From an uncultured Sandaracinaceae bacterium (GTDB taxonomy: Bacteria > Myxococcota_A > Polyangia > Polyangiales > Houyiibacteriaceae), in the NCBI GenBank assembly GCA_964495565.1, contig CAZBWQ010000010.1, forward strand, positions 3,037 through 67,036: a stretch of 64,000 nucleotides of DNA, in the 5' to 3' direction. This document shows, piece by piece, positions 1 through 64,000 of the stretch. The stretch's first letter is position 1; the number at the start of each line of letters is the position of its first letter. Both the position numbers and the translations under genes were made by a program. The notes beneath the pieces were generated by a model, which was not told where the DNA came from, made no database searches, and was given only the letters and a program-made list of their open reading frames with translations.

Positions 1-42
1 TCGTTGTCCACGGCAGAATGCTGCGCCTCGGCCTCGGGCCGG

Positions 43-438
43 TCAACACGGCGCCGTCGCGTCGACCAGCCGACCCAGGCGGCGGTACTTGCCCTCGAAC
101 ATTTCGATCCATTCGTCCAGCTTGGCGAGCTCGTCGGCGTCGAGACCCTCGAGGTTGCTGGTGAAGTCCTCCGGATCGAACGAGACCTTCGCGAGCGCCC
201 GAGTGCAATCCTTGCCGGCGAACGAGGCATAGGGGCCCCCTGGCCCGTAGAAGTCGCGGCCCCGGGTCACGTCGTAGACGTGACCTTTGATCGCGATGAG
301 AAGCGGTCGGCTCGGATCCGTTCCATCGAACTCAGCGAGCTCGGCCCGGGTGTAATCACGTGCCTCGGCTTCGGGAATCGGAGCCGCCGGCGCTTCTCCT
401 CTGCCCAACAACCGCGCGAAGAAACGTCGCACCGACAT
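43..438 (-). CDS. cytochrome b5-like heme/steroid-binding (MAPR/PGRMC-like) protein
   Basis: 131-aa ORF. ELAEFDGTDPSRPLLIAIKGHVYDVTRGRDFYGPGGPYASFAGKDCTRALAK matches the MAPR-type cyt-b5 domain signature. Co-directional, just downstream of amtB. Confidence 0.7.
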   Translation of the reverse strand: MSVRRFFARLLGRGEAPAAPIPEAEARDYTRAELAEFDGTDPSRPLLIAIKGHVYDVTRGRDFYGPGGPYASFAGKDCTRALAKVSFDPEDFTSNLEGLDADELAKLDEWIEMFEGKYRRLGRLVDATAPC

Positions 439-506
439 ACGCCAGCCGTACGACGAAAGCCGGCCGGAGACAATGTCTCTGCGTTACCCCGGCCCCACCG
501 GCTTCC

Positions 507-1739
507 TCATTCGGTGAGGCCTCCGGCGCCACCCATGTGGTAGCCCTCCTCGCCGTGCAAGCTCGTGTCTAGGCCATCGCGTTCTTGGTCCTGGGTCACG
601 CGAAGGCCGATGGTCACATCGAGGATCTTGAGAATGGCGAAGGTGACGACCACCGAGTACGCGGCCGCCGCGATGACCCCGAGAACGTTCTCGACGAACA
701 GCTCGCTGTTCCCTCCGATCAAGCCATCGGCGCCGCCCCACGCCGCGCTCGCCAACACGCCGGTCAACACCGCACCGAGCGCACCCCCGACGCCGTGAAT
801 TCCGAAAGCATCGAGCGCGTCGTCGTAACCAAGCTTTCCTTTGAGCATCACGGCCCCGTAGCAGACCGGCCCGGCAACCAGCCCCATGAGGACGGCCGCG
901 ACCGGGCCCACGAACCCCGCCGCCGGAGTGATGCACACGAGCCCTGCGACCAAGCCCGAAGCCACGCCGAGCGCAGTCGGCTTTCGCTGCTTGACCCACT
1001 CGGCGACCGCCCAGGAAAACGCGGCGGCGCCCGCGGCGAGATGCGTGTTGACCAGAGCGAGCGCGGCGTTGGCGTTGGAAGCAAGCGCGCTTCCCGCATT
1101 GAAGCCGAACCAGCCGAACCAAAGCATGCCCGCACCGAGCAAGGTCAAGGTGAGGTTGTGCGGAGGGCCTCGACGACGCCTGGAGCCGATCACCATCGCA
1201 CACACGAGCGCGGCGGTGCCGGACGAGAGATGCACGACCGTGCCGCCCGCGAAGTCGAGGGCCCCGCGAGCCCCCAGCCAGCCGTCCGGGCCCCAGACCC
1301 AATGGCAAATCGGGTCATAGACCAACGTTGCCCAAAGGACGATGAACAAGAGATAAGCCGAAAACTTCATTCGCTCCGCGATGGCTCCCGAGATGAGCGC
1401 AGGCGTGATGATCGCGAACATCATCTGGAACGCCATGAAGAGCAGGTGCGGGATCGTGGAGCCCTCCTGCGGCTCGAGACCGACGCCTCGCAAAAACACG
1501 TACTCGAAGCCGCCGATCAAACCGCCACCGGCATCGGCACCGAATGACAAGGAGTACCCGATCACCACCCACTGCAACGTGATGATGCCGAGCGCGATGA
1601 AGCTGTGCATGAACGAAGACAAGACGTTTCGCTGATTGACCATGCCACCGTAGAAAAACGCGAGCCCCGGCGTCATCAGCATCACCAACGCACACGAAAC
1701 CATGAGCCACGCCGTGTCGGCTTGATTGATCGCATCCAT
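507..1739 (-). CDS. amtB: ammonium transporter (Amt/MEP family)
   Basis: 410-aa polytopic ORF. ADTAWLMVSCALVMLMTPGLAFFYGGMV, DFAGGTVVHLSSG and FGIHGVGGALGAVLTG are canonical Amt motifs. Confidence 0.95.
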   Translation of the reverse strand: MDAINQADTAWLMVSCALVMLMTPGLAFFYGGMVNQRNVLSSFMHSFIALGIITLQWVVIGYSLSFGADAGGGLIGGFEYVFLRGVGLEPQEGSTIPHLLFMAFQMMFAIITPALISGAIAERMKFSAYLLFIVLWATLVYDPICHWVWGPDGWLGARGALDFAGGTVVHLSSGTAALVCAMVIGSRRRRGPPHNLTLTLLGAGMLWFGWFGFNAGSALASNANAALALVNTHLAAGAAAFSWAVAEWVKQRKPTALGVASGLVAGLVCITPAAGFVGPVAAVLMGLVAGPVCYGAVMLKGKLGYDDALDAFGIHGVGGALGAVLTGVLASAAWGGADGLIGGNSELFVENVLGVIAAAAYSVVVTFAILKILDVTIGLRVTQDQERDGLDTSLHGEEGYHMGGAGGLTE

Positions 1740-1874
1740 CCCCGGTCCTCCTTGAAAGTCGGCCGGAGCCTAAACCCGCCGTGTTTCCGGCAAATGTGTC
1801 GAAGGTTTCGGGTTTGTTTCGCCCGGCCAGAAATGCCTGGCATGGGGTGCGGATTCGTCTACATTTCCGGCTAG

Positions 1875-2069
1875 ATGCGAATCGTTCACGACAAAGAGCG
1901 CTGCGCCGGGCACGGCCAGTGTGTGGGTGTGGCTCCGGAGCTATTCAAATTCGCCGCCGACGGGTCACTGATCGTCATCGAAGCCAACCCGCCCGAGGAG
2001 CTGCGCGAGGCCGCACAAGACGCCGTGGACATATGCCCAGTCCAGGCGCTGTCGATCGCCGAAGACTGA
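1875..2069 (+). CDS. small single-cluster ferredoxin
   Basis: 64 aa. KERCAGHGQCVGVAPELF ... DAVDICPVQAL has the Cys spacing of mini 3Fe-4S/4Fe-4S ferredoxins. Confidence 0.8.
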   Translation: MRIVHDKERCAGHGQCVGVAPELFKFAADGSLIVIEANPPEELREAAQDAVDICPVQALSIAED

Positions 2070-2211
2070 AATTCGAGGTTTTTTTGCGGTCAGACCGGGG
2101 GTGCAAGCGGAAGTGATTTCGGTTACAACTTCCCCCGGCGAGCCACACCCATTGGCGGGTGGAAACGCTCGATGACCGCGAGGTCAAGACGAAAACAGAG
2201 AGGCAATATCA

Positions 2212-2553
2212 ATGAAATCCGTAGCTGAGTTCTTCGAGAAGTTTGAGAAGCGCGCCGCTGAAAATACCGACGCGGCCACCGCCCCCAACGCAGTGTACCA
2301 GTTCAACATCACCGGTGACGGCGGCGGCGAATGGAACCTCGACCTCACGAAGGGGAAGACCGATGGCTTCGTCGGCGAAGGCAAGCACGACAACCCGGGT
2401 GCGACCATTACCGTTTCGGCCGACGACTGGTTGGGGATGCTCAACGGGTCGCTCAACCCCATGCAGGCGTTCATGTCCGGCAAGATCAAGATCGACGGCG
2501 ACATGACGCTGGCGATGAGCCTTCAGCAAGTGATGAACCTCGCCCAAGACTGA
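2212..2553 (+). CDS. SCP2 sterol/lipid-carrier domain protein
   Basis: 113 aa. YQFNITGDGGGEWNLDL...ATITVSADDWLGMLNGSLNPMQAFMSGKIKIDGDM is a typical SCP-2 fold signature. GAGAGG SD lies upstream of the ATG. Confidence 0.75.
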   Translation: MKSVAEFFEKFEKRAAENTDAATAPNAVYQFNITGDGGGEWNLDLTKGKTDGFVGEGKHDNPGATITVSADDWLGMLNGSLNPMQAFMSGKIKIDGDMTLAMSLQQVMNLAQD

Positions 2554-2578
2554 GCCTTCCAACGGTCGTGCTCGATCG

Positions 2579-2612
2579 GGGTGGCTTCTTCGACTGGAAG
2601 CCACCCTTTTTT
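2579..2612 (+). terminator. rho-independent terminator after the SCP2 gene
   Basis: Perfect 10-bp stem gggtggcttc (2579-2588) / gaagccaccc (2597-2606), 8-nt loop, then tttttt (2607-2612). Confidence 0.75.
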
Positions 2613-2619
2613 GTGAGTC

Positions 2620-3237
2620 ATGCCCTCATCCAGCGAAAGACCTAGCGATGCTTCGCGTACGAGGCTGAGCCCGGAGGACCGGCAGCAGCAGCTCCTCCGA
2701 GTCACCTCCGACATCATCGCGACGGATGGAGTCGACAACGTGCGGATCCCGTACGTCGCTTCGGCGGCAGGGATCACGCGCCCGGTGGTCTACAAGTTCT
2801 TCCCGAATCGGCACGAGCTGATCAAGGGCGTTCTCGAAGACTTCCGGGATGATTTCATGAGCCGGGCGCCCGACATCCTGCACAGCGAAGAGAACGCCGA
2901 CGTGGCCGCCATCGCGCGGGCGTTCATCGACGCGGCGTGCGATACGATCGAGGCCCGCGGGTCGGGCGGTTGGCAACTTCTCCGATCGGTCGCGCCCGAT
3001 CAGGAAATCTCCGAGATCAGCAAGGAATTCAGGCGCCAGCTCGTGCAACCGTGGTTGATCCCGCTGCGCGAGCTGACCGGGGTGGACGACGCCGAAGCGC
3101 TCGCGCTGGCGGACATGATGCTGACGGGGGCCGGCGAGATTTTGCAGCGGTGGATCGATGGCGAGTTCACACGCCAGCAGGTGGCAACTTTGCTCGGACG
3201 GATCATCATGGCGGTGTTGAACGAGTTTACGGAATGA
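2620..3237 (+). CDS. TetR/AcrR family transcriptional regulator
   Basis: 205 aa. N-terminal HTH: RQQQLLRVTSDIIATDGVDNVRIPYVASAAGITRPVVYKFFPNRHELI. Stop overlaps the menB start (ATGA at 3234-3237). Confidence 0.85.
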   Translation: MPSSSERPSDASRTRLSPEDRQQQLLRVTSDIIATDGVDNVRIPYVASAAGITRPVVYKFFPNRHELIKGVLEDFRDDFMSRAPDILHSEENADVAAIARAFIDAACDTIEARGSGGWQLLRSVAPDQEISEISKEFRRQLVQPWLIPLRELTGVDDAEALALADMMLTGAGEILQRWIDGEFTRQQVATLLGRIIMAVLNEFTE

Positions 3238-4142
3238 GCAAAGCCATGGTTTCCGAGATATTCGATGCGTCCAAATGGGTCGAGGTCGAGGGCTTCGATT
3301 TCGAGGACATCACCTATCACCGAGCCAAAGAGCAAGGCACGGTGCGGATCGCGTTCGACCGACCGGAGGTGCGCAACGCGTTCCGACCTGGCACCGTCGA
3401 CGAGCTCTACCGCGCCTTGGACCATGCGCGCCAAACGCCCGACGTCGGATGCGTGCTGTTGACTGGCAACGGCCCCTCACCCAAAGACGGCGGCTGGGCG
3501 TTCTGCTCGGGCGGCGACCAGCGGATCCGCGGCAAGGACGGATACAAGTACGAGACCGATTCGGCGGGCGAAGTCGACCCGGCGAAGCTCGGACGCCTGC
3601 ACATCCTGGAAGTCCAACGTCTGATTCGCTTCATGCCGAAGATCGTCATCGCGGTCGTACCTGGGTGGGCGGTCGGAGGCGGCCACAGCCTGCACGTCGT
3701 TTGCGACATGACCATCGCCAGCAAGGAGCACGCGCTCTTCAAACAGACCGACCCCGACGTCGCGAGCTTCGACAGTGGGTACGGATCGGCCCTTCTGGCG
3801 CGGCAGGTCGGACAAAAGAAGGCGCGCGAGGTCTTCTTCGTGGGCCTGAGCTACAGCGCGGAGGAGGCGGCCGCCATGGGAATGGTCAACGCCGTGGTGC
3901 CTCACGCCGAGCTCGAAAGCTTCGCGCTTTCCTGGGGCGAAGCCATCAACTCGAAGAGCCCGACGGCGATGCGGATGCTCAAGTTCGGGTTCAACATGGT
4001 CGACGACGGTCTGGTCGGTCAGCAGATTTTCGCCGGAGAGGCGACCCGGTTGGCTTATGGCACCGAAGAAGCACAGGAAGGCCGCGATGCGTTTCTCGAA
4101 AAGCGCCCTCAGGACTACCGGAAGTTCCCCTGGCACTATTGA
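3234..4142 (+). CDS. menB: 1,4-dihydroxy-2-naphthoyl-CoA synthase (crotonase superfamily)
   Basis: Internal ATG 3234 of the 2937-4142 ORF chosen; the upstream part is an Arg/Gly-rich GC artefact overlapping TetR. LTGNGPSPKDGGWAFCSGGDQRIRGKDGYKY and C-terminal FLEKRPQDYRKFPWHY are MenB-type signatures. Confidence 0.85.
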   Translation: MSKAMVSEIFDASKWVEVEGFDFEDITYHRAKEQGTVRIAFDRPEVRNAFRPGTVDELYRALDHARQTPDVGCVLLTGNGPSPKDGGWAFCSGGDQRIRGKDGYKYETDSAGEVDPAKLGRLHILEVQRLIRFMPKIVIAVVPGWAVGGGHSLHVVCDMTIASKEHALFKQTDPDVASFDSGYGSALLARQVGQKKAREVFFVGLSYSAEEAAAMGMVNAVVPHAELESFALSWGEAINSKSPTAMRMLKFGFNMVDDGLVGQQIFAGEATRLAYGTEEAQEGRDAFLEKRPQDYRKFPWHY

Positions 4143-4181
4143 CCCAGCGCTTCCATTTCGGCCTCGGATTGCCTATCTTCC

Positions 4182-4733
4182 TTGGATTCGAAGCAAAAAC
4201 GTGCCAGATCAGCACACTGGAGAACGGAGTCAGTCATCTCGAGCAAGATATTCGTAGGGAACCTCAATTTCGCAACGACGGACGAAGAGCTTCGCGCGCT
4301 GTTCGGAGAAATTGGGGAAGTCGTGGACGTTCACATTCCGAAGGATCGCGAGACGGGCCGCCCGAGGGGCTTCGCGTTCGTTCGATTCGCCTCGGAGGAG
4401 CACGCACGGCAAGCGGTCGAGCAGATGCACGGCCGTGAGGTCGGCGGACGTGCGCTGCGGTTGGACATTGCGGAGGACCGACCGCGTCCTGCTCGCCCGC
4501 GGCGAGATTTCAAGGCCCGGCCCGATCGGCGCGCAAACGGACCGCGTCACGCGGATGATCTGCCGGACGCCGATCTCGCGCAGCAGGATTACGGCCGTTA
4601 CGACTACGGCCGTGAAGCCCACGGGGACGACGACTTCGATCGCGACGGCGGCCGTGGGGGCAAGTCCTTCGGCAAAGCGAAGAGGCCCAAGGGCAGCCGT
4701 CGCGGCTTACGCGCAAAGAAACGAAGCCTTTGA
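4182..4733 (+). CDS. RRM-type RNA-binding protein with Arg/Asp-rich tail
   Basis: RNP2 KIFVGNL and RNP1 RGFAFVRF motifs. The only in-frame start is ATG 4182, which gives a 20-aa N-terminal extension. Confidence 0.85.
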   Translation: MDSKQKRARSAHWRTESVISSKIFVGNLNFATTDEELRALFGEIGEVVDVHIPKDRETGRPRGFAFVRFASEEHARQAVEQMHGREVGGRALRLDIAEDRPRPARPRRDFKARPDRRANGPRHADDLPDADLAQQDYGRYDYGREAHGDDDFDRDGGRGGKSFGKAKRPKGSRRGLRAKKRSL

Positions 4734-4747
4734 GGCGCACAAAAAAT

Positions 4748-4777
4748 CTCGGGCGAGGTGCGAACACCCCGCCCGAG
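4748..4777. terminator. GC hairpin, possible bidirectional terminator/insulator
   Basis: 8-bp stem ctcgggcg (4748-4755) / cgcccgag (4770-4777), 14-nt loop. An A6 run lies upstream (T-run on the minus strand) and a weak gttgtgttgt tract downstream. Confidence 0.35.
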
Positions 4778-5066
4778 CGCCCGTTGTGTTGTACCCCCAA
4801 GGAGTTCGAATCTCGATTTGCCCTGCCGGAAGGGTTGCTGATCGGCCTACCGACAGTGTTACGGTAAAGCTTCGGAGTTACGGTTGTCAACAGGTATTTT
4901 GTCGCACAATTGTCCAACGGTTCCATGAGGTTGACGGTGCGAGGCCGAGCATTTCTTTCGACGCGTAGCTTCGAGCCGCAGACGCCAGGCCGGCCGAGTG
5001 ACGCGGCCGAAGCGTCCTGCTATCAGCAAGGTACCGGGCGGGCAGAGGGCAAGACGAGAGAGATCG

Positions 5067-5276
5067 ATGAAGAACGACGCGGGGGATAGGAACGAGCTCG
5101 ATCGAGCGAGGCGCCATTTTCTCAAAGCCGCGACCTACACGGCGCCGGCGATTCTCGCGACGATCACCCTGAACAGGGCCCACGCGCAGGCTGCGTCGTG
5201 CAATCCGTCGACCTGCGCGCCTGGGGTATGCAATCCGAACGACTGCATGCCGCTGGCCTGCATGCCCTTCGCCTGA
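5067..5276 (+). CDS. candidate RiPP precursor: twin-arginine-signal peptide with (C-x-P-x-x)x5 core
   Basis: 69 aa from ATG 5067 (GAGAGAG 4-10 nt upstream; GTG 4998 is an alternative start): MKNDAGDRNELDRARRHFLKAATYTAPAILATITLNRAHAQAASCNPSTCAPGVCNPNDCMPLACMPFA. Stop TGA overlaps the rSAM ATG (TGATG at 5274-5278). Confidence 0.6.
   Translation: MKNDAGDRNELDRARRHFLKAATYTAPAILATITLNRAHAQAASCNPSTCAPGVCNPNDCMPLACMPFA
5199..5273 (+). repeat. five contiguous in-register pentapeptide repeats C-x-P-x-x (peptide core)
   Basis: CNPST-CAPGV-CNPND-CMPLA-CMPFA, with invariant Cys1 and Pro3. The repeat runs exactly to the stop codon. tgcaatccg and tgcatgcc are each repeated at DNA level. Confidence 0.9.
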
Positions 5277-6418
5277 TGAGCCTCATGGACGGACGCAAGG
5301 CCGGCTACTTCTTGCCCGACGATTGGATCCTCTGGCAGAGCGAAGGACGGCTCGAAGCCATCCAGCTGAGCAGCGGCGAGCAAATTCGAATCGAGTGCGG
5401 CACGGAGGCAGGCGCGCTGACCGACCGGCTGTCGGCTTCGGTTTGGGATTCGCTCGCCCGATTCGAGCCTCTCGTGGGACAGCTCCGCGCACGACTGCGC
5501 GAGCAGCCTCTGCAACCGCTCACGCGCCAGGCAGTACTGCGCGGCTCCGGGTGGAGGCAGCTCTTCGTCGAGCTCACCAGCAAGTGCAACGAGCAATGCG
5601 TGCACTGCTATGCCGAGTCGTCGCCGCATCGCGTCGAGGCTTTGTCGTGGCCGGAGCTCCAAGGCGTGCTCGAGGACGCCAAGGCATTGGGCTTCGGCTT
5701 GGTGCAGCTCACCGGGGGCGATCCGCTCGTCAGCCCGCATTGCCTTCCGGCGGTGGAGCTCGGCCGCACGCTCGGAATTCCGCAGATCGAAATCTACACC
5801 AACGGGCTCGCACTGCGGGGAACGACCTACGACCGGCTGCGGGCGCTTCGACCGTCGTTTGCTTTTTCCTTCTACTCCCACGACCCCCAAACCCATGACG
5901 CGATCACCCAAACCGCGGGAAGTCATGCCCGCACCACGAGAGCGATTCGACGGGCCGTACGAGACGGGTTGCAGGTCCGAGTCGGCATGATTGCCATGGA
6001 GCAAAACCGAGGCCACGCATCGCGCGCGCGTGCTTACTTGCAAAGCCTCGGGGTAGCTCCTTCCGCGATCCGAATCGATCGAATGCGGGACGTCGGTCGC
6101 GGCCATCCCATGCAATGGGACGACGCCGACGACACGGCGGGCATGCGAGCAGGCGGCGTCGAGAGCGCCAAGCCGAGGAACTTCGGCGGCACGGCTGCGG
6201 TGAGCTACGACGGAAACGTCCATCCTTGCATCTTCAGCCGTCACCTTCTGCTCGGGTCGATCCGAAAGCAAAGCCTCGAAGCCATCCTGACGTCGGTCGA
6301 AGCGGTGGTCCCAGCCAAACGAAAGCTGCTGTCGGCCGCCCAGCAGTGGGAACAGAAGCTGGCCTGCTGGGAGTGCCGGGCCCGCTCTGCTCTGCTCGAC
6401 GGAAGTTACCATGCCTGA
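5276..6418 (+). CDS. radical SAM peptide-modifying enzyme (N-terminal extension; abridged SPASM/twitch-like C-terminus)
   Basis: CX3CX2C = CNEQCVHC (5585-5608) and a QLTGGDPL SAM-binding motif. C-terminal YDGNVHPCIF...LACWEC carries only 3 Cys. Start ATG 5276 chosen because the longer ORF from 5198 overlaps the peptide gene. Confidence 0.85.
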   Translation: MSLMDGRKAGYFLPDDWILWQSEGRLEAIQLSSGEQIRIECGTEAGALTDRLSASVWDSLARFEPLVGQLRARLREQPLQPLTRQAVLRGSGWRQLFVELTSKCNEQCVHCYAESSPHRVEALSWPELQGVLEDAKALGFGLVQLTGGDPLVSPHCLPAVELGRTLGIPQIEIYTNGLALRGTTYDRLRALRPSFAFSFYSHDPQTHDAITQTAGSHARTTRAIRRAVRDGLQVRVGMIAMEQNRGHASRARAYLQSLGVAPSAIRIDRMRDVGRGHPMQWDDADDTAGMRAGGVESAKPRNFGGTAAVSYDGNVHPCIFSRHLLLGSIRKQSLEAILTSVEAVVPAKRKLLSAAQQWEQKLACWECRARSALLDGSYHA

Positions 6419-6710
6419 CGCTTCGGAGCGGCGTGTGCCACGGCGCAAGAATACGCTCACGCACGAAGTCACCGAGACGGACGAAGTCGTGGTCTACGAC
6501 GGCAACCCCGAAAGCCCGCAACTGCTGGTGCTCAACGACACGGCCGCAGGCATTTGGCTCATGATCGACGGAAGCCGATCGGTGGCCGAGATCACGGCCG
6601 AAATTATGCGCCACGTCGACGCCGAACGCGAAACGGTGCTTCGGGACGTCATGGATTTCCTCGATGACCTCGAGCAACGGAAGCTGATCACGTGGAAAGA
6701 GGCCATCTAG
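6411..6710 (+). CDS. PqqD-family peptide chaperone (RRE-type)
   Basis: 99 aa. VVVYDGNPESPQLLVLNDTAAGIWLMIDGSRSVAEITAEIMRHV...VMDFLDDLEQRKLITW is a canonical PqqD pattern. 8-nt overlap with the rSAM gene. Confidence 0.8.
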   Translation: MPDASERRVPRRKNTLTHEVTETDEVVVYDGNPESPQLLVLNDTAAGIWLMIDGSRSVAEITAEIMRHVDAERETVLRDVMDFLDDLEQRKLITWKEAI

Positions 6711-7513
6711 AGAAGCACGAGATCTTTCTTTCCGGGCTTCACGTGAGCATCCGAAGCTCTTGCTCGAGAACCAACCGGTACATCCGGCGACATTGGTCGG
6801 CGGCTGCGTCCCCGATCATCCCTCCCGACTCCAAATGCGACATCGAAGTCATCGCTGACGAGTCACCTCGGATCTCGCTGGATGGAGAGATCGTGTGGGC
6901 GGACGACGACGCCGAGAGCTTGGTTGCTGGTTTCGAGGAACGGCTCTACCGACTTGCATTGGCACGGCACAAGCGCCGGCTTTCCGTGTTTCATGCCGCG
7001 GCGGTCGTCTCGGATGAGGCCACGGTGGTCTTTTCGGGACCCTCCGGCGCCGGCAAGAGCTCACTCGCGCTCGCCGCCGTCCGACGGGGTTGGAGGTACT
7101 TCTCCGACGAGTTCGTGGTGACGGACGGTCTGCGTGTGTGGGGTTGGCCGCGAGCCATCCGGTTCGACGCGCCGGAGGCTGGCGTTCGAACGCCGGACTA
7201 CCTCGAAGGGCTCGACCGCGACGAGGATGCCCTCGTCTCGGAGCCGAATCGAGCGCCACCCTACTATCTCGTCCCGGACCACGCCCTGCAGCGAACGACG
7301 TGCCCGGCGCGTGACGTGCGTTTCATCCGGATCGAGCCCGGTGAGACGACGGAGCTGACCCGCGTTTCGACGAGCGTCGGCCTGGCTCACTGGACCGAAG
7401 CCTCTTTCTTCGAGCCCCCGATGTCCTTGGGCGCGCTCGTGGGGCTCGATCGGACCTGGCACGCATCGTGGCACCACCCCGACGCGCTGATCGACTTGTT
7501 GGAGATCTCATGA
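6692..7513 (+). CDS. HPr-kinase-related (HprK-like) P-loop kinase
   Basis: SVFHAAAVVSDEATVVFSGPSGAGKSSLALAAVRRGWRYFSDEFVV resembles the HprK/P C-terminal kinase core (Walker A GPSGAGKS). Start uncertain: GTG 6692 or in-frame GTG 6743. Confidence 0.7.
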   Translation: MERGHLEKHEIFLSGLHVSIRSSCSRTNRYIRRHWSAAASPIIPPDSKCDIEVIADESPRISLDGEIVWADDDAESLVAGFEERLYRLALARHKRRLSVFHAAAVVSDEATVVFSGPSGAGKSSLALAAVRRGWRYFSDEFVVTDGLRVWGWPRAIRFDAPEAGVRTPDYLEGLDRDEDALVSEPNRAPPYYLVPDHALQRTTCPARDVRFIRIEPGETTELTRVSTSVGLAHWTEASFFEPPMSLGALVGLDRTWHASWHHPDALIDLLEIS

Positions 7514-8286
7514 AGCGCAAGCTCGACATCCGCTATCGCCTGCTGCGGGGTTGGGCTCTGCAGAGTCGCAACACCCAGCACCTCTTGAGGCGTCTCGAGC
7601 GCGCCATGGAAGATTGGACGGGCGCCGTGTTGCGCGCGACGCTCGCCGATCGCGAAAAAGAGATGCTGACCGTCGACCTGTACGACGTGTCCTTTCGTGC
7701 GGAGAACGATCATGACGGACTCTACGAGTGGGAACGGCGGTGGTTCGAACGGCGACTGCCTCGACCCCCGGCGTCGATTCTGGTCGGCGCGGCAGGCGCT
7801 GGTCGGGAAGCAGCCGCGCTTCAGAAGATGGGCTACCAGGTTCATGCATTCGAGCCGTCCGCCTCGGCGTTTCGACTGTGTCGGGAGACCCTCGGCCCCG
7901 ACCACGCCGATCGCGCGAGCTACCGTGATCTGATTGCGACGGTGCTCCTCGGCCAGCCCACGCCCTTGCAGATCGGGCCCGATTCGCGGTTCGATGCCGT
8001 CCTTTTGGGCTGGGGCAGCTTCGGACACGTCCTTCGCCCAGCCGACCGATTCGATTTGTTGCGCGCTTGCGATCGGATCGCGCCCGCCGGCCCCATCCTG
8101 CTGAGCATCTTCCATCCCCAGACCGCAGGTGCCCGTGGCGAGCTTGCGTATACCTCCTGGGGTGGTTTCTTGGCCGCGCCCCCCGTCGAGGAGCTCGAGG
8201 AGCACGCGCGAGCTCTCAATCGAGAGGTCGTCGTGTCACTCGGGACGCCGAGCTGGCACGCCACGTTGATCCCCAGCGCGAAGTAA
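7510..8286 (+). CDS. class I SAM-dependent methyltransferase
   Basis: ATGA overlap with the kinase gene (7510-7513). Motif I-like SILVGAAGAGREAAALQKMGYQVHAFEPS and post-I/II-like FDAVLLGWGSFGHV. Confidence 0.65.
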   Translation: MKRKLDIRYRLLRGWALQSRNTQHLLRRLERAMEDWTGAVLRATLADREKEMLTVDLYDVSFRAENDHDGLYEWERRWFERRLPRPPASILVGAAGAGREAAALQKMGYQVHAFEPSASAFRLCRETLGPDHADRASYRDLIATVLLGQPTPLQIGPDSRFDAVLLGWGSFGHVLRPADRFDLLRACDRIAPAGPILLSIFHPQTAGARGELAYTSWGGFLAAPPVEELEEHARALNREVVVSLGTPSWHATLIPSAK

Positions 8287-9148
8287 CCCCGCGGATGCCA
8301 CGGTGTCCGGCCTCGGCCGCATGCGTCACGAGGGAACGAAGCCCCGCCGGGAGGGACCGGTCGAGCAGATGCGGAGTCCACCAGCGAGGCGATCCGTCGT
8401 GCGTGTCCGCTCCGACGCGCGCCAACACGATCGTCAAGTGGTCGACCCACGAGAGCCGCAACGCGTCGAGCACCGCGCTGGCGACCGGCTCCTCGCGCAC
8501 CGAGTGGTGCCCCAACACGTACCCGGCGGCGCGTCGAAGCCCCGATTGCCGCAGGCGCGCCGCCACCGCGTGTGCATCTCGAACCGAGAGACAAGCTCGT
8601 TGCTGAAGCCATCGAAGGTCCTCGAGGCTCGTATCCCGACGAAACGTGCCGCGTCCCTTCACGAAGTGGCCGACCAGATGCGCGAAGAGATCTTCGTCCG
8701 ACATTCGAGCCACGGGCGCCGCGAAAAGGCCGTCGTCGCGCGACGCTCTCGAAAACACGCTTTCCGTGGACAGTCCGAAGAGACCGTGCGGAAACAGAAA
8801 GGCGTGGACGTCGATGGCGAGCGGCCAAGCGTCGCTCGCGAACGTCGCTCCGGCGCTCGAGCGAACGGTCGGCTCGAATCCGAGCGAGCGCAAGACGGAC
8901 GTCACCGTTTCGAGATCCGAAGGGCGCACGAGGAAGTCGACATCGACGAGATCCCGGCGGCCCCGTAGCGCCGGCCATCGCGCGAGCAAGAGCACTCCCT
9001 TCAACGGCATCAACACGACGCCGCGTGCAGCGCAGGCCTCGATGACGCGATTCGCAAGCGTCAGGGCCAGCTCGTCGACGAGCGCAACTCGAATGTGCTC
9101 TGGCGCACGATCGCTCATGGTCGAAAATATCGATCGCCACGCATGCAT
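8216..9148 (-). CDS. nucleotidyltransferase family protein (NTP_transf_5 / PF14907-like)
   Basis: VVLMPLKGVLLLARWPALRGRRDLVDVDFLVRPSDLETVTSVLRSLGFEP matches the 'uncharacterised nucleotidyltransferase' pattern. Alternative start ATG at 9118. The 3' end overlaps the methyltransferase 3' end by 71 nt. Confidence 0.65.
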   Translation of the reverse strand: MHAWRSIFSTMSDRAPEHIRVALVDELALTLANRVIEACAARGVVLMPLKGVLLLARWPALRGRRDLVDVDFLVRPSDLETVTSVLRSLGFEPTVRSSAGATFASDAWPLAIDVHAFLFPHGLFGLSTESVFSRASRDDGLFAAPVARMSDEDLFAHLVGHFVKGRGTFRRDTSLEDLRWLQQRACLSVRDAHAVAARLRQSGLRRAAGYVLGHHSVREEPVASAVLDALRLSWVDHLTIVLARVGADTHDGSPRWWTPHLLDRSLPAGLRSLVTHAAEAGHRGIRGVTSRWGSTWRASSASRVTRRPLD

Positions 9149-9226
9149 GGGTCAAGCCACGACCGCCCGGGAGTCGCGTGTGCCTGCGCGGTATAAACCC
9201 GAAGTGATCAATGCTATAGAGCGCCG

Positions 9227-9907
9227 ATGGCGACGCATCAGAGACTGGGCGATCTGGCCGAAACGCTGCAAGCACAGGGCGCCGATGAGCTGCGAGTTCA
9301 CGTGGTCCGACGCGCGAGGGAATTCAAGCGGTCCTGGGTGATGATGGCCGAAGCACTGGTCGAGGTTCGCAATCGTGAAGCGTACCTCGACTGGGGATAC
9401 GACGACTTCTATTCGTATTGCTCGCTGGAGCTTCAGATCAAGCGTGCCACGGCCGACAAGCTCACCGGCTCCTACGTGGCGCTGAAACACCATGCCCCCG
9501 CGGTTTTGAAACGCGATGGTCTCAACGAGCGAATCCCGGCCTGTGACGCGGTCGAGTACTTCGCCAAGGCATTGCAGGGCGTGCCCGACAACGACACCGA
9601 GGCTCGCGAGGTGGACCAGGAGGTGGTCGACGAGCTCCGGCATGCGGTGTTCGAAGAGGGAGCGCCCGTGACGGAGCTGCGCAAGCGCTTCAACCCGGTC
9701 TTTCATCCGAAACCCGAGGGCGCCGAACAGATGGACGCGATCCGCCGGACCACCGCGACCACGCGGCGGCTCGAACGGATGATCGAAGAGATCGACGGCC
9801 TGCGCCGTCCGACGGTCCGCGCCGCCCTCGACAGCCTCGAAGCGCTGCGGGAGGAGCTCGTCGAGCTGTTGGAGCGGGCGAAGTCGGCATATCCCCGGAC
9901 CGGGTGA
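9227..9907 (+). CDS. hypothetical protein (helical, acidic C-terminus)
   Basis: 226-aa ORF with good GC3 bias, divergent from the nucleotidyltransferase gene. No motif I can assign with confidence. Confidence 0.5.
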   Translation: MATHQRLGDLAETLQAQGADELRVHVVRRAREFKRSWVMMAEALVEVRNREAYLDWGYDDFYSYCSLELQIKRATADKLTGSYVALKHHAPAVLKRDGLNERIPACDAVEYFAKALQGVPDNDTEAREVDQEVVDELRHAVFEEGAPVTELRKRFNPVFHPKPEGAEQMDAIRRTTATTRRLERMIEEIDGLRRPTVRAALDSLEALREELVELLERAKSAYPRTG

Positions 9908-9970
9908 GCCCCGCGCCTTCCAATGGGGTTGCGGCTGGATGAAACACGTTCTATTTCTCCGGCTGCTGCC

Positions 9971-10420
9971 ATGAGCGACAAGACACCCATGCCCGCCGTC
10001 GAAGGGCTTTTCACGATGGACACGACGCAGCCGAGGCTCGTCGGCACACGATGCAAGGCGTGCGGCACCTATTTCTTCCCTGCCGAAAGGAGCTTTTGTC
10101 GCAATCCCGCATGTGACGAGGGCGAGCTGGTGGAGGTCACGTTGAGCCGCGTCGGTCGCGTCTGGTCTTACACCAGCGCGAGCTACAAACCCCCTCCCCC
10201 ATTCGTGGGCAAAGAGCCGTTCGAGCCCTTTGCAATCGCGGCGGTGGAGCTCGAAAAGGAAGGGATGACGATCCTCGGTCAGGTCGCCGATGGCATCGGC
10301 ACCGATCGGATTCACGCGGGGATGCGCATGGAGCTCGTGCTTCGCCCGCTCTACGAAGACGACGAGCACGTCTACCTCACGTGGAGCTGGAAACCGATCG
10401 CAGAGGCAGGTGCATCGTGA
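9971..10420 (+). CDS. Zn-ribbon/OB-fold protein (DUF35 family), thiolase partner
   Basis: CKACGTYFFPAERSFCRNPAC zinc ribbon followed by an OB-fold segment. GTGA overlap with the downstream thiolase (10417-10420). ATG 9971 preferred over 9923. Confidence 0.8.
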   Translation: MSDKTPMPAVEGLFTMDTTQPRLVGTRCKACGTYFFPAERSFCRNPACDEGELVEVTLSRVGRVWSYTSASYKPPPPFVGKEPFEPFAIAAVELEKEGMTILGQVADGIGTDRIHAGMRMELVLRPLYEDDEHVYLTWSWKPIAEAGAS

Positions 10421-11604
10421 GCCGAGATGTCGCCGTGTTGGGAGTCGGGATGCATCCCTGGGGGAAGTGGGGCCAGAGCTTCATCGGCTACGGGGTCGCC
10501 GCCGCCCGCGCGGCGTTGAAGGACGCCGGCCTCGCGTGGAAGGACGTCCAGCTCGTCGCCGGGGGCGACACGATTCGCAACGGCTACCCGGGATTCGTAG
10601 CGGGCGCCACCTTTGCCCAGGCGCTCGGCTGGTCCGGCGCCAAGGTGTCGAGCTCGTATGGGGCTTGCGCCACGGGCGCACAGGCGATCGGCGTGGCGCG
10701 GGCTCACATCTTGGCGGGGCTTTGCGACGTGGCGTTGGTCGTAGGCGCGGATGCGGCGCCGAAGGGCTTTTTCGCGCCGACCGGCGGCCGACGCCCCGAC
10801 GACCCCGACTGGCTTCGCTTCCACGTTCAAGGGATCACGAATCCGACCTATTTCGGCTTGTATGCTCGGCGTCGAATGGAGGAGCACGGAGCGACCCAGG
10901 CAGATTTCGCGGCGGTCAAGGTCAAGAACTCCCGGCACGGGCTGACGAACCCCAACGCCAGGTACCGCAAAGAGGTGTCGATCGACGAAGTGCTCGGCTC
11001 TGCCCTGGTGGCCGACCCACTTCACCTTCTCGACATCTGTGCGACGAGCGACGGCGCTGCGGCGCTCGTGTTGGCAAGCATGGAATTCGCGAAGAAGCGC
11101 AGCTCCAACCCGGTTCGAATCGCGGCCGTGTCGACGGTGACGCCCGTCTATCCGAACACCATCATCGAGATGCCCAATCTGTCGACCGATTCCAAGGCGG
11201 GCGTCGGGCTTCCCGAGCGCGGCTTCAAGGACTCGATCGCATACGCCGCCTACGAAGAAGCCGGTCTCGGGCCCGAGGACATGCACCTCGCCGAGGTGTA
11301 CGACCTCTCGACAGCGCTCGAGCTGGACTGGTACGAGCAGATCGGGCTGTGCCCACCTGGCGATGCCGAGAAGCTTCTTCGCGATGGCGACACGACCCTG
11401 GGAGGCCGCATTCCAGTCAACCCGAGCGGTGGGCTGAGCTGCTTCGGAGAAGCGGTTCCGGCCCAAGCCATCGCACAAGTCTGCGAGCTGACCTGGCAAC
11501 TACGAGGCCAGGCGGGTGCGCGGCAGGTCGACGGCGCGAGGGCCGGGGTCACCGTCAACCAGGGGCTTTTCGGGCACGGCTCGTCCGTGATCTGCAGAAT
11601 TTGA
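10417..11604 (+). CDS. thiolase-fold lipid-transfer (SCP-x type) protein
   Basis: VSRDVAVLGVGMHPWGKW..., SSSYGACATGAQAIG (nucleophile Cys region) and NPSGGLSCFGEAVPAQ. Classic pairing with a DUF35 protein. Confidence 0.85.
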   Translation: MSRDVAVLGVGMHPWGKWGQSFIGYGVAAARAALKDAGLAWKDVQLVAGGDTIRNGYPGFVAGATFAQALGWSGAKVSSSYGACATGAQAIGVARAHILAGLCDVALVVGADAAPKGFFAPTGGRRPDDPDWLRFHVQGITNPTYFGLYARRRMEEHGATQADFAAVKVKNSRHGLTNPNARYRKEVSIDEVLGSALVADPLHLLDICATSDGAAALVLASMEFAKKRSSNPVRIAAVSTVTPVYPNTIIEMPNLSTDSKAGVGLPERGFKDSIAYAAYEEAGLGPEDMHLAEVYDLSTALELDWYEQIGLCPPGDAEKLLRDGDTTLGGRIPVNPSGGLSCFGEAVPAQAIAQVCELTWQLRGQAGARQVDGARAGVTVNQGLFGHGSSVICRI

Positions 11605-11695
11605 GGGGACCGAGTCGGCTGCCGGCTCGAGAGTGGCCCCGGTGCGACAATTTGCCGCCTGTGCACGGGCCCGGAGCGTGATTACGTAAGAAAGC

Positions 11696-12145
11696 ATGGT
11701 GCGTCTCGTGGCAATGGCAGCTTTGCTCGCATGGGGTTGCTCGGCAGCTCCGGCCGAAGGTGAGCCGGACGAGAGCCGTCAGGTTCAGACGATCGTGCGC
11801 AGCACCGCAAGCCCCTTTTGCCCGGGCAAGACCCTCGATTCCTGTCCGAGCCCGAAAGCTGCAGAGTGGCGCCAAGACATCAACGAGTGGGTGGCGGAAG
11901 GGGTCCCAGGCACGGAGATCCGAGATCGGCTCCAGGCCAGGGTGCCAGGCTTCGATTTGAGCATCCCGCCCGTGAAGTGGGGTTGGGTGATTCCCCTCGT
12001 CGCAGTCGCTCTGTCGACCTTGTGGTTCGTCGTCATGGCGCGACGCTACCGAAAGGCGAACGGGTCCGATCGACGACCCGTCGGACCCGTCCGCGACGAC
12101 CCGTTGGATGCACGGCTCGACGAGGAGCTGGCTCGCCTCGACTAG
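11696..12145 (+). CDS. CcmH/NrfF-like lipoprotein (cytochrome c maturation family, divergent)
   Basis: Lipobox LLAWGCS. FCPGKTLDSCPSPKAAEWRQDINEWVAEGVPGTEIRDRL followed by one TM helix mirrors CcmH architecture, but with C-x6-C instead of CxxC. Confidence 0.45.
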   Translation: MVRLVAMAALLAWGCSAAPAEGEPDESRQVQTIVRSTASPFCPGKTLDSCPSPKAAEWRQDINEWVAEGVPGTEIRDRLQARVPGFDLSIPPVKWGWVIPLVAVALSTLWFVVMARRYRKANGSDRRPVGPVRDDPLDARLDEELARLD

Positions 12146-12161
12146 CCTCGCCGTCGCCGCG

Positions 12162-13436
12162 TCACAGAAGCATCGCCGCGACCGCCGCGGTCATGAGCGA
12201 CGCGAGCATCCCTCCGAACATGGCGCGCAGCCCGAGCTTTGCGAGGTCGTGACGGCGCTCGGGTGCGATCCCTCCAATTCCGCCCAGCTGGATTCCGATC
12301 GAGCCGAAGTTGGCGAATCCGCAGAGGGCATAGCTCACGATGATCGCGGTCCGTGGCGATAGCGTGCTGCTTCCGTCGGCGAGGGCTTCGTGCAGATGGA
12401 GGTAGGCAATGAACTCCGTCAGGACGATCTTTTCACCGAGCAAGGCGCCTACCTGAGCGCATTCGGCGGCGGGAACTCCAATCAGAAAGGCAAAAGGCCA
12501 GAAGATGCCGCCCAAGATCCGTTGGATCGTCCACGGCTCGACGGCTGCATTTCCCTCGAGACCGGCCCACTGATTGTAGAGATCGAACGGCAGAGCGAGC
12601 AGCCCATTGGCCAACGCGATCAAGGCAATGAAGGCCAGCAGCATCGCGCCCACGTTGAGCGCGAGCTTCATGCCCTCGGTGGCGCCCCTGGCCGCCGCAT
12701 CGATCACGTTGGCGTCTCGACGCGGCGTGGTGACGACGCCTTGCTCGGCGCCCTGCGGAGGCTCGGTCTCCGGGCACATCACCTTGGCGATGACCAGGGC
12801 CGCCGGAGCGCTCATGACGCTCGCCGCGATGAGATGCCCCGCGATGTTTGGAACGATCCGCTCGAGCAGCCCGACGTATGCTGCGAGCACACCCCCGGCG
12901 ACGGTCGCAAATCCCCCCGTCATGACGGCCATGAGCTGCGACCTAGTCATTTTTCCGATGAACGGAGCGACCATCAGCGGCGCCTCGGTCTGACCCACGA
13001 AGGTATTGGCGGCAACGCACAACGTCTCGGGACCCGACGTCTGCATGGTACGACGCATGAGCCATGCGAAGCCGCTCACCAGCCGTTGCATGATGCCGAC
13101 GTAGTAAAACACGGTCATCAATGCCGAGAAGAAGATCAGGGTCGGCAGGACGTTGAGGGCGATCGTGAAGCGCTCGGAAGCAAAGTCGCCGAAGACGAAT
13201 TCGGTTCCTCGGGCCGTGAATCCGAGCAGGGCCAAAACTGCGTCGTTGAGGACGGCAAACACGGCGCGCCCCACGTCGGTCTTCATCACCACCAGGCCGA
13301 ACGAAAGCTGAAGCACGAGCCCCCACGCCACCACTCTCCATGGCATGCGGCTCCGATGCTCCGACAGCACCCAAGCCAGGCCCACCATCGCGAAGAGCCC
13401 AAGCAGAGGAACGATGCGCGGACCCAGCTCCTCCAT
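12162..13436 (-). CDS. concentrative nucleoside transporter (NupC/CNT family)
   Basis: Polytopic protein. MEELGPRIVPLLGLFAMVGLAWVLS..., GTEFVFG, NTFVGQTEAPL and GFANFGSIGIQ are CNT signatures. ATG 13436 preferred over 13511. Confidence 0.9.
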   Translation of the reverse strand: MEELGPRIVPLLGLFAMVGLAWVLSEHRSRMPWRVVAWGLVLQLSFGLVVMKTDVGRAVFAVLNDAVLALLGFTARGTEFVFGDFASERFTIALNVLPTLIFFSALMTVFYYVGIMQRLVSGFAWLMRRTMQTSGPETLCVAANTFVGQTEAPLMVAPFIGKMTRSQLMAVMTGGFATVAGGVLAAYVGLLERIVPNIAGHLIAASVMSAPAALVIAKVMCPETEPPQGAEQGVVTTPRRDANVIDAAARGATEGMKLALNVGAMLLAFIALIALANGLLALPFDLYNQWAGLEGNAAVEPWTIQRILGGIFWPFAFLIGVPAAECAQVGALLGEKIVLTEFIAYLHLHEALADGSSTLSPRTAIIVSYALCGFANFGSIGIQLGGIGGIAPERRHDLAKLGLRAMFGGMLASLMTAAVAAMLL

Positions 13437-13482
13437 CAGCGATTCCTTCCCCGCATCTCGTTTCCGGATTCGAGCGGGTCGC

Positions 13483-14751
13483 TCACTCGTACGGCACCTG
13501 AAAGCGTGCACGGTAAGGAGCGATGCGCGCCTCGACGTCGTCTTTCGTCATCCCGAAGTCGGCGAGCGAATAGCGGTGACGGCCGTACTTGTGTTGCTTG
13601 TCCACCTTGCGAGCCGCTTCCATTTCGCTCCGCGCGGCGTCGGTGAGATCGAGGTTGGCCGCCTCGTAGATGCGTGCAATCTCGGGGAGAGGATCCCGAA
13701 CCAGGTCGTAGTACGACACGTCGACGAAGCCGCGATTTTCGACTCGGTCGCGGGTCGCCATCGTGCGACGCGCCATGTTCTCGATTTTGCCCAACCAGTG
13801 ACTCGCGACCCGATGCGGATCGACGTCGTCGCTGAAAATCATCTGCAGATGGGTGAGCATGCTGAATAGCGAGGGGCTGGTCTTGAGAGGGTCGCGATGG
13901 GTGTGGACGATCGTCGCGTCGGGGAAGACCTCGAGCAGTGGATCGAAGTATTCTTGGTGATGGGGCGTCTTCAGGACCCAGCGGGTGGGCTTGCCGATGC
14001 CGGGCCGCTGCCACTGGAGATATTGCATCATCCGTTTTAGAGCCTCGTAGGCCGGCACGTGATCCTGATGCTCGAGCCAACGCGAATAGGTCGGCACGTT
14101 CATCATCGCTTCCGGAGTCGTCGTCAAGAATGCTTGCTCGAGGAGGATCACCTCTTCTTCGGGCGCCTCGGGCTCGGCCGGATGAATGGCGAAAAAGCCG
14201 GGTGACATGTACCGGAGCCCACGGGCGGCCGCCGCGGCTTGGGCGAATCGCGGATCCTTGCGCTGCCAAGGTCGCCGCGGAGGCGGCGCCGGGTTGATCG
14301 CCTCCCAGGAGGCGAGGGATCGAATCGCCGGGTCCCGGGCAATCAACCGGTGCAGCATGGTGGTTCCCGTACGCGCAAGGCCCGCTACGACCACCGGACC
14401 TTCGACGGGAATGTCGAGGATCTCCGGGTGCCGCCGAATCGTGTCGTGGGCGACCAGCTTGTTGGCCAAGACACCCACGATCCGCCCCCGAATGATCATG
14501 CGGCCCACCGTGTTGAGCGCAGCTTCACGATTGATCGAATCGATCAAAATCTCGAGCGGCTCGACGAATGCCTCGTCGCCGAAGTCGCTCAGCTCCGTCT
14601 TGCGTCGGGCGTCGTCCAACACACCGGACACGCTGATCGGTCCGCCGCCGATGCCCAGGCGCGAAAGCAGTCGTCCCACTCGGTTGGCGAACGCGATGGG
14701 CGCCGGACGATGAGGTCGATCGAACGCGCTCGTTACCACGTCGGACGCCAT
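13483..14751 (-). CDS. sulfotransferase family protein
   Basis: 5'-PSB-like loop VVVAGLARTGTTMLHRLI and downstream WVLKTPHHQEYF, typical of the Sulfotransfer_3-like family. Confidence 0.75.
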   Translation of the reverse strand: MASDVVTSAFDRPHRPAPIAFANRVGRLLSRLGIGGGPISVSGVLDDARRKTELSDFGDEAFVEPLEILIDSINREAALNTVGRMIIRGRIVGVLANKLVAHDTIRRHPEILDIPVEGPVVVAGLARTGTTMLHRLIARDPAIRSLASWEAINPAPPPRRPWQRKDPRFAQAAAAARGLRYMSPGFFAIHPAEPEAPEEEVILLEQAFLTTTPEAMMNVPTYSRWLEHQDHVPAYEALKRMMQYLQWQRPGIGKPTRWVLKTPHHQEYFDPLLEVFPDATIVHTHRDPLKTSPSLFSMLTHLQMIFSDDVDPHRVASHWLGKIENMARRTMATRDRVENRGFVDVSYYDLVRDPLPEIARIYEAANLDLTDAARSEMEAARKVDKQHKYGRHRYSLADFGMTKDDVEARIAPYRARFQVPYE

Positions 14752-14758
14752 GGCTCTC

Positions 14759-15859
14759 TCAGAGATCGGCCAGCTTCACGACGCGAGTCTGGGGCTCCGG
14801 ATGCTCGTCTGCGCGCACCCAGCGCCAGCACATGGTGCCTTCCTCGTGGCCGACGGTGTCGATCCAGTTGTCGAAGCCTTTGTCTCGAGCGGCCACGACG
14901 ACTCGAACGGAGCCGTCGGGACGATACTTGGCCGTGTGCTTGTTGACGTGCACTTGGTAGTAGCGGTAGTCGAGCGACTCCATCCAATAATTGTTGAGCT
15001 GAAAGTTCCAGTGCTCGCACTTCGGTGGCATGGCCTCGATCACCAGCGCTTCGTCCGGAGCGAGCTTCCAATAGCTGTGGTAGTACGCGATGTCCGGGAC
15101 GCCACCAGCCATGTTGGAGACGTTCTGATCGAAGCGCGGCAATTGGTTGATGTGCTTCTTGAAGCCCTCGGCCCAGCTCGCAAAGAGCATCGAAGCGCCC
15201 GCGACCAAGCCGGCGGCCATGGTCAGTCCCTCCGCGCATTTGACGGGATCGAAGGGCGTCGGCATGCCGTCTCCTCCGATTCGTTCGATGCGGAGATCGG
15301 CGATCGTCTCGTTGTCCCGGTCGAGCCGTGTTTGCCGAACGATCAGCGTGCCCGTGTCCTTTTCCATCGGGAGCCAGTTGCCCGGCTTCTCTTCGGTGCT
15401 GACGATGATCTCGAAGCTCCCATCGGGCTCGATCTCGAGCTCGGACGCCTCTAGATACCCGGTGGGCGGCATCCCACGACCTTGCCCGTAGTTTCCTTTC
15501 TGCGTGAAGAACCCGAGATAGTGAACCGTGCCCCGGTTGCCCCGGATGCGGTACTCGTGCTCCCCGCTGATGGCGGCGTTTTGATAGTAGTTGTCGGGGT
15601 GGTCGGCGCCCATTTTCGCCGTCTCGTGAACGACGCGTTGCAAGACGGGAGCCAGCGGATCGTTGTGCTCGACGAACGTCTGCAGCGCCGCGCGCGTGAT
15701 GCGGCTCAAGTATCGAAAGCCCTCCATCCGGTTCATCGGATCGCTCGGGGTGTTGGGCCCCATCACGACGTTGCCAGCCATCTTCAGCGTGTCGCAAAAC
15801 TGGTTCCAGACCGTTCCGTCGACGATCTCCTGCTCTTTCTTGGTCAGCTCATCACTCAT
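14759..15859 (-). CDS. conserved hypothetical protein (possibly DUF1214-like)
   Basis: 366-aa ORF with strong coding bias, 8 nt upstream of the sulfotransferase gene. Domain assignment is from memory only and is weak. Confidence 0.55.
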   Translation of the reverse strand: MSDELTKKEQEIVDGTVWNQFCDTLKMAGNVVMGPNTPSDPMNRMEGFRYLSRITRAALQTFVEHNDPLAPVLQRVVHETAKMGADHPDNYYQNAAISGEHEYRIRGNRGTVHYLGFFTQKGNYGQGRGMPPTGYLEASELEIEPDGSFEIIVSTEEKPGNWLPMEKDTGTLIVRQTRLDRDNETIADLRIERIGGDGMPTPFDPVKCAEGLTMAAGLVAGASMLFASWAEGFKKHINQLPRFDQNVSNMAGGVPDIAYYHSYWKLAPDEALVIEAMPPKCEHWNFQLNNYWMESLDYRYYQVHVNKHTAKYRPDGSVRVVVAARDKGFDNWIDTVGHEEGTMCWRWVRADEHPEPQTRVVKLADL

Positions 15860-15868
15860 TCGGTTTCC

Positions 15869-16879
15869 TCAACGTACGCCTTGGTCGTGCAACAGCGTTT
15901 CGGTCTTGGTCCACAACAACGCCCCTAGCTCCGGGTCCATCGATGCCTCGGAAGATTCTTTCACGCGCATCATGTGCATGTATACACCGGTCTTGGAGCC
16001 CATCTCGTCGGAAGTCGCGAGGTAGTCGACCGGAATCGACGCCTTCTCGGGGCTTTGAAAAAATACGCTCATCACGGGCTTCAAGATCGGCTTGAGCCAG
16101 ATTGGAGCTTCGCGTGCCATGTTCGAGTTGACCGCACCGGGGCACAAAGCGTGCACGCAAACGTCGGGGCTCTCCTCGCGACCGGCATTCAGCCGTCGCG
16201 ACAATTCGTGAAAATATGTCGTCAAATGCAGCTTGCTCGAGCCGTAGTACTTCACCCCGTCGGCGATTCCGTAGTCGACGGGCTCGCCAAAGCGATCGAA
16301 GTCGATCGGAATCGTGCTCCGGTGCGTCTCGGACGAGACGAAAATCACACGAGGGGGGTCCTCGGCCCGCGAATTGGCTCCGTACACGCCGTTCGGAATC
16401 ACCCCGTCTCGGAGCAATCGGCTCAGCACGACGAACTTGGCGAGAAAGTTCACGGCGAACATGAGGTCGAGGCCGTGCTTGTTGGTGCGGGCGGTCGCGG
16501 GAACCACGCCCGCGTTGAATACGGCAATGTCGAGGGTGACCTTTCGATCGCGCAACGTGTCGCAGAACCTCTCGATCGAGTCGAAATCGCTGAGATCGAC
16601 TTGGATCATCTCGACCGAAGGGTTTCCACTCGCGGCACGGACCTCTTCACCCGCTTCGGGAATGCCGCTGCGGCACGCCATGATCACGTGCGCCCCTCGT
16701 TCGGCGAGGCGAATGGCGATGGCCTTTCCGAGCCCGCTGTTGGCACCGGTCACGAGGCAGGTGCGTCCGTTTAAGCGCACGTGGGGCGAAACGGGGCTGA
16801 CTTTGGGCTTTTCGTGTCGCTGATCCAGGACGCCGCTCAAGACGGCGGACAGAGGATTGCCATGGGTTCGTTTGGCCAT
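15869..16879 (-). CDS. SDR family oxidoreductase (retinol-dehydrogenase-like)
   Basis: TGANSGLGKA (TGxxxGxG) and YYGSSKL (YxxxK). Confidence 0.9.
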   Translation of the reverse strand: MAKRTHGNPLSAVLSGVLDQRHEKPKVSPVSPHVRLNGRTCLVTGANSGLGKAIAIRLAERGAHVIMACRSGIPEAGEEVRAASGNPSVEMIQVDLSDFDSIERFCDTLRDRKVTLDIAVFNAGVVPATARTNKHGLDLMFAVNFLAKFVVLSRLLRDGVIPNGVYGANSRAEDPPRVIFVSSETHRSTIPIDFDRFGEPVDYGIADGVKYYGSSKLHLTTYFHELSRRLNAGREESPDVCVHALCPGAVNSNMAREAPIWLKPILKPVMSVFFQSPEKASIPVDYLATSDEMGSKTGVYMHMMRVKESSEASMDPELGALLWTKTETLLHDQGVR

Positions 16880-16913
16880 CGGGCGGGGACTCTAGAAAAC
16901 TGAGTCCTCAAGA

Positions 16914-17654
16914 TCAACGCGAAGCGGTAATCCGCAGATATTCCTCGACCACGGCGCCCAGCCCGACGAATAGCGCCCGCGAGATGAGCGCGTGTCCGAT
17001 CGACACCTCGTCGACGTGCGGAACCGAAAGAAAGAGCGGCAAGTTCGCGAGATCCAGGTCGTGGCCTGCGTTGACTCCCAGGCCACACGCCGATGCGCGT
17101 CGTGCCGCGCTGCGGTAGTGGGCGAGCGTCCTTTCCAGGTCCTCCCCCCCTCGCTCGAACGCGCGGGCGTATGGCTCCGTGTAGAGCTCGACCCGGTCGG
17201 CGCCGAGCTCGGCGGCCCAATCGATCGGCTCGGGCTACGGCTCCACGAACACGCTCACCCGAACCCCCCGTGCCCGAAGGCGCCCGATGATCTCCGCCAG
17301 CTCGTCCCTGGGCGTGCTCGCGGGCCAGCCGGCCTCGCTGGTGAGCTCGCCCGGACGTACGGGCACGAGAGTACACTGATCGGGACGCACCCGCTCGACC
17401 ATGTCGATCAGATCCGGCCTCGGATCCCCCTCGATGTTGTACTCGACTCGATCGCGGACCGGCGCAAGGGCTTCGGCGATTTCGTACACGTCGTCGGGCC
17501 GAATGTGGCGCTGATCGTCGCGCGGATGCACCGTAATCCCCGGCGCGCCTGCCTCGACGCAAACGCGAACGGCCTCCACGACGCTCGGCACGGATCCACC
17601 CCGAGAATTTCGGAGCGTGGCCACCTTGTTGACGTTGACGCTGAGGCGAGGCAT
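16914..17654 (-). pseudogene. pdxJ: pyridoxine 5'-phosphate synthase interrupted by an in-frame TAG
   Basis: Codons 1-139 (MPRLSVNVNKVATLRNSRGG...VSVFVEP) end at TAG (complement of 17235-17237). The same frame continues [23 protein letters not shown]...GVNAGHDL...[12 protein letters not shown] to TGA at 16914. Together they give a full-length 246-aa PdxJ. Confidence 0.85.
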
Positions 17655-17743
17655 CGGCCGAAGTCTTAGCGCAGGCGCTCGGCGTGTCAGCCACCCATTA
17701 CGCCTGGTGGCGCATCGTTTGATTTTTCGTAATATCTGCCTGT

Positions 17744-18535
17744 ATGAACGTCAGCGCCAAGGCCGTCGTGCTCGAGGTGCTTTCCGCGGGCCAGTCGATC
17801 TACGAGAGCACGCTGCCCGTCCGCTCGCTCGTGCAGGCTGCCTCGGTATTCGAGATCGCCGAGAATAGCGTGCGAGTCGCCATCGTCCGTCTGCGCGCCG
17901 AGGGCCTCATCGAGTCGCCTGCCCGAGGAGAATACCGCTTGGGTCCGGGCGCGAAGGTCGTCAACGAGAAGATCCACGGCTGGCGAAAGGTCGCCGAGCG
18001 TGTCGGACCCTGGGATGGCTCTTGGATGGCCGCATTCACCGCGGACCTTTCCCGGACCGACCGCCCCGCCCTCCGCCGGCGGCTTCGTGCGCTCCGCTAT
18101 CTCGGCTTCGAAGAGCTCAAGCCCGGTCTGTTCTTGAGACCGAACAATCTCACTCCGGGGATCGAGGGTGCTCGCGAAGAGCTAGAGGCCCTCGGTCTCG
18201 ACACCGAGGCCCTCGTGTTTCGAGTCGACGATCTCTCGCCAGCAGGGGAACGTCGCGCACGTGCTCTTTGGGACGGCGCGTCCCTCGAGCATGCATACGA
18301 ACAGCTGCATCGACGGCTCGCGAGCAGCATGCGTCGCCTCGACGATCTTTCGCTCCACGAGTCGGTGCGAGAATCCTTCTTGCTGGGACGAGAAGGAATT
18401 CGTCAGGTCGTGCTCGACCCCCTGTTGCCCGAGCCTCTGATCGACGAAGCAAAGCGCTCTACGATGGTCGGTGTCCTCGAGCGGTACTGCGACCGTGGGC
18501 TGGAGCTCTGGAGCCATTTCCTCCAAGTGGACTAG
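17744..18535 (+). CDS. PaaX-like transcriptional regulator
   Basis: N-terminal wHTH VVLEVLSAGQSIYESTLPVRSLVQAASVFEIAENSVRVAIVRLRAEGLI and a PaaX-type C-terminal domain. Confidence 0.7.
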   Translation: MNVSAKAVVLEVLSAGQSIYESTLPVRSLVQAASVFEIAENSVRVAIVRLRAEGLIESPARGEYRLGPGAKVVNEKIHGWRKVAERVGPWDGSWMAAFTADLSRTDRPALRRRLRALRYLGFEELKPGLFLRPNNLTPGIEGAREELEALGLDTEALVFRVDDLSPAGERRARALWDGASLEHAYEQLHRRLASSMRRLDDLSLHESVRESFLLGREGIRQVVLDPLLPEPLIDEAKRSTMVGVLERYCDRGLELWSHFLQVD

Positions 18536-18571
18536 CGGCGTCTCGGACGATTTCGAGTATGCTGCGGCGTC

Positions 18572-19504
18572 ATGAAGGCGGTGGATTTCAGGTTTGGCAC
18601 GGTCGATGGTGCCAACGTGTACGTGCGTGGCTGGGTCGTCGATCGACCCAAAGCGATCGTGCAGGTGCTTCACGGGATGGCGGAGCATGGAGCGAGGTAC
18701 GAACGCTTGGCGCGGGCGCTCGCGTCGGCGGGGTACGGCACGTATGCCCACGACCATCGCGGACACGGCCAGAGCATCGCCGACGGAGTGCCCCCGGGGC
18801 ACATTGCCGACAGCGATAGCTGGAACCGGATCGTCGAGGACGCGCACGGGATCAACCGCGAGATCGCCAAGCGCCATCCGGGGGTTCCGATCATCATCCT
18901 CGGTCACTCGATGGGGTCGTTCGTGCTGCAGCAGCTCTTGTTCGAGCGTCCGAGCGACATGATCGCTGCAGCTCTTTCTGCGTCGAACGGAAAGCCACCG
19001 CCCATCGCTTCGGTGGGCAAAGTGGTCGCTCGCATGGAGAGATTGCGCGTGGGCAAACGGAGTCCGAGCCCGATTCTGCAGCGTCTCACCTTCGGCGAAT
19101 ACAACAAAGCCTTTGCGCCGACACGCACGGAGTTCGATTGGCTCTCGCGCGACCCGGCCGAGGTGGACGCGTACGTCGCCGACCCGCTGTGCGGGTTCGC
19201 GGTCTCGACCCAGGTTTGGATCGACATGCTGGATGCGCTCGACCGCATCGCAAAACCGAGCAACGTCGCCAAGATCCCCAAAGACAAACCGCTCTATTTG
19301 TTCGCCGGTGACCAGGACCCCGTCGGCGACTTCGGCAAGGGCATGAAGCGCCTGCACGATGCCTACAAGCGCGCGGCGATCTTCGACGTGCGGTTGAAGC
19401 TCTACCCCGAGGGCCGTCACGAGATGCTGAACGAGACCAATCGGGACGAAGTCACCGCGGACCTGATCGGTTGGTGCGACGAGGTGGTCGCCGCAGCTCG
19501 CTAG
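18572..19504 (+). CDS. alpha/beta hydrolase (lysophospholipase/monoglyceride-lipase-like)
   Basis: HGMAEHGARY, HRGHGQS, nucleophile elbow GHSMGS. The stop shares a CTAG palindrome with the convergent gene. Confidence 0.85.
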   Translation: MKAVDFRFGTVDGANVYVRGWVVDRPKAIVQVLHGMAEHGARYERLARALASAGYGTYAHDHRGHGQSIADGVPPGHIADSDSWNRIVEDAHGINREIAKRHPGVPIIILGHSMGSFVLQQLLFERPSDMIAAALSASNGKPPPIASVGKVVARMERLRVGKRSPSPILQRLTFGEYNKAFAPTRTEFDWLSRDPAEVDAYVADPLCGFAVSTQVWIDMLDALDRIAKPSNVAKIPKDKPLYLFAGDQDPVGDFGKGMKRLHDAYKRAAIFDVRLKLYPEGRHEMLNETNRDEVTADLIGWCDEVVAAAR

Positions 19505-20394
19505 GAGGGACGGCTGGTGTAGAGGGGGCCTTCCACTCGACCACGCACCAACGGTCGCGTTTCGGACGTGATCCGGCATCGCCAAAGAGCGCTTCGCGAT
19601 CCGATGGACTCGGCGCCGCGGTACTCGTTGAAGTCCTCCCACACGCACTCGATTAGCAAGCCCGCGTCGCACAAGACGCGTTGTTTGTGAAGACCGCGCT
19701 CGCTCGCCCGCCGGCTTTGGCCGAAGCAGACATAGAGCCGGCCATCCGGCTTGAGCATCTCGACGGCCCTGCTCACGAAAAGCTGAAAGCCCTCTACCGC
19801 GTAGGGCGGGTCCGTGAAGACCGCGCCGAAGCGACTCTTCAACCTCTTGGGGACGGGCTCACGCAGATCGTGCTCGATCACGTCGTGATCCCATGCGGAT
19901 TGCGCCGCATGTCGGGTCAGGATTCCGAGGATTTCCGGATCGGTATCGAGCACGGTGATCTTTCGTCCGGCTCCGGCGAGCTGGACGGCCGCGCTCGTCA
20001 GATCGTCGTCGCCGAGAAAAGCCAAACCGCGCTGGTGCTCTCCGGCTTCGAGCAACAGCGATGCACGCCGGATCACGGTATCCGTCGTGACGTACACCTG
20101 GTCGAGCGCTCGTTTGGGCGATCCTCGTTCTGCCGCGATCCGCTCGTACTCGTCGCGCCAGCTCGCGGAGTCCGGCGCTGGAAGCGTTCTCGCCACCAGC
20201 TCCCGAGCGAGCGCAGCCAGGCCGCGTTCCGAGCATTGGATCCGCCCGTCGTCGAGGTGGAACCACTGCGGATAGCGGCTCACTACGTCCCGAACGACCG
20301 AGGATGCCTCACCTGCAATCCGGACTACCTCGTCCTGCGAGAGCGATCGACCGTCGCCGAGTGCTCTGAGGATGCGGAACGCCCCTTCGTACAC
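19501..20394 (-). CDS. DUF43-family (bis-aminopropyl-spermidine-synthase-like) transferase with N-terminal wHTH
   Basis: GTG start. ITVLDTDPEIL and AVFTDPPYAVEG (DPPY motif), then LKPDGRLYVCFG. Confidence 0.6.
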   Translation of the reverse strand: MYEGAFRILRALGDGRSLSQDEVVRIAGEASSVVRDVVSRYPQWFHLDDGRIQCSERGLAALARELVARTLPAPDSASWRDEYERIAAERGSPKRALDQVYVTTDTVIRRASLLLEAGEHQRGLAFLGDDDLTSAAVQLAGAGRKITVLDTDPEILGILTRHAAQSAWDHDVIEHDLREPVPKRLKSRFGAVFTDPPYAVEGFQLFVSRAVEMLKPDGRLYVCFGQSRRASERGLHKQRVLCDAGLLIECVWEDFNEYRGAESIGSRSALWRCRITSETRPLVRGRVEGPLYTSRPS

Positions 20395-20403
20395 GGCGAG
20401 CGC

Positions 20404-20682
20404 TTACTTGTCTCGAAATACGATCATTCCGTGCGTGAGGTCGTACGGCGACAACGCCACCGTCACTCGGTCCCCCAAGATCACGCGAATGCGAAATTTG
20501 CGCATACGACCACAGAGCTGCGCGCGCACGGTCGCGCCCGAATCGGTCGTCACCTCGAACTGGCCCCCCGCGAAGACCTGGGTCACCACGCCGCTCAGCT
20601 TGATGTGGTCATCGCGCTTGTCCTCGGGCTCGAAATCCCGCTCGAATCTGTTTCGTCTTCCTTTTTGGCCTCGTTTCGCCAC
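20404..20682 (-). CDS. infA: translation initiation factor IF-1 with ~20-aa N-terminal extension
   Basis: LSGVVTQVFAGGQFEVTTDSGATVRAQLCGRMRKFRIRVILGDRVTVALSPYDLTHGMIVFR aligns with the IF-1 S1 domain. GTG start preceded by GAAGGAG. Confidence 0.9.
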   Translation of the reverse strand: MAKRGQKGRRNRFERDFEPEDKRDDHIKLSGVVTQVFAGGQFEVTTDSGATVRAQLCGRMRKFRIRVILGDRVTVALSPYDLTHGMIVFRDK

Positions 20683-20836
20683 TCAATCTCCTTCTTCTCG
20701 TCCGTATCGCCGCAACCTAAGTCGTCACGGCGTACCCCGCCACCCATCCGTATCTGTTTTGATACTCCTGGGGTTCCCGTTTTTGTAGCACCGCCCGTGG
20801 AAAAGTCAGCCGGAACGCATCAATGTAGAGATTCCG

Positions 20837-21358
20837 GTGCTCCAGCGACACCCCGACGATGCATGGACGCTCGCCACCCCGATGAAGGTCAGCGCCGGCA
20901 TGCGTCGAATTTTCAGGGCTCTTGCCGATGCGATTCTGCCGACCTCCCCGCGCACTCCGGAGACGCTCCACGAGGTGACGCACCACGCGCTGGTGTCGCT
21001 GCAATACATGCCGCGGTCGTCGGCCCAGTTTTTCGTGTGGGGAATGCGCTTGCTCAATTGGGCTCCGCTTTGGCGTCTACGTGGCTTGCGGCCATTGACC
21101 GCGCTCCCGCGGGAGACAGCCCGCAGGCATCTTCTCGGGGTGACACATAGCCGCTGGCTGCCGGTTCGCATGCTGATGTACGGGCCAGCCGGCCTGTTCC
21201 TCTCGAGCTATTTCGATCAGGACTACGTCCATCGCGAGCTCGATTACACCCCGGTGTCGTTCGTCGCCGAACGCGTGGAGCTGCGACGCAAGTGGATCGA
21301 GGGGCAAGAGCCCGGCGCCGACGACGAGGTTCACCACTCCGCGAGGGTGGCGCCATGA
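20837..21358 (+). CDS. hypothetical protein, translationally coupled partner of the GMC oxidoreductase
   Basis: 173-aa ORF. Its stop overlaps the GMC start (ATGA at 21355-21358). No recognised motif, and the start is uncertain. Confidence 0.45.
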   Translation: MLQRHPDDAWTLATPMKVSAGMRRIFRALADAILPTSPRTPETLHEVTHHALVSLQYMPRSSAQFFVWGMRLLNWAPLWRLRGLRPLTALPRETARRHLLGVTHSRWLPVRMLMYGPAGLFLSSYFDQDYVHRELDYTPVSFVAERVELRRKWIEGQEPGADDEVHHSARVAP

Positions 21359-22863
21359 CGGCGATCCTGGCGCACCGCGACTATCGACCCGTCGAAACCC
21401 ATCACGCGGAGATCGCCGTGATCGGCACCGGAGCGGGCGGCGCCGTGGTCGGAGCGGAGCTCGCGGAAGCCGGGCGCGACGTGCTCTTCATCGAGGAAGG
21501 CGGATACCATCCGACCTCGAGCTTCAATCCGTACCTCACCGAATCGCTTCCAAGGCTGTTTCGCGATGCCGGAGGAACGATCATCGTAGGCAGGCCTCCG
21601 ATCCCATACGCGGAAGGGCGTTGCGTCGGTGGGGGCACGGTGGTCAACGGCGGCATGGCTTGGCGGCCTCCGGAGCAGGTGCTCGCCCAATGGGAGCGGC
21701 TGACTCGGCAGCCCGACCTAGGACCCAAGGCGATGGAACCTTTGTTCGACCGTGTCGAGGAGCGAATCCACGCCAAACCACAGCACCCTTCGTCGATCGG
21801 CGAGGATAGCCGTCTCCTCGAGCAGGGCGCGCGCCGGCTCGGGTGGCGCTACGAGCCGAATCGGCGGGCGCAGGATCGGTGCGTGGGGTCCAATCAGTGT
21901 TTGACCGGGTGTCCCACCGGCGCAAAGCAGTCCACGCTGGTGAGCTACCTGCCCCGTGCGTTTTCTCGCGGCGCTCGATGCCTCACCGAGGTTCGGATCC
22001 GCGAGCTGTGGATCGAGAATGGACGTTGCGTCGGCGCCATCGGCCGGGCGATCAACCCACGCACGCGCGAGGAGGACGTCGAGGTCCGCGTCCGCGCCAA
22101 AGCGGTGGTCGTCGCATGCGGCGCCATTCAGACTCCGTTTCTCCTCCTCCGTCACCGGCTCGGCCGACCGAGCGGACAGCTCGGAAAGAACTTCCTCTGC
22201 CATCCGAACACCAAAGTCGTGGCGATCTACCCGCGCAACATCTACGCGTGGCAAGGCGTGAGCCAGGGAGGCCAGATTCGCGAGTTTCGGGAACAGGGAA
22301 TTCTGATGGCGGAAAATGCCGTGCCACCAGGGACGGCGGCGGCCCAGATTCCCTTCCTCGGCGACGAAGCCCTCGAGCTCATGCGCAGCTACAACGCGAT
22401 GGCGATGACGGGTGTGCTCGTCGAGGACTCGCATGCCGGCCGCGTGAGCCGACGCTTCGGCGTCCCCATGGCAAAATACACCATCACTCGGTATGACCAC
22501 GAGCGGTTTCTGACGGGAGTTCGGCACCTGGCCACGCTTCACTTCGAAATGGGCGCGGAGAAAGTGATCCTGCCTTTCAGCAACTTCCACCTCGCGAAAA
22601 GCGTCGACGATCTGAGAGAAATCGAGCGGACCCAACGGTCCCGCAGCACGATCGAGCTGTTCACGGTGCACATGATGGGCACGTGCCGCATGGGCAGTCG
22701 GTCCAGTCATTCCGTCGTCGACCTTAGCGGCGAGGTATGGGACCTCCCCGGCTGCTACGTCGCCGATGCGAGCTTGTTTCCCACTGCCGTCGGGGTGAAC
22801 CCACAAGTCGCGATCATGGCGCTGGCGACCCGGGTGGCCGATCGCCTGCAGCTTCCCAATTGA
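21355..22863 (+). CDS. GMC family FAD-dependent oxidoreductase
   Basis: IAVIGTGAGGAVVGAELAEAGRDVLFIEEGG (FAD fold) and C-terminal HMMGTCRMG...DASLFPTAVGVNPQ (GMC signature). Confidence 0.85.
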   Translation: MTAILAHRDYRPVETHHAEIAVIGTGAGGAVVGAELAEAGRDVLFIEEGGYHPTSSFNPYLTESLPRLFRDAGGTIIVGRPPIPYAEGRCVGGGTVVNGGMAWRPPEQVLAQWERLTRQPDLGPKAMEPLFDRVEERIHAKPQHPSSIGEDSRLLEQGARRLGWRYEPNRRAQDRCVGSNQCLTGCPTGAKQSTLVSYLPRAFSRGARCLTEVRIRELWIENGRCVGAIGRAINPRTREEDVEVRVRAKAVVVACGAIQTPFLLLRHRLGRPSGQLGKNFLCHPNTKVVAIYPRNIYAWQGVSQGGQIREFREQGILMAENAVPPGTAAAQIPFLGDEALELMRSYNAMAMTGVLVEDSHAGRVSRRFGVPMAKYTITRYDHERFLTGVRHLATLHFEMGAEKVILPFSNFHLAKSVDDLREIERTQRSRSTIELFTVHMMGTCRMGSRSSHSVVDLSGEVWDLPGCYVADASLFPTAVGVNPQVAIMALATRVADRLQLPN

Positions 22864-22899
22864 CAAGCGATTCCCTTTTGCGCACACCCTAGCCCACCG

Positions 22900-23904
22900 A
22901 TGCTCGACCTTCCTCGACTCAAGCGCATTCGGCTCATGAAACGGCCCATCGGCCAGATCTTCTTCGGGCACACGGTCCTCGCTCCGAACTACAACTTCTT
23001 GCCCGGGATCGACATACGCCTCGAAGGCCTCGATCGCGTCCCCGAAGAACCGGTCATCTTCGCGATGAACCACACCGACCGGTTCAACTACTTTCCCTTC
23101 ATGTACAAGATGTGGAAGCTCGAGGACCGTTACATGACGGTCTGGGTGAAGGGCAAATACTACGAGCAACCGATCGTCGCGACCTTCATGGAGCTGACGA
23201 GCAACCTGCCCACCGTGTCTCGCGGTTACATCATCACCAAGGATTTCGCCCTGACGATGGGACGCCGGCCGACCGAGGCGGAGTACGACACCCTGCGGAC
23301 TCTGGTGAACGAGGAAGCGAATCCGGAGGGAGACGCCAGCACGGTGGACGTCTCGGCCGTTCCGGCGGCGCTCTTGGAAACCAAGCGGAACATCTTGGGT
23401 GTCGACTTCGACCCGGCCGAGACGTCGTACGCCGCAGGCATCAATCGCGTGTTCAACGAAATGATGCGCCAGTTCGTTCGGCTGAACGAGCGTTCTTTCG
23501 AGCTCGGCCTCGACCTGCTGGTGTTTCCTCAAGGCACGCGGTCGATCCGACTGCCTCGGGGCCGCATCGGGATGATGGAAATCGCCCTTCGCTACGAGAA
23601 GACCATCGTGCCGGTCGGTTGCAACGGGTGCGATCTCGTCTACACGGGCTCGCTACCCATCGGAAAGTCCGGCAAGATCATCTACCGGATCGGCGAGCCA
23701 ATCACCTACCAGGATCTCTCGGAATTTCACATCGACGAGCCGTACGCACCCTTCACGGCAGAAGCCGAGCACAAGTACCGAGACAAGTTTCAAGGCGCGG
23801 TGGACGTCGTCATGAACCGCATCAACGACTTGTTGGATGAACGCTATCAGTTCAGCGAGGACCTGCGCAGCACCGGCGTGAGCGGCACCGACCGCTTCAT
23901 GTAG
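22900..23904 (+). CDS. lysophospholipid/glycerol-phosphate acyltransferase family protein (PlsC-like)
   Basis: Block I FAMNHTDRFN and block III VFPQGTRS. Confidence 0.65.
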   Translation: MLDLPRLKRIRLMKRPIGQIFFGHTVLAPNYNFLPGIDIRLEGLDRVPEEPVIFAMNHTDRFNYFPFMYKMWKLEDRYMTVWVKGKYYEQPIVATFMELTSNLPTVSRGYIITKDFALTMGRRPTEAEYDTLRTLVNEEANPEGDASTVDVSAVPAALLETKRNILGVDFDPAETSYAAGINRVFNEMMRQFVRLNERSFELGLDLLVFPQGTRSIRLPRGRIGMMEIALRYEKTIVPVGCNGCDLVYTGSLPIGKSGKIIYRIGEPITYQDLSEFHIDEPYAPFTAEAEHKYRDKFQGAVDVVMNRINDLLDERYQFSEDLRSTGVSGTDRFM

Positions 23905-23947
23905 CAGAACGGTTGTTCGGCAGCCTGAATCGGGTTAGACCCGCTTC

Positions 23948-25306
23948 GTGCACGAGCTCCAAGCCTTGAAGGACGCCGCCGAGCCCAGGCCGGTCGTTGC
24001 CATCATCGGGGGAGCCGTCGCCGGCTCCGAAGCAGCCGCGGCATGCGCCGAGAAGGGTGCGATCGCCGTGGTCTTCGAGCAGGGCGTTCGCCCTTACGGC
24101 AAGATCGAGGACGGCTTGCCCCGGTGGCACGAAAAGCTGCGCGAAAAAGAGTATCGCCGGATCGACGAGAATCTTCTGCGAGAAGGCGTGATCTTCGTGC
24201 CACGGACGGAGATCGGCCGAGATCTCGCCTGGGACGAGCTCTATGGGGACATGGGCTTCAGCGCCGTCATCTTGGCGAATGGGGCATGGCGCGACCGTCC
24301 GCTGCCCGTCGAAGGAGCGGACCGATACGTGCGTCGCGGCCTCGTGTATCAGAACGAGCTCGTCTACTGGTTCAACCACTATCACGAGCCGGACTACCAG
24401 GGTCCCTCGTTCGACATTCCAGACGACGTGATCGTGATCGGGGGTGGTCTCGCATCGATCGACGTCGTCAAGATCGTGAACTTGGAGCTCTACGCGAAGG
24501 CCCTGCGCGCCCGTGGAATCGACGTCGACGTCGTCGAGATGGAGATCAAAGGCATCCCGAAGACGCTCGAAACGCACGGCGTAGACGCCCTGCAGCTGGG
24601 CGTGAAGGGGTGCACCCTCTACTACCGACGCCGCATGGAGGACATGCCACTTGCCAGCGCCGAGGATCCGACGCCCGAGCAACTCACCAAGCTTCAGGCC
24701 GCGCGCGTCAAGATCATGGAGCGGGTCATGCGCAAGTATCTGGTGGCGTTCGAGCCGTCGTGCATGCCCGTGGCCACCATCGTCGAAGACGGCCGGCTCG
24801 TCGGAATTCGCTTCCGAAAGACCGAGGTGGTGGACGGACGGGTCCGCCCCGTCGAGGGGTCCGATTTCGACGTGCATGCCGAGATGGTGATCAGCTCGAT
24901 CGGCAGCGTTCCACGGCCCATCGCCGGGGTTCCCATCCAAGGCGAGCTCTACTACTTCGACAGTTGGGAGACCGGGGAGGTCCACGGTCTGCCCGGTGTC
25001 TTCGGACTGGGCAACGTGCTCACGGGCAAGGGCAACATCAAAGACAGCCGCGCGAACGCCATCGAGATCGTCGAGAACGTGGTGGCTGCGTACTTGGGTG
25101 TCGCTGAGGAGCCACGGGAGGCACCGGACGCCCCGAACGCTCGCCTCGACGAGGTCGCGGATCGCGCCGCGACCGGCGCGCCCATGACGCCGTCCGCCAT
25201 GAGCTCGTTGGCCCAACGCATCGAGGCCCGGTACGACGAGATCGGGTACCGGGGATACCGAGATTGGATCGCCGCCCACGCGCTCCCCGCGCCGGAGACC
25301 CGATGA
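23948..25306 (+). CDS. FAD/NAD(P)-binding oxidoreductase (GltD/FprA-like)
   Basis: GTG start. VAIIGGAVAGSEAAAACAEKG and a second dinucleotide fold VIVIGGGLASIDVV. Confidence 0.65.
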   Translation: MHELQALKDAAEPRPVVAIIGGAVAGSEAAAACAEKGAIAVVFEQGVRPYGKIEDGLPRWHEKLREKEYRRIDENLLREGVIFVPRTEIGRDLAWDELYGDMGFSAVILANGAWRDRPLPVEGADRYVRRGLVYQNELVYWFNHYHEPDYQGPSFDIPDDVIVIGGGLASIDVVKIVNLELYAKALRARGIDVDVVEMEIKGIPKTLETHGVDALQLGVKGCTLYYRRRMEDMPLASAEDPTPEQLTKLQAARVKIMERVMRKYLVAFEPSCMPVATIVEDGRLVGIRFRKTEVVDGRVRPVEGSDFDVHAEMVISSIGSVPRPIAGVPIQGELYYFDSWETGEVHGLPGVFGLGNVLTGKGNIKDSRANAIEIVENVVAAYLGVAEEPREAPDAPNARLDEVADRAATGAPMTPSAMSSLAQRIEARYDEIGYRGYRDWIAAHALPAPETR

Positions 25307-25950
25307 AGCGTGGGGGGCTCGGCATGGCCGGACTGGCCCTGTTGTGCTTGACGATTGCGTCGACTGCGTCGGCGCAGGAGCGCCGCGTCGACCTGCGTTT
25401 TCAGGGTGGCGTGAAGATGGGTGTTCCGATTTTCCTCGACGTGGACCGAAGCATCGTGCGGCCCGGTGCGAGCATCATGGGTTGGGGAGGCTTCGATCTC
25501 GGATGGTTCGTCTTCGGCTTCGGCCTCGGATGGCAATGGACCCGGATCGACACCAACGAGATTCCGGGCGTGCTCTTTCCACTCGGAAACGAGCCTCTGG
25601 TCCGGCTATTCTTCTCCCCCGAAGTGCGCTTCCAAGTGCCGACCATCGAGGCCGTCCTGCCTTACGTCACCGGTGCATTCGATGCGAACGTGTGGAGCTT
25701 CGAAGCGCTCGGAGCCTCGTGCGGTTGGTACTACTGCCGCGACGACGGCCTCGGACGATTTGCTCCTGGCTTCACCGGCAAGGGAGGCCTGGCGATCCGT
25801 CTCAAAGGCGCGATGTACCTCGACGTCGGCTTGCAGTATTCGATGAGTGGAAAAGGAAACTTCTTCGATCGCACGCAGTGGTGGCTGGAGCCTTTCATCG
25901 GATTCATCTACCGCGGGGATCGCGAGCGACTCGGAGGCATGGGCTTCTGA
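25303..25950 (+). CDS. secreted protein, probable outer-membrane beta-barrel
   Basis: ATGA overlap with the upstream gene. Signal peptide MKRGGLGMAGLALLCLTIASTASA|QE, alternating aromatic/Gly beta-strand pattern, C-terminal ...GMGF (terminal Phe). Confidence 0.55.
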   Translation: MKRGGLGMAGLALLCLTIASTASAQERRVDLRFQGGVKMGVPIFLDVDRSIVRPGASIMGWGGFDLGWFVFGFGLGWQWTRIDTNEIPGVLFPLGNEPLVRLFFSPEVRFQVPTIEAVLPYVTGAFDANVWSFEALGASCGWYYCRDDGLGRFAPGFTGKGGLAIRLKGAMYLDVGLQYSMSGKGNFFDRTQWWLEPFIGFIYRGDRERLGGMGF

Positions 25951-25982
25951 CCGAGCGCCCGCACCGGGTGTGCGCCCGAGCA

Positions 25983-26372
25983 CTACGTCGCGCTCGGCAG
26001 TAGCGCCCAAAGAATCGCCGCCCCGAAAGCCACCGCCATCGAGCTCCAGAGGCGCTGGCTGCTGGCGGGAAGGTCCACCCACCATTGAATCAGCGCCTTG
26101 TACCGGTCGACGCCGATGAAGGGGAGCGTGGCGGCGGCGAAAAAAGCGAGGACGGCGAGCACTTGAAGGAGCAGAGGAGCGCGCGACTCGAAGGCGGCAA
26201 ACCACAACGCGAGCGCCAGCACGAGCCGAATCACTACGGCTGCCACGAGACCGCCCCTCGTTGCAAATCGCTGGATGAGCTCGGTCAGACGCGCCGGCGC
26301 GAGCACCCCCCAGGCCCCGACGAGGACGACGAGGACTCCAAAGAGCCCCGAAATTTCGACCGCGAGAGGCAC
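25983..26372 (-). CDS. small integral membrane protein (4 predicted TM helices)
   Basis: 129 aa, hydrophobic throughout. Abuts the upstream gene with only 1 nt between that gene's stop (26374) and this start (26372). Confidence 0.5.
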   Translation of the reverse strand: MPLAVEISGLFGVLVVLVGAWGVLAPARLTELIQRFATRGGLVAAVVIRLVLALALWFAAFESRAPLLLQVLAVLAFFAAATLPFIGVDRYKALIQWWVDLPASSQRLWSSMAVAFGAAILWALLPSAT

Positions 26373-26373
26373 G

Positions 26374-26889
26374 TCAGCCCAGCTCCTCCTCGGCCCCGGG
26401 GACTACATCCGAAGCAGGCTCGTACATCGGGAGAGCTTGCTCGATCTGGTCCGCGGCCCTCGCCACCGCATGCATGAACAGCTCCAGGTCCTCGAGCTGC
26501 AGCTCCTCCAGCATCACGGTATGGCGTACCACGTAGACGTCGCCGTCCAAACAAAGCGATCCGACGGCCAGGCTGAAGCTTCGTTGCAGCGCGTCCATCG
26601 GCTCCAAACGCTCGACACGGCAACAAGCCGAGGAGAAGTCGACCCAGGCACGTCCCATCGCGTGGTAGTGAGCCACGATGACCGCTTGGAGCCTTCCCCC
26701 CGGATACTCGAAAACGACCTTGAAGCCGTGCTCGTGCTCCTCGGCCAACTTGTAGCTGGACCTCGCGTGATCCTGAATGTCGGTCCACGTCGGCACGGGC
26801 GAACGGTTGTAACACAAGAACCCGGAAAAAAGGGCTCGAAACTCCCCCGGCGCTGCGTACACTTCACGACATGCTTGAACGTTTGGCAT
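26374..26889 (-). CDS. hypothetical cytosolic protein (YbjN-like fold suspected)
   Basis: ATG 26889 (MPNVQACREVY...) preferred. Weak resemblance to YbjN-type proteins. Its start overlaps the divergent ligase start by 19 nt. Confidence 0.4.
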   Translation of the reverse strand: MPNVQACREVYAAPGEFRALFSGFLCYNRSPVPTWTDIQDHARSSYKLAEEHEHGFKVVFEYPGGRLQAVIVAHYHAMGRAWVDFSSACCRVERLEPMDALQRSFSLAVGSLCLDGDVYVVRHTVMLEELQLEDLELFMHAVARAADQIEQALPMYEPASDVVPGAEEELG

Positions 26890-28655
26890 CGCCGTTTTGG
26901 CGCTCCTCGATCGCGGCCGAGCTCCGAGTCGGACCGCTCGCGCTTCGCAAAACGGTGCCATGGCTGCTCCGGACGAAGCTCAAGCGTGTCGAAAGCTTGC
27001 TCGAGGTCGCGCTCCGAAACGCGGAACGTGCACCGCATGATCTCGCGCTCGAGATGGACGACGAGCATCTCACGTGGTCAGAGCTCGCAAACGCGACGTC
27101 GAGGATGGCTCACGTCGTCGCAGGGGCAGGCGTCAAACAGGGAGACGTGGTCGCCCTCCTCGCTGAGAACTCGCCGTTCTACGTCGCCGCCGTGCTGGGC
27201 ATCTCACGCGTCGGAGCCACGGTGGCGCTCATCAACACCAATCTTCGCGGCCGTCCGCTTTCTCACGCGGTCGAGAAAGCAAACGCCAAGGCAGTGGTGG
27301 TCAGCCATACGCTCGAGCCCGGGCTGCGCGAGTGCGAGGAGCTCTGCCAATCGCTCGATCGGATCTTCGTATTCGACCAGAAACCCTACGAACGGTTTCT
27401 CGGAAACGCCCCGACGGTTCCTTTTCCTCCTGCACCGGTACGCGCCGAGGACGACTTCATCTACATCTACACGTCTGGAACCACCGGCCTTCCCAAGCCG
27501 TGCAGGATCTCACACGCACGCGCCATTTTGGCCGGGGCGGGGTTCGGTCCGCTGATGTACGAGTTTCGCCCCGGGGACAAGCTTTATTGCGTGCTTCCGC
27601 TTTATCACGCGAGCGGCTTTCTCTTGGGTGTCAGCGCCGCCATCACGTCGCGCGTCCCCGTCGCGCTGCGACGCTCGTTCAGCGCAAGCGCCTTCTGGGA
27701 CGACGTGCATCGGTACCAGGCGACCGCGATTCTCTACATCGGCGAGCTCTGCCGATACCTGGTGAATTCTCCGCCGCACCCGAGGGAGCTTCCAAACCCA
27801 GTGCGCGTCGCCGTCGGCAACGGGCTTCGCCCGGACATCTGGCCGCACTTCAAGTCGAGGTTCGCCATCGATCAGATTCGAGAGTTCTACGGCGCAACCG
27901 AGGCACCCGGGTTCATCGCCAATCTCAGCGGACGCGAGGGCTCCGTGGGTCGCGTTCCCTTGGGAGGGCTCGGATGGATGCGCCTGGTACGGTACGACGT
28001 GGACCAAGAAGACCACGTGCGTGACGAGCGAGGCTTCTGCATCCCTTGCGAGCCACACGAGGTCGGTGAGCTCCTGATTCGCGTGCCGAAGGTCTCCACC
28101 GGCGGTCTCGAGTACCGCGGCTACACCGACGATGCCGCGACGGAGCAGAAGCTGTTACGCGACGTCTTCAAGAGCGGCGACCAGTACTTCCGCTCGGGCG
28201 ACTTGCTTCGATACGACGAGGACGGCTTCTACTATTTCGTCGATCGCATCGGCGACACGTTTCGTTGGAAGGGCGAGAACGTATCGACCGCCGAGGTCGC
28301 AGACGTCATCGCGACTCACGACGGCATCGAAGAAGCGACGGTCGTGGGTGTCGAAGTGCCGAACATGGAGGGGCGGGCCGGGCTCGCGGCAATCGTTCCA
28401 GTCGGAGCGTTCGACGCCGAGCGGTTCTGGGAATCCATCTCGGAGCTCCCCTCGTATGCACAGCCGCGATTCGTCCGCGTGGTGGGGGGATTGGCGAAGA
28501 CGGCCACCTTCAAGATTCAGAAGAGCGATCTCAGGGCTCAAGGAGCGGATCCTGCCGCGGTCGAAGACCCGCTGTTCGTGCGAACGAACCGCGGATACGA
28601 GCCCCTCACCGCGGAACGCTGGGCCGACATCAAGGAAGGACGTCTCCAGCTCTGA
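26871..28655 (+). CDS. very-long-chain acyl-CoA synthetase / FATP-like AMP-dependent ligase
   Basis: IYTSGTTGLPKP (AMP motif I), YGATE, and GDLLRYDEDGFYYFVDRIGDTFRWKGENVS. Confidence 0.85.
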   Translation: MLERLASPFWRSSIAAELRVGPLALRKTVPWLLRTKLKRVESLLEVALRNAERAPHDLALEMDDEHLTWSELANATSRMAHVVAGAGVKQGDVVALLAENSPFYVAAVLGISRVGATVALINTNLRGRPLSHAVEKANAKAVVVSHTLEPGLRECEELCQSLDRIFVFDQKPYERFLGNAPTVPFPPAPVRAEDDFIYIYTSGTTGLPKPCRISHARAILAGAGFGPLMYEFRPGDKLYCVLPLYHASGFLLGVSAAITSRVPVALRRSFSASAFWDDVHRYQATAILYIGELCRYLVNSPPHPRELPNPVRVAVGNGLRPDIWPHFKSRFAIDQIREFYGATEAPGFIANLSGREGSVGRVPLGGLGWMRLVRYDVDQEDHVRDERGFCIPCEPHEVGELLIRVPKVSTGGLEYRGYTDDAATEQKLLRDVFKSGDQYFRSGDLLRYDEDGFYYFVDRIGDTFRWKGENVSTAEVADVIATHDGIEEATVVGVEVPNMEGRAGLAAIVPVGAFDAERFWESISELPSYAQPRFVRVVGGLAKTATFKIQKSDLRAQGADPAAVEDPLFVRTNRGYEPLTAERWADIKEGRLQL

Positions 28656-29095
28656 TGCCGGCGATGAATGCGGAGGAAATCGAGGACTTCATGAAGAAGT
28701 TCTTCCCGCAGGCGCGGATGCCGATCGAGATCTCGGACGTGGCTGACGGGCTCGTTCGGATTCGGCTGCGGGTGAGCGATCGATACCTGCGCCCCGGCGG
28801 CACCGTGTCCGGCCCTACCTTGATGACGCTGGCAGACACTGCGATGTACTACCTGGTGCTGTCGATGATCGGACCGGTGGCGCTCGCTCTCACCACGAAC
28901 CTCCACATCAACTTCCTAAGGGCCCCGAAGCTGGGCGACGTCGTGGCAGAGGCGAAGATGCTCAAGCTCGGAAAGCGCCTGGCCGTCGGGCAGGTGACGA
29001 TTCATTCGGTAGGGACGGACGATCCGGTCGCACATGCCACCGTGACGTACTCCATCCCCCCGGCGGCTACTCCACCCCAAGCGCCTTCCGAATGA
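28655..29095 (+). CDS. PaaI-family hotdog thioesterase
   Basis: TGATG overlap with the ligase gene (28653-28657). RPGGTVSGPTLMTLADTAMYY...AKMLKLGKRLAVGQVTI. Confidence 0.8.
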   Translation: MPAMNAEEIEDFMKKFFPQARMPIEISDVADGLVRIRLRVSDRYLRPGGTVSGPTLMTLADTAMYYLVLSMIGPVALALTTNLHINFLRAPKLGDVVAEAKMLKLGKRLAVGQVTIHSVGTDDPVAHATVTYSIPPAATPPQAPSE

Positions 29096-29651
29096 TCGCC
29101 GAGTCTTCGGGTGCGTACTCGATCTCGAGCGCGGCGCGATGAGCTTTTTCCGTCATCTTGCCCCACGTCTTTTGGATGATGGGAATGAGCTTTTCCTCGT
29201 CGTGCTTCCTCGCGAAATCGTGGAAGTAGTGCTCGAGAAATACCAAGCAGATGACGTCCTCGAGCAGTTGGACGTCGGGATCGGTCTTCAAGCCGCGCTT
29301 GCGAAGAAGGGTTTGGACTCGGCCGATGGTCTGCTCGTCGTAGCCGACCTCCTCCATGATGCGACCCGCGATGTCCCCATGACGCTTGTAGAGATCGGTC
29401 CGCCACTTGAGGTACCCGGCCCTCCCCTCCGGATAACTCTCACGTGGCACCTCCCAACGACGAATGTGCTGAGCGCGCGCTGCAAGCCGGACGGTCTCCG
29501 GCGCATCGGGAGCAAAGGCATCGAGGCGCGCGGACATGCGCATGCCGTAGATCAACTCCTTGGGGACCGCCTTGCCGTTCACGACCTCCCGGTTCGGATC
29601 GTCGGCGTTGGCCTCGTCGAAACGGTGGAAGGCTTGTTCGAGTCGAGACAT
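29067..29651 (-). CDS. DUF4202-like protein
   Basis: Only the 3' 194 codons of the 29067-30383 ORF look genuine (MSRLEQAFHRFDEANADDPN...RAQHIRRWEVPRESYPEGRAGYLKWR...LEDVICLVFLE). The upstream part is Arg-rich GC artefact. Confidence 0.6.
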   Translation of the reverse strand: MSRLEQAFHRFDEANADDPNREVVNGKAVPKELIYGMRMSARLDAFAPDAPETVRLAARAQHIRRWEVPRESYPEGRAGYLKWRTDLYKRHGDIAGRIMEEVGYDEQTIGRVQTLLRKRGLKTDPDVQLLEDVICLVFLEHYFHDFARKHDEEKLIPIIQKTWGKMTEKAHRAALEIEYAPEDSAIIRKALGVE

Positions 29652-29728
29652 CGCTTCGATCTTATCACGCTCCACCTGGTCGCGGGGCCGCCGTGGCATC
29701 GCGACGGCTGCGGACGGCCGTCGGCGAC

Positions 29729-30307
29729 TCAGAGAGCGGCTTCCTTCGCGGCGCTGCGGGCGGCTGCGCAGACCGATGCCAGCGAGATCCCACCGAACAT
29801 CAAGCTGACGCCGACGAGCGTTCCCACGGCCCAGACCCCGGAAACGGGAAATTGGGCCCAGATCATCACGCCCAGCGCCAACGCCACGATGCCGCTGAAC
29901 AAGGTCCAGCCCCACCCCTTGATGGGACGCAGTCGAAATGCCCAGATGATCTCGAAGGCTCCTTCGACCAAGAAGTACGCGGCGAGAAAAAGGGTCAGCG
30001 TCGCGAGCGCCATTCCCGGTCGGCCGAGCATGTAACCACCTGCGACGACCGAAAGCAGGCCGATCACGAAGACGAGCAGCCCGTGGCCGAATGAGCCCAT
30101 CCGAAACGCGAGGAACAACCGAGACACCCCCGCGACGATCAAAAGCACGCCCACGGTAAGCGCCACCGAGAGTCCGGCGACGAGCGGGGCGACCAGCGCC
30201 AAGAAGCCGGCGATCGCGCTCAAGATTCCGACGGCGATGCCAACACCGGCATGCCGCTTGATGGTTCGAAGCATCTCGGGATCGGCTCCCTGAATCGTGT
30301 TCGCCAT
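29729..30307 (-). CDS. HdeD/DUF308 family membrane protein
   Basis: 192 aa from ATG 30307, with six hydrophobic helices and repeated G-rich segments typical of DUF308. The rest of the 29729-31054 ORF is rejected. Confidence 0.7.
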   Translation of the reverse strand: MANTIQGADPEMLRTIKRHAGVGIAVGILSAIAGFLALVAPLVAGLSVALTVGVLLIVAGVSRLFLAFRMGSFGHGLLVFVIGLLSVVAGGYMLGRPGMALATLTLFLAAYFLVEGAFEIIWAFRLRPIKGWGWTLFSGIVALALGVMIWAQFPVSGVWAVGTLVGVSLMFGGISLASVCAAARSAAKEAAL

Positions 30308-30445
30308 GACGGTCTTCCTCCGGACGAAAGCAGAGCGCAGCAACGGGAAAATGGCAAGGACTATCGCGAGGCATTCTTGGCATGCGGCTGGTTTGCGCTT
30401 GAAAACCGGCACGGTCCGTGATTTGGTCCCTGCGCTGTCGACGTC

Positions 30446-31048
30446 ATGAAACAGATGTGGGACGAGCGCTACGCCGGCGAAGAGTATGCATACGGCGAAG
30501 CACCAAACGCGTTCTTCCAAGCGACGCTCGATCGCATCGATCGGCCCGGTCGAATCCTGCTGCCCGCGGAGGGCGAAGGCAGGAACGCGGTGTACGCGGC
30601 GAGCCGAGGTTGGGCGGTCGAGGCGTTCGACATCAGCCCGGTAGGACGCGAAAAAGCGTTTCGGCTCGCGGCCAAACACGGGGTGCACATCGACTACGAG
30701 GTCGCCGACTACGAAAGCGTGTCGATCGAGCCCGACGCCTACGACGTCGTGGCCTTGATCTTCGCACACGTCCACGAACGCGCGCGGCGCTCGCTCCACC
30801 GTCGGCTCAGCCAGGCGCTCGTCCCGGGCGGCATCATGATTCTCGAAGCCTACGGAAAAGAGCAGCTTCGCTACGGCACTGGAGGCCCGCCGAACGAGGA
30901 GCTCCTCTACGCACTCGACGAAATCCGGGAGGACTTCTCGGGTTTGGCCCTGCTGCACCTCGAGCAGATCGAGACGGAGATTCACGAGGGCAAGTACCAC
31001 CACGGGCTGAGCAGTGTCATTCGCTTCGTCGGACGAAGGAAGACCTGA
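30446..31048 (+). CDS. class I SAM-dependent methyltransferase
   Basis: MWDERYAGEEYAYGEAPN... ILLPAEGEGRNAVYAASRGWAVEAFDIS (motif I). Confidence 0.8.
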   Translation: MKQMWDERYAGEEYAYGEAPNAFFQATLDRIDRPGRILLPAEGEGRNAVYAASRGWAVEAFDISPVGREKAFRLAAKHGVHIDYEVADYESVSIEPDAYDVVALIFAHVHERARRSLHRRLSQALVPGGIMILEAYGKEQLRYGTGGPPNEELLYALDEIREDFSGLALLHLEQIETEIHEGKYHHGLSSVIRFVGRRKT

Positions 31049-31078
31049 GCCCATCGCGGAAGCCAGCCGGAGGAACGT

Positions 31079-32752
31079 CTATGGTCCTACACCGACCTCG
31101 AGCTCCCGGTCGTACACCGACTCCCAAAACGCGCAGACGTCGCTACGAAAATCGTCGACGGTGCCGAGCGTGACGTCCAAGTTGAGCCGGGTATCGGACA
31201 TCGAGGAAAAGGCTGGCCAAGTCGGGTCGCCGTCTCCGTTCGGATCCCCGTCGGCCGCGAAGCGGCCCCAGTAGCGGCGCATCACGGAAGAGAGGGCCAA
31301 ATCCTCCTCGCCGATCAGATCCGGCCCGACCGAGCCGAAGACGTAGGCGATCTCCGCGCCGTGCGTAGCCCTCAGATCCAAGGGCGCGAGCGCGGGAATC
31401 GGGATCGGACGCGCGAAGTTGTAGACGAAGACGGGAAGCCCGGCATCGGAGGCCCGCTTGGCGGTGTCTCGGGTCGAGCAGACCAACGCGGCATCTCCCG
31501 TCACTCGTTCGAGGGCGTCCTGCGGAGAGTCGAACGCGCTCGTGGGATACTCGGCTGCCACCTGGACGGCGAGCTCGGATCCGAACCGCCGCTCGAGGGC
31601 CGCGAGGTACTCCTCCTCGGTCGTCACCGGAGTCTGAAGCACGTGAAAGAGCGTACCTTCGTCCGAATTGCTGCCGAGCAAGTACGGAACGTCGGCCACG
31701 TCACCGCTTGCGAAGAGCGCCCGCGGTTGCTCTGGCAGCACCGTGCCGTCGACGATGGGCGTGAACTGCCATCGCGGAGTCCCTCCAGCGTAGAGGTCAC
31801 CTCCCGGGAGCCCCTCCTGGGCGCCATCGACGGGCGCTCCCATCAGCAGATCGGCGACCGGGACGGCTCGAAGACAGGCGGCCACGTCGGCCGCGTCACC
31901 GCATCCCATGGCGTCGGCGAACACGTTTGCCTCGGCCTCGGCCGTCTCGCGCGTGCGCAGAGCCGTGGTGCAGCCTCCGCTCTGGCTGATGGCCCGGTGA
32001 AAGAAACCGCGCGAGCCCGGGGACGCGACGTGAAAGCACACGTCGAATGCGCCTGCGGACTCGCCGAAGATCGTGATGTTGTCGGGATCGCCTCCGAACG
32101 CCGCGATGTTGTCGGCCACCCATTGCATCGCCATTCGCTGGTCCAACAGGCCTTGGTTGCCGGCGGCGGAGCCCTCTTCTGCGCTCAACGCTTCATGCGT
32201 GAAAAACCCCATGACCCCGAGGCGGTAGTTGGCCGTGACCACCACCACGCCGGCTTCCTCGACCAAGCCGCGCCCGTCGTAAAAGAGCGTGGGAGGGTCG
32301 ACGAAGGGGATCGTGTCGCCCGTCGAGCCCGTGATGTTGGAGCCTCCGTGAAACCAGAGCATCACCGGCAGGGCCGACGCGGGTGCTGGCTCCGGAGCCC
32401 ACACGTTCAGATAGAGGCAGTCCTCGTTCTCGCTCGATGCCGGGCTGGTGAGCGATCCGAGCTGTGGACAAGCCGCCGAAAACTCGGTGGCATCGAGGGC
32501 CGCATCCCACGGCTCCGGAGGTTGCGGGGCTCGCCAACGTCGTTCGCCCGTCGGCGGGGCGGCAAAGGGAATCCCCAAGAATCGACGCGTGCTTCCATCG
32601 ACCTCGCCGATCACGACTCCGTCGGGCAAGGCGATCTGCGTGCCCTGCTGGATCCCAGGGTCGCCGTCATCGCCGCCACAGCCCAAGAGCGCCTGAGCCA
32701 TCACGAGCAAGCCGAGGGCTGCCCATCGCGCGGTCGAGCCGAATCTTCGCAT
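31079..32752 (-). CDS. type-B carboxylesterase lipoprotein
   Basis: Lipobox AQALLGCGG, oxyanion HGGS, nucleophile elbow FGESAGA. ATG 32752 preferred. Confidence 0.9.
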   Translation of the reverse strand: MRRFGSTARWAALGLLVMAQALLGCGGDDGDPGIQQGTQIALPDGVVIGEVDGSTRRFLGIPFAAPPTGERRWRAPQPPEPWDAALDATEFSAACPQLGSLTSPASSENEDCLYLNVWAPEPAPASALPVMLWFHGGSNITGSTGDTIPFVDPPTLFYDGRGLVEEAGVVVVTANYRLGVMGFFTHEALSAEEGSAAGNQGLLDQRMAMQWVADNIAAFGGDPDNITIFGESAGAFDVCFHVASPGSRGFFHRAISQSGGCTTALRTRETAEAEANVFADAMGCGDAADVAACLRAVPVADLLMGAPVDGAQEGLPGGDLYAGGTPRWQFTPIVDGTVLPEQPRALFASGDVADVPYLLGSNSDEGTLFHVLQTPVTTEEEYLAALERRFGSELAVQVAAEYPTSAFDSPQDALERVTGDAALVCSTRDTAKRASDAGLPVFVYNFARPIPIPALAPLDLRATHGAEIAYVFGSVGPDLIGEEDLALSSVMRRYWGRFAADGDPNGDGDPTWPAFSSMSDTRLNLDVTLGTVDDFRSDVCAFWESVYDRELEVGVGP

Positions 32753-32907
32753 CCCGAGACCTCCGTTCGTTCGGGGCGGTCCTACCCTCGTCGGATCCAA
32801 ATCGCAATCCTCCGTTTCCCTTCGGGATCGAACGGCGGGCGCCCGAGGCGCCTTGCACGATGCCTACCATATGGTAGAGAAATGACGACCACTTGGTAGG
32901 GACCACC

Positions 32908-33516
32908 ATGGACGTGCGCACCGAAATCCTCAGCCAAGCCGCCCGCCTGTTCGCGGAGCGAGGCTACGACGGCACTTCGGTTCAGGAGATCGCCGACGCG
33001 GTCGGCATCCGGAAGCCCAGCCTCCTCTACCACTTTCGGTCGAAAGACGTGCTGCGACAGAGCGTCTTGGCCGAAATGCTCGCCCACTGGAATGCGGTGC
33101 TCCCCGGTTTGCTGCTCAAGGCTTCCACCGAGGAGCGCTTCGACGCCACCATGCAGGCGCTCACCGATTTCTTCCTCGAGGACCCCGATCGTGCACGCCT
33201 CTTTCTGCGAGAGACGTTGGATCGCCCCGAAGAGATGCAGGCTCTCCTCGGCGAGTTCGTGAGACCGTGGATCCAGCTTCTCGGTGGGCAGCTCCAACGA
33301 GCCAAGGAGCAGGGCTTGGTCCAACCTGGCGTCGACCCGCAAGCGTACGCCGTGGAAGTGATCACGATGGCGGTTGCAGGAACGGCGGTGGTCGACACGC
33401 TCGGCGTGATTTTGCCCCCGGACCCCGAACGAGGCAGCACCCGAAAGCGTCATGCGTCGGAGCTCATCCGTGTTGCGCGATCGAGTCTCTATACGAACGA
33501 GCAAGGCAAGAGGTAA
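32908..33516 (+). CDS. TetR/AcrR family transcriptional regulator
   Basis: ILSQAARLFAERGYDGTSVQEIADAVGIRKPSLLYHFRSK (TetR_N). ATG 32908 preferred over TTG 32893. Confidence 0.85.
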   Translation: MDVRTEILSQAARLFAERGYDGTSVQEIADAVGIRKPSLLYHFRSKDVLRQSVLAEMLAHWNAVLPGLLLKASTEERFDATMQALTDFFLEDPDRARLFLRETLDRPEEMQALLGEFVRPWIQLLGGQLQRAKEQGLVQPGVDPQAYAVEVITMAVAGTAVVDTLGVILPPDPERGSTRKRHASELIRVARSSLYTNEQGKR

Positions 33517-33518
33517 TC

Positions 33519-35447
33519 ATGGCCAATTTCTTCAAAGACAACGAGGATCTTCGATACTACTTCGACAAGGGGATCGACTGGGATTCTCTGGTCCGAATCA
33601 CCGAGCACGAGTTTGCCGACGCGGAGGGCGAAGGGTTCGCCAACACGGAAGAGGCCGTCGAGCTCTATCGAGAGATCATCGAGATGTTCGGTCAATTCGT
33701 GGCGGAGGAAATCAAGCCCTACGAGAAGGAGATCGACGAACAAGGCGTCGAGCTCGTGGACGGCGAGGTCGTGTTTCCGCCGCGACTCGCCGGCATCTTC
33801 GAGAAGATCAAAGAGCTCGATCTACATGGTCTGCCCGTACCGCGTGAGCTGGGCGGCATGAACGCGCCGCTGTTGCTCTACTTCTTGAACAGCGAGCTCA
33901 TGGCGAGGGCAGACGTCTCGGCCATGGCGCACCATGGATTCCACGCGGGCATCGCGATGGCCATGCTGGTGTTTTCCGCGCTGGAAGGCAGCTCCGAAAT
34001 CGACCCGAAGACGGGGCGCATCTCGAAGACCCGCTGGGAGAAGGCCATCCGGGAAATCGCCAATGGGGATGCGTGGGGCTGCATGGACATCACCGAGCCC
34101 GACGCGGGCTCCGACATGGCCGCGCTGCGCACCGTCGCCGAGCAGGACGAAGCCGGAAACTGGTACGTCACCGGCGAGAAGATCTTCATCACCTCGGGAC
34201 ACGGAAAGTACCACTTCGTGATCGCTCGAACCGAGGAGCACGATCCCGAAGACCCGATGAGCGGCCTGAGCGGGCTTTCGATGTTCTTGGTCCCCACGTA
34301 CGAAGAAGACGAAGCTGGCAATCGGCGACGCATCGTTCAAATCAGCCGGGTCGAGGAAAAGCTCGGCCACCACGGGTCCGCGACCTGCGGCTTGGTGTTC
34401 GACCGAGCGCCCGCGGAGCTGGTCGGAGAGCGTGGCGAGGGCTTCAAGTACATGCTGACGCTGATGAACAACGCTCGGGTGGGCGTCGGTTTCGAGTGCA
34501 TCGGGCTGAGCGAATCCGCTCACCGAGTCGCCGCCCAATACGCGTCCGAGCGCGTTTCGATGGGGAAGCCGATCGAACGGCACGAGATGATCGCGGATTA
34601 CCTCGAGACGATGCAAACGGAGATCCAAGGCGTGCGGGCCATCGCCGTGGCCGCTGGCTTCCACGAAGAGATGGCGCAAAAGCTCGCCCTGACCGTCCGT
34701 CACGGCGGGGTCGACGAGTCGGAGCGCCCACAGCTCGAGCGCTTGCTTCGGTCGCACCAAAAGAAAGCGCGTCGGCTCACGCCCCTTCTCAAGTACTTCG
34801 GAGCGGAGAATGCCGTCAAGCACGCGCGGCTCGCCCTGCAGATCCATGGCGGCAACGGCTACGTCACCGAATATTTGCCCGAGAAGTTGGTTCGAGATGC
34901 CTTGGTCATGCCGATTTACGAGGGCACGAGCCAGATCCAAGCCCTGATGGCCATGAAGGACACGCTGGGCGGCATCATCAAGAACCCCCAGGCCTTCGTC
35001 CGGAGGATGGCGCAGGCTCGCTGGCGTGCCCTGTCGAGTCGTGACCCCCTCGAGCGCCGCGTCGCTCAGCTTCAGACCCTTTGCTACGGAGCGCAGCAGC
35101 ACCTCGTGTTGAAGACGGCGGGCGACAAGATGAAGGGCCTACGAGGCAAGCCGATCGCCGAGTGGTCGACCGAGCTGACGAAGAGCTGGGATCCCAAGCG
35201 CGACTTCGCCTATGCGATGCTTCACGCCGAACGCTTGATCCAGCTCCTCGGATACACCGCGATCGCGGAGCTCCTGCTCGACCAGGTGCGCAAGCACCCC
35301 GAACGCGCCGACGTTCTCGAGCGACATCTGGAGCTCGTGGAGCCCAAAGCGCGCTGCCTTCACGAGACGATTGCCACCACGGGCCAGCGGCTCTTGCGGA
35401 AGCTATCGCCGGCGGTCGCGGAACCTACGGATCAAGCGGCGGAGTGA
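33519..35447 (+). CDS. long (642-aa) acyl-CoA dehydrogenase
   Basis: ATG 33519 lies 2 nt after the TetR stop. ITEPDAGSD, FITSG, IHGGNGYVTEYLPEKLVRDALVMPIYEGTSQIQ (catalytic Glu present). Confidence 0.85.
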   Translation: MANFFKDNEDLRYYFDKGIDWDSLVRITEHEFADAEGEGFANTEEAVELYREIIEMFGQFVAEEIKPYEKEIDEQGVELVDGEVVFPPRLAGIFEKIKELDLHGLPVPRELGGMNAPLLLYFLNSELMARADVSAMAHHGFHAGIAMAMLVFSALEGSSEIDPKTGRISKTRWEKAIREIANGDAWGCMDITEPDAGSDMAALRTVAEQDEAGNWYVTGEKIFITSGHGKYHFVIARTEEHDPEDPMSGLSGLSMFLVPTYEEDEAGNRRRIVQISRVEEKLGHHGSATCGLVFDRAPAELVGERGEGFKYMLTLMNNARVGVGFECIGLSESAHRVAAQYASERVSMGKPIERHEMIADYLETMQTEIQGVRAIAVAAGFHEEMAQKLALTVRHGGVDESERPQLERLLRSHQKKARRLTPLLKYFGAENAVKHARLALQIHGGNGYVTEYLPEKLVRDALVMPIYEGTSQIQALMAMKDTLGGIIKNPQAFVRRMAQARWRALSSRDPLERRVAQLQTLCYGAQQHLVLKTAGDKMKGLRGKPIAEWSTELTKSWDPKRDFAYAMLHAERLIQLLGYTAIAELLLDQVRKHPERADVLERHLELVEPKARCLHETIATTGQRLLRKLSPAVAEPTDQAAE

Positions 35448-36482
35448 GCGAGGCGAAGCGAGCTGCTTCGGATCGAGGCTGAGGTACCAGTCGTTCTCGA
35501 CGTACCACTGGTGGGTGCGGCGCACGCCCTCCGTCAGGCTGACCTCGGCTTCGAACCCGAAGTCTCGCCGAGCTGCATCTGCCGAACAAGTCCACGCGAG
35601 TTGAGCCGCCATGCGTGCCTTCTGCATGTTGAGCAGGCGTGGTTGCCCATCGATGTGCGTCACGATCTCGCCGCCGATGGCAGCCAAGGTCATCAGGTGC
35701 CGCGGCAAGTCGACCGTGCGGACTTGCTTGCCGACGGCTCGGACGATCTCCGACTGGAGCTCCTCCCAGGTCACCTTCTCGTCTCCCGTCAGAAAGTAGC
35801 CCTTCCGAATGGTCTCCTCGTGTTTCGCGGCTTCGACGATGCCCCGGACGCAGTCATCGACGTAAACCATCGACATGACGTGATCGCGATTGCCGAAGTG
35901 CAAATTCCAGCCGAGCACGGCGCCCTGGAACAAGTTGAAATAGTCGACGTCACCGGGCCCATAGACTCCGGGAGGTCGCACGATGGTCCACCGGACACCA
36001 GCCGCCTCCTCTTGGACAATCCGCTCGGCCTCGAGCTTGCTCTCGCCGTAGTACTCGATCGGTCGCGGCGGATCGTCTTCGCGGTGCGGAGCCAAGGTGG
36101 CCGAGGGGCCGTACGCCGCGAGGGAGGAGACCAGCACGAAGCGCCTGGTCATCGGATGCTCACGGCGCACGGCAGCGAGCAGGTTGCGGGCCGGCATGAC
36201 GTTCCCGCGTCTGAAGTCCTCGTACGATCGTCCTTTGGTGACGCCAGCCACGTGCAACACGTAGTCCGGCTTTTCGGCCGCGACGATGCGCTCGAGCTCC
36301 CCGATCTGACTGTAATCGACCTCGACGGAACGGGCGCCCTCGGGCGTCGGGGATCCTGACCGTCGAAGCGAAACCACGTCGCAACCCGACTCGAGGAGCA
36401 AGTCCCGCAGACGGCTTCCGATGAAGCCGCTCGCCCCGGTAATCAGCGTCTTGCCCTCCAGCGCGACCCTGCCCATCGCCAT
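35403..36482 (-). CDS. NAD-dependent epimerase/dehydratase family protein
   Basis: LITGASGFIGSRL Rossmann motif and YGESK (YxxxK). The 3' end overlaps the convergent ACAD by 45 nt. Confidence 0.8.
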   Translation of the reverse strand: MAMGRVALEGKTLITGASGFIGSRLRDLLLESGCDVVSLRRSGSPTPEGARSVEVDYSQIGELERIVAAEKPDYVLHVAGVTKGRSYEDFRRGNVMPARNLLAAVRREHPMTRRFVLVSSLAAYGPSATLAPHREDDPPRPIEYYGESKLEAERIVQEEAAGVRWTIVRPPGVYGPGDVDYFNLFQGAVLGWNLHFGNRDHVMSMVYVDDCVRGIVEAAKHEETIRKGYFLTGDEKVTWEELQSEIVRAVGKQVRTVDLPRHLMTLAAIGGEIVTHIDGQPRLLNMQKARMAAQLAWTCSADAARRDFGFEAEVSLTEGVRRTHQWYVENDWYLSLDPKQLASPRSLRRLIRRFRDRRR

Positions 36483-36554
36483 CGTGGTGCACCGGACGGC
36501 GCCCCGGCGCAAGCACAGATTGACGCCGGCCACCCTCTAGGAAACGCTTCCGAC

Positions 36555-37949
36555 ATGGCCGACAAGTTTCACACCATCTCTCCCGTCGACGGAAGCGTCG
36601 TCTTCGAAGGTGAGCTCGACGGCACGGAGGCCATCCATCGGACTCTCGATCAAGCCATCGCGGCACTCCCGGCGTGGAAGGCCGTGCCGTTGGACGAGCG
36701 ATGCGCCTCGGTGCGCGATTTCGTCGAGCTTGCGGTTCGGGACGGCGAGGCCGTGGCGCACGAGCTGACCATGCAGATGGGACGGCCCATCCGCGACGGT
36801 GCAGGCGAGGTAGGAGGTTGGCTCCTCCGAGGAAAGACGATGATTGACCTCGCGCCCGAAGCACTCGCCGAGATTCGGCTCGAGCCACGCGAGGGTTTCA
36901 CTCGTTTCATCCGGAGAGAGCCGCTGGGCGTCTTGTTTCTCGTCGCGCCGTGGAACTACCCCTGGCTCACGGCCGTGAACTCCCTCGTTCCTGCCTTGGT
37001 CGCTGGAAACCCCGTGGTGCTCAAGCACTCCGAGCAAACTCCGCTCGTTGCCGAACGCATCGGCAAAGCCGCCGTCGAGGCTGGTCTTCCCGAAGGGGTG
37101 CTGCAGGTATTGCATCTCGACCACGAACGAGTTGCGCAGGTCATCCGGGATCCACGCGTGGCGTTCGTCGCATTCACGGGGTCGGTCGAAGGCGGCCACG
37201 CCATTCAACGTGCCGCCTCCCAACGGTTCATCGGTGCGACCTTGGAGCTCGGCGGCAAGGACCCCGCCTACGTTCGTCCGGATGCCGACTTGGAGCGGAC
37301 TGCCGTCAATCTCGCCGATGGCGCGTTCTACAACGCTGGACAGTCCTGTTGCGGGATCGAGCGCGTTTACGTGCACGAAGACGTCTACGAGCCTTTCGTC
37401 GAGGCCTTCGTTGCCGAGACGAACAAGCTCGTCCTAGGCGATCCCCGCGAGCGCTCGACCACGTTGGGACCGGTCGTGCGGCTGCGTAACGCCCGCGCGA
37501 TCCAAGCCCAGATCGATGCGGCGATTGCGGCCGGAGCCCGACCGCTGATCGATCCGGCGACCTTCGAAGGAAGTCAGCGGGGCTTTCCCTACATGGCGCC
37601 GCAGGTGCTCGTCGACGTCGACCACTCCATGGAAGTCATGACCGAAGAGACGTTCGGGCCCGTGGTGGGCATCATGCGCGTGCGAGACGACGACGAAGCC
37701 GTGACACGCATGAACGACAGCCGCTACGGTCTCACGGCGTCGGTTTGGACGCGCGACCTCGGGCGCGCACGCGAGTTGGGTGCCCGAGTGGACACCGGCA
37801 CGTGGTTCATGAACCGCTGTGACTATCTCGATCCGGAGCTCGCCTGGGTGGGCGTCAAAGACTCGGGGCGCGGATGCAGCTTGTCCCGGCTCGGCTACGC
37901 CCAGCTCACCAGACCGAAGTCGTTCCATCTCAGGGAAACCCCCGGGTAG
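36555..37949 (+). CDS. aldehyde dehydrogenase family protein
   Basis: LELGGKDPAYV (Glu motif) and NAGQSCCGIERVYV (catalytic Cys). Confidence 0.9.
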   Translation: MADKFHTISPVDGSVVFEGELDGTEAIHRTLDQAIAALPAWKAVPLDERCASVRDFVELAVRDGEAVAHELTMQMGRPIRDGAGEVGGWLLRGKTMIDLAPEALAEIRLEPREGFTRFIRREPLGVLFLVAPWNYPWLTAVNSLVPALVAGNPVVLKHSEQTPLVAERIGKAAVEAGLPEGVLQVLHLDHERVAQVIRDPRVAFVAFTGSVEGGHAIQRAASQRFIGATLELGGKDPAYVRPDADLERTAVNLADGAFYNAGQSCCGIERVYVHEDVYEPFVEAFVAETNKLVLGDPRERSTTLGPVVRLRNARAIQAQIDAAIAAGARPLIDPATFEGSQRGFPYMAPQVLVDVDHSMEVMTEETFGPVVGIMRVRDDDEAVTRMNDSRYGLTASVWTRDLGRARELGARVDTGTWFMNRCDYLDPELAWVGVKDSGRGCSLSRLGYAQLTRPKSFHLRETPG

Positions 37950-37984
37950 CCTGGTCATCGAGTTGCAGACCACTATAGTCCGGC

Positions 37985-38731
37985 GTGATGAAGCCCCCGG
38001 TTCTGCGCTGCCGGCACGTGGTGAAACGCTACGGAAAGTTCACGGCGCTCGAAGACCTGTCGCTCGAAGTCTACGAAGGTGAGATCTTCGCGCTTCTCGG
38101 GCCCAACGGCGCCGGCAAATCGACGCTGATTCACTGCATCACGGGTCTCGCGAAGCAAACGTCGGGGCACATCGAAGTCCTCGGGTTCGACACCATCGAA
38201 GACTTTCGCACGACCCGCCGACTCGTCGGCTTGGTGCCCCAAGAGATCAACTACGATCCGTTCTTCACGCCCCTCGAGAGCCTGATGATCCAGATGGGCC
38301 TGATGGGCGTCAGACCCAACCGTCAGCGGGCGGAATCGCTCTTGAAGACCTTCGCCCTGGACGAAAAGCGCGATGCGTATACCAGGACCCTCTCGGGCGG
38401 GATGAAGCGGCGACTCCTGGTGGCCAAGGCGCTGGTTCACCAGCCGCGACTCTTGTTCTTGGATGAGCCGACCGCGGGCGTCGACGTCGAGCTTCGACGC
38501 GAGCTCTGGGCCGAAGTCCAGGAGCTTCGTGCGGCGGGCACCACGATCGTCTTGACGACGCACTACATCGAAGAGGCCGAAAGACTCGCCGATCGCATCG
38601 GGATCTTGAACAGGGGCGAGCTCCTCTTGGTCGAGAGCCGTGAAAGCCTCTTGAAGCGACACGGCGACCGCTCCCTGGAGGACATCTACCTCGAGCTGAC
38701 CCGCAAAGCCGACGGAAGGCCTGCCGCGTGA
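37985..38731 (+). CDS. ABC transporter ATP-binding protein
   Basis: Walker A GPNGAGKST, signature LSGGMKRRL, Walker B LLFLDEPT. Confidence 0.9.
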   Translation: MMKPPVLRCRHVVKRYGKFTALEDLSLEVYEGEIFALLGPNGAGKSTLIHCITGLAKQTSGHIEVLGFDTIEDFRTTRRLVGLVPQEINYDPFFTPLESLMIQMGLMGVRPNRQRAESLLKTFALDEKRDAYTRTLSGGMKRRLLVAKALVHQPRLLFLDEPTAGVDVELRRELWAEVQELRAAGTTIVLTTHYIEEAERLADRIGILNRGELLLVESRESLLKRHGDRSLEDIYLELTRKADGRPAA

Positions 38732-39489
38732 GCCCGATTGCGCTCAAGACGCTCTTCCTCAAGGAGATTCGGCGCTTCAGCAAGGTCTGGCTGCAGACGG
38801 TGCTCAGCCCGCTCGTCACCACGAGCCTCTATTTCTTGGTGTTCGGCGTGGCACTTGGCTCGCGCCTGCGCGAAATCTCCGGAGTCCCCTACATTCAGTT
38901 CGTCGTGCCCGGTCTCGTGATGATGACCATGGTTCGCGACTCGTTCTTGAACACGTCCTCGAGCCTGTTCCAATCGAAAATCAACGGCACCATCACGGAC
39001 ATTCTGATCGCACCCATCGGAGCGTTCGAAATGCTCGTGGCCTATGTGGGCGCGGCGATGCTCCGCGCGGTGATCGTGGGTGCGCTGGTGTATCTCGTCG
39101 CGCTCTGGTTCACTTGGTTCCCCATGCATCACGCGGGCTGGACCCTCTTTTTCACTCTCTTCGTCACCGCGACGCTCGCCATGTTGGGCCTGGTGGCCGC
39201 GCTCTGGGCAGAGAAGTTCGACCACCTGGCGATTTTTCCGAACTTCGTTCTCTTGCCGCTCGCGTTCCTCGGGGGGGTGTTCTATTCGATCGAGCTCCTT
39301 CCCGAGCCATGGCAGACCATCAGTCGGCTCAACCCCCTTCTCTACATGGTGAATGGGCTTCGCTTCGGCTTTCTCGGCGTCTCCGACGTATCGCCAGTCA
39401 CGTGCGCCGCGGTGGTGCTCGTTTCTTTCCTCGCTTTGTCGACGATGACGAGCGCGCTTCTTCGCAACGGTTACAATCTCCGCAGCTGA
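38728..39489 (+). CDS. ABC-2 type transporter permease
   Basis: GTGA overlap with the ATPase gene. Six hydrophobic segments, ABC-2 topology. Confidence 0.85.
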   Translation: MSPIALKTLFLKEIRRFSKVWLQTVLSPLVTTSLYFLVFGVALGSRLREISGVPYIQFVVPGLVMMTMVRDSFLNTSSSLFQSKINGTITDILIAPIGAFEMLVAYVGAAMLRAVIVGALVYLVALWFTWFPMHHAGWTLFFTLFVTATLAMLGLVAALWAEKFDHLAIFPNFVLLPLAFLGGVFYSIELLPEPWQTISRLNPLLYMVNGLRFGFLGVSDVSPVTCAAVVLVSFLALSTMTSALLRNGYNLRS

Positions 39490-39543
39490 AGCGCGATTGC
39501 TCGGGTTTGGGAATCGTTGTACGAGCGGGAGACGCATCCAGCG

Positions 39544-41148
39544 ATGAGCAGCAACACCTACTTCGCGAATCCCGAAACGCGGGCGTTCTTGCAGCGACGC
39601 GTCGCCGCGTTTGGTCTGATCGGTGCGATCCTCGCGGGCACGGCGCTCGTGTTCCGTCTGATCATGGGTGTTCTGTTCGGGTTCCTCGGCGATCAACTGG
39701 CGGACCCGGGCTTTCAGATTCACGCGGCCGCCGTGCTTCCTCTGCTTGCCGTCTGGCTGATTTGCCGGCGCGGAAGCCTCTCCGTCGGGGCAATCCACGC
39801 CGTGGAGAACACCGGAATCTTCCTGGCCAGCCTCGGCTACATCGGGATGGGATTGGGGATCCGGCCCGAGGTCGGGGCATCCACCATCACCGCGTTCATT
39901 CTGGCCCTGATGATGTTCGCGAGAAGCGTCTATGTGCCCAGCACCGCGAGACGCACGGCCATCCTCGGCGTGTTCATTGGAGTCCCTCTCGTAGCCGCGA
40001 TGTATTGGCACTATCTGGGAGTCGATCTCGGACTTTGGCGAATGTTCGGATACGACGGCCCTTCCGTGCGACGCGTGGCCACTTCCCAGGCGATCATCAC
40101 CACGATGTGGTGGACGCTCACGGTGGGTTTGTCCGCCCTCGCCTCCCGCGTGATCCACAAGCTTCGCAAGGAAGTGAGCGACATCCAGAGCCTCGGCCAA
40201 TACAACTTGGAGAGAAAGCTCGGGGAAGGCGCGATGGGCGTCGTCTACGAAGCCAAGCACGGGATGTTGAAGCGACCGACGGCGATCAAGTTGCTGCGAC
40301 CCGAGCTGTCGGATCGGGAGGCCTTGGAACGATTCCGCAGGGAAGTGCAGCTGACGGCCAAGCTCACGCACCCCAACACGGTCACGATCTACGACTACGG
40401 ACGCACCCCGGACGGTCTTTTCTATTACGCGATGGAGCTGCTCGACGGGGCCACCTTGACCCAGGTCGTCGACGCGAGCGGCCCTCAACCGGTCGAGCGC
40501 GTGGTCCGGATCCTCCGAGACGCGGCGCTCGCGCTCAACGAAGCACACGAGACCGGGCTCATCCACAGAGACATCAAACCCAGCAACATCATGTTGGCGC
40601 GTCAGGGCGGCGTCCGGGACGTGACGAAAGTCCTCGACTTCGGGCTCGTGAAGAATCTCGGAAAGGTCGATGACCTCGAAAAGACGAACACGCTCTCGAT
40701 CAAGGGCACGCCGCACTACCTGAGCCCAGAGGCCATCGAAGACCCCCAAGGCATCGACCCGCGCAGCGACCTCTACTCCCTCGGCGCGGTCGCTTACTAT
40801 CTTCTCGCGGGTCGTCACTTGTTCGATGGCAAGACCATCATCGAGGTATGCATGCACCACCTCCACACGGCCCCCATCCCCTTGACCGAGGTCTGTAGCG
40901 AAGCGCTTCCTGCCGGACTGGAGGAGTTGCTTTTGGCGTGCCTCGAGAAGTCGCAGTCGAACCGTCCGTCCTCCGGACAGGAGCTGGCCGATGCGCTCGA
41001 CGGCCTCGAAGTCGGGCGGTGGACGCGTGCCGACGCCGAAGCATGGTGGGACGTGTTTGGCCCCGAAATCGAGCGCGCCAAAGGACCGCTGCCTCCCCAC
41101 GTCACCGATCAAACCGTCGCCATCGATCTCGATCGACGGGTCGACTAG
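39544..41148 (+). CDS. Ser/Thr protein kinase with N-terminal polytopic membrane domain
   Basis: About 5-6 TM helices, then Hanks kinase motifs: LGEGAMGVVYEAKH, TAIKLL, HRDIKPSNIML, DFGL, GTPHYLSPE. ATG 39544 preferred over TTG 39517. Confidence 0.9.
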   Translation: MSSNTYFANPETRAFLQRRVAAFGLIGAILAGTALVFRLIMGVLFGFLGDQLADPGFQIHAAAVLPLLAVWLICRRGSLSVGAIHAVENTGIFLASLGYIGMGLGIRPEVGASTITAFILALMMFARSVYVPSTARRTAILGVFIGVPLVAAMYWHYLGVDLGLWRMFGYDGPSVRRVATSQAIITTMWWTLTVGLSALASRVIHKLRKEVSDIQSLGQYNLERKLGEGAMGVVYEAKHGMLKRPTAIKLLRPELSDREALERFRREVQLTAKLTHPNTVTIYDYGRTPDGLFYYAMELLDGATLTQVVDASGPQPVERVVRILRDAALALNEAHETGLIHRDIKPSNIMLARQGGVRDVTKVLDFGLVKNLGKVDDLEKTNTLSIKGTPHYLSPEAIEDPQGIDPRSDLYSLGAVAYYLLAGRHLFDGKTIIEVCMHHLHTAPIPLTEVCSEALPAGLEELLLACLEKSQSNRPSSGQELADALDGLEVGRWTRADAEAWWDVFGPEIERAKGPLPPHVTDQTVAIDLDRRVD

Positions 41149-41546
41149 ATGGACCGGTGATCGAGACGCAACGGATGGTCGGCGGGAACCTCGACGAAGA
41201 TGAGCACCAAACCATCCGGATCGGATGCCCGCAGCTCGAGTAGACCCCAAGGCTTGCGGACAGCGCTCTCCAAAATCCGAACGCCGGCCGTACGCAAATC
41301 ACTCTCGGTCTGCTCGACGTCACGGACTTGAAGCCATAGCTCGGTCGATGGGGAAGGAGGCTCGACGGGCCCCGCAGTGAGCTCCAGATAGCCACCGCCC
41401 AAAAAGAACACGACGCCCCGAGAGTCGCCCCGGCCGAACTCCCGCATGGGGTGTAGGCCTAGAACGTCGCGATAGAACCGCACGCTTCGGTCGAAGTCGC
41501 GGGGATGCAGCATGAAGCGGCTGGAAAGGATCTCCATCGGCACCAT
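41145..41546 (-). CDS. VOC/glyoxalase-family protein
   Basis: FMLHPRDFDRSVRFYRDVLGL...GGGYLEL beta-alpha-beta-beta-beta module pattern. Start at 41546 or 41537. Confidence 0.7.
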   Translation of the reverse strand: MVPMEILSSRFMLHPRDFDRSVRFYRDVLGLHPMREFGRGDSRGVVFFLGGGYLELTAGPVEPPSPSTELWLQVRDVEQTESDLRTAGVRILESAVRKPWGLLELRASDPDGLVLIFVEVPADHPLRLDHRSI

Positions 41547-43938
41547 GGTAGCCTACATTGTTCCTCGGCTCGGGCGGGGTATAGTGGACGGGCTCGCTTT
41601 GCTTGGTCGAAACCGCGCCCGAAACACCGCATGGGTCCTCGTCGTCGCGACGCTGGCTGGCTGTGGCTCCGCCTCGGACACCGGTCCCGGGATGGCCGAA
41701 GGGATCTTCGCCGAGCTCGGCGCCCCGTTGCCGTCGGCGACTCCGGAGGAACGGGCCGCATTCGAGCGGGGCCGTGAGGCCGCCTTGCGCCGCTTCACCC
41801 CCTCGGAGGGTCTGGGGCCCGCCTTCAACGTCACCTTCTGCGCGGGTTGTCACGAAAAGCCCGTCACCGGGGGAAGCGCCAGCCACTACCGCGACTTCTT
41901 GCTCGTCGGCGATGCGCTCACGCCGAGCACGGTGATCCCGCGCGGCCAAAACGGTGTGCAGCAGCAGTTTTCCCTGGGGCTCGGACGGGCCCCCTCCGAT
42001 CCCCTGGCGAACGTGAGCGCGACGCGCAATCCGATTCCGTTCTTCGGCGTGGGCCTACTCGCCGAGATTCCAGCGACCGAAATCTTGCGACGCGAAGATC
42101 CGGACGACGCCGACGGAGACGGCATCAGCGGAAGGGCGAACTACGACGGGAACCTCGTCGGCCGCTTCGGCCGCAAAGCCCAGACCGCGCGCATCGAGCT
42201 CTTCATCCGCGGCCCCCTGTTCAATCACATGGGCATCACCAGCGATCCCTTGAGCATGGAGCGGCGTGCGGAGCTGCCCGGTTCGACCGACACACCCGCC
42301 ACCCCGAACGAAGCGAGCACGCGCGTCGGTGATGGAATCGACGCGGTCGTCGCCGCGCAGGCCGTGATTCCCGACGAGCCGACGGTCGACCTCGACGACA
42401 TCCCGGACCCGGAGATGTCCGAGTCCGAGGTCTTCGACCTGGTGAGCTTCGCGTTGTTGCTCGCGGCCCCCTCCCCCGATGTGCCCACGGCGACTACGGA
42501 ACGTGGGTCGCGCACGTTCGCTCGAATCGGTTGCGACGAATGCCACGTCCGTTCGTTGCAGGGTCCGCGCGGTGCGATTCCGGCCTACACCGATTTGCTG
42601 CTTCACGACATGGGTGACGCCCTCGCGGACGGGTTTCCGATGGGCCGCGCCACGGGCCGCGAGTTTCGCACCCAGCCGCTGTGGGGGATTGGTGCGGTGA
42701 GCCCGTACCTGCACGACGGTCGTGCTTCGACGTTGGACGAAGCGATCCGTTGGCACGGAGGAGAAGCCGCCGTGATGCGCGAAGCCTACGTTGCCTTGGC
42801 TCCCAGCGAGCGCCGGGATCTGCTCGCCTTCCTCGAATCGCTCGGAGGGGCATCGCAAAGGACCGACGGTTTGCTCCCTCCGGACGCCCCACCACCCCTT
42901 GCCGAGGAGCCGGGTGGACCGCTCGAGGGCCTCACTCCCGCGGAGCTCGCCTCGTTCGAGCGGGGAAGACGCTCGTTCGATCGCGATTTTTCGTACCTGG
43001 CGGGGGTCGGGCCCGCCTTCAACGGAGATGCCTGCCGCTCCTGCCACTTCGATCCGGTGCTCGGCGGGGCAGGCCCTTCGGGCGTCGACGTGATTCGGCA
43101 GGGCATCGTGTCGGGGACGTCGTTCGAGGAGCCGAGCGCAGGCACCACGCTCCCGCGACATACCACCTCCGCGGTGCGGCCCGAGCCGGATCCGGCCGCC
43201 AATTTCTTCGAGCCGCGCCAGACGCCTTCGACGCTGGGTCTCGGTCTGCTCGAACGCATACCCCGGGCGACCATCGAAGCGCTTGCCGATCCCGACGACC
43301 GGGACGGCGATGGCATTGCCGGGCGTGCACACGTGCTGCCAGATGGCCGCCTCGGTCGATTCGGTTGGAAGGCGTCCATTCCGACCCTTCGCGAGTTCGT
43401 GCGTGACGCGTTGAGCTCGGAGCTCGGCCTGACGGTTCCCTTCGACGCGAGCTCCTCGTTCGGGCTCGTGGACGACGCCGACCAGGCCGGTGACCCGGAG
43501 GTCGATGCCTCGGTCGTCGATGACCTCGTTGCATTTCTGGAGCTCTTGGCACCGCCACCGCGGGGCTCGATCGACCCCACGGCCGAGCGTGCTGGGGCCG
43601 CGGTCTTCGAGGAGGTCGGTTGCGCAAGCTGCCACGTCCCCTCGTTGAAGACCGCCGATGACGTCGAGGTGCGCGCGTTTACCGACCTGCTCCTCCACGA
43701 CGTCGCACGAGACGACAGCCCGGGCATCGCGGACGGCGCCGCCGGCATGCACGACTTCCGCACGCCTCCGTTGTGGGGTATCGCCCACACCGCTCCTTAT
43801 TTTCACGACGGGCGTGCGGCGACGCTGGAAGATGCGATTGCTGCGCATGCCGGAGAGGCCGCGTCTGCGCGCGACCGAGCGGCTGCTCTCGATCCCGATG
43901 AATGGGCTCTGCTCCTCGTTTTCCTGAGGTCGCTGTGA
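41512..43938 (+). CDS. tandem-duplicated di-haem oxidoreductase (DHOR/DUF1111) lipoprotein, four CxxCH sites
   Basis: CAGCH 41839-41853, CDECH 42532-42546, CRSCH 43033-43047, CASCH 43621-43635. The two ~390-aa halves align (GLGPAFN/GVGPAFN, DPDDADGDGISGR/DPDDRDGDGIAGR, YLHDGRA/YFHDGRA). Lipobox LAGCGS. Start uncertain (41512-41600). Confidence 0.8.
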   Translation: MKRLERISIGTMVAYIVPRLGRGIVDGLALLGRNRARNTAWVLVVATLAGCGSASDTGPGMAEGIFAELGAPLPSATPEERAAFERGREAALRRFTPSEGLGPAFNVTFCAGCHEKPVTGGSASHYRDFLLVGDALTPSTVIPRGQNGVQQQFSLGLGRAPSDPLANVSATRNPIPFFGVGLLAEIPATEILRREDPDDADGDGISGRANYDGNLVGRFGRKAQTARIELFIRGPLFNHMGITSDPLSMERRAELPGSTDTPATPNEASTRVGDGIDAVVAAQAVIPDEPTVDLDDIPDPEMSESEVFDLVSFALLLAAPSPDVPTATTERGSRTFARIGCDECHVRSLQGPRGAIPAYTDLLLHDMGDALADGFPMGRATGREFRTQPLWGIGAVSPYLHDGRASTLDEAIRWHGGEAAVMREAYVALAPSERRDLLAFLESLGGASQRTDGLLPPDAPPPLAEEPGGPLEGLTPAELASFERGRRSFDRDFSYLAGVGPAFNGDACRSCHFDPVLGGAGPSGVDVIRQGIVSGTSFEEPSAGTTLPRHTTSAVRPEPDPAANFFEPRQTPSTLGLGLLERIPRATIEALADPDDRDGDGIAGRAHVLPDGRLGRFGWKASIPTLREFVRDALSSELGLTVPFDASSSFGLVDDADQAGDPEVDASVVDDLVAFLELLAPPPRGSIDPTAERAGAAVFEEVGCASCHVPSLKTADDVEVRAFTDLLLHDVARDDSPGIADGAAGMHDFRTPPLWGIAHTAPYFHDGRAATLEDAIAAHAGEAASARDRAAALDPDEWALLLVFLRSL

Positions 43939-44351
43939 AGCGTGCGGTCGCGATCGCGGTGACGGTCTTCGCGCTGGGGTGCAGCGACGCCGAGCCCAGT
44001 CGAACGGGGCGGCTGCTGGACGCCGAGGGGGGCGTGGTCCTCGAGCTCGAGATCGCCGTCGCCGACACGGAGGAGGCCCGACGCGAAGGCCTGCGTCTTC
44101 ACGGCCCCTTGGGTGCGGACGAGGGCCTGCTTTTGGTATTTCCGGTCGAGGGTCTGGTCTGCATCACCAACGCGGGCGTGCCTTTCCCAATCGACGTCCT
44201 CTACGTGAACGCATCGGGGGTCGTCACCGCCGCCGAGCCCGGCCTGGCGCCCGATGAGCCCGGGCCCTTCTGCCACCGAGCGGCCATGGTGCTCGAGCTT
44301 CCGGGAGGCACCCTGAAGGCCGACAATTACTGGAAACTCGAGCTGTCGTAG
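43935..44351 (+). CDS. DUF192 domain lipoprotein
   Basis: GTGA overlap with the DHOR gene. Lipobox FALGCS. EARREGLRLHGPLGADEGLLLVFP...FPIDVLYVNASGVV is typical of DUF192. Confidence 0.75.
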   Translation: MKRAVAIAVTVFALGCSDAEPSRTGRLLDAEGGVVLELEIAVADTEEARREGLRLHGPLGADEGLLLVFPVEGLVCITNAGVPFPIDVLYVNASGVVTAAEPGLAPDEPGPFCHRAAMVLELPGGTLKADNYWKLELS

Positions 44352-44428
44352 CCCGCGATGGTCTCCTCCGGGCCCTCGGCGAGGCTCGACGGACCGTGCC
44401 GCGAAAACGAAGCAAGCCACACATGCCC

Positions 44429-44457
44429 TTGACCCAAGGCAGCCTTGGCAGCAGAAT
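44429..44457 (+). promoter_or_regulatory. candidate sigma70-type promoter of the ilv-leu operon
   Basis: TTGACC (44429-44434), a 17-nt spacer, then CAGAAT (44452-44457). Sits 10 nt upstream of the leader ATG. The -10 element is weak. Confidence 0.3.
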
Positions 44458-44466
44458 GGGCGCAAG

Positions 44467-44586
44467 ATGGTCCGGAACCCGACGGAGATGGCAGCCGACT
44501 GGGACGCTCGACGGGCGAGCGCGCTGGGCGGCGTAGTAGTCGTAGTCGGCCTCATTATTAGCCTCCTGCTAGTTACTCAGGCATAG
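44467..44586 (+). CDS. Val/Ile/Leu-rich leader peptide of the ilv-leu operon (39 aa; alternative ATG 44488 gives 32 aa)
   Basis: MVRNPTEMAADWDARRASALGGVVVVVGLIISLLLVTQA*. The run uses codons GTA GTA GTC GTA GTC ... ATT ATT ... CTA GTT, which are atypical for this GC-rich genome. Too short for the ORF track. Confidence 0.6.
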   Translation: MVRNPTEMAADWDARRASALGGVVVVVGLIISLLLVTQA

Positions 44587-44637
44587 GCGGGGACCAGGAC
44601 CACCCACAGACCAACCCACTCAGTTTCTGGCCCCCGC
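44587..44637 (+). promoter_or_regulatory. antiterminator helix candidate of the ilv attenuator
   Basis: gcggggaccag (44587-44597) pairs 10/11 with ctggcccccgc (44627-44637). It starts right after the leader stop codon and consumes the 5' arm of the terminator. Confidence 0.55.
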
Positions 44638-44662
44638 ATCGAGGATGCGGGGGCTTTTTTCT
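44630..44662 (+). terminator. rho-independent terminator (attenuator) upstream of ilvB
   Basis: Perfect 11-bp stem gcccccgcatc (44630-44640) / gatgcgggggc (44644-44654), 3-nt loop, then tttttt ctt. Confidence 0.85.
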
Positions 44663-44857
44663 TGGCAAGAACCTCATGAATCAACATACATACCGGAAAA
44701 ATTCAGGCACAAAGCCCTGCTGGGCGATGGCCCAGCTCGCCCCGATCGAAGGTGCCCGGTCATCGCTCGACCCGGCGCCTTTTTCGTTCGAGGCCGCGTG
44801 CTTGAATGCGGCGCCAAATCCACTACGCGCTGCCAGCCAGCATCGAAGGAGACAGTC

Positions 44858-46630
44858 GTGACACCGCCCAATCCCAAGCTCAAGAATCGCATCGGCGAAT
44901 CGCTCTCTGGCGCTGAGATCATCTGGGAGGCGCTGGTACGCGAGGGGGTCGAGGTCTGCTTCGGCTACCCGGGTGGGGCGATCATGCCCGCGTACGACGC
45001 GATGATTCAGTATCCGATCCACCACGTGCTGACGCGTCACGAGCAAGGCGCCTCGCACATGGCGGACGGCTACGCACGCGCGTCGGGACAGGTCGGTGTC
45101 TGCATCGCCACCTCGGGCCCCGGCGCCACCAACCTCGTCACCGGCATCGCCACGGCCATGCTGGACTCGATCCCGATGGTCTGCATCACCGGTCAGGTTC
45201 CTTCGCAGCTCATCGGAAGCGATGCCTTCCAAGAGACCGACATCACGGGCTGCACCCTACCCATCACCAAGCACAACTACTTGGTGACGAAGCCCGAGCA
45301 GATCGCGCCGACGATTCGAGAGGCTTTCTACATCGCGCGCTCCGGCCGCCCCGGGCCCGTCGTAGTCGACATCACCAAGGATGCCCAGCAGCAGAGCTGC
45401 GTGCTCGAGTGGAACGACGAAGAGATCGTCTTGCCGGGCTATCGTCCCGACTACACCCCGCTCGCGGAGCAACTCGAGGAAGCCGTCGACCTCATCAAGA
45501 ATTCCAAGCGGCCGATCCTCTTTGCAGGGCAAGGGGTGATCAAATCCCAAGCCAGCCAGACGCTCATCGACTTCATCGAAAAGACGAACATCCCGGTGGC
45601 CTGCACGCTCCTCGGTCTCGGAGGATTTCCCGCGACCCATCCTCGCAATCTCGGAATGATGGGCATGCACGGCGAAACCTGGGTCAACAAAGCGATTCAG
45701 GATGCCGATTTGATCATTGCAGTCGGCATGCGATTCGACGACCGCGTGACGGGCAATCTCAAGACCTACGCCCCGAACGCAAAGAAGATTCACATCGAGC
45801 TCGACCCTGCGGAGATCAACAAGAACGTTCGTGTCGACGTCCCAATCGTCGGCGACGCGCGCACCGTCTTGCAGGAGCTGCTTCCGCACGTCGACCGCCG
45901 CGACCGGCCCGAATGGTTGGCCTACATCGACGACCTCAAGGGAAATTCGGCGGTCCGTGACATCAAGAATCTCCCCGACCTCGGAAAGCTCTACGCGGCC
46001 CACGTGATCCACGATCTCTACCGCTTCACCGAGGGCAAGGCGCTGGTCGTCACCGACGTCGGACAGCACCAGATGTGGGAGGCCCAGTATTACAAGCACG
46101 ATTACCCGCGGAAGCTGCTCACCTCGGGCGGGCTGGGCACGATGGGCTTCGCGCTCCCTGCTGGGATCGGCGCCAAATTCGCCCAACCCAACGAGTCGGT
46201 GTGGGTCGTGTGCGGCGACGGCGGCTTTCAGATGACGCAAGCCGAGCTCTCCACCTGCGCGCAGGAAGGGATCAAAGTGAACGTCGCCATCATCAACAAC
46301 GGGTACTTGGGGATGGTGCGGCAATGGCAGGAGTTCTTCTTCGGCGGCCGCTACGTCGCGACTCCCTTGCGGAGCCCCGACTTTGTCAAGATCGCCGAAG
46401 CGCATGACTTGACCGGGTTGCGCGTCGAAACTCGGGCTGGGGTCGAGGAAGCGGTTCGGAAGGCAGAAGCGACCGAAGGGACCGTGGTGATCGACTTCCG
46501 AGTGGAGCAAGAGGACTCGGTCTATCCAATGGTCCCGGCCGGCGCGAACCTGCACGACATGATCGAGAGGCCATACAAGCCCGGCGAGCAAGCCCACAAC
46601 CCGATCTTCGAAACCGGGGAGGACGAGTGA
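44858..46630 (+). CDS. ilvB: acetolactate synthase, large subunit
   Basis: GTG 44858 preceded by AAGGAG. GYPGGAIMPAYDA and the TPP-binding GLGTMGFALPAGIGA...GDGGFQM. Confidence 0.92.
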   Translation: MTPPNPKLKNRIGESLSGAEIIWEALVREGVEVCFGYPGGAIMPAYDAMIQYPIHHVLTRHEQGASHMADGYARASGQVGVCIATSGPGATNLVTGIATAMLDSIPMVCITGQVPSQLIGSDAFQETDITGCTLPITKHNYLVTKPEQIAPTIREAFYIARSGRPGPVVVDITKDAQQQSCVLEWNDEEIVLPGYRPDYTPLAEQLEEAVDLIKNSKRPILFAGQGVIKSQASQTLIDFIEKTNIPVACTLLGLGGFPATHPRNLGMMGMHGETWVNKAIQDADLIIAVGMRFDDRVTGNLKTYAPNAKKIHIELDPAEINKNVRVDVPIVGDARTVLQELLPHVDRRDRPEWLAYIDDLKGNSAVRDIKNLPDLGKLYAAHVIHDLYRFTEGKALVVTDVGQHQMWEAQYYKHDYPRKLLTSGGLGTMGFALPAGIGAKFAQPNESVWVVCGDGGFQMTQAELSTCAQEGIKVNVAIINNGYLGMVRQWQEFFFGGRYVATPLRSPDFVKIAEAHDLTGLRVETRAGVEEAVRKAEATEGTVVIDFRVEQEDSVYPMVPAGANLHDMIERPYKPGEQAHNPIFETGEDE

Positions 46631-47172
46631 TGTCGCAGTCCGTCAAGAGAATCTTTGCCGTGTTCGTCGAGGACAAGCCCGGCGTTCTGAATCGCGTCGC
46701 CTCGCTCTTCCGCCGAAGGAGCTTCAACATCGACTCGCTCAACGTCGGCGCCACGCAGGAGCCGGGAGTCTCGCGAATGACCATCGTCTGCGAAGCGGAC
46801 GAGGATACCGCGAAGCGAATCGAAGCGAATCTCTACAAGATGGTCAACGTGCTCTGGGTCGACGACATCACCCACAAGCAGACGATCAGCCGTGTGCTCG
46901 CCCTGATCAAGGTCACCTGCGATCGCGAGCAGCGCGACGAAATCCTGCGGATTTGCGAGGTGTTCCGGGCGCGTGCAATCGACATGTCGCCAGATCGGCT
47001 CACGATCGAGATCACGGGACCGCAAGACAAGGTCGACGGGCTGGTTTCCGTCCTTCGTCCGTTCGGGATCTTGGAGCTCGTTCAGACGGGTACCGTCGCG
47101 ATGACTCGCGGCGCCGAAAAGCACGACCTGGCCCACCCGACGGTGCCAGCCTCCCGCAGCTCAGCGGCATAA
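46630..47172 (+). CDS. ilvN: acetolactate synthase, small (regulatory) subunit
   Basis: ACT domain: RIFAVFVEDKPGVLNRVASLFRRRSFNIDSLNVGATQEPGVSRMTIV. Start overlaps the ilvB stop (tgATG). Confidence 0.9.
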   Translation: MSQSVKRIFAVFVEDKPGVLNRVASLFRRRSFNIDSLNVGATQEPGVSRMTIVCEADEDTAKRIEANLYKMVNVLWVDDITHKQTISRVLALIKVTCDREQRDEILRICEVFRARAIDMSPDRLTIEITGPQDKVDGLVSVLRPFGILELVQTGTVAMTRGAEKHDLAHPTVPASRSSAA

Positions 47173-48213
<1,041 letters not shown>

Positions 48214-48252
48214 GACAGGTGCCGCGATCACGCGGCCCCAGGAGAATGAATC

Positions 48253-49890
48253 ATGCAACCCGACCACGTACGGATCTTCGACACGACTCTCCGTGATGGA
48301 GAGCAATCCCCTGGCGCGACGATGACCTCGTCGGAGAAGCTAGAGGTGGCGAAGACCCTATCGCGGCTGGGTGTCGACATCATCGAGGCTGGCTTCGCGG
48401 CCGCCTCTCCCGACGATTTGCGCGCCGTCAAGAGCATTGCAGAAGCCGTCGGGGTCACGGGAGTCGAGGGGCGGCCGGTGCCGGAGCCCCCGACGATCTG
48501 CAGCTTGGCCCGCGCCCACAAGTCCGACATCGACCAGGCGGCCGAGGCGATCGCGCCGGCCAAGCACGGCCGAATCCACACCTTCCTCGCCACCTCGCCG
48601 ATTCACCGCGAGCACAAGCTCCGGATGACGAAAGATCAGGTGCTCGCCAAGATCACCGAGATGGTGTCGTACGCGCGCAGCCTGCGGGAGGACGTGGAGT
48701 TCAGCCCGGAGGACGCGGGCCGAACCGAGATGGAGTTTCTCTACGAGGCGTTGCAAGCAGCCATCGAGGCAGGCGCCACCACCCTGAACATTCCAGATAC
48801 CGTGGGCTACACGATTCCGGCCGAATTCGGCGAGCGCATCGCGATGATCCGGGAAAACGTACCCGGCATCGAGAATGCGGTGATCAGCGTCCACTGCCAC
48901 AACGATCTCGGCCTCGCCGTCGCGAACAGCCTCGCAGCCGTGCAGAACGGAGCACGCCAGGTCGAGGTCGCCGTCAATGGCATCGGCGAGCGGGCTGGAA
49001 ATGCCTCACTCGAGGAAGTCGTGATGGCGCTCTACGTTCGGGGTGACCTCTACGGAATCGGAACGCAGATCGACACCACGCAGCTCACGCGTGCGAGCCG
49101 TTTGGTGAGCAAGGTGACGGGCATGGTCGTGCAGCCGAACAAGGCGATCGTCGGTGCCAATGCCTTCGCGCACGAAGCCGGCATCCACCAAGACGGGATG
49201 CTCAAGCACGAGGAAACGTACGAGATCATGCGTCCCGAGACGGTCGGTGCTGGCAAGACCCAGCTCGTCTTGGGCAAGCACTCGGGCAGGCACGCCTTCG
49301 CGAACCGTTTGGCCGAGCTCGGTTACCCCGTCTCCGGCGACGGGCTCGACAAGGCGTTTGCGCGTTTCAAGAAGCTCGCCGACAAGAAGAAGTACATCAC
49401 CGATGCCGACTTGGTGGCGCTGGTCAGCGACGAGCTCTACCAGCCGACGGAGTACTGGAGGCTCGACAAGATCCAGGTCGGGTGTGGAACCGGCATGCCA
49501 ACCGCGACCGTACGCCTCGTCGGACCGGACGGACAGACCCGAATCGCCGCGGAGGTCGGCACCGGACCGGTGGATGCGGTTTACAAAGCGATTCAATCGC
49601 TGGTCCACGTGCCGTGCACTCTACTCGAGTACAACGTGCAGTCGGTAACCGAGGGCATCGATGCCCTGGGCGAGGTCAGCGTGCGAGTCATTCCTGGCGA
49701 GCACGATCTCGGTCCGGATCGCATCAATCCCCAGCACGAGCAGTCTCGCGCGCGGGTGTTTCACGGGCATGGCGCACACACCGACATCATCGTCGCGAGC
49801 GCCAAGGCCTACGTCGCGGCGATCAATCGAATTCTCGCCATCCGAGAGGCGACCCAGAAGGAGAGCAAGGCAGCCGGCAGCGCTGCATGA
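48253..49890 (+). CDS. leuA: 2-isopropylmalate synthase
   Basis: [26 protein letters not shown], and a C-terminal LeuA dimer/regulatory domain. Confidence 0.9.
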
Positions 49891-51308
49891 CGACCATCAT
49901 GGAACCACGAACACTATTTCAGAAAGTCTGGGACGATCACGTCGTCGTTCAGGAGGCGAACCGCCCGGCAGTCCTCTACATCGACTTGCATCTGATTCAC
50001 GAAGTCACCTCTCCGCAGGCATTCACCGGCCTTCGCGAGCGGGGCTTGCGGGTGCGACGCCCCGACCTGACGGTGGCGACGATGGACCACTCGACTCCGA
50101 CGCTCCCGAAGTCTCTGTGGGTAATCGACGATCAGGCCAAAGCCCAGCTCGCCCAGCTCGAGCGAAACAGCGAAGAGTTTGGAATCGAGCTGTTCCGGCT
50201 CGGGGACCGCCGCAATGGCATCGTGCACGTCATCGGACCGGAGCGTGGGCTGACGCAACCCGGCAAAACCATCGTGTGCGGCGACAGCCACACGTCGACG
50301 CACGGCGCGTTCGGCGCGTTGGCATTCGGGATCGGAACCAGCGAGGTCGAGCACGTGCTGGCGACCCAGTGTCTGCTGCAGCGAGAGCCGAAGACGTTCG
50401 AGGTTCGGGTGGAAGGCCAACTGATGCCCGGAGTGACGGCCAAGGACATCATCCTGGCGCTCTGTGCCGAGATCGGAACGGGCGGCGCCACCGGTTACGT
50501 CATCGAGTACACGGGCCCGGCCATTCGCAGTCTCGACATGGAGGGTCGCATGACCGTCTGCAACATGAGCATCGAGGCGGGTGCCCGAGCGGGCATGATC
50601 GCACCGGACGACACGACGTTCGCCTATCTGGAGGGACGTGATCGAGTGCCCAAGGGAGCCGATTGGGACGCTGCGGTGGAGCGCTGGCGCAACCTTCGCA
50701 CCGACGATGGGGCGACTTACGACAAGACCGTCGTCATCGACGCCAACAAGCTGGAGCCGATGATCACCTACGGGACGAACCCCGGAATGGGCATGCACAT
50801 CACCGACGCGATGCCGACGGTGGATTCGTTCTCGGATCCTTCCCAGCGGGCCGCCTTCGAAAAAGCGATGAAGTACATGGATCTCGCCCCTGGCGAGCCT
50901 CTGCTCGACAAGAAGATCGACGTGGTCTTCATCGGGTCCTGCACGAATTCCCGCATCGGCGATCTACGGATGGCTGCAGGGGTCATGAGCGGGCGCAAGG
51001 TGGCCTCGGGTGTTCGCACCCTGGTCGTACCGGGGTCTCACGACGTGAAGAAGCAGGCCGAGGCAGAGGGGCTCGACCAGATCTTCAAGGAAGCCGGGGC
51101 CGAGTGGCGAGAGCCCGGGTGCTCGATGTGCATCGCGATGAATGGCGACAATCTCGAGCCGGGCCAGTACGCGGTGAGCACCTCGAATCGAAACTTCGAA
51201 GGCCGGCAGGGCAAAGGTGGACGCACGTTCCTCGCATCTCCTCTGACCGCTGCGGCTGCCGCCGTCACCGGCAAGGTCACCGACCCCCGAAGCTTGCTGC
51301 TCGGGTGA
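49887..51308 (+). CDS. leuC: 3-isopropylmalate dehydratase large subunit
   Basis: ATGA overlap with leu[20 protein letters not shown] and [12 protein letters not shown] (aconitase Fe-S ligands). Confidence 0.93.
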
Positions 51309-51320
51309 GAGAGAATCGAC

Positions 51321-51908
51321 ATGGCAAAGTTCAAGACACTGACATCGCACGCCGTCCCGCTTCCCGCGGACAACGTGGATACGGACCAGATCATCCCTGC
51401 ACGCTTTCTGAAGGTGACGGACAAGCACGGCCTGGGCGACAACCTGTTTTCCGACTGGCGTTATCTCAAGGATGGCTCGCCGAACCCCGATTTCGTCCTC
51501 AACGAGCCCGCGTCGCAGGGGGCTCAGATTCTGATTGCCGGCGACAATTTCGGCAGCGGATCTTCGCGCGAGCACGCGCCATGGGCCCTGGTCGGCTGGG
51601 GATTCCGTGCGATCATATCCACCCGCTTCGCGGACATCTTCAAGAGCAACTCACTCAAGAACGGGCTGCTGCCGGTGGAAGTGAGCCCCGAGGTCCACAG
51701 GGAGCTCATGGAGCGGGTTCAGCGCGATCGCACGACGCAAATCACGATCGACCTGCCCAGCCAGACCGTGAAGGCCGCCGGCGGAATCGAGGCGACCTTC
51801 CCCATCGACGACTTTTCGAAACACTGCCTCCTCGAGGGTATCGATCAGCTCGGTTACCTCTTGTCGTTCGAGGATGAGATCACGCGCCATGAGCAACGAC
51901 GCCCTTAA
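51321..51908 (+). CDS. leuD: 3-isopropylmalate dehydratase small subunit
   Basis: GDNFGSGSSREHAPWAL. Confidence 0.93.
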   Translation: MAKFKTLTSHAVPLPADNVDTDQIIPARFLKVTDKHGLGDNLFSDWRYLKDGSPNPDFVLNEPASQGAQILIAGDNFGSGSSREHAPWALVGWGFRAIISTRFADIFKSNSLKNGLLPVEVSPEVHRELMERVQRDRTTQITIDLPSQTVKAAGGIEATFPIDDFSKHCLLEGIDQLGYLLSFEDEITRHEQRRP

Positions 51909-53517
51909 CGGCTCCGGCCCCGTCGTAGAGATTTACGACACCACGCTGCGCGATGGAACGCAGATGGAGGGCATGAGCCTGTCTTGCGACGACAAGATTC
52001 GAATCGCCGAGCATCTCGACGCGCTCGGTGTCACGTTCATCGAGGGCGGCTGGCCAGGATCGAATCCGAAGGACGTGGAGTTTTTCGAGCGGGCGAAGGG
52101 CATGGCGTGGAAGAACGCGACGATCGCCGCATTCGGGTCGACTTGCCGGGCCCAGCTTCGTCCCGAAGACGACAAGCAACTCCGCACTTTGCTCGATGCG
52201 GAAACGCCGGTCTGCACGATCTTCGGCAAGAGCTGGAACATGCACGTGACCGAAGTGCTCCGCACCACACTCGACGAGAACCTCCGCATGGTGGAACAAA
52301 GCGTCGCATTCCTCGGTGGTCACGGCCGACGTGTCATCTACGACGCAGAGCACTTCTTCGACGGGTACAAGTCGGACGCCGAGTACGCGCTCCAAACGCT
52401 GCGAGCTGCCGCGCGGGGCGGTGCCGAAACACTGGTGTTGTGCGACACCAACGGCGGCTCCATGCCCTGGGAGGTGGAAGCGATCGTCCACGACGTGCGG
52501 AAAGCCCTCCCCGAGGCGAGGCTCGGGATTCATGCCCACAACGACGGGGAGTGCGGAGTGGCCAATTCGGTAGCTGCCGTGCGGGCTGGAGCTCATCACG
52601 TGCAAGGCACGGTCAACGGCTACGGAGAGCGCTGCGGCAATGCGAACCTGTGCTCGATCATTCCGGACGTGGAGCTCAAGCTGGGCCTTCGGTGTCTGCC
52701 CGAAGGAGGCCTTCGTCAGCTCTACGATCTCGCGCATTTCGTCGCGGAGATCGCCAATTTGAATCCGAACGATCATGCCGCGTACGTCGGACGCAGCGCG
52801 TTTGCCCACAAAGGAGGCGTGCACGTCTCGGCCATTCGGCGGCATCCGGAGTCGTACGAGCACGTCGACCCGGCTCTCGTCGGCAACTCGTCACGGGTCG
52901 TGGTGAGCGAGCTCTCGGGGCGCAGCAACGTCCTCAGCAAGGCCGAAGAGCTCGGGCTGCAGGTCAGCTCGGATCACGGTGGACGGGTGCTCGAGAAGAT
53001 CAAGGAGCTCGAGGCCAAGGGGTTCGCATACGAGGCTGCCGAGGCTTCGGTCGCGCTCCTGATGGCGCGTCAGCAGGCCGACTACGTACCGCCATTCGAG
53101 GTGCTCGATTTCCAGGCGAGTGTCGGGCGGCGACGCGGTGGCGGGATGTTCGCCGAGGCCACGGTCAAGGTTCAGATCGGCGACGAGGTGGTGCACACCG
53201 CGGGCGAAGGGAATGGCCCCGTGAGCGCGCTCGACTCTGCGCTCCGCAAGGCGCTACGGCCGTCCTTCCCTCGAGTCGCGGACATTCACCTGAGCGACTA
53301 CAAGGTGCGAATTCTCGACGGCCACAGCGGGACGGGCGCGACTACCCGAGTCCTCATCGACAGCCAGTCGGAGCACGACACATGGAGCACCGTCGGCGCT
53401 TCGAGCAACATCATCGAGGCTTCGCTGCAAGCCTTGATCGATAGCATCGAGTATGGGCTCAGGTTGCAGGGTGCCAGGGACGAAAAGGGCATTCCCGAGC
53501 ACGCTCCGCAGACTTAG
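51889..53517 (+). CDS. cimA: citramalate synthase (LeuA-paralogue, CimA type)
   Basis: IYDTTLRDGTQMEGMSLSCDDKIRIAEHLDALGVTFIEGGWPGSNPKD matches the CimA-type N-terminus. Start at 51889 or 51874, and either overlaps the leuD end. Confidence 0.75.
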   Translation: MSNDALNGSGPVVEIYDTTLRDGTQMEGMSLSCDDKIRIAEHLDALGVTFIEGGWPGSNPKDVEFFERAKGMAWKNATIAAFGSTCRAQLRPEDDKQLRTLLDAETPVCTIFGKSWNMHVTEVLRTTLDENLRMVEQSVAFLGGHGRRVIYDAEHFFDGYKSDAEYALQTLRAAARGGAETLVLCDTNGGSMPWEVEAIVHDVRKALPEARLGIHAHNDGECGVANSVAAVRAGAHHVQGTVNGYGERCGNANLCSIIPDVELKLGLRCLPEGGLRQLYDLAHFVAEIANLNPNDHAAYVGRSAFAHKGGVHVSAIRRHPESYEHVDPALVGNSSRVVVSELSGRSNVLSKAEELGLQVSSDHGGRVLEKIKELEAKGFAYEAAEASVALLMARQQADYVPPFEVLDFQASVGRRRGGGMFAEATVKVQIGDEVVHTAGEGNGPVSALDSALRKALRPSFPRVADIHLSDYKVRILDGHSGTGATTRVLIDSQSEHDTWSTVGASSNIIEASLQALIDSIEYGLRLQGARDEKGIPEHAPQT

Positions 53518-53573
53518 TGATTGCCCTTCCGGCGTGCCACGTGCATGATGGCGCGCCCCGTAGGTGACCAGAC

Positions 53574-54650
53574 ATGAAAGCAAAGATCACACTCTTGCCT
53601 GGCGACGGAATCGGCCCGGAAATCGTCGATGCGACGCGCCAGGTGCTCGAAGCCATCGAGCGCAAGTCGGGACACACATTCACTTTCTCCACGCATCTCA
53701 TCGGAGGGATCGCCATCGACGAAACCGGCGTGGCGCTGCCCGACGACACCATCGTCGCGTGTCGCAGCTCTGACGCGGTGCTTCTGGGCGCGGTGGGCGG
53801 ACCGAAGTGGGACGATCCCACCGCCGAGGTTCGGCCGGAGCAAGGCTTGTTGGGCATGCGCAAGGCGTTGAAGCTCTTCGCCAACGTGCGGCCGGTCAAG
53901 CTTTTTCGAGGGCTCGAGGGTGCATCTCCCCTGCGACCGGAGCGGTTGCGGGGAGTCGACTTGGTGTTCATTCGCGAGCTCACCGGAGGCATCTACTTCG
54001 GCCAACCAAAGGGCAAAGAGGTTCGCAACGGGCTCCGCACCGGCTTCGACACCATGATTTACGACGAGAACGAGGTTCGCCGAATCGTGCAGCTCGCGTG
54101 CGAGGTAGCCAGGAAGCGCCGGCGCAAAGTGACCTCGATCGACAAGTCGAACGTGCTCGCGACCATGCAAGTGTGGCGGGAGGTGGCCAATGAGGTCGCG
54201 CGAGAGAACCCCGACATCACGTTGGACCATCAGCTCGTCGACTCGGCTGCGATGAGGCTCATCACCGAGCCTTCCTCGTTCGATGTGATCGTGAGCGGCA
54301 ACATGTTCGGCGACATTCTCTCGGACGAGGGCGCGGTCCTCACCGGCTCCCTCGGCCTGCTTCCGAGCGCATCGCTCGGCGAAGGAAAGCTCGGAGTGTA
54401 CGAGCCAATTCATGGATCGGCCCCGGACATCGCGGGCAGAGGAATCGCGAACCCGCTCGGCACCATTCTGAGCGCAGCCATGTTGCTCAGGCACAGTCTC
54501 GATCTCGACGAAGACGCCAGGACCATCGAGGGCGCAGTACAGAAAGTCCTCGACAACGGCCTTCGCACTGCGGATCTCAGTGGCGGCCAGCGTTCGCTCG
54601 GAACCACCGAAATGGCGCATGCGGTCATCGCCGCGATCGAAGGCGCTTGA
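53574..54650 (+). CDS. leuB: 3-isopropylmalate dehydrogenase
   Basis: KITLLPGDGIGPEI and GNMFGDILSDEGAVLTGSLG. Confidence 0.95.
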   Translation: MKAKITLLPGDGIGPEIVDATRQVLEAIERKSGHTFTFSTHLIGGIAIDETGVALPDDTIVACRSSDAVLLGAVGGPKWDDPTAEVRPEQGLLGMRKALKLFANVRPVKLFRGLEGASPLRPERLRGVDLVFIRELTGGIYFGQPKGKEVRNGLRTGFDTMIYDENEVRRIVQLACEVARKRRRKVTSIDKSNVLATMQVWREVANEVARENPDITLDHQLVDSAAMRLITEPSSFDVIVSGNMFGDILSDEGAVLTGSLGLLPSASLGEGKLGVYEPIHGSAPDIAGRGIANPLGTILSAAMLLRHSLDLDEDARTIEGAVQKVLDNGLRTADLSGGQRSLGTTEMAHAVIAAIEGA

Positions 54651-54663
54651 GGAAAGGACTTCC

Positions 54664-56397
54664 ATGCCCCGCAAACGCGTCAGTCGGTTGTTTGACCTGA
54701 AGGAAGACGAACGTGGCCGCAAATACATGGAGGTCTACCTCGATGGCATCGCGCTGCTTCGTCTGGTGCTGACCAACAAGGGCACCGCGTTCAGTTACGA
54801 GGAGCGCGTAGCGCTACGTTTGGAAGGTCTTCTGCCGCCCCAATTCAACACGCTCGAGCAGCAAATCGATCGCGTCTACGAGGGCTTCGTGCAGGCCCCT
54901 ACCGACATCGACAAGTATCAATACCTTCGCGCCGTGCAGGAGCGCCAGGAAATTCTGTTCTATGCGCTTCTCGAGAAGCATCTCGAAGAAATGCTCCCGA
55001 TCGTCTACACGCCGACCGTCGGCGCGGCGGTTCAGCAATTCAGCGCGCTCTACCAAAGCCCCCGCGGGCTTTCGATTTCACCGTTGAACATCGATCGGGC
55101 GCCGCTCGCGCTCGATTGCTATCCGATGGAAGACGTCCGCATGATCGTCGCGACCGATTCCTCGGCCATCCTCGGGATCGGCGACCAGGGTTACGGCGGC
55201 CTCGCGATTCCCATCGGAAAGATGGCCCTCTACACGGTCGCAGGAGGGGTGAGCCCCTTTCACACGATGCCCGTCGCCTTGGACGTGGGGACCGACCGGA
55301 TGGACCTGATCAGCGACTACAACTACTTGGGCGTGAGGCAAAAGCGTCTCCGAGGCGACGACTACTACAAGTTCTTGGATCGCTTCGTCGACGCGGTTTG
55401 GTCGCGCTGGCCCGATGCGGTGATTCAGTGGGAGGACCTTTCGAAGACCGCCGCGTTCAACGTGCTGGAGCGGTATCGGGACCGCGGACCGTCCTTCAAT
55501 GACGACATTCAAGGCACCGGCGCGGTGGCTTTGGCTGGGATTCTGGCCGCTTGCCATCTGCGCGAGGAAAGCTTGCGCGATGAAGTGTTCGTGATTCACG
55601 GGGCCGGAGCCGGCGGCATCGGTGTGGCGTGGGCGATTCGTGAAGGGCTCGTGCGCGCGGGGCTCAGCCGAAAAGAGGCGCAAGCGCGCGTCTTCGTCCT
55701 GGATTCGGGTGGCCTGCTGCTCACCGATCGCGACATCGAAGAGTACAAGAAGGCATTTGCACACGAACGCGAGGCGGTTCGAGGCTGGGAGTTCGCGGGC
55801 GACAGCCCGGACCTGGTGGAGACGATCCGCAACAGCAAGGCAACCGCCTTGTTGGGTCTCTCGGGAAGGCCGGGTGCCTTCGACGAAGAAGTCGTACGCG
55901 CCATGGCGGAAAACCACAAGTGGCCGATCATCTTCCCGCTTTCGAACCCCACGAGCTCGGCCGAAGCGAAGCCGGTCGACATCTTCCGCTGGACTGACGG
56001 CCAGGCGATCGTGGCCACTGGAAGCCCTTTCGAGCCGGTGATGATGGGTGGCGTGACCCACCCGATCGGCCAAGGCAACAACGCCTTCATCTTTCCCGGG
56101 TTGGGCTTCGGCGCGATCCTGAGTGATGCGAGGTCGATCACCGATGGGATGGTGCTCGAGGCATCCCAGGCCCTGGCCGACTACACGATCGAGAAGTACG
56201 TGGAGGGCGGTCTCATCTATCCACCGGTGAGCGATCTCCAGGAAACCTCCGTTCGCGTCGCGACACGCGTGGTGCAGCAAGCGATCGAGGACGGAGTCGC
56301 CCGGCGCGAGAACATTCCCGAAGACGTCGAGTCCTTCGTCCGCAGCCGCTTCTGGCGACCCACCTACCTCCCCTTCGTCCGCGGCCACCTCGACTAG
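54664..56397 (+). CDS. maeA: NAD-dependent malic enzyme
   Basis: NKGTAFSYEER, VYTPTVG, FNDDIQGTGAV, GAGAGGIG. ATG 54664 chosen, 13 nt after the leuB stop. Confidence 0.85.
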   Translation: MPRKRVSRLFDLKEDERGRKYMEVYLDGIALLRLVLTNKGTAFSYEERVALRLEGLLPPQFNTLEQQIDRVYEGFVQAPTDIDKYQYLRAVQERQEILFYALLEKHLEEMLPIVYTPTVGAAVQQFSALYQSPRGLSISPLNIDRAPLALDCYPMEDVRMIVATDSSAILGIGDQGYGGLAIPIGKMALYTVAGGVSPFHTMPVALDVGTDRMDLISDYNYLGVRQKRLRGDDYYKFLDRFVDAVWSRWPDAVIQWEDLSKTAAFNVLERYRDRGPSFNDDIQGTGAVALAGILAACHLREESLRDEVFVIHGAGAGGIGVAWAIREGLVRAGLSRKEAQARVFVLDSGGLLLTDRDIEEYKKAFAHEREAVRGWEFAGDSPDLVETIRNSKATALLGLSGRPGAFDEEVVRAMAENHKWPIIFPLSNPTSSAEAKPVDIFRWTDGQAIVATGSPFEPVMMGGVTHPIGQGNNAFIFPGLGFGAILSDARSITDGMVLEASQALADYTIEKYVEGGLIYPPVSDLQETSVRVATRVVQQAIEDGVARRENIPEDVESFVRSRFWRPTYLPFVRGHLD

Positions 56398-56415
56398 GGG
56401 ACACGCACCCCTCCC
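56398..56415 (+). repeat. REP-like hairpin repeat (left)
   Basis: GGGG-acacgca-CCCC stem-loop (56397-56411) immediately after the malic-enzyme stop. Confidence 0.55.
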
Positions 56416-56460
56416 AAAACCCGCAAAATCTCGAGCTGTTACGACCCATACCGCGAAAAG

Positions 56461-57120
56461 TCAGGTCGCACCGCGCCGGTCGGGCCTCTCGAAGCGCTTT
56501 CGATCCGAGGGCCATGCCTTCTCTCGGCACACTGCCGACCAGTCGTCCCGCGAACGGTAATGGTCAAACCAATCCTCAAACGCCGCAGCTCGGTCGACAG
56601 CGTTCGAGCCGAGTGACAAGTACCAAGCGCTCGGCGTCCACAAGTCGGCAAGAAGCGGTTCATGGGGCTCGAGCCCCAAGTGTTGCCTGTGGGTCGACCA
56701 CGGGTACGAGATCGCGTCGCTCGAGATTCCTGCGAGCACTGGATTCAGCTCCACATACACCGTCGTGACAGCAGCCTGCTCGTCGTCCGTGATCGGAATG
56801 CTGTTGTAGCGCTGCTCGAACAGCTTGCCACTGGAGCTCCGGCTGCGATTTCGAAACTGCGCGTACTTCTGAGAGAACGATCCGACGAAGCGAGAAAGAG
56901 CGAGCTGATGCGTCGGGGTGGCTACGAGATGCACGTGGTTGGTCATCAAGGTGAGCACGTGAATGGGGACACGGTGCTTATCGCTGCTCGCGCGCAACTC
57001 TCGGAGGAAATAGCGTCGCTCACGGGGATAGGAGAAGAGCCGCCGACGATTGTTTCCGCGGAGTATGATGTGATGGGGGTGGTCGGGTAGGACCGACAGA
57101 CATCGCGCGACCCGGGGCAT
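56461..57120 (-). CDS. IS200/IS605-family Y1 (HUH) transposase, REP-associated (RayT-like)
   Basis: MPRVARCLSVLPDHPHHIILRGNNRRRLF..., HUH motif MTNHVHLV, catalytic-Tyr region YVELNPVLAGI. ATG 57120 preferred over 57171. Confidence 0.8.
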   Translation of the reverse strand: MPRVARCLSVLPDHPHHIILRGNNRRRLFSYPRERRYFLRELRASSDKHRVPIHVLTLMTNHVHLVATPTHQLALSRFVGSFSQKYAQFRNRSRSSSGKLFEQRYNSIPITDDEQAAVTTVYVELNPVLAGISSDAISYPWSTHRQHLGLEPHEPLLADLWTPSAWYLSLGSNAVDRAAAFEDWFDHYRSRDDWSAVCREKAWPSDRKRFERPDRRGAT

Positions 57121-57236
57121 GCCGAGCTTATCGTCAAGCGAGCGCCGGGGTTGCTTGATTTCGCCGAGCACTTAGGTGGCGGCGACGCCGGATTTTCGCG
57201 GTGTGAGTCCTAAGTATTTGGAATTGCGAATTTTTT

Positions 57237-57254
57237 GGAGGGAGAGCGTGTCCC
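57237..57254 (-). repeat. REP-like hairpin repeat (right, inverted)
   Basis: GGGA-gagcgtg-TCCC stem-loop. Ends 1 nt before the SDR stop codon (57255-57257). Confidence 0.55.
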
Positions 57255-58007
57255 TCAGGAGAGGGCGCCGCCGTCGGCGCGGATTTCGGTGCCGTTGATG
57301 TAGCGCGCGTCGTCGGACGCCAAGAACGCGATGACGCTGGCGGCGTGGCGAGGTTTCGCGAAGCCTACGAAGGGCATCGCGCCACGAAGCAGATCCATGT
57401 CCGCGCCCTCCGGGGCCTTGAAGTCCCCATGCAGCGCAGTCGCGATGCCTCCGGGCACCACGCAGTTCGCGCGCAACCCCTGCTTGACATACTCCTGGTA
57501 GAGCGAGCGGGTGAACGAGATGATGGCGCCCTTCGACGCAGCGTAGGCGCTCATCCAGGGGTGACTGCCGAGCGCCGAGGTCGACGAGCAGTTGACGATG
57601 GCGCTGTGGCGGTTCTTCAATAGATGCGGCAACGCCGCGTGGTTCACGTAAAACGTCCCATTCAGGTTGACGTCGATGATTCGATGCCACTCCTCGAAGC
57701 TCATCTCGTGCGTGTGGTAGGTACGCAAGATGCCCGCACAGTGGCACAGCGTGTCGAAGCCACCCATGTCGGAGGCCGCTTGATCGATGACCTGCTTCAC
57801 GCCCGCCCCATCGGTGACGTCGCACTCGTACGTCCAGACCTCGACGCCCTGCTCCTCGACCAGCTTCTTCGAGGCAGCGAGCCCCTGAGCATTCACGTCG
57901 ATCAACGCGACGTTTCCGCCCTCCTCTGCGATACGCAAGCCCGTGGCCTGGCCGATGCCGGCAGCCGCGCCCGTAATCACAACGTTCTTGCCTTCGAATC
58001 TCTTCAT
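57255..58007 (-). CDS. SDR family oxidoreductase
   Basis: VITGAAAGIGQA and YAASKGA (YxxxK). ATG 58007 preferred. Confidence 0.9.
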   Translation of the reverse strand: MKRFEGKNVVITGAAAGIGQATGLRIAEEGGNVALIDVNAQGLAASKKLVEEQGVEVWTYECDVTDGAGVKQVIDQAASDMGGFDTLCHCAGILRTYHTHEMSFEEWHRIIDVNLNGTFYVNHAALPHLLKNRHSAIVNCSSTSALGSHPWMSAYAASKGAIISFTRSLYQEYVKQGLRANCVVPGGIATALHGDFKAPEGADMDLLRGAMPFVGFAKPRHAASVIAFLASDDARYINGTEIRADGGALS

Positions 58008-58036
58008 CTTGCCTCTCTCACTCTTCCCCGTGGGTC

Positions 58037-59179
58037 TCAAAAACCGTGAAGCGCTGCCCATCGCTGGCGGTGCTGCGCGGGCGTGCCGAAAGTCATGTAG
58101 GTTGCTTGAGCACGTTTCAAATAGAAGCCAATGTCGTGCTCGTCCGTCACGCCGATTCCTCCGTGCATCTGAATGGCCTCTTTGGCAGCGAGCATGAAAG
58201 TCTCGGAGGCCATCGACTTGGCGAGGGATGCCAGCCTGGGCACGTCGTCCGGCCTGTCGTCCACGGCCCGCGCGGCGGCGAGCACCGCAGATCTCGTGAG
58301 CGCAATCTCCGTGAAGACCGAGACGGCTCGATGCTGGAGCGCCTGAAAGGATCCGATGGGCACGTCGAATTGCTCACGTTCTTTGAGATACGCGAGCGTG
58401 TCTGCAAAGGCCTGCTCGGACGCGCCGAGCATCTGCGCGGACACTCCCACGGCCGCTCGATCGAGGACGGCAGCCATCAGTGACGCGCCGTCGTCGAGTG
58501 ACCCTACGATGTCGCTGACGTCGACGGCGATGTCATCCAGCCGGACGATGGCGGCGTTCAGGCCATCCACGCGGTGCTGCCGCGTCACGGTGACGCCTTG
58601 CCGTTTCGGATCGACCACGAACAAGCTGAATCCGTGGTCGGAGGTGGCCGCAGCGACGATGAGCCGATCGGCCACGTGCGCATCGAGTACGTGGGCAATC
58701 TCGCCGCTGAGGCGATATTGATCTTGGTCGCGCTGCGCCGTCACCTGGGTGGATGGGCCGGGCGGCACTTGGCCTTGCGGATGGGCCAATCCGAGCACGA
58801 GATCTCCCGAGGCGACGCGCGGCAGCATCGACTTCTTTTGGGCGTCGCTGCCTCCGAGCAACAGCGCCTGCGTGCCCAGCAAGAGCGTCGAGACGAAGGG
58901 CTCGGGCATGAGCTCACGGCCGCTCTGCTCCAACACGACACAAAGGTCGAAGAAACCGAGACCCAGGCCTTCGTACTCTTCGGGGATCTGCAGACCCAGC
59001 CATCCGAGATCCGCCATTTCCTTCCAAAGAGACTCGGAAAAGCCCGCAGAATCTTTCGTGTCACGATACGTCCGAAGCCGCGCGACGGGCGCTCGTTCGC
59101 GAATGAGATCGAGCGCGGTCTTCGAAAGCATCTTTTGCTCGTCGTTGAGCAGAAGGTAGGGAGCCTCGTGCCCGCTCAT
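58037..59179 (-). CDS. acyl-CoA dehydrogenase family protein, catalytic-Glu-less (beta-type) subunit
   Basis: 380 aa. ATGA overlap with the upstream ACAD. The C-terminus reads ...IQMHGGIGVTDEHDIGFYLKRAQATYMTFGTPAQHRQR, with FGT where canonical ACADs have (Y)EGT. Confidence 0.8.
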   Translation of the reverse strand: MSGHEAPYLLLNDEQKMLSKTALDLIRERAPVARLRTYRDTKDSAGFSESLWKEMADLGWLGLQIPEEYEGLGLGFFDLCVVLEQSGRELMPEPFVSTLLLGTQALLLGGSDAQKKSMLPRVASGDLVLGLAHPQGQVPPGPSTQVTAQRDQDQYRLSGEIAHVLDAHVADRLIVAAATSDHGFSLFVVDPKRQGVTVTRQHRVDGLNAAIVRLDDIAVDVSDIVGSLDDGASLMAAVLDRAAVGVSAQMLGASEQAFADTLAYLKEREQFDVPIGSFQALQHRAVSVFTEIALTRSAVLAAARAVDDRPDDVPRLASLAKSMASETFMLAAKEAIQMHGGIGVTDEHDIGFYLKRAQATYMTFGTPAQHRQRWAALHGF

Positions 59180-60381
59180 TTCTTCCCCTCCGGCAATCCA
59201 AGCACGCGCTTCGAGACGATGTTCTTTTGAATCTCGGAGGAGCCTCCCTCGATGGTGCTGGCGCGCGAGCGCAGCCATTCGCGAGTGAAATCGAGATCCT
59301 CTCGATCGAATCCAGGCCCTTCCCAGCCGAGGCCCTGCAAGCCCGCCACTTTCATCCCGAGCTCGTAGCGCTGCTGCTTGAGCTCGCTGCCGACGATTTT
59401 GGTGATGGAGCCCGCCGGACCCGGCGTGCCCGATTCGGCGCCCTGTTGAATGCGCGCAAGCGTCAGATGAAAGGCTTCTTCGCGCATGCCGAGCGCGGCG
59501 ATTTCGTCTCGTGTCAGTGGATCTGCGATCGGCCCTCGTGGCACGCCCAGGTGCTTGCGCGCCCTGGCGACGACCTCGCGCTGTGCCGACCCAGGCTGCC
59601 GCGCGATGGACCGGCCGATCGACGAGCGCTCGTGGCCCAGAATCGCCTTGGCGATCGTCCAGCCCTCGTTTTCCTCTCCGATGAGATTGGCTGCTGGCAC
59701 ACGCACGTCGTCGAAAAAAGTCTCGCAGAAGGGTGAGTACCCGCTGATCAGGTCGATCCGGCGCACCGTGATGCCCGGGGTGCTCAGCTCGGCCATGATC
59801 ACCGAGATGCCCATCTGTTTCTTGGGCGCGTTTGGATCGGTGCGAACGAGGCAGTAGATCCAGTCGCTCAGGTGCGCGTGCGAAGTCCAAATCTTCTGCC
59901 CGTTGAGGACGTAGCAATCGCCGTCCCGGACGGCCCGCAACTGAAGGTTGGCGAGATCGGAGCCAGCATTCGGCTCGGAATACCCTTGGCACCAGCGCAC
60001 CTCACCGCGGGCGATGAGAGGTAGATGTCGAGCCTTTTGCTCCTCCGTCCCGTACTCGAGAAGAACCGGGCCGAACATCGCAAGGCCTTGCCCTGCGACC
60101 GGTCGCGGCACGCCGATCGCCTTCATCTCCTCGTGTATGATCTCCTCTTGCGCGCGCGTCAGACCCGCACCGCCGTATTCCGTCGGCCAGCTCGGTGCGG
60201 TCCAGCCCTTCTCGATGCCGAGGTCGCGCCAGCGAAGCAGGTCGGGATCGCGTTCCTCGCATCTCGACCCGCCCCAGTAACCCTCGAAGGGACCGCTCCC
60301 GCTCGTGCCCCAAAGGGATTTCGGCGCATGTTCCCTGATCCAGGCGCGCGCCTCTCGTCGGAATGTCTCCATGACGCCCAC
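59176..60381 (-). CDS. acyl-CoA dehydrogenase (alpha-type subunit, catalytic Glu present)
   Basis: QGYSEPNAGSD, WTSHAH, C-terminal STIEGGSSEIQKNIV. GTG 60381 or ATG 60372 start. Confidence 0.85.
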   Translation of the reverse strand: MGVMETFRREARAWIREHAPKSLWGTSGSGPFEGYWGGSRCEERDPDLLRWRDLGIEKGWTAPSWPTEYGGAGLTRAQEEIIHEEMKAIGVPRPVAGQGLAMFGPVLLEYGTEEQKARHLPLIARGEVRWCQGYSEPNAGSDLANLQLRAVRDGDCYVLNGQKIWTSHAHLSDWIYCLVRTDPNAPKKQMGISVIMAELSTPGITVRRIDLISGYSPFCETFFDDVRVPAANLIGEENEGWTIAKAILGHERSSIGRSIARQPGSAQREVVARARKHLGVPRGPIADPLTRDEIAALGMREEAFHLTLARIQQGAESGTPGPAGSITKIVGSELKQQRYELGMKVAGLQGLGWEGPGFDREDLDFTREWLRSRASTIEGGSSEIQKNIVSKRVLGLPEGKK

Positions 60382-60385
60382 GCGA

Positions 60386-61417
60386 CTACTCCGCAGCCGC
60401 GCCAGCCTTTTTCATGGTCAGCGCGACGTCCTCGATCATGTCTTCTTGACCGCCGACGGTCTTCAAGCGGCCGAGCTCGACCAAAATGTCGGTGGATTTG
60501 AGCCCGTATTTCTCCGCCGCGCGCTTCGCGTGCAACAAGAACGAAGAATACACGCCTGCATAGCCCAGGGTCAGCGAATCGCGGTCCGCCCGCACTTTGT
60601 GGGTCATCAGCGGGTAGACGATTTCCTCGGCCACGTCCATGAGCCTCCACATGTCGACTCCGGTTTCGACACCCATCCGATGAAGCACCGCCACGAACAC
60701 CTCCAGCGGCGTGTTGCCCGCCCCGGCGCCCATGCCCGCGACCGAGCCGTCGATGCGCGAGGCGCCCGCCTCCAGCGCCGCCAACGAGTTCGCGATTCCC
60801 ATGTGCAAGTTGTGGTGGCCGTGGAAGCCGACCTCGGTGTCCGCGTTCAGGCGTTCCCGAAAGAGCCCGACCCGCGCCGAAACGTCGTCTGGGAGCATGT
60901 AGCCGGCCGAGTCCGTGATGTACACGCAGTTGGCTCCATAGCCCTCCATCAGCTTGGCCTGTTCGAGCAGCGCTTCCGGCTGGATCATGTGTGCCATCAT
61001 CAAAAAGCCGACCGTGTCCATCTCCATCTTCCGGCCGAGCCCGATGTGCTGCTCGGACACGTCTGCTTCGGTGCAATGCGTGGCCACCCGAATGGTGTGC
61101 ACACCGCAGTCGTGCGCCATTCGAAGGTGGTCGACCGTGCCGATACCCGGTAGGAGCAAGGCCGAGATCTTCGCTTGCTTCATGCGAGGCACCACCGCGC
61201 GCAGATAGTCCTCGTCCGACGCGGCCGGGAAGCCGTAATTGACCGACGCGCCTCCGAGCCCATCACCATGGGTCACTTCGATGAGTGGAACGCCCGCTTC
61301 GTCGAGCGCCGTCGATACTTGGACCATTTGATCGGTCGTGAGCTGGTGACGCTGCGGGTGCATGCCGTCCCGCAGGCTCATGTCGTGCAACGTGACCTTC
61401 TTGCCGCGTAGATTCAT
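60386..61417 (-). CDS. 4-hydroxy-2-oxovalerate aldolase (DmpG/BphI/HsaF type)
   Basis: [50 protein letters not shown] overlap with the upstream gene. Confidence 0.93.
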
Positions 61418-62310
61418 GCTGCCTCCGCTCTCTGGATCTCCTCGGCGATGAGCTCGGCCGTTCGGAGCCCAGCCGCCGTCATGATGTCGAGATTGCCGGC
61501 GTACTTGGGAAGGAAATCTCCGAGCCCCTCCACCTCCATGAAGAACGAAACGCGATTTCCGTCGAACACGGGACCGTTCTTGAGCGTATAGCCGGGCACG
61601 TATTTCTGGACCTCGGAGATCATCTGCATGGCGGATTCGACGATCTCGTCTTCTTTCGGGGGATCGACGGTCAGACAATGAATCGTGTCCCGCATGATGA
61701 GCGGAGGCTCCGCCGGATTGATGATGATGATGGCTTTGCCGCGCTTGGCGCCACCGACGACCTCGACGCCGCGGGCCGTGGTGCGCGTGAACTCGTCGAT
61801 GTTTTTGCGCGTTCCCGGCCCTGCGGACTTCGAGGCGACCGTCGCGATGATCTCCCCGTACTCGACGGGCTGCACACGACTCACCGCCGCGACCATGGGA
61901 ATGGTGGCCTGCCCTCCGCACGTGACCATGTTCACGTTCTGCTCGTTTCGCCCCATCATTTCCTTCAGGTTCACCGGAGGCACACAGAACGGCCCGATCG
62001 CTGCCGGGGTCAAGTCGACCATCTTGACACCATGCTTCTTGACGATGTCGTTGTTGGACCGGTGCACGTAGGCGCTCGTCGCGTCCCAAGCGAGCTTGAC
62101 TTGGTCCTCCTCGATGTGAGGCTCGAGGCCGGCCACCCCGTCGTAGGTGACTTTGAGCCCGAGCTCTTTGGCTCGCCTCAGCCCCTCGGACTCCGGGTCG
62201 ATTCCAACCATCCAAACCGGCTCCACGATCTCGCTGCGGAGTGCCTTGTACAGCAAGTCCGTGCCGATGTTCCCCGATCCGATGATCGCCGCTTTCACTC
62301 TCGTCGTCAT
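61414..62310 (-). CDS. acetaldehyde dehydrogenase (acetylating) (DmpF/BphJ/HsaG type)
   Basis: [32 protein letters not shown]. Confidence 0.93.
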
Positions 62311-62322
62311 CTGCAGATTCTC

Positions 62323-63123
62323 CTAGGTGAAGCGCACCGAGGCCGTGCCGACCCCCTCCAATTCGAGTCGCATCTCGTCACCGGCAACCACGGGCTCCAG
62401 TGGAACGAGCGAGCCCGAAAGCACGATGTCGCCCGCCTTCAACGTGATCCCGAATTGCGAGAGCGTGTTCGCCAGCCAGCTGACGCAGTTCAATGGGGAC
62501 TCTAGCGCAGCGGAGCCCAGACCCTCGCTCAGAGGCTGCCCGTTCTTGAAGACGCGCATGCGCAGATTGGGAAAATCCAAGCCCGTGGGTGCCACGTGCT
62601 CGTCCCCAAGCACGAATAGACCACAGCTCGCGTTGTCGGCCACGGTGTCCTCGATCTTGATCTTCCAATCGCGAATGCGGCTGTCGACCACCTCGAAGCA
62701 GGGCATCACGTACTCGGTTGCATCGATCACGTCTTCGTTGGTGACGCCCGGACCGTTCAGCTCCTCGTGGAGCTTGAAGGCGATCTCCGCTTCGGCCCGG
62801 GGCTGAATCAACAGCTCGCTGATCGGCATCGGGCCTCCGTTCGGATAAAGCATCTTGTCGGTGAGATATCCGAAGTCCGGTTGAAACACGCCGAGCATCT
62901 CTTGAACCGCCCGACTGGTCACCCCGATCTTCTTGCCGATGATGCGTTCCCCATCGTCTTCGATGCGCCGTCGCACCATTCTGAGCGAGACGTGGTACGC
63001 GTCTTCGATCGTGATGTCCGGCCAGCGCTCGGTCAACGGCGCCAACGTTCGACGGGTACGCAGAGCATCGTAGAGCTCGTCCCCGAGCTCCTCGATCTTT
63101 TGTCTGCGCGTCACATCATCCAT
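62323..63123 (-). CDS. 2-keto-4-pentenoate hydratase (MhpD/BphH/HsaE type)
   Basis: 266 aa from ATG 63123 ([21 protein letters not shown]...[18 protein letters not shown]...EAEIAFKL). The upstream part of the 62323-63867 ORF is rejected. Confidence 0.88.
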
Positions 63124-63128
63124 GCCCG

Positions 63129-64000
63129 TCAGATGAAGAAATCCGTGTTCTGCTTCCCGAACATCAGCCCGCCCATGTTGGCCGCAGGCCCGTCTGGACC
63201 GTTCGCGTGGTGCAGACGAATCGCATGCACGTCTTGGAAGTGGCGATTGACCGGATGATCCTCGAAGGCTGCTCGCGCGCCACAAGCAACGAAGAGCTCC
63301 TCGACGACCTCCGTCGCCGCCTTGACCGCGCGCGCTGAATCGTTGCGGAACCGCACGCGGCGCTCGACCGGAATCTTTTCTCCGCGCTGCAGGTAGCCGA
63401 ACATCTCGGTGAAGTTGCGCCGCAAGGTGAGCACCTCCCGATCGAGAACGGCGGCGGCCTCCGCGGCCACCATGCTGTTGGAATGAGAGTCCTTGGCCTT
63501 CCCTCCCGTCGCCTGGGAGACCTTCGACCTCATGAAATCGACGTATGCGTCGAGCGCCCCGAACGCCGCCCCGACCGCCGGCGTCGAAACCGATCGAACG
63601 TGGATCTGTCCGAATGGATAGCGGTAGACCGGCGAGGGATTCACGTCGTTGCCGGGGCTGCTCTGCTTGAAGCCGTCCGAGAACTTGTGCATTCGATGGT
63701 GCGGAACGAGCTTGCCCTCGACCACCACGTCTTTGCTTCCCGAGCCTCGAAGGCCCGACACGTACCAATTGTCGATGATGTCGTAGTCCGAGCGCGGAAC
63801 CAGGAAGGTACGCATGTCCGGCGGCTGCCCCTCTTCGGTGGGCACGAAGCCACCGAGAAAGGCCCACTCGCAGAAGTCACAGCCACTCGAGAAAGACCAA
63901 CGCCCGCTCAGACGAACGCCATCGTCCACCCACTCCGTCTTGGCGACTGGCATGTAGGACGACGAGATCAAGGTCCGCGGGTCTTTCGCCCACACTTCGT
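63129..64000 (-). CDS. flavin-dependent monooxygenase, ACAD-fold oxygenase component (HsaA / HpaH-C2-like); 5' end outside the window
   Basis: RLSGRWSFSSGCDFCEWAFLGG...WYVSGLRGSGSKDVVV...FRNDSARAV... The reading frame is open to the window edge. Confidence 0.65.
   Translation of the reverse strand, partial: EVWAKDPRTLISSSYMPVAKTEWVDDGVRLSGRWSFSSGCDFCEWAFLGGFVPTEEGQPPDMRTFLVPRSDYDIIDNWYVSGLRGSGSKDVVVEGKLVPHHRMHKFSDGFKQSSPGNDVNPSPVYRYPFGQIHVRSVSTPAVGAAFGALDAYVDFMRSKVSQATGGKAKDSHSNSMVAAEAAAVLDREVLTLRRNFTEMFGYLQRGEKIPVERRVRFRNDSARAVKAATEVVEELFVACGARAAFEDHPVNRHFQDVHAIRLHHANGPDGPAANMGGLMFGKQNTDFFI

Follow-up and report, generated by a model that had tools for sequence, protein, structure and literature searches.

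Introduction

The described enzyme that most resembles the radical SAM protein analysed here, both by sequence profile and by fold, is SkfB (PDB 6EFN), the sactisynthase of the Bacillus subtilis sporulation killing factor, which consists of an N-terminal beta/alpha domain of the peptide-binding type, an AdoMet-radical core and a Twitch domain. A Twitch domain is a truncated SPASM domain with one cluster: a beta-hairpin is directly followed by a Cys, then by a helix and two further Cys, with one auxiliary cluster being ligated (PMC6231123). In the SkfB crystal one Cys that follows the hairpin and two that follow alpha2' bind the auxiliary cluster, with an open site, while a Cys ligand before the hairpin is present in all other characterised members (PMC6231123). 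MoaA works with a cluster bound by three Cys, the free iron of which binds the substrate, and CteB also has an open site, which binds a Cys of the substrate; the RRE of SuiB, by the same account, does not bind the leader (PMC6231123). CteB, SuiB and other SPASM maturases of RiPPs with a fused RRE carry the full SPASM domain, which is defined by the seven-Cys motif CX9-15GX4C, gap, CX2CX5CX3C, gap, C and which holds two auxiliary clusters. In the full SPASM domain of anSME the first two Cys of CX2CX5CX3C ligate cluster Aux II rather than Aux I.

Comparable sets of genes have been named in NCBIfam as the SynChlorMet cassette (ScmC, ScmD, ScmE and ScmF), the HPr-rel-A system and the HprK-rel-B system, all of which share with the present locus a radical SAM/SPASM protein, a PqqD-family chaperone and an HprK-like P-loop protein. 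These are bioinformatic definitions, for which no experimental study was found in the literature searched. In lasso peptides such as paeninodin and pseudomycoidin, a homologue of HPr kinase phosphorylates a Ser of the precursor, and the phosphate is in turn decorated with sugars by a nucleotidyltransferase (PMC8498205).

The radical SAM gene and its cassette

The window, i.e., the whole stretch of 64,000 nucleotides analysed, contains an operon in which start and stop codons overlap along its length (Table 1). The stop codon TGA of the precursor gene overlaps the ATG of the radical SAM gene, the start of the PqqD gene overlaps the radical SAM stop by 8 nt, and the methyltransferase-like gene probably begins at the ATG at 7510, in an ATGA overlap with the kinase stop. 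A conserved element upstream was supported by RNAalifold as a terminator-like hairpin and nothing more, and scanning the window for Rfam families and tRNA genes gave no match.

Table 1. Features of the locus, in positions of the window.
Feature	Coordinates	Strand	Basis
Precursor peptide gene, 69 aa	5067..5276	+	ORF; homologous peptides beside radical SAM genes
Radical SAM gene, putative peptide maturase, 380 aa	5276..6418	+	ORF, Pfam, homologues
N-terminal domain, residues 1-92; RRE-like fold, putative function	5276..5551	+	AF2 models, Foldseek
CX3CX2C motif (C104, C108, C111; CNEQCVHC, residues 104-111) for the SAM-binding [4Fe-4S] cluster	5585..5608	+	Sequence, relatives
Twitch-type SPASM remnant, residues 303-380	6182..6418	+	Pfam SPASM, secondary structure, anSME/BtrN alignments, Cys census
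Stand-alone PqqD-family peptide chaperone, 99 aa	6411..6710	+	Pfam PqqD, 61.3 bits
HprK-like P-loop protein (GPSGAGKSS), putative peptide kinase	6692..7513	+	TIGR04352 below cutoff, PDB P-loop, synteny
SAM-methyltransferase-like gene	7468..8286	+	Weak Methyltransf_11/12; daptide_MTase 29 bits; synteny
PF14907-type nucleotidyltransferase, convergent with the operon	8216..9148	-	Pfam NTP_transf_5, 72.5 bits

The order precursor, radical SAM enzyme, PqqD and HprK-like kinase is kept in about 70 loci of Myxococcota, Zetaproteobacteria and Planctomycetota. Homologues of the precursor adjoin the radical SAM gene in about 48 loci, and in nearly all loci PqqD lies directly 3' of the radical SAM gene and is followed by the kinase gene. 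The nucleotidyltransferase gene is found in many loci, those of Zetaproteobacteria included, while the methyltransferase-like gene is confined to the closer clade.

The radical SAM ORF is confirmed as a real gene, encoding 380 residues plus the stop codon (not 381, the length given in an earlier note on this DNA). A protein of the public collection, P0001, is identical to it. A longer form from GTG at 5198 is listed only mechanically; since the N-termini of the homologues agree with starts at 5276 or 5285 and not with that GTG, we place the start at one of these two positions. The protein has Cys at residues 41, 104, 108, 111, 156, 318, 364 and 367. Its residues 99-240 match PF04055 (Radical_SAM; E 1.9e-14, 54.6 bits against a cutoff of 29.5), with the CX3CX2C motif where the earlier note had placed it. 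This motif is invariant throughout the family, and among 32 aligned relatives of 43-73% identity C104, C108, C111, C318, C364 and C367 are all invariant. The layout has the three parts of SkfB: an N-terminal beta/alpha domain of about 95 residues, the AdoMet-radical core and a cut-down C-terminal SPASM domain.

The closest proteins by sequence profile are SkfB (2.7e-17), BlsE, which we take to be a Twitch enzyme, MoaA and PqqE, with BtrN lower (E 2.7e-06); by fold they are SkfB (E 1.8e-14, 395 columns), BlsE, SuiB, CteB, EpeE and MoaA. The identity to SkfB is nevertheless about 20%, and the curated cutoffs for sactisynthases are far above the scores of the window protein (SkfB, TIGR04403, 32.8 against 300; AlbA, NF012164, 53.5 against 850; StsB, NF045574, 50.7 against 625). 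SkfB, moreover, has no PqqD, kinase or nucleotidyltransferase partner, and its substrate is unrelated to the window precursor.

Among NCBIfam models, ScmF is the top match of the radical SAM protein (66.7 against a cutoff of 400) and ScmD is among the best for PqqD (29.2 against 100); the scores for HprK_rel_A (TIGR04352, 45.4 against 200) and PqqD_rel_X (19.8 against 35) are likewise below cutoff. The PqqD protein has sequence matches to TbiB1 and PqqD in the PDB, and the P-loop of the kinase aligns with that of HPr kinase in PDB chains. At one sister-clade locus, L076, the kinase matches both HprK_rel_A (131.7 bits) and ScmC, and the window kinase is 25% identical to it. The window cassette differs from SynChlorMet in having one radical SAM enzyme instead of two, a three-Cys tail and a Tat-like precursor with Cys/Pro repeats. 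A literature search on the cassette (kinase with PqqD and radical SAM; Tat with SPASM or RiPP) found no paper, the names GRRM and ScmC returned unrelated acronyms only, and kinase-linked systems are mentioned neither in the RRE-definition paper nor in the radical SAM compendium. No curated family, and no paper met with in these searches, covers the cassette.

A SPASM domain with three cysteines

Residues 306-367 match the SPASM profile PF13186 with 31.3 bits against a cutoff of 21.5, over positions 7-66 of 67, so that the match begins past the first SPASM Cys. In the tail, F303 stands at the position of the pre-hairpin Cys and is followed by a predicted hairpin (304-309/314-316), C318 (6227-6229), helices, and C364 and C367 (6365-6376), which begin the last helix. 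Of the seven-Cys motif, only C318, C364 and C367 are kept; what is missing is the pre-hairpin Cys, the final pair in CX2CX5CX3C and the terminal Cys, and there is no Cys after C367. The earlier description of the tail, C318 within GNVHPC and then C364-W-E-C367 only, is therefore correct, and its proviso that further ligands might have been mis-aligned by eye can be set aside, because neither the alignment of relatives nor the Cys census revealed a Cys in another SPASM register of the tail.

The three Cys are kept in 235-236 of the 236 full-length members. Of 263 members, 137 have Phe at residue 303 and the remainder Arg, Trp or Pro, and a Cys at the canonical pre-hairpin position (302) occurs in only 10 of the 236. 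Four sister-clade tails inspected among those ten, one of which (P0248) was checked residue by residue, have the full seven-Cys SPASM-type pattern.

The tail, with its predicted hairpin, C318, helices and C364xxC367, follows the Twitch layout. It can be aligned weakly (E 0.1-0.5) to the anSME hairpin and to BtrN, where C318 falls on the hairpin Cys and C364/C367 on CKNC. BtrN and MoaA have a single auxiliary cluster on such a hairpin-plus-helix domain, although they act on small molecules and have no N-terminal domain, and the BtrN cluster is ligated by four Cys. The differences from SkfB are that SkfB retains a pre-hairpin Cys (Cys333), where the window protein has Phe, and that its ligands are spaced CX33CXC, as compared with CX45CX2C here. 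As the CX2C pair ligates Aux II in a full SPASM domain, the Twitch assignment is made by analogy with BtrN and SkfB. On that analogy, we read the tail as a Twitch-type domain that would hold one auxiliary cluster with an open iron site. The single, twitch-like cluster proposed earlier is thus supported by homology, i.e., by SkfB, BlsE and MoaA being the closest proteins, by the BtrN register of the tail and by the ligand layout of SkfB.

Several Cys were considered as the fourth ligand and rejected. C156 gives way to Leu in 105 of 263 members and is therefore no ligand, and C41 shows no conservation. C378 is found in about 54 relatives, but the window protein has Tyr at this position, three helical turns away from C367; C308, found in 71, lies within the first hairpin strand and is missing in the window clade. 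C358 occurs in 38 relatives. A fourth ligand may matter, and the window protein, with Y378, could use one that is not Cys.

It could also be argued that the tail is a degenerate SPASM domain with no Fe-S cluster, the three Cys being structural (e.g., in a Zn site or a disulfide) and the protein a radical SAM enzyme with a single cluster. Only three of the seven SPASM Cys remain, the extra Cys vary in number and position across the family, and the counterparts of the three kept Cys belong to two different clusters of the full SPASM domain of anSME. If the tail had no cluster, however, it would have to be explained why the same three Cys persist over wide divergence in almost every full-length member and why they correspond to the three ligands seen on the cluster of SkfB and to three of four ligands in BtrN; MoaA, besides, works with a three-Cys cluster (PMC6231123). 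We therefore regard a tail with no cluster as improbable.

The N-terminal domain and the stand-alone PqqD

A domain of about 100 residues ahead of CX3CX2C, as noted earlier, is found family-wide: the median position of the motif is 104, with about 100-130 in most of 70 loci, while in outgroup radical SAM proteins it lies at 30-44. AF2 predicts for this domain four strands (9-13, 17-22, 25-30 and 36-40) and three helices (45-51, 54-63 and 65-76), plus a segment at 84-89, with pLDDT of about 82-84; the RRE fold is a winged helix, i.e., a three-stranded antiparallel sheet followed by three helices. The earlier note suggested that the domain may be a built-in RRE, to be checked by comparing the profile of residues 1-100 with RRE and PqqD models. 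At the level of fold there is a leaning in this direction. The top three Foldseek matches of the isolated domain are all the lasso RRE TbiB1, at a non-significant E of 0.1-0.2 and TM of 0.35, and SkfB, SuiB and CteB match the full-length model across about 400 columns; the sequence-profile alignment with SkfB reaches query residue 50. At the level of sequence, by contrast, the comparisons found no relationship, which is the outcome that the earlier note had named as refuting its suggestion. In hhalign the N-terminal profile gave 0.8% probability against the 42 PqqDs of the cassettes, the same as a reversed-sequence control; Pfam scans of the N-terminal domains of 26 members gave no PqqD match and nothing relevant, nor did those of 6 sister-clade N-termini give anything relevant; and a profile search of the PDB with the domain returned chance matches only, with no RRE. 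The sister-clade N-termini did align with PqqD in the expected register, at a pairwise E of 0.011 and a probability of 3.8%, too weak to use. Because the fold match of the isolated domain is non-significant and the PqqD profile comparison is negative, the RRE reading is tentative. Judged from the models, the domain would have an RRE-like fold, and its role could be a second peptide contact, a dock for PqqD or a remnant of the kind found in SuiB, which offers a precedent for an N-terminal domain that is non-canonical.

The earlier note also asked which enzyme the free PqqD serves. In eight sister-clade proteins PqqD is fused to the C-terminus of the radical SAM enzyme, and at L076 the fusion gene stands between a homologous precursor and the HprK_rel_A-like gene. 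This fusion ties PqqD to the radical SAM enzyme, so that the free PqqD would serve at least this enzyme, while its use by the kinase too is also possible, so that the question is answered in part.

By contrast, it could be proposed that the radical SAM enzyme binds the leader through its N-terminal domain as the true RRE, as in SkfB, CteB and AlbA, and that the free PqqD serves the HprK-like kinase, as in the 'HPr-rel-A system' of NCBI, which names the PqqD chaperone together with the HprK-related kinase A. The size, the position and the strand-then-helix order of the domain are those of the sactisynthase RREs, the TbiB1 matches are to RRE-leader complexes, the NCBIfam PqqD model TIGR04353 is named for the HprK-related system, and the PqqD gene abuts the kinase gene as well. 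In the sister clade, however, PqqD is fused to the radical SAM enzyme and not to the kinase, and the enzyme yet retains an N-terminal extension of about 80-130 residues. The domain also has no profile similarity to the PqqD or RRE families, and the window proteins are below the cutoffs of TIGR04352 and TIGR04353. In addition, only 164 of about 15,000 RRE-associated radical SAM enzymes fall in both the fused-RRE and the neighbouring-RRE sets (PMC10288494). This division of labour is possible, but we consider it doubtful.

The precursor and a proposed pathway of maturation

The precursor runs from an acidic N-region through ARRHFLK, a hydrophobic stretch with a conserved Y..P (AATYTAPAILATITL) and NR-AHA-Q to the core, which consists of S-C and then the five C-x4 units CNPST, CAPGV, CNPND, CMPLA and CMPFA. 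In alignment A4, RR (in 30 of 30 precursors) and P27 are invariant, and L19, Y24, C45, P47, C50, P52, C55 and P57 nearly so. The leader has all the elements of a Tat signal, i.e., S/T-R-R-x-F-L-K, an h-region that carries no charge, a c-region with a basic residue and an A-x-A site for cleavage, as judged at the level of sequence. The Tat models score below their thresholds: TIGR01409 gives 13.0 bits against a cutoff of 16.7 and matches 4 of 30 precursors, formate_TAT matches 11 (best E 0.0056) and Pfam TAT_signal 3. The motif suggests a Tat-like leader, with export by Tat and cleavage by signal peptidase at AHA|Q.

We propose that the operon is a conserved one of the RiPP type and that the gene encodes its radical SAM maturase, with a three-Cys Twitch cluster and with thioether cross-linking of Cys as its chemistry, which is the best explanation as a whole and which we favour with somewhat better than even confidence. 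In the model, the operon would consist of the precursor, the radical SAM enzyme, PqqD, the HprK-like kinase and the methyltransferase, with the convergent nucleotidyltransferase alongside, and the substrate of the radical SAM enzyme would be the upstream 69-residue peptide. The stand-alone PqqD would present the leader to the radical SAM enzyme, because the two are physically fused in the sister clade. C318, C364 and C367 would ligate a single auxiliary Fe-S cluster in the place of Aux I (Twitch), leaving one iron open by design, and this iron would bind a thiolate of a substrate Cys, as in CteB, whereupon Cys-to-carbon thioether cross-links would be formed within the C-x-P-x-x repeats. This chemistry we infer only from the Cys-rich core and the sactisynthase-like relatives. 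The kinase with the nucleotidyltransferase may tailor a Ser/Thr, the best-conserved candidate being the S/T just ahead of the first Cys. The Tat-like leader would direct export, with cleavage by signal peptidase. This pair of enzymes is the one found in lasso peptide tailoring; the window cassette, however, has no lasso cyclase, its core has no C-terminal Ser, and a protease of the lasso B2 type occurs at only one sister-clade locus, L077.

It is noted that the epimerase EpeE is an equally good fold match for the radical SAM protein. A tentative alternative, to which we give a minor share of the likelihood, is accordingly that no thioethers are formed, the reaction being epimerisation (as in EpeE/YydG), oxidation of Cys/Pro or formation of C-C links, and that the core Cys have their function in the mature peptide, e.g., in binding metal or in disulfides formed once it has been exported. 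The good fold matches of EpeE and anSME are in line with this, exported peptides rich in Cys and Pro could be metal binders, and invariance within the core is confined to Cys and Pro, so that a fixed acceptor residue cannot be recognised. Against it, thioethers to an alpha-carbon require no fixed acceptor side chain, the sactisynthase SkfB is the closest relative in sequence as well as in fold, and an auxiliary cluster with an open site together with a Cys-rich substrate fits the precedent of CteB.

A further extension of the thioether model is unlikely as a whole but is worth stating. It is that the cassettes define a RiPP-like family in which the leader is at the same time a functional Tat signal. 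The twin-arginine leader would be kept in the cytoplasm by PqqD, perhaps together with the RRE-like N-terminal domain, in the way of Tat proofreading chaperones, while the three-Cys Twitch enzyme with its open site cross-links the C-x-P-x-x repeats and the kinase and nucleotidyltransferase decorate Ser/Thr. In place of the dedicated protease and transporter that ordinary RiPP clusters possess, the family would then rely on the general Tat translocase and on signal peptidase I. As part of this speculative reading, the change from seven to three Cys would be a SPASM-to-Twitch reduction within a single cassette type.

Concluding remarks

Whether substrates are bound directly by the auxiliary clusters of peptide-modifying radical SAM enzymes is not yet settled. 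A family that lacks the usual fourth ligand, the pre-hairpin Cys, across hundreds of members would be a natural test case, with an iron site that would be obligatorily open, and a comparison is built in through the seven-Cys SPASM relatives that share the cassette type. The cassette, in which a radical SAM enzyme is combined with an HPr-kinase-like protein and a PqqD chaperone and which is missing from the curated family libraries, occurs widely among Myxococcota, Zetaproteobacteria and Planctomycetota, all of which are difficult to culture or to mine. Finally, we note that if the Tat-like leader is functional, the maturation of a RiPP would be linked to the general export route of folded proteins.

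The radical SAM gene and its domains

The open reading frame of the radical SAM enzyme (rSAM) is intact, with 380 codons and a stop, and an identical protein is present in public data (P0001). Its Cys residues lie at positions 41, 104, 108, 111, 156, 318, 364 and 367; Pfam Radical_SAM matches residues 99–240 (E 1.9e-14) and Pfam SPASM matches residues 306–367 (31.3 bits versus a cutoff of 21.5), the latter match beginning at profile position 7, right behind the first SPASM Cys. It is noted that the ORF, the Cys map and Pfam bear out the description in the earlier note, of a CX3CX2C motif at 104–111 (CNEQCVHC), an N-terminal extension and a three-Cys tail, with the length of 381 residues given there corrected to 380. 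The ORF lister also offered an upstream GTG start, which was rejected; because the homologues start near M(E/K)RQKTGYFLP, the true start should be 5276 or 5285.

Coordinates of the features in the window and in related loci of other genomes (L-numbers)
Feature	Sequence	Position (strand)	Remark
Intergenic element	window	4734–4915 (+)	~180 nt separating an RRM RNA-binding gene from the precursor gene
Precursor gene	window	5067–5276 (+)	69 aa
Precursor S44-C45	window	5193–5198	
GTG start for rSAM	window	5198	rejected
rSAM gene	window	5276–6418 (+)	
rSAM residue 378	window	6407–6409	Tyr
PqqD gene	window	6411–6710 (+)	
HprK-like kinase gene	window	6692–7513 (+)	
Methyltransferase-like gene	window	7468–8286 (+)	
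Cassette in fused form	L076	1211–3821	
Gene 1	L076		homologous precursor (..RKVAYAAPAILSS..ASGCGPQNCNPRMNGCNPP)
Gene 2	L076		rSAM::PqqD fusion
Gene 3	L076		HprK-related-kinase-A-like, 131.7 bits; weak match to ScmC
Lasso-peptide B2-like protease gene	L077	710–1144	NF033537, 76 bits; Pfam Transglut_core3
Long Cys-rich precursor	L039	7392–7760	..ACCPCVRNPTSNNCLKERCKLLDCPSCQ..
Precursor gene downstream of enzyme genes	L024	11135	
Precursor gene downstream of enzyme genes	L034	9136	
Precursor gene downstream of enzyme genes	L035	11000	
Precursor gene downstream of enzyme genes	L063	10192	

The putative auxiliary cluster

The Twitch domain is a truncated SPASM with a single cluster (PMC6231123). 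In SkfB the ligands are one Cys past the hairpin and two past alpha2' (CX33CXC), with an open site, while a pre-hairpin Cys ligand is seen in all other characterised members; all ligands are filled in BtrN, and open sites are present also in MoaA and in CteB, where the site binds a substrate Cys (PMC6231123). The solved proteins nearest to the window rSAM are SkfB, BlsE, MoaA and PqqE by sequence profile, with BtrN further down (E 2.7e-06), and SkfB, BlsE, SuiB, CteB, EpeE and MoaA by fold. With a tail-only profile, AAVSYDGxVYPC falls on the hairpins of anSME and BtrN, and the CKNC of BtrN is the counterpart of C364xxC367; both alignments are weak (E 0.1–0.5). AF2 gives a hairpin at 304–309/314–316, then helices, and then C364 opening the last helix. 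The tail reads CX45CX2C at structural positions matching those of SkfB, and the pre-hairpin Cys is missing from the gene. This suggests a single auxiliary cluster, held at the Twitch/Aux I site and with an iron that would be obligatorily open.

The homologue search with rSAM gave 459 clusters and the exhaustive profile search 945 representatives at E ≤ 1e-30. Among 32 aligned members (43–73% identity), C104, C108, C111, C318, C364 and C367 are invariant and F-G-G stands where SPASM has its first Cys. C318, C364 and C367 are each kept in 235–236 of the 236 full-length members over which the tail census was taken, which makes the three-Cys tail a trait of the family. The tail has these three Cys and no others in 69 members, the window protein among them; a Cys also stands at 308, within the first hairpin strand, in 71, at 358 in 38, and at 378 (..LLEGSCHA) in ~54 close relatives, where it gives CX2CX10C. 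The canonical pre-hairpin Cys is found in only 10 of the 236; four of their tails were inspected, and all four come from the sister clade and have the full seven-Cys SPASM-type pattern (e.g., ..C..G....C.., CxxCx5CxxC, ..C in P0248). C41 and C156 were rejected as cluster ligands, C41 for its lack of conservation and C156 for being replaced by Leu in 105 of 263 members.

The N-terminal domain and the partner of PqqD

The N-terminal domain is present family-wide: the CX3CX2C motif lies at ~100–130 in most of the 70 related loci versus 30–44 in outgroup rSAMs. In the AF2 models, with pLDDT 83.8 for the whole protein and 82.5 for the domain alone, the predicted strands are 9–13, 17–22, 25–30 and 36–40 and the predicted helices 45–51, 54–63 and 65–76, with another at 84–89 ahead of the first core strand. 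This order is that of an RRE plus one additional N-terminal strand, and SkfB also has an extra helix behind its RRE (PMC6231123). In favour of an RRE, the SkfB profile alignment begins at query residue 50, within the SkfB N-terminal helices, and the fold matches of the full-length model with SkfB, SuiB and CteB extend over ~400 columns. Taken alone, the domain has TbiB1-leader complexes as its three best PDB fold matches, but with E 0.1–0.2 and TM 0.35. Pfam and PDB sequence searches with the domain found nothing, and the profile-profile comparison with PqqD proposed in the earlier note came out negative, hhalign against 42 cassette PqqDs giving 0.8% probability, no better than the reversed control. 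An RRE-like fold is therefore plausible but unproven.

As to whether the free PqqD serves the kinase or the nucleotidyltransferase, as had been asked, a partial answer is rSAM, to which PqqD is tied because the two are fused in the sister clade: eight representatives of ~480–560 aa (P0241, P0248, P0252, P0253, P0258, P0260, P0261 and P0262) carry a C-terminal PqqD on rSAM-SPASM. The kinase may be a second client of PqqD; NCBIfam has a PqqD chaperone named after an HprK-related system. The fused proteins retain ~80–130 residues ahead of the radical SAM domain and, since they have both, the N-terminal domain does not simply stand in for PqqD. In a published compendium, no more than 164 of ~15,000 RRE-associated rSAMs belong to the fused-RRE set and the neighbouring-RRE set alike (PMC10288494). 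The kinase-like protein of the fused cassette in L076 is 25% identical to the window kinase.

The cassette and its precursor peptide

The scan, with one genome per species, found the 70 loci mostly in Myxococcota (Polyangiales), the others being in Zetaproteobacteria (Mariprofundaceae, Ghiorsea), Planctomycetota and a few further lineages. By iterated profile searches, the order rSAM, PqqD, HprK-like gene holds in nearly every untruncated locus and the PF14907 nucleotidyltransferase is present in many. The methyltransferase-like gene is restricted to the closer clade; it matches the daptide-type RiPP methyltransferase model NF041820 weakly (29 bits versus a cutoff of 175). The five plus-strand genes of the window are joined by overlapping stops and starts, with TGATG at the precursor/rSAM junction, 8 nt between rSAM and PqqD, and ATGA at the kinase/methyltransferase junction. 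The intergenic element upstream is highly conserved in seven Polyangiales loci, with many invariant columns, and opens with a terminator-like GC hairpin and T-tract, the rest having neither covariation support nor an Rfam match. The element may serve the cassette as promoter or operator.

A homologous small gene is present in ~48 loci, nearly always directly upstream of rSAM, the few downstream cases being tabulated. In the precursor alignment (A4), RR and P27 are invariant and L19, Y24, C45, P47, C50, P52, C55 and P57 near-invariant. The leader follows the pattern [acidic]-ARR-x-[FL]-L-[KR]-..-Y-x-x-P-x-[IV]-...-[basic]-A-H-A-Q, and the core opens with S/T-C followed by C-x-P-x-x repeats. In about 27 of 30 precursors, the first Cys of the core has Ser or Thr right before it. 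By eye the leader features fit a Tat signal; formate_TAT matches 11 of 30 precursors and the curated Tat models score just under threshold (TIGR01409, 13.0 bits versus 16.7). More speculatively, the leader could function as a genuine Tat signal, with cleavage at AHA|Q. In L077 the protease gene immediately precedes an rSAM::PqqD fusion; some clades may thus have a leader protease of their own, which would speak against processing by signal peptidase in every clade.

Proposed model

Starting from the observed domain layout, Cys pattern, synteny and fusion, we propose a model in which PqqD would present the leader, the auxiliary cluster would be of the Twitch type with three Cys and an open site, and rSAM would cross-link Cys within the C-x-P-x-x repeats. 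The links would most likely be thioethers, and the open iron would hold the thiolate of the substrate, as it does in CteB. Taken jointly, we lean slightly towards these steps. More speculatively, the HprK-like enzyme and the nucleotidyltransferase would modify Ser/Thr, the candidate kinase site being the conserved residue ahead of the first Cys; phosphorylation followed by glycosylation has a precedent in lasso peptides (PMC8498205).

SkfB is closest in function and architecture, having an RRE-type domain, a radical SAM core and a Twitch with three observed ligands, but its tail spacing is CX33CXC rather than CX45CX2C, and the window rSAM stays below the curated cutoff in all sactisynthase families. 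The cassette shares its parts list with the SynChlorMet and HprK-related systems of NCBIfam, yet scores are far under their cutoffs, and none of the cassette proteins reaches an NCBIfam cutoff (June 2026 release). A literature search for the cassette found no paper. New points are a gene that has lost its pre-hairpin Cys, the SPASM-to-Twitch reduction visible inside one cassette type, the constant partnering of rSAM with PqqD and an HprK-like protein, and the Cys/Pro-repeat substrate with a Tat-like leader.

Finally, we note that the zetaproteobacterial precursors are much longer and Cys-rich, as in L039, where the long core sits behind the same RRRLLK..Y.PPAI leader; long Cys-rich precursors are present also in L037, L053, L054, L059, L060, L064, L068 and L070. 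If the same enzyme family acts on the zetaproteobacterial precursors, it would handle very different cores.

Follow-up and report, generated by a model that had tools for sequence, protein, structure and literature searches.

The closest described counterparts of the locus analysed here are the linear polyphosphorylated peptide (LPP) clusters of Bacillota, LppA/K/B/S/D/N (Popov et al., Nat Commun 2026, PMC13381572), in which an RRE, an HprK-like kinase, and a PF14907 transferase work on a precursor with the leader YxxPxVL...FET|AQS. LppK puts up to four phosphates on Ser3 of the core, adjoining a signal-peptidase-type cleavage site; the adaptor binds a leader motif defined as [Y/W]xxPx[L/V/I], the YxxP part of which is held by N33, D70, and F74 of LppB in the crystal structure, and deletion of the PF14907 gene gave no detectable change (PMC13381572). 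Phosphorylated lasso peptides of the paeninodin/pseudomycoidin type are made with the kinases PadeK, ThcoK, and PsmK and the transferase PsmN (PMC9266682, PMC6993621), and the lasso kinases need a His-Lys-Asp-Asp tetrad (PMC9266682). The bufferins, Cys-containing RiPPs modified by MNIO enzymes, have Sec signal peptides (PMC11626156), and the SynChlorMet (ScmC/ScmD/ScmE/ScmF) and HPr-rel-A (TIGR04352/TIGR04353) families are bioinformatically defined and uncharacterised.

The window, by which we mean the whole 64-kb stretch of DNA analysed, carries a six-gene set made up of a precursor peptide gene (5067-5276), a radical SAM/SPASM enzyme gene (5276-6418), and genes for a PqqD-family protein, an HprK-like P-loop kinase, a methyltransferase, and a convergent PF14907 nucleotidyltransferase. 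The initial annotation had described the last four as contiguous, and a check of the open reading frames found them adjoining one another at the coordinates noted; it had omitted, however, that the nucleotidyltransferase lies on the opposite, minus strand. From the precursor to the methyltransferase, start and stop codons overlap at successive gene borders. The precursor, radical SAM, PqqD, and kinase genes are found as a group in five genomic contexts unrelated to one another, and the methyltransferase and the nucleotidyltransferase are each found in four of the five; the former is missing from locus L014 and the latter was not seen in L013, and both are therefore accessory. Purifying selection acts on each of the five enzyme genes (median dN/dS 0.16-0.23). 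The four genes are no stray module but sit in a conserved, uncharacterised operon whose predicted substrate is a small Cys-rich peptide with a putative Tat signal.

The precursor (5067..5276, plus strand, ATG at 5067) has 69 residues, MKNDAGDRNELDRARRHFLKAATYTAPAILATITLNRAHAQAASCNPSTCAPGVCNPNDCMPLACMPFA, and its family adjoins the enzymes in all related loci, from which 34 distinct precursor sequences were recovered. Their leader is conserved and their core of C-x-P repeats hypervariable, at the sequence level a classic RiPP pattern. Read against the Tat consensus S/T-R-R-x-F-L-K, the leader carries a predicted twin-arginine motif, RRHFLK (residues 15-20; 5109..5126, plus strand; ARRHFLK with the preceding residue), that is present in all 34 precursors, with A14, R15, R16, and L19 invariant in a seven-lineage alignment. 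Within the hydrophobic region of the signal peptide lies Y-T-A-P-A-I (residues 24-29; 5136..5153, plus strand), a putative RRE-binding motif of the [Y/W]xxPx[L/V/I] type, found as Y-x-A-P-A-I/V in 34/34 precursors, with Y24, A26, P27, and A28 invariant in the same alignment. The leader ends, by the AxA rule, at a predicted signal peptidase I site, A-H-A-Q (residues 38-41; 5178..5189, plus strand), whose AxA-Q pattern is likewise universal among the 34 and whose A38, A40, and Q41 are invariant across the seven lineages. Rather than being merely something to remove, as had been supposed, the leader is, by its motifs, a Tat signal into which a Y-x-x-P-x-I motif for adaptor binding is built.

Past this site the mature peptide would contain, as the initial annotation had correctly listed, S44, S48, and T49 as its only hydroxyl residues and Ala as its last residue. 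The three are not equivalent candidates for modification, as had been implied: S44 (5196..5198, plus strand), the proposed phospho-acceptor, stands directly before the first Cys in a Ser-Cys pair kept in all 34 precursors at +3 or +4 past the predicted cleavage and is the only invariant hydroxyl of the core, whereas S48 and T49 vary. The spacing from the motif Tyr to this Ser is 20 residues in the window and 19 in most homologs. Not one of the 34 precursors has Ser at its C terminus; the C-terminal-Ser rule of the lasso kinases is therefore inapplicable, as had been surmised, and an internal hydroxyl is the likely acceptor.

The kinase (6692..7513, plus strand; 273 residues) was assigned to the HprK/PEPCK fold from profile, fold, and residue conservation. 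It falls under every curated kinase cutoff (Hpr_kinase_C, 18.6 bits vs 33.3; TIGR04352, 45.4 vs 200), yet a profile of its family matches HprK/P 1jb1 at E 3.6e-6, in an alignment that spans the His, the P-loop, and the Asp-acidic region, and its AlphaFold model (pLDDT 94) resembles HprK/P as well as ATP-dependent PEP carboxykinases. Among 126 family representatives there is no substitution at His101 (6992-6994, plus strand), at Lys122 of the Walker A segment G116-S123 (7037-7060, plus strand), or at Asp139, and an acidic residue, Glu or Asp, fills position 140 in every case (D139-E140 here; 7106-7111, plus strand). On sequence and model, then, the assignment stands and the protein looks catalytically competent. 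About 45-56 residues round the active site align with LppK-like and lasso kinases, to which it is only remotely related in sequence, with no more than the catalytic core in common.

The PqqD-family RRE (6411..6710, plus strand; 99 residues) scores 61.3 bits against Pfam PF05402 (gathering 23.4). In an alignment with TbiB1 and with chain 9x8z_B of LppB, its N42, D79, and F83 correspond to N33, D70, and F74 of LppB and are conserved across the cassette PqqDs; with these Asn, Asp, and Phe contact residues kept, the adaptor fits the leader motif as judged by alignment. The radical SAM/SPASM enzyme (5276..6418, plus strand; 380 residues; Radical_SAM 54.4 bits, SPASM 31.1 bits) meets no curated NCBIfam cutoff, the best match being ScmF at 66.5 bits vs 400; we infer its start, an ATG overlapping the precursor stop (TGATG), from the sequence and from the gene call in locus L002.

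A class I SAM-dependent methyltransferase of 258 residues (7510..8286, plus strand) was recognised from profile and model, with motif I at G93-E100 (7786-7809, plus strand). Its Pfam Methyltransf_11 score is sub-threshold (20.7 bits vs a 21.2 cutoff); nevertheless, the call holds up on profile and structural model, the PDB matches of its family profile being class I SAM methyltransferases only and its model (pLDDT 92.5) having more than 1000 methyltransferase matches in Foldseek. The likely start codon is ATG 7510, overlapping the kinase stop as ATGA, and not GTG 7468. The PF14907 (NTP_transf_5) nucleotidyltransferase (8216..9148, minus strand; 310 residues; 72.5 bits vs 31.2) retains the active-site Gly, the DxD, and the third Asp in its invariant motifs K50-G51 (8996-9001), D69-x-D71 (8936-8944), and D113-x-H115 (8804-8812), all on the minus strand. 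It is convergent with the methyltransferase, and their 3' ends overlap by 71 nt (8216-8286); the part that lies over the methyltransferase gene is its non-conserved C-terminal tail, whose length varies among homologs.

The proposal that this module lies outside any lasso pathway is borne out: tblastn of the whole window with the cyclase from the L009/L010 loci gave no match, and the B2 protease and SpI peptidase queries from the same loci gave noise only (E 0.4 or worse). The paeninodin-type systems share with the cassette the three tailoring protein types, the [Y/W]xxP leader motif, the His-Lys-Asp-acidic residues, and a kinase that works on the linear precursor (as proposed here); they differ in having a lasso cyclase and a B2 protease, in a C-terminal Ser acceptor that none of the 34 precursors offers, and in kinases of about 310 residues that pass the Hpr_kinase_C cutoff, which the 273-residue protein here fails. 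Shared with the LPP systems are a discrete PqqD-type RRE whose N33, D70, and F74 have counterparts in the cassette PqqD, an HprK-like kinase, a PF14907 NTP transferase, the lack of a lasso cyclase, a YxxPx[V/I]L leader motif, removal of the leader at a signal-peptidase-type site (predicted here), and a Ser three residues into the core (three to four here) with a Tyr-to-Ser spacing of 18 (19-20 here). Unlike the LPP clusters, the cassette lacks both a dedicated SpI-like peptidase and an MsbA-type exporter, and its predicted Tat signal and AxA site would rely on housekeeping machinery; it has a radical SAM/SPASM enzyme and a methyltransferase in addition, a short Cys-x-Pro repeat core in place of a 45-aa linear peptide, a Myxococcota-type rather than a Bacillota host, and a kinase alike in the catalytic core only. 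Because of these parallels (discrete RRE, HprK-like kinase, PF14907 transferase, core Ser3), a kinase module acting on an internal Ser without lasso machinery is an already known context (PMC13381572), and the initial annotation's view of a new one is superseded.

Like the SynChlorMet and HPr-rel-A families, the cassette pairs a PqqD-family protein with one that is kinase-like or ScmC-like, and it has a radical SAM/SPASM enzyme in common with SynChlorMet; models of these families are the best, though weak, curated matches for three cassette proteins. The scores fall far under the cutoffs (45 vs 200; 66 vs 400; 29 vs 100; 20 vs 35), the cassette has a single radical SAM gene against two in SynChlorMet, and we know of no Tat-leader precursor described for either family, a literature search having returned none. 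The bufferins resemble the product in being Cys-rich ribosomal peptides whose leader is a general-secretion signal cut by signal peptidase (predicted here) and in being modified in the cytoplasm ahead of export (proposed here), whereas their signal is of the Sec and not the Tat type, their enzymes are MNIO and DUF2063 proteins and not radical SAM, PqqD, and kinase, and their signal peptide is dispensable for modification (PMC11626156), where the one here carries a putative adaptor-binding motif.

From the observed gene content, conservation, motifs, and folds, and by analogy with LPP/paeninodin-type systems for each catalytic step, the acceptor, Tat export, and the cleavage site, a route can be proposed in which the four accessory genes most likely decorate the invariant Ser just past the signal-cleavage site. 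PqqD, as a discrete RRE, would bind Y24-x-x-P27-x-I29 within the hydrophobic region of the Tat-type leader and offer the start of the core to the HprK-like kinase, which would use ATP to phosphorylate, possibly polyphosphorylate, Ser44, three to four residues past AHA-Q. The PF14907 enzyme may then attach a nucleotide- or sugar-derived group to the phosphate, and the methyltransferase may methylate the peptide or the appended group; its once-suggested capping of the new N-terminus seems unlikely if that terminus forms only after Tat export. Separately, the radical SAM/SPASM enzyme would alter the C-x-P repeats, and the finished peptide would leave by Tat export and be released by signal peptidase I. 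Taken as a whole, this reading, of a six-gene RiPP-type operon whose tailoring half comprises the four genes, with PqqD-guided phosphorylation of Ser44, further tailoring, and Tat export, has in our judgement an even chance of being right. The concern that homologues of the module might always co-occur with a different substrate gene was looked into, and they accompany the same precursor family.

Discrete PqqD proteins classically partner radical SAM/SPASM enzymes, as PqqD does with PqqE, and the PqqD adaptor here may for this reason work for the radical SAM enzyme alone, with the kinase-like protein acting adaptor-free on another hydroxyl, such as the Thr or Ser that often closes a C-x-P-x-T pentad (position 5), or on a substrate other than a peptide, and Ser44 conserved on other grounds. 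Conservation of the Ser-Cys pair could indeed reflect radical SAM chemistry, or signal-peptidase/Tat recognition, instead of phosphorylation. Translational coupling ties PqqD to the radical SAM gene, its nearest curated models (PqqD, GeoRSP, and ScmD chaperones) are all radical SAM partners, and Thr is common at pentad position 5 in many homologs (CMPAT, CMPVT); the pentad hydroxyls are not conserved, however, and the window has only one such pentad. Moreover, the adaptor-kinase pair is portable: PqqD and kinase occur together with no radical SAM gene in L052 and L053-L056, and L040 has lost its radical SAM gene in a clean deletion that leaves the remaining genes intact. Since the leader also bears a lasso/LPP-type YxxP with matching contact residues in PqqD, we regard this division of labour as unlikely, if worth keeping in mind.

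Somewhat more doubtful is that the HprK-like protein is no Ser kinase but an ScmC-like accessory that uses ATP in support of the radical SAM step, perhaps as a scaffold or by activating a carboxylate or thiol, with the nucleotidyltransferase and methyltransferase acting on the resulting product; this resembles the earlier idea of a Cys-derived nucleophile, for which we found no supporting evidence. The precomputed Pfam label PF27840 'ScmC' on members of the kinase family, ScmC being the uncharacterised SynChlorMet radical SAM cassette partner, and the recurrent radical SAM/SPASM association, L050 included, speak for such a role, whereas the His-Lys-Asp-acidic tetrad essential in characterised peptide Ser kinases is fully conserved, the sole experimentally studied relatives are Ser kinases, and family members exist without any radical SAM gene.

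A Ser44 kinase might also act only to install a transient leaving group, the phosphate or nucleotidylated phosphate being eliminated to dehydroalanine, with a neighbouring Cys as the reaction partner of the latter. In lanthipeptides (class II-IV synthetases) such a phosphorylation-elimination sequence is established chemistry, a Cys always directly follows Ser44, and the core is Cys-rich; nonetheless, curated profile searches found no lyase or cyclase domain in the cassette, the phosphate persists and is extended in the LPP and paeninodin systems, and the nucleotidyltransferase and methyltransferase argue for its elaboration over its removal, which leaves this route highly improbable. That the genes adjoin by chance or are decaying remnants, as the sub-cutoff scores of kinase and methyltransferase and the opposite-strand overlap of the nucleotidyltransferase with the methyltransferase 3' end might suggest, is effectively refuted by recurrence in five independent contexts, dN/dS of about 0.2, intact catalytic motifs including the kinase residues, and confidently predicted folds.

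Three features appear to be new: the joining of the kinase module with a methyltransferase and a radical SAM/SPASM enzyme, a Tat signal that, on its sequence, would double as a RiPP leader, and the occurrence in Myxococcota. A sister clade of the kinase adjoins Tat-signal proteins that carry W-x-x-P-x-I ... A-G-A|x-x-L-S.

The genes for a PqqD-family protein, an HprK-like kinase, a methyltransferase and a PF14907 nucleotidyltransferase very likely constitute a genuine tailoring set for a precursor of 69 aa, with which they form, together with a radical SAM/SPASM gene, a single six-gene unit at window positions 5067–9148. As read from the open reading frames, the unit comprises, on the plus strand, the precursor (ATG, 5067–5276), the radical SAM/SPASM enzyme (5276–6418), the PqqD-family protein (6411–6710; assigned by PF05402), a P-loop protein of 273 aa that is the HprK-like kinase (6692–7513; assigned by profile and model) and the methyltransferase (most likely ATG, 7510–8286; likewise by profile and model), and, on the minus strand, the convergent nucleotidyltransferase (8216–9148; assigned by PF14907). 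The precursor and radical SAM genes meet at TGATG (5274–5278), the ATG of PqqD at 6411 lies within the 3' end of the radical SAM gene, the GTG start of the kinase at 6692 precedes the PqqD stop at 6710, and the kinase and methyltransferase genes join at ATGA (7510–7513); such start/stop overlaps are the usual sign of translational coupling, which may be predicted here for the plus-strand genes. The initial annotation had described the four accessory genes as contiguous, and they do adjoin, but it recorded neither that the nucleotidyltransferase lies on the opposite strand nor that 71 nt at its 3' end are shared with the methyltransferase gene. This overlapping tail differs in length and sequence among homologs, and some homologous loci carry extra DNA between the two genes. 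A promoter and terminator scan was uninformative, with signals at or below shuffle expectation; a 13-bp GC-rich hairpin with a minus-strand T-run at 4748–4777, between an RRM-protein gene (4182–4733) and the precursor, is probably the upstream operon boundary.

The 34 distinct homologous precursors that were recovered combine a conserved leader with a hypervariable core, which is the classic RiPP pattern. The leader runs from an acidic N-terminus through A-R-R-[HYTR]-[FL]-L-[KR], Y-x-A-P-A-[IV] and a hydrophobic stretch to A-[HS]-A-Q; in the window these elements read ARRHFLK, then AATYTAPAILATITL, then NRAHA|Q. Judged by consensus matching, the first element follows the twin-arginine (Tat) motif almost perfectly, and the window leader would fit S/T-R-R-x-F-L-K followed by a moderately hydrophobic region and AxA, with A-[HS]-A-Q as the predicted AxA signal-peptidase site. 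The element Y-x-A-P-A-[IV] in turn matches [Y/W]xxPx[L/V/I], the motif bound by the discrete recognition elements of lasso peptides and of the linear polyphosphorylated peptides (LPPs) of Bacillota (Popov et al., Nat Commun 2026, PMC13381572). In all 34 precursors A-x-A-Q is followed by 0–2 residues and then by an invariant Ser-Cys, the Ser being Ser44 in the window, after which come C-x-P-x(1–4) repeats of variable number and sequence; the window core (5199–5273) consists of the five C-x-P-x-x pentads CNPST, CAPGV, CNPND, CMPLA and CMPFA. Three hydroxyl residues had been picked out at the outset as candidate acceptors, and across the 34 precursors S44 is conserved, while S48 and T49 vary. The accompanying remark that the mature peptide ends in Ala rather than Ser holds for the window and extends to the family, with a C-terminal Ser in 0/34. 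The C-x-P core resembles C-x-P-x-R, the motif in which radical SAM/SPASM sulfatase maturases generate formylglycine by oxidation, and also the cross-linked C-x3-D/T motifs of ranthipeptides; the radical SAM enzyme of the window scores below every curated family cutoff.

Because the kinase and the methyltransferase also fall below curated cutoffs, both assignments were examined independently. The kinase passes no such cutoff (Pfam Hpr_kinase_C, 18.6 bits vs 33.3), and a 21-sequence profile of its family aligns to HprK/P (1jb1) at an E-value of 3.6e-6, over a region that spans the conserved His, the Walker A loop and the Asp-acidic pair. Its AlphaFold model (mean pLDDT 94) retrieves ATP-dependent PEP carboxykinases first (E ~2e-6) and then HprK/P, two groups with a common fold; to judge from the model, the kinase shares the HprK/P fold superfamily. 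A His-Lys-Asp-Asp tetrad is indispensable to lasso-peptide kinases (PMC9266682). Among 126 representatives of the window kinase family, taken from clusters at 50% identity, all retain His101, Lys122 and Asp139, all have an acidic residue at position 140 (Glu in 80/126 and Asp in 46/126; the window kinase has Glu), and 125/126 retain Arg154. Glu as the fourth residue would be a conservative variant of the lasso kinase Asp. The family itself comprises 125 clusters at 50% identity with E-values of 1e-30 or better, all without a name. As a calibration, the LppK-like kinase of the Bacillota comparator L009 has no Hpr_kinase_C match and the adjacent lasso kinase barely passes, so Pfam scores under threshold are the norm in this kinase superfamily. 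An LppK-type identity, suggested by the similar length (~273 aa) and the 'SDE' motif of both proteins, was considered and rejected: Asp and Glu interchange freely inside the window kinase family, and the window kinase stands as far from LppK-like as from lasso kinases, with only 45–56 residues around the active site aligning (hhalign probabilities 90.5% and 96.9%). It is accordingly assigned to neither subfamily, and the cassette is not classed as an LPP cluster. A search of genome contigs with the kinase alignment, run on a generic P-loop pattern, returned, among the matches listed, only remote relatives, including L009 and the second Bacillota comparator, L010.

The adaptor and the nucleotidyltransferase are less difficult to place. 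At 61.3 bits, PqqD lies comfortably above the gathering score of PF05402, and it aligns with the LppB chain 9x8z_B such that Asn42, Asp79 and Phe83 fall at LppB Asn33, Asp70 and Phe74, residues that in LppB hold the kink at Pro in place, form a hydrogen bond to the Tyr and partition the cleft (PMC13381572); their counterparts are conserved across all cassette PqqDs. The nucleotidyltransferase scores 72.5 bits against PF14907 (gathering score 31.2), and its Pol-beta-type motifs K50-G51, D69-x-D71 and D113-x-H115 are invariant; its profile gave no match in the PDB. The methyltransferase lies just under the Methyltransf_11 cutoff (20.7 bits vs 21.2), with an invariant motif I, GAAGAGRE. In the PDB its family profile matches nothing but class I SAM methyltransferases (best MtfA, 9e-5), and its model (pLDDT 92.5) has >1000 significant Foldseek methyltransferase matches, headed by cg3271, CgnL, CypM and TylM1, of which CgnL and CypM are RiPP N-methyltransferases; amino-sugar N,N-dimethyltransferases are also among the top matches. 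It is a class I SAM-dependent enzyme with a modelled Rossmann-like fold and a glycine-rich motif I; its neighbours (CypM, CgnL, TylM1, MtfA) lean to N-methyltransferases, a ranking that does not identify the substrate. The earlier suggestion that it caps the new N-terminus is rejected on the argument that the alpha-amine would arise only after export, far from SAM; as the core also lacks Lys, N-methylation would require an amine on an appended group, and S-, O- or phosphate-methylation are equally open.

The absence of lasso-peptide core machinery, asserted from the start, is borne out by domain content and by tblastn of the whole 64-kb window with L009/L010 queries, which gave no match for the lasso cyclase and noise only (E 0.4 or worse) for the B2 protease; both domains are absent from all cassettes examined, and the C-terminal acceptor Ser of paeninodin-type lasso clusters has no counterpart here. 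In the two comparators, L009 (Paenibacillus violae, 2918–14359) and L010 (Bacillus rhizoplanae, 1639–14469), an LPP-like cluster with kinase, RRE, SpI peptidase, ABC exporter and PF14907 gene lies directly beside a paeninodin-like lasso cluster, matching the arrangement in Popov et al. 2026 (PMC13381572), and the L010 precursor contains YTRPMVLSTQPIRFETAQSWNK. The core genes of LPP clusters encode a SipW-like signal peptidase, the RRE LppB, the HprK-like LppK, the PF14907 protein LppN and an exporter; a lasso cyclase is not among them. There, LppK puts up to four phosphates on core Ser3, the leader carries the motif YxxPxVLxHQxIxFET|AQS, unphosphorylated precursor is cleaved inefficiently, and deletion of LppN has no visible effect (PMC13381572). 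The cassette has in common with these clusters three tailoring protein types (PF05402 at 61.3 bits, PF14907 at 72.5 bits, and the kinase by fold and motifs), a Tyr-x-x-Pro-x-aliphatic handle and a signal-peptidase-type junction. The Ser lies at +3 in most homologs and +4 in the window, compared with core position 3 in LPPs, and the Tyr-to-Ser spacing is similar, at 19–20 residues against 18; a Tat hydrophobic region with AHAQ takes the place of the HQxIxFET segment. LPP clusters bring a dedicated SipW-like SpI (LppS) and an MsbA-like exporter (LppD), whereas neither occurs in the five cassette contexts; tblastn of the 64-kb window found no SpI homolog, and its sole ABC match lies ~29 kb off, at ~38.0–38.7 kb. 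Given a Tat signal and an AxA site, the cassette would need neither a SpI peptidase nor an exporter of its own. The HPr-rel-A system does not accommodate the cassette, with the kinase at 45.4 bits vs a TIGR04352 cutoff of 200 and PqqD at 19.8 vs a TIGR04353 cutoff of 35.

By analogy with these systems, PqqD would bind the YxxPxI handle inside the Tat leader in the cytoplasm, the kinase would phosphorylate or polyphosphorylate Ser44, and the PF14907 enzyme would elaborate the resulting phosphate, for which PsmN, an enzyme that attaches hexoses to the phospho-Ser of pseudomycoidin, offers a comparison (PMC9266682). The methyltransferase would then act on the peptide or the appended group and the radical SAM/SPASM enzyme on the Cys-x-Pro repeats, before the product leaves by way of Tat and is cut free by signal peptidase I, with Gln41 as its first residue. 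We regard this full model, with Ser44 as acceptor, as evenly balanced between being right and wrong. Its strongest competitor, which we nonetheless consider unlikely, is that PqqD serves the radical SAM enzyme only and the kinase acts elsewhere, and the loci that bear on it are those in which adaptor and kinase are found in other company. L052 has PqqD, kinase and methyltransferase arranged as in the window, and the 440 nt of upstream sequence that could be examined contain no radical SAM gene; in L040 (1–600), compared with its closest relative L027 (7958–9336), a clean ~1.1 kb deletion removes exactly the radical SAM/SPASM gene and leaves precursor, PqqD, kinase, methyltransferase and nucleotidyltransferase intact, a deletion that may be a natural variant or an artefact of assembly in one metagenome contig. 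In a sister kinase clade (~30% identity, 'LSDE' motif; L053, L054/L055 and L056), a gene for a protein of 130–180 aa always lies directly 5' of the kinase-PqqD pair (L053:7500–7987, L054:3585–3983, L055:3525–3983, L056:3457–3990). This protein carries a twin-arginine signal with A-A-W-[AV]-[VI]-P-E-I and then P-A-G-A|[QS]-[PG]-L-S, followed by a Gly/Pro/Ser-rich body, an LAFTG sortase signal and a membrane anchor, which suggests that the adaptor-kinase logic extends to cell-wall-anchored surface proteins. Since a Tat signal, [Y/W]xxP and a Ser shortly after AxA recur with this pair in a different substrate class, adaptor and kinase appear to act together, and the sequence pattern argues that their target is the leader-proximal Ser and that they do not depend on the radical SAM enzyme for this.

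Somewhat less probable again is a reading in which the kinase-like protein is an ATP-dependent accessory of radical SAM chemistry, a role hinted at by the 'ScmC' label on some relatives. That label traces to weak or faint precomputed PF27840 matches on those relatives, which are the sole ScmC signal; the SynChlorMet cassette has two radical SAM/SPASM proteins where this one has a single such protein, and the ScmF and ScmD scores here are 66.5 bits vs 400 and 29.2 vs 100. A further locus (L050:322–9173) carries a cassette that is related but distinct. It encodes PqqD, a ScmC-like kinase with His-Lys-Asp-Asp, a radical SAM/SPASM enzyme and two methyltransferases, of which one is PrmA-like and the other joins a Peptidase_S24 domain (LexA/signal-peptidase clan) to a part homologous to the window methyltransferase, along with a 67-aa ORF that ends in Ser and has YQTPRIV as its leader motif. 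That the phosphate on Ser serves as a transient activation for elimination, and not as the base of a lasting modification, we hold to be very improbable.

About 100 close kinase homologs occur in MAGs labelled Polyangiales, Myxococcales or Deltaproteobacteria, and since their loci have flanking genes in common with the window they were counted as a single lineage. A metagenome scan seeded with the leader, in the form of a 5-sequence precursor alignment, added 35 loci, all close relatives within the window lineage, with the full gene set following the precursor wherever the contig was long enough. Remoter kinase homologs (30–46% identity) lie in L011, L012, L013 and L014 among entirely different flanks, where precursor, radical SAM/SPASM enzyme, PqqD and kinase are kept in 4/4, the methyltransferase in L011, L012 and L013, and the PF14907 gene in L011, L012 and L014. 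Median pairwise dN/dS is 0.16–0.23 for the radical SAM, PqqD, kinase, methyltransferase and nucleotidyltransferase genes; chance adjacency or decay of the module is effectively excluded.

For the proposal that PqqD guides the kinase to Ser44, the most general formulation, which we put forward tentatively and consider doubtful as it stands, is that Tat signals double as RiPP leaders in a broad family, in which PqqD and HprK-like kinase pairs would read [Y/W]xxPx[I/V/L] in the hydrophobic region and place, before export, a phosphate-based modification, extended by PF14907 enzymes and methyltransferases, on the Ser at +3/+4 after AxA. Its substrates would range from the Cys-x-Pro repeat peptides of Myxococcota to LAxTG sortase-anchored, Gly/Pro-rich surface proteins, and the PqqD adaptor could also resemble a Tat proofreading chaperone, retaining the signal until the substrate is fully modified. 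The initial annotation had presented an internal-Ser kinase module outside lasso pathways as a new context; the combination of RRE, HprK-like kinase and PF14907 protein on an internal Ser was published for LPPs in 2026 (PMC13381572), and that part of the claim is consequently not new. Popov et al. (May 2026, PMC13381572) describe LPPs and paeninodins as restricted to Bacillota, and mention neither radical SAM enzymes nor methyltransferases. Our literature search found nothing relevant on SynChlorMet, on HprK with RiPP and radical SAM, or on twin-arginine with RiPP and SPASM, and within the searchable literature the pairing of such a module with a radical SAM/SPASM enzyme and with a methyltransferase of its own, the Tat signal doubling as RiPP leader, the Cys-x-Pro repeat core, the occurrence in Myxococcota, and a kinase family as large as 125 clusters appear undescribed. 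If the proposal is right, RRE-guided Ser (poly)phosphorylation, so far limited to lasso peptides and Bacillota LPPs, reaches Gram-negative Myxococcota and a radical-SAM-modified, Cys-rich peptide class. The twin-arginine export signal would then also be a recognition handle for tailoring enzymes, tying RiPP maturation directly to general secretion and rendering a dedicated protease and exporter dispensable, and a second, unrelated substrate family would become available for working out PF14907 transferase function, a question left by the 2026 LPP study.

A 226-aa ORF at 9227–9907 (+), divergent from the nucleotidyltransferase and without Pfam or NCBIfam match, has conserved counterparts (77–85% identity, dN/dS ~0.11) solely within the window lineage, none of the four independent contexts containing it; it is probably outside the cassette. 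A Sulfotransfer_3-family gene at 13483–14751 (-), ~4.3 kb downstream, was considered as a cassette member and rejected, being syntenic in the window lineage only and likewise absent from those contexts. Lasso kinase clusters of proteobacteria have sulfotransferases in their vicinity in some cases, but nothing ties this gene to the cassette. Genes for Wzc-like polysaccharide co-polymerase/tyrosine kinases occur at three unrelated loci (L011:2130–4346, L051:10688–12943 and L052:2735–4666), interrupting the module in L011 and flanking it in the others, and LPP and paeninodin clusters are similarly embedded in capsule loci (Popov et al. 2026, PMC13381572). In L013 (853–6493) the cassette lies directly 3' of genes for TonB, Peptidase_M75 (imelysin-like), HTTM and a TonB-dependent receptor, a context in which the Cys-rich peptide might have a function related to metals.

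Follow-up and report, generated by a model that had tools for sequence, protein, structure and literature searches.

A single private amber codon interrupts an otherwise intact pdxJ frame in an uncultured bacterium

The closest described relative of the frame analyzed here is PdxJ, the pyridoxine 5'-phosphate synthase (PF03740; TIGR00559/NF003626; structures 6w6a and E. coli 1ho1/1m5w), which the frame resembles from end to end, except that the gene as written encodes the first 139 residues alone. Bacterial genomes often carry nonsense alleles specific to a strain, and in such nascent pseudogenes, as at our locus, a cofactor-biosynthesis gene is inactivated by one point mutation private to one genome of a population; here, however, the gene carries neither a second lesion nor relaxed constraint, and the allele is known from one assembly consensus. 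Consensus errors in MAGs likewise appear as an isolated substitution contradicted by all other assemblies of the population, whereas the sequence around this one holds no other error-like difference. Programmed read-through and pyrrolysine systems also present an in-frame UAG followed by intact, conserved coding sequence, but here the stop is unconserved, TAG terminates neighboring genes, and the window (the whole 64-kb stretch of DNA that was analyzed) holds neither an accompanying structure nor a tRNA. We conclude that the stop is either a newly arisen knockout or an erroneous base, both of them well-known and ordinary phenomena, and is neither recoding nor decay.

The interrupted frame and its expected product

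The following features, all on the minus strand, make up the interrupted gene.
16914..17654, minus strand: pdxJ frame, 246 codons plus TGA, broken at codon 140 (Pfam, NCBIfam, PDB and P0001 matches)
17235..17654, minus strand: terminated ORF, a 139-aa N-terminal fragment with strands beta1-beta5 (ORF list, AlphaFold2)
17235..17237, minus strand: in-frame amber TAG at codon 140, variable base 17237 (five near-identical contigs read GAG)
17226..17243, minus strand: three tandem hexamers, GAGCCG-[G/T]AGCCC-GAGCCG, reading E-P-E-P-E-P if intact (sequence and P0001)
16917..17234, minus strand: 106 intact codons covering alpha5 and beta6-beta8 (alignment, model, dN/dS)

An ORF running from 17654 to 17235 starts with ATG and encodes 139 aa (MPRLSVNVNK...GVRVSVFVEP) before the TAG, according to both the ORF list and the sequence. 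Past the TAG, 106 sense codons follow in the same frame and are closed by a TGA at 16916-16914. The initial annotation, which had described an ORF ending in GVRVSVFVEP-TAG (17235-17237) and a frame reading on to the TGA at 16914, agrees with the sequence on both points. Just two pieces of this frame appear in the ORF list, the 139-aa ORF (17235..17654) and an in-frame 42-aa remnant starting with TTG (16914..17042).

Profile and structure matches were run on the 246-residue product with the TAG position entered as X. The joined frame matched PF03740 with E=1.8e-83 and 279.7 bits (cut-off 24.5) over model positions 1-233 of 234, and it passed the cut-offs of the NCBIfam equivalog NF003626 (316 bits, cut-off 222) and of TIGR00559 (249.9 bits, cut-off 192.75). 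Solved PdxJ structures were also matched, 6w6a with E=3.5e-63 and E. coli 1m5w with E=9e-42, and one ungapped alignment spans the TAG. The match of the joined frame to PdxJ is far above chance. Pfam, NCBIfam and the 6w6a and 1m5w alignments all bear out the earlier assignment of the tail to the C-terminal half of PdxJ, although the end quoted for that tail ('EEYLRI') was misplaced, the true end lying four residues further. The frame does not offer an uninterrupted ORF for the whole barrel, being broken by the TAG at codon 140 with no usable restart.

For the intact allele, AlphaFold2 predicts (pLDDT 86.6, pTM 0.85) a (beta/alpha)8 barrel with strands at residues 3-7, 39-42, 71-76, 93-96, 132-137, 154-157, 193-196 and 216-219, in which codon 140 falls within the loop that joins beta5 to helix alpha5 (141-150). 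Position 140 is occupied by E in 98, D in 18, K in 3 and Q in 1 of the 120 closest homologues. The site had been called a conserved linker, a description that fits the beta5-alpha5 loop and its conserved adjoining residues and that overstates residue 140 itself, which is only moderately conserved.

Residues aligned with E. coli N9, R20, H45, R47, H52, E72, T102/T103, E153, H193, G215 and H216 (numbering taken from the structure alignment) are all present in the joined frame and invariant among close homologues. These include His45, Arg47, His52, Glu72, Glu153, His193, Gly215 and His216, which we take to be the active-site and phosphate-binding residues of E. coli PdxJ. In the numbering of the frame itself, these are H43, R45, H50, E75, E156, H198, G220 and H221, none of which varies across 25 homologues, and the last four (aligned with E. 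coli Glu153, His193, Gly215 and His216) fall after the TAG. If the base is real, release factor 1 would terminate translation at codon 140, in the beta5-alpha5 loop, to yield a 139-residue, five-strand fragment without beta6-beta8 and four invariant residues. With these strands and the invariant active-site residues missing, the fragment should be inactive, making the allele null.

A G-to-T change private to one assembly

Base 17237 is A on the plus strand and T on the coding strand. A protein search recovered a public 246-aa protein (P0001) that has the same residue as the window frame at the other 245 positions and Glu at position 140. Four short Logan contigs, each from a different sequencing run, carry the gene for this protein, and the neighboring SDR gene led to a fifth contig, from SRR7091317. 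Codon 140 is GAG in 5/5 of the near-identical contigs that cover it (L001-L004 and L010/L095), which come from five SRA runs (SRR22452322, SRR22452307, SRR22452321, SRR33785060 and SRR7091317). Glu140 of P0001 and the five GAG codons uphold the initial annotation in its view that the TAG replaces one sense codon. The comparison with related strains that it had suggested thus returned GAG in every near-identical contig, and a stop in 0/80 genome loci.

For the wider population, positions 12024-19843 and 45124-49222 of the window were compared with contigs L001-L004, L010-L013, L094 and L095. Base 17237 is the sole difference between the window and either L002 (1,441 bp) or L004 (1,130 bp), and over 6,975 bp (12869-19843) aligned with eight near-identical contigs it is the sole site at which all covering contigs stand against the window. 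All other bases of pdxJ are identical to those of L001, L002 and L004. L003 stands for a strain a little further removed (11 differences over 1,436 bp). Five other differences separate the window from the near-identical contigs, all of them synonymous and at third positions; the TAG is the only non-synonymous difference over the ~11 kb compared. The lesion is one base change, coding-strand G to T (plus-strand C to A), private to the window's assembly. It changes the first base of the middle of the three hexamers. Relatives carry DPEPGP or DPEPAP at the hexamer run, and the triple repeat (EPEPEP) is specific to this lineage.

The population is present at >=99.9% nucleotide identity in at least seven SRA runs (SRR22452307/321/322, SRR33785049/060, SRR7091317 and SRR24144918). 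Its all-synonymous pattern of differences, at ~3-4 per 10 kb, is the signature of real strain polymorphism under purifying selection and not of random error, and polymorphism at this density makes a genuine private SNP plausible. The 139-aa truncated product was not on record in a protein look-up, nor were two longer proteins of the window. A 36-mer with N at the variable base had no match in GTDB representative genomes or JGI metagenomes.

The closest species representative has 88% identity in PdxJ. As reference relative we used contig L005, which shows the same PdxJ identity and whose PdxJ (P0002) is one that a source names Myxococcales bacterium SG8_38; the sequence similarities point to an uncultured SG8_38-like member of Polyangia/Myxococcota as the organism. 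In tblastn searches with the proteins of L005, 21 flanking genes (~7.6-26.8 kb) were colinear with the relative and recovered as single full-length segments free of stops and frameshifts, and pdxJ alone contained a stop. Across the remaining window, Pfam domains are complete, and same-frame adjacent ORF pairs are separate genes with different domains. With flanking genes whole, domains complete and ORF pairs accounted for as separate genes, we rejected a generally poor assembly or a pseudogene-rich region as the setting of the lesion.

Comparison with two relatives gave dN/dS values of 0.061-0.063 before the TAG (codons 1-139) and 0.078-0.092 after it (codons 141-246); the half after the TAG has been constrained like the half before it, essentially to the present. 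A decaying pseudogene would be expected to show several lesions or relaxed selection, and we found one lesion only. These low ratios in both halves, together with the whole neighboring genes, match the earlier remark that no further decay is visible. A second intact pdxJ, which would have turned this copy into a redundant one, was likewise looked for and none was found within the 64-kb window. An old pseudogene or redundant paralogue was rejected on the single lesion, the low dN/dS and the lack of a second copy in the window. Pfam scans, and gene labels for 7.6-28.6 kb, detected no pdxA, pdxH, pdxS, pdxT or pdxK/Y in the window.

Competing readings of the amber codon

In this genome TAG works as a normal stop. 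It ends three genes next to pdxJ at the ends of their orthologues, namely those for a PaaX-like protein (17744-18535), an alpha/beta-hydrolase (18572-19504) and a BpsA_C-like protein (19501-20394), and an alternative code with TAG as sense does not accord with its use as terminator of conserved genes. No stop occurs at site 140 in any of 120 homologous proteins, 80 species-representative genome loci or five near-identical contigs; the lone '*' among the 80 loci, in Enhygromyxa salina, is a natural terminator near the C-terminus. The window contained no tRNA genes and no match to Rfam elements, and the 126 nt from the TAG fold no better than their shuffles (z = -0.44). Past the TAG, the frame holds no canonical start until a TTG at codon 205 (window position 17042), 65 codons on, and near the TAG the only possible start is a non-canonical ATC. 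With no usable start after the TAG, the C-terminal half appears untranslatable by itself. Genetic-code reassignment or pyrrolysine was dropped as a candidate on the three neighboring genes that TAG ends, the lack of a tRNA in the window and the unconserved stop; a split two-piece enzyme on the 65 codons without a canonical start; and a read-through stimulator on the ordinary downstream fold and the lack of an Rfam match.

We propose, tentatively and with a confidence just short of even, that the TAG marks a very young loss-of-function pdxJ allele that segregates in the sampled strain of an SG8_38-like Polyangia population or is confined to that strain. Probabilities for this and all other readings are order-of-magnitude estimates. 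The region around the TAG speaks for such an allele, in that it holds no other error-like difference and its 21 flanking genes are intact and colinear, as does the similar density of real polymorphism between samples. The allele would be too recent for secondary decay, and a strain with a null pdxJ would depend on B6 salvage or cross-feeding. Weighing against a young allele, a nonsense change is the least expected real polymorphism in a gene with dN/dS < 0.1 in a population whose 5/5 other differences are synonymous, and the TAG occurs in no other assembly of the collections searched.

An assembly, polishing or base-call error, in which case the organism has GAG (Glu140) and an intact pdxJ, fits the same data equally well, and we regard it as a serious possibility that falls somewhat below an even chance. 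The GAG in 5/5 independent assemblies of the same population and the lack of the TAG allele from all collections searched favor an error, as do the base-for-base identity of the remaining gene with L001, L002 and L004 and the position of the TAG as sole non-synonymous difference in ~11 kb, in a gene that is strongly constrained (dN/dS < 0.1). The direction of the change adds to these points, C-to-A and G-to-T being the classic type of oxidative-damage artefact. However, the region is otherwise clean, with no indels, missense differences or broken genes among the 21 flanking genes and the Pfam-scanned remainder; well-covered assemblies seldom carry consensus substitution errors; and comparable real polymorphism separates these samples.

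A real stop could also be tolerated, if basal near-cognate read-through of the UAG (in the context Pro-UAG-C) inserted a residue such as Gln, Tyr or Lys; we consider this improbable. Such a leak would supply enough full-length PdxJ for the small cellular demand for PLP, and the site looks permissive, since the model puts residue 140 in a surface loop and close homologues have E, D, K or Q there. Termination in E. coli works poorly where the stop is followed by a C and where the last residue is Pro. The fully intact downstream frame is in keeping with read-through, but it is equally explained by a lesion that is very recent or unreal. Read-through products have been shown at a few native bacterial stops, where they are described as rare (PMC5373646). 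The 0/120 proteins and 0/80 loci with a stop indicate that the codon is not a selected recoding site, and neither a tRNA in the window, an Rfam element nor an unusual fold accompanies it. Programmed UAG recoding would call for a conserved stop and a stimulatory structure or tRNA, and we found neither within the window. Read-through had been listed among the options in the initial annotation, and the unconserved stop and the lack of a window tRNA or downstream structure leave that option without positive support.

A programmed arrangement, be it reassigned TAG or pyrrolysine, a split PdxJ or a redundant decaying paralogue, has in its favor the bare fact of an open frame on both sides of the TAG and is very improbable indeed, as three flanking genes end in TAG at orthologue ends, no relative has the stop, the first canonical restart at codon 205 leaves the C-terminal piece without a translation route, and the window shows no second pdxJ, no extra lesion and no relaxed dN/dS.

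The finding matters little beyond annotation hygiene. If the young null allele is real, de novo (DXP-dependent) synthesis of vitamin B6 would only recently have disappeared from one strain of a sediment-dwelling, uncultured myxobacterium, a minor addition to the record of cofactor auxotrophy and cross-feeding within natural communities; as a natural B6 auxotroph the strain would live on cross-fed vitamers, a milder outcome than that of read-through, under which a housekeeping cofactor gene would be naturally running on basal leakage past a stop. If instead the base is an error, one wrong call hides a core gene from ORF-based annotation and distorts MAG metabolic reconstructions. Either way, we recommend labeling the locus pdxJ with an internal stop in place of a 139-aa hypothetical protein, and basing comparative work on the intact GAG allele.

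The pdxJ gene string and the rest of the window

Downstream of pdxJ lie four genes on the same strand, each identified by full-length tblastn against L005 and its Pfam label, and a divergent gene lies upstream.
15869-16879, minus strand: SDR
14759-15859, minus strand: DUF1214-like
13483-14751, minus strand: sulfotransferase (Sulfotransfer_3)
12165-13436, minus strand: CNT nucleoside transporter
17744..18535, plus strand: divergent PaaX-family regulator gene, with its TAG at the orthologue's end (orthologue comparison)

Genes and strand agree with the initial annotation, in which pdxJ heads a minus-strand string of SDR, hypothetical (the DUF1214-like gene), sulfotransferase and CNT. Successive intergenic gaps downstream of pdxJ are 34, 9, 7 and 46 nt. 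SG8_38-like Polyangia contigs (loci L005-L009) keep the order of divergent PaaX-like gene, pdxJ, SDR, DUF1214-like gene, sulfotransferase and, usually, CNT, and the gaps are narrow there too. The short gaps and the order kept in relatives are consistent with co-transcription. The 318 nt left untranslated after the TAG contain 105 C and 111 G, with no excess of C over G, and two terminator-like sites against 1.7 expected, a chance level. Given this composition and the chance-level terminator-like sites, polarity on the downstream genes is possible and is not predicted.

Elsewhere in the window (5090-6707, plus strand), the gene for a radical SAM/SPASM protein overlaps a PqqD-family ORF behind it, a combination typical of RiPP peptide maturation. 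A branched-chain amino acid cluster (44645-54650, plus strand) comprises the acetolactate synthase large and small subunits, ilvC, leuA, leuC, leuD and leuB, and includes a second HMGL-like/LeuA_dimer paralogue (51874-53517) that is possibly a citramalate synthase. An IS200-like Y1 transposase domain (56464-57171, minus strand; PF01797, E=4e-10) stands alone between malic enzyme and SDR genes. Genes of a meta-cleavage lower pathway (60389-63876, minus strand), which encode a 4-hydroxy-2-oxovalerate aldolase (HMGL-like plus DmpG_comm), an acetaldehyde dehydrogenase and an FAA-hydrolase-family hydratase, are bordered by several acyl-CoA dehydrogenases.
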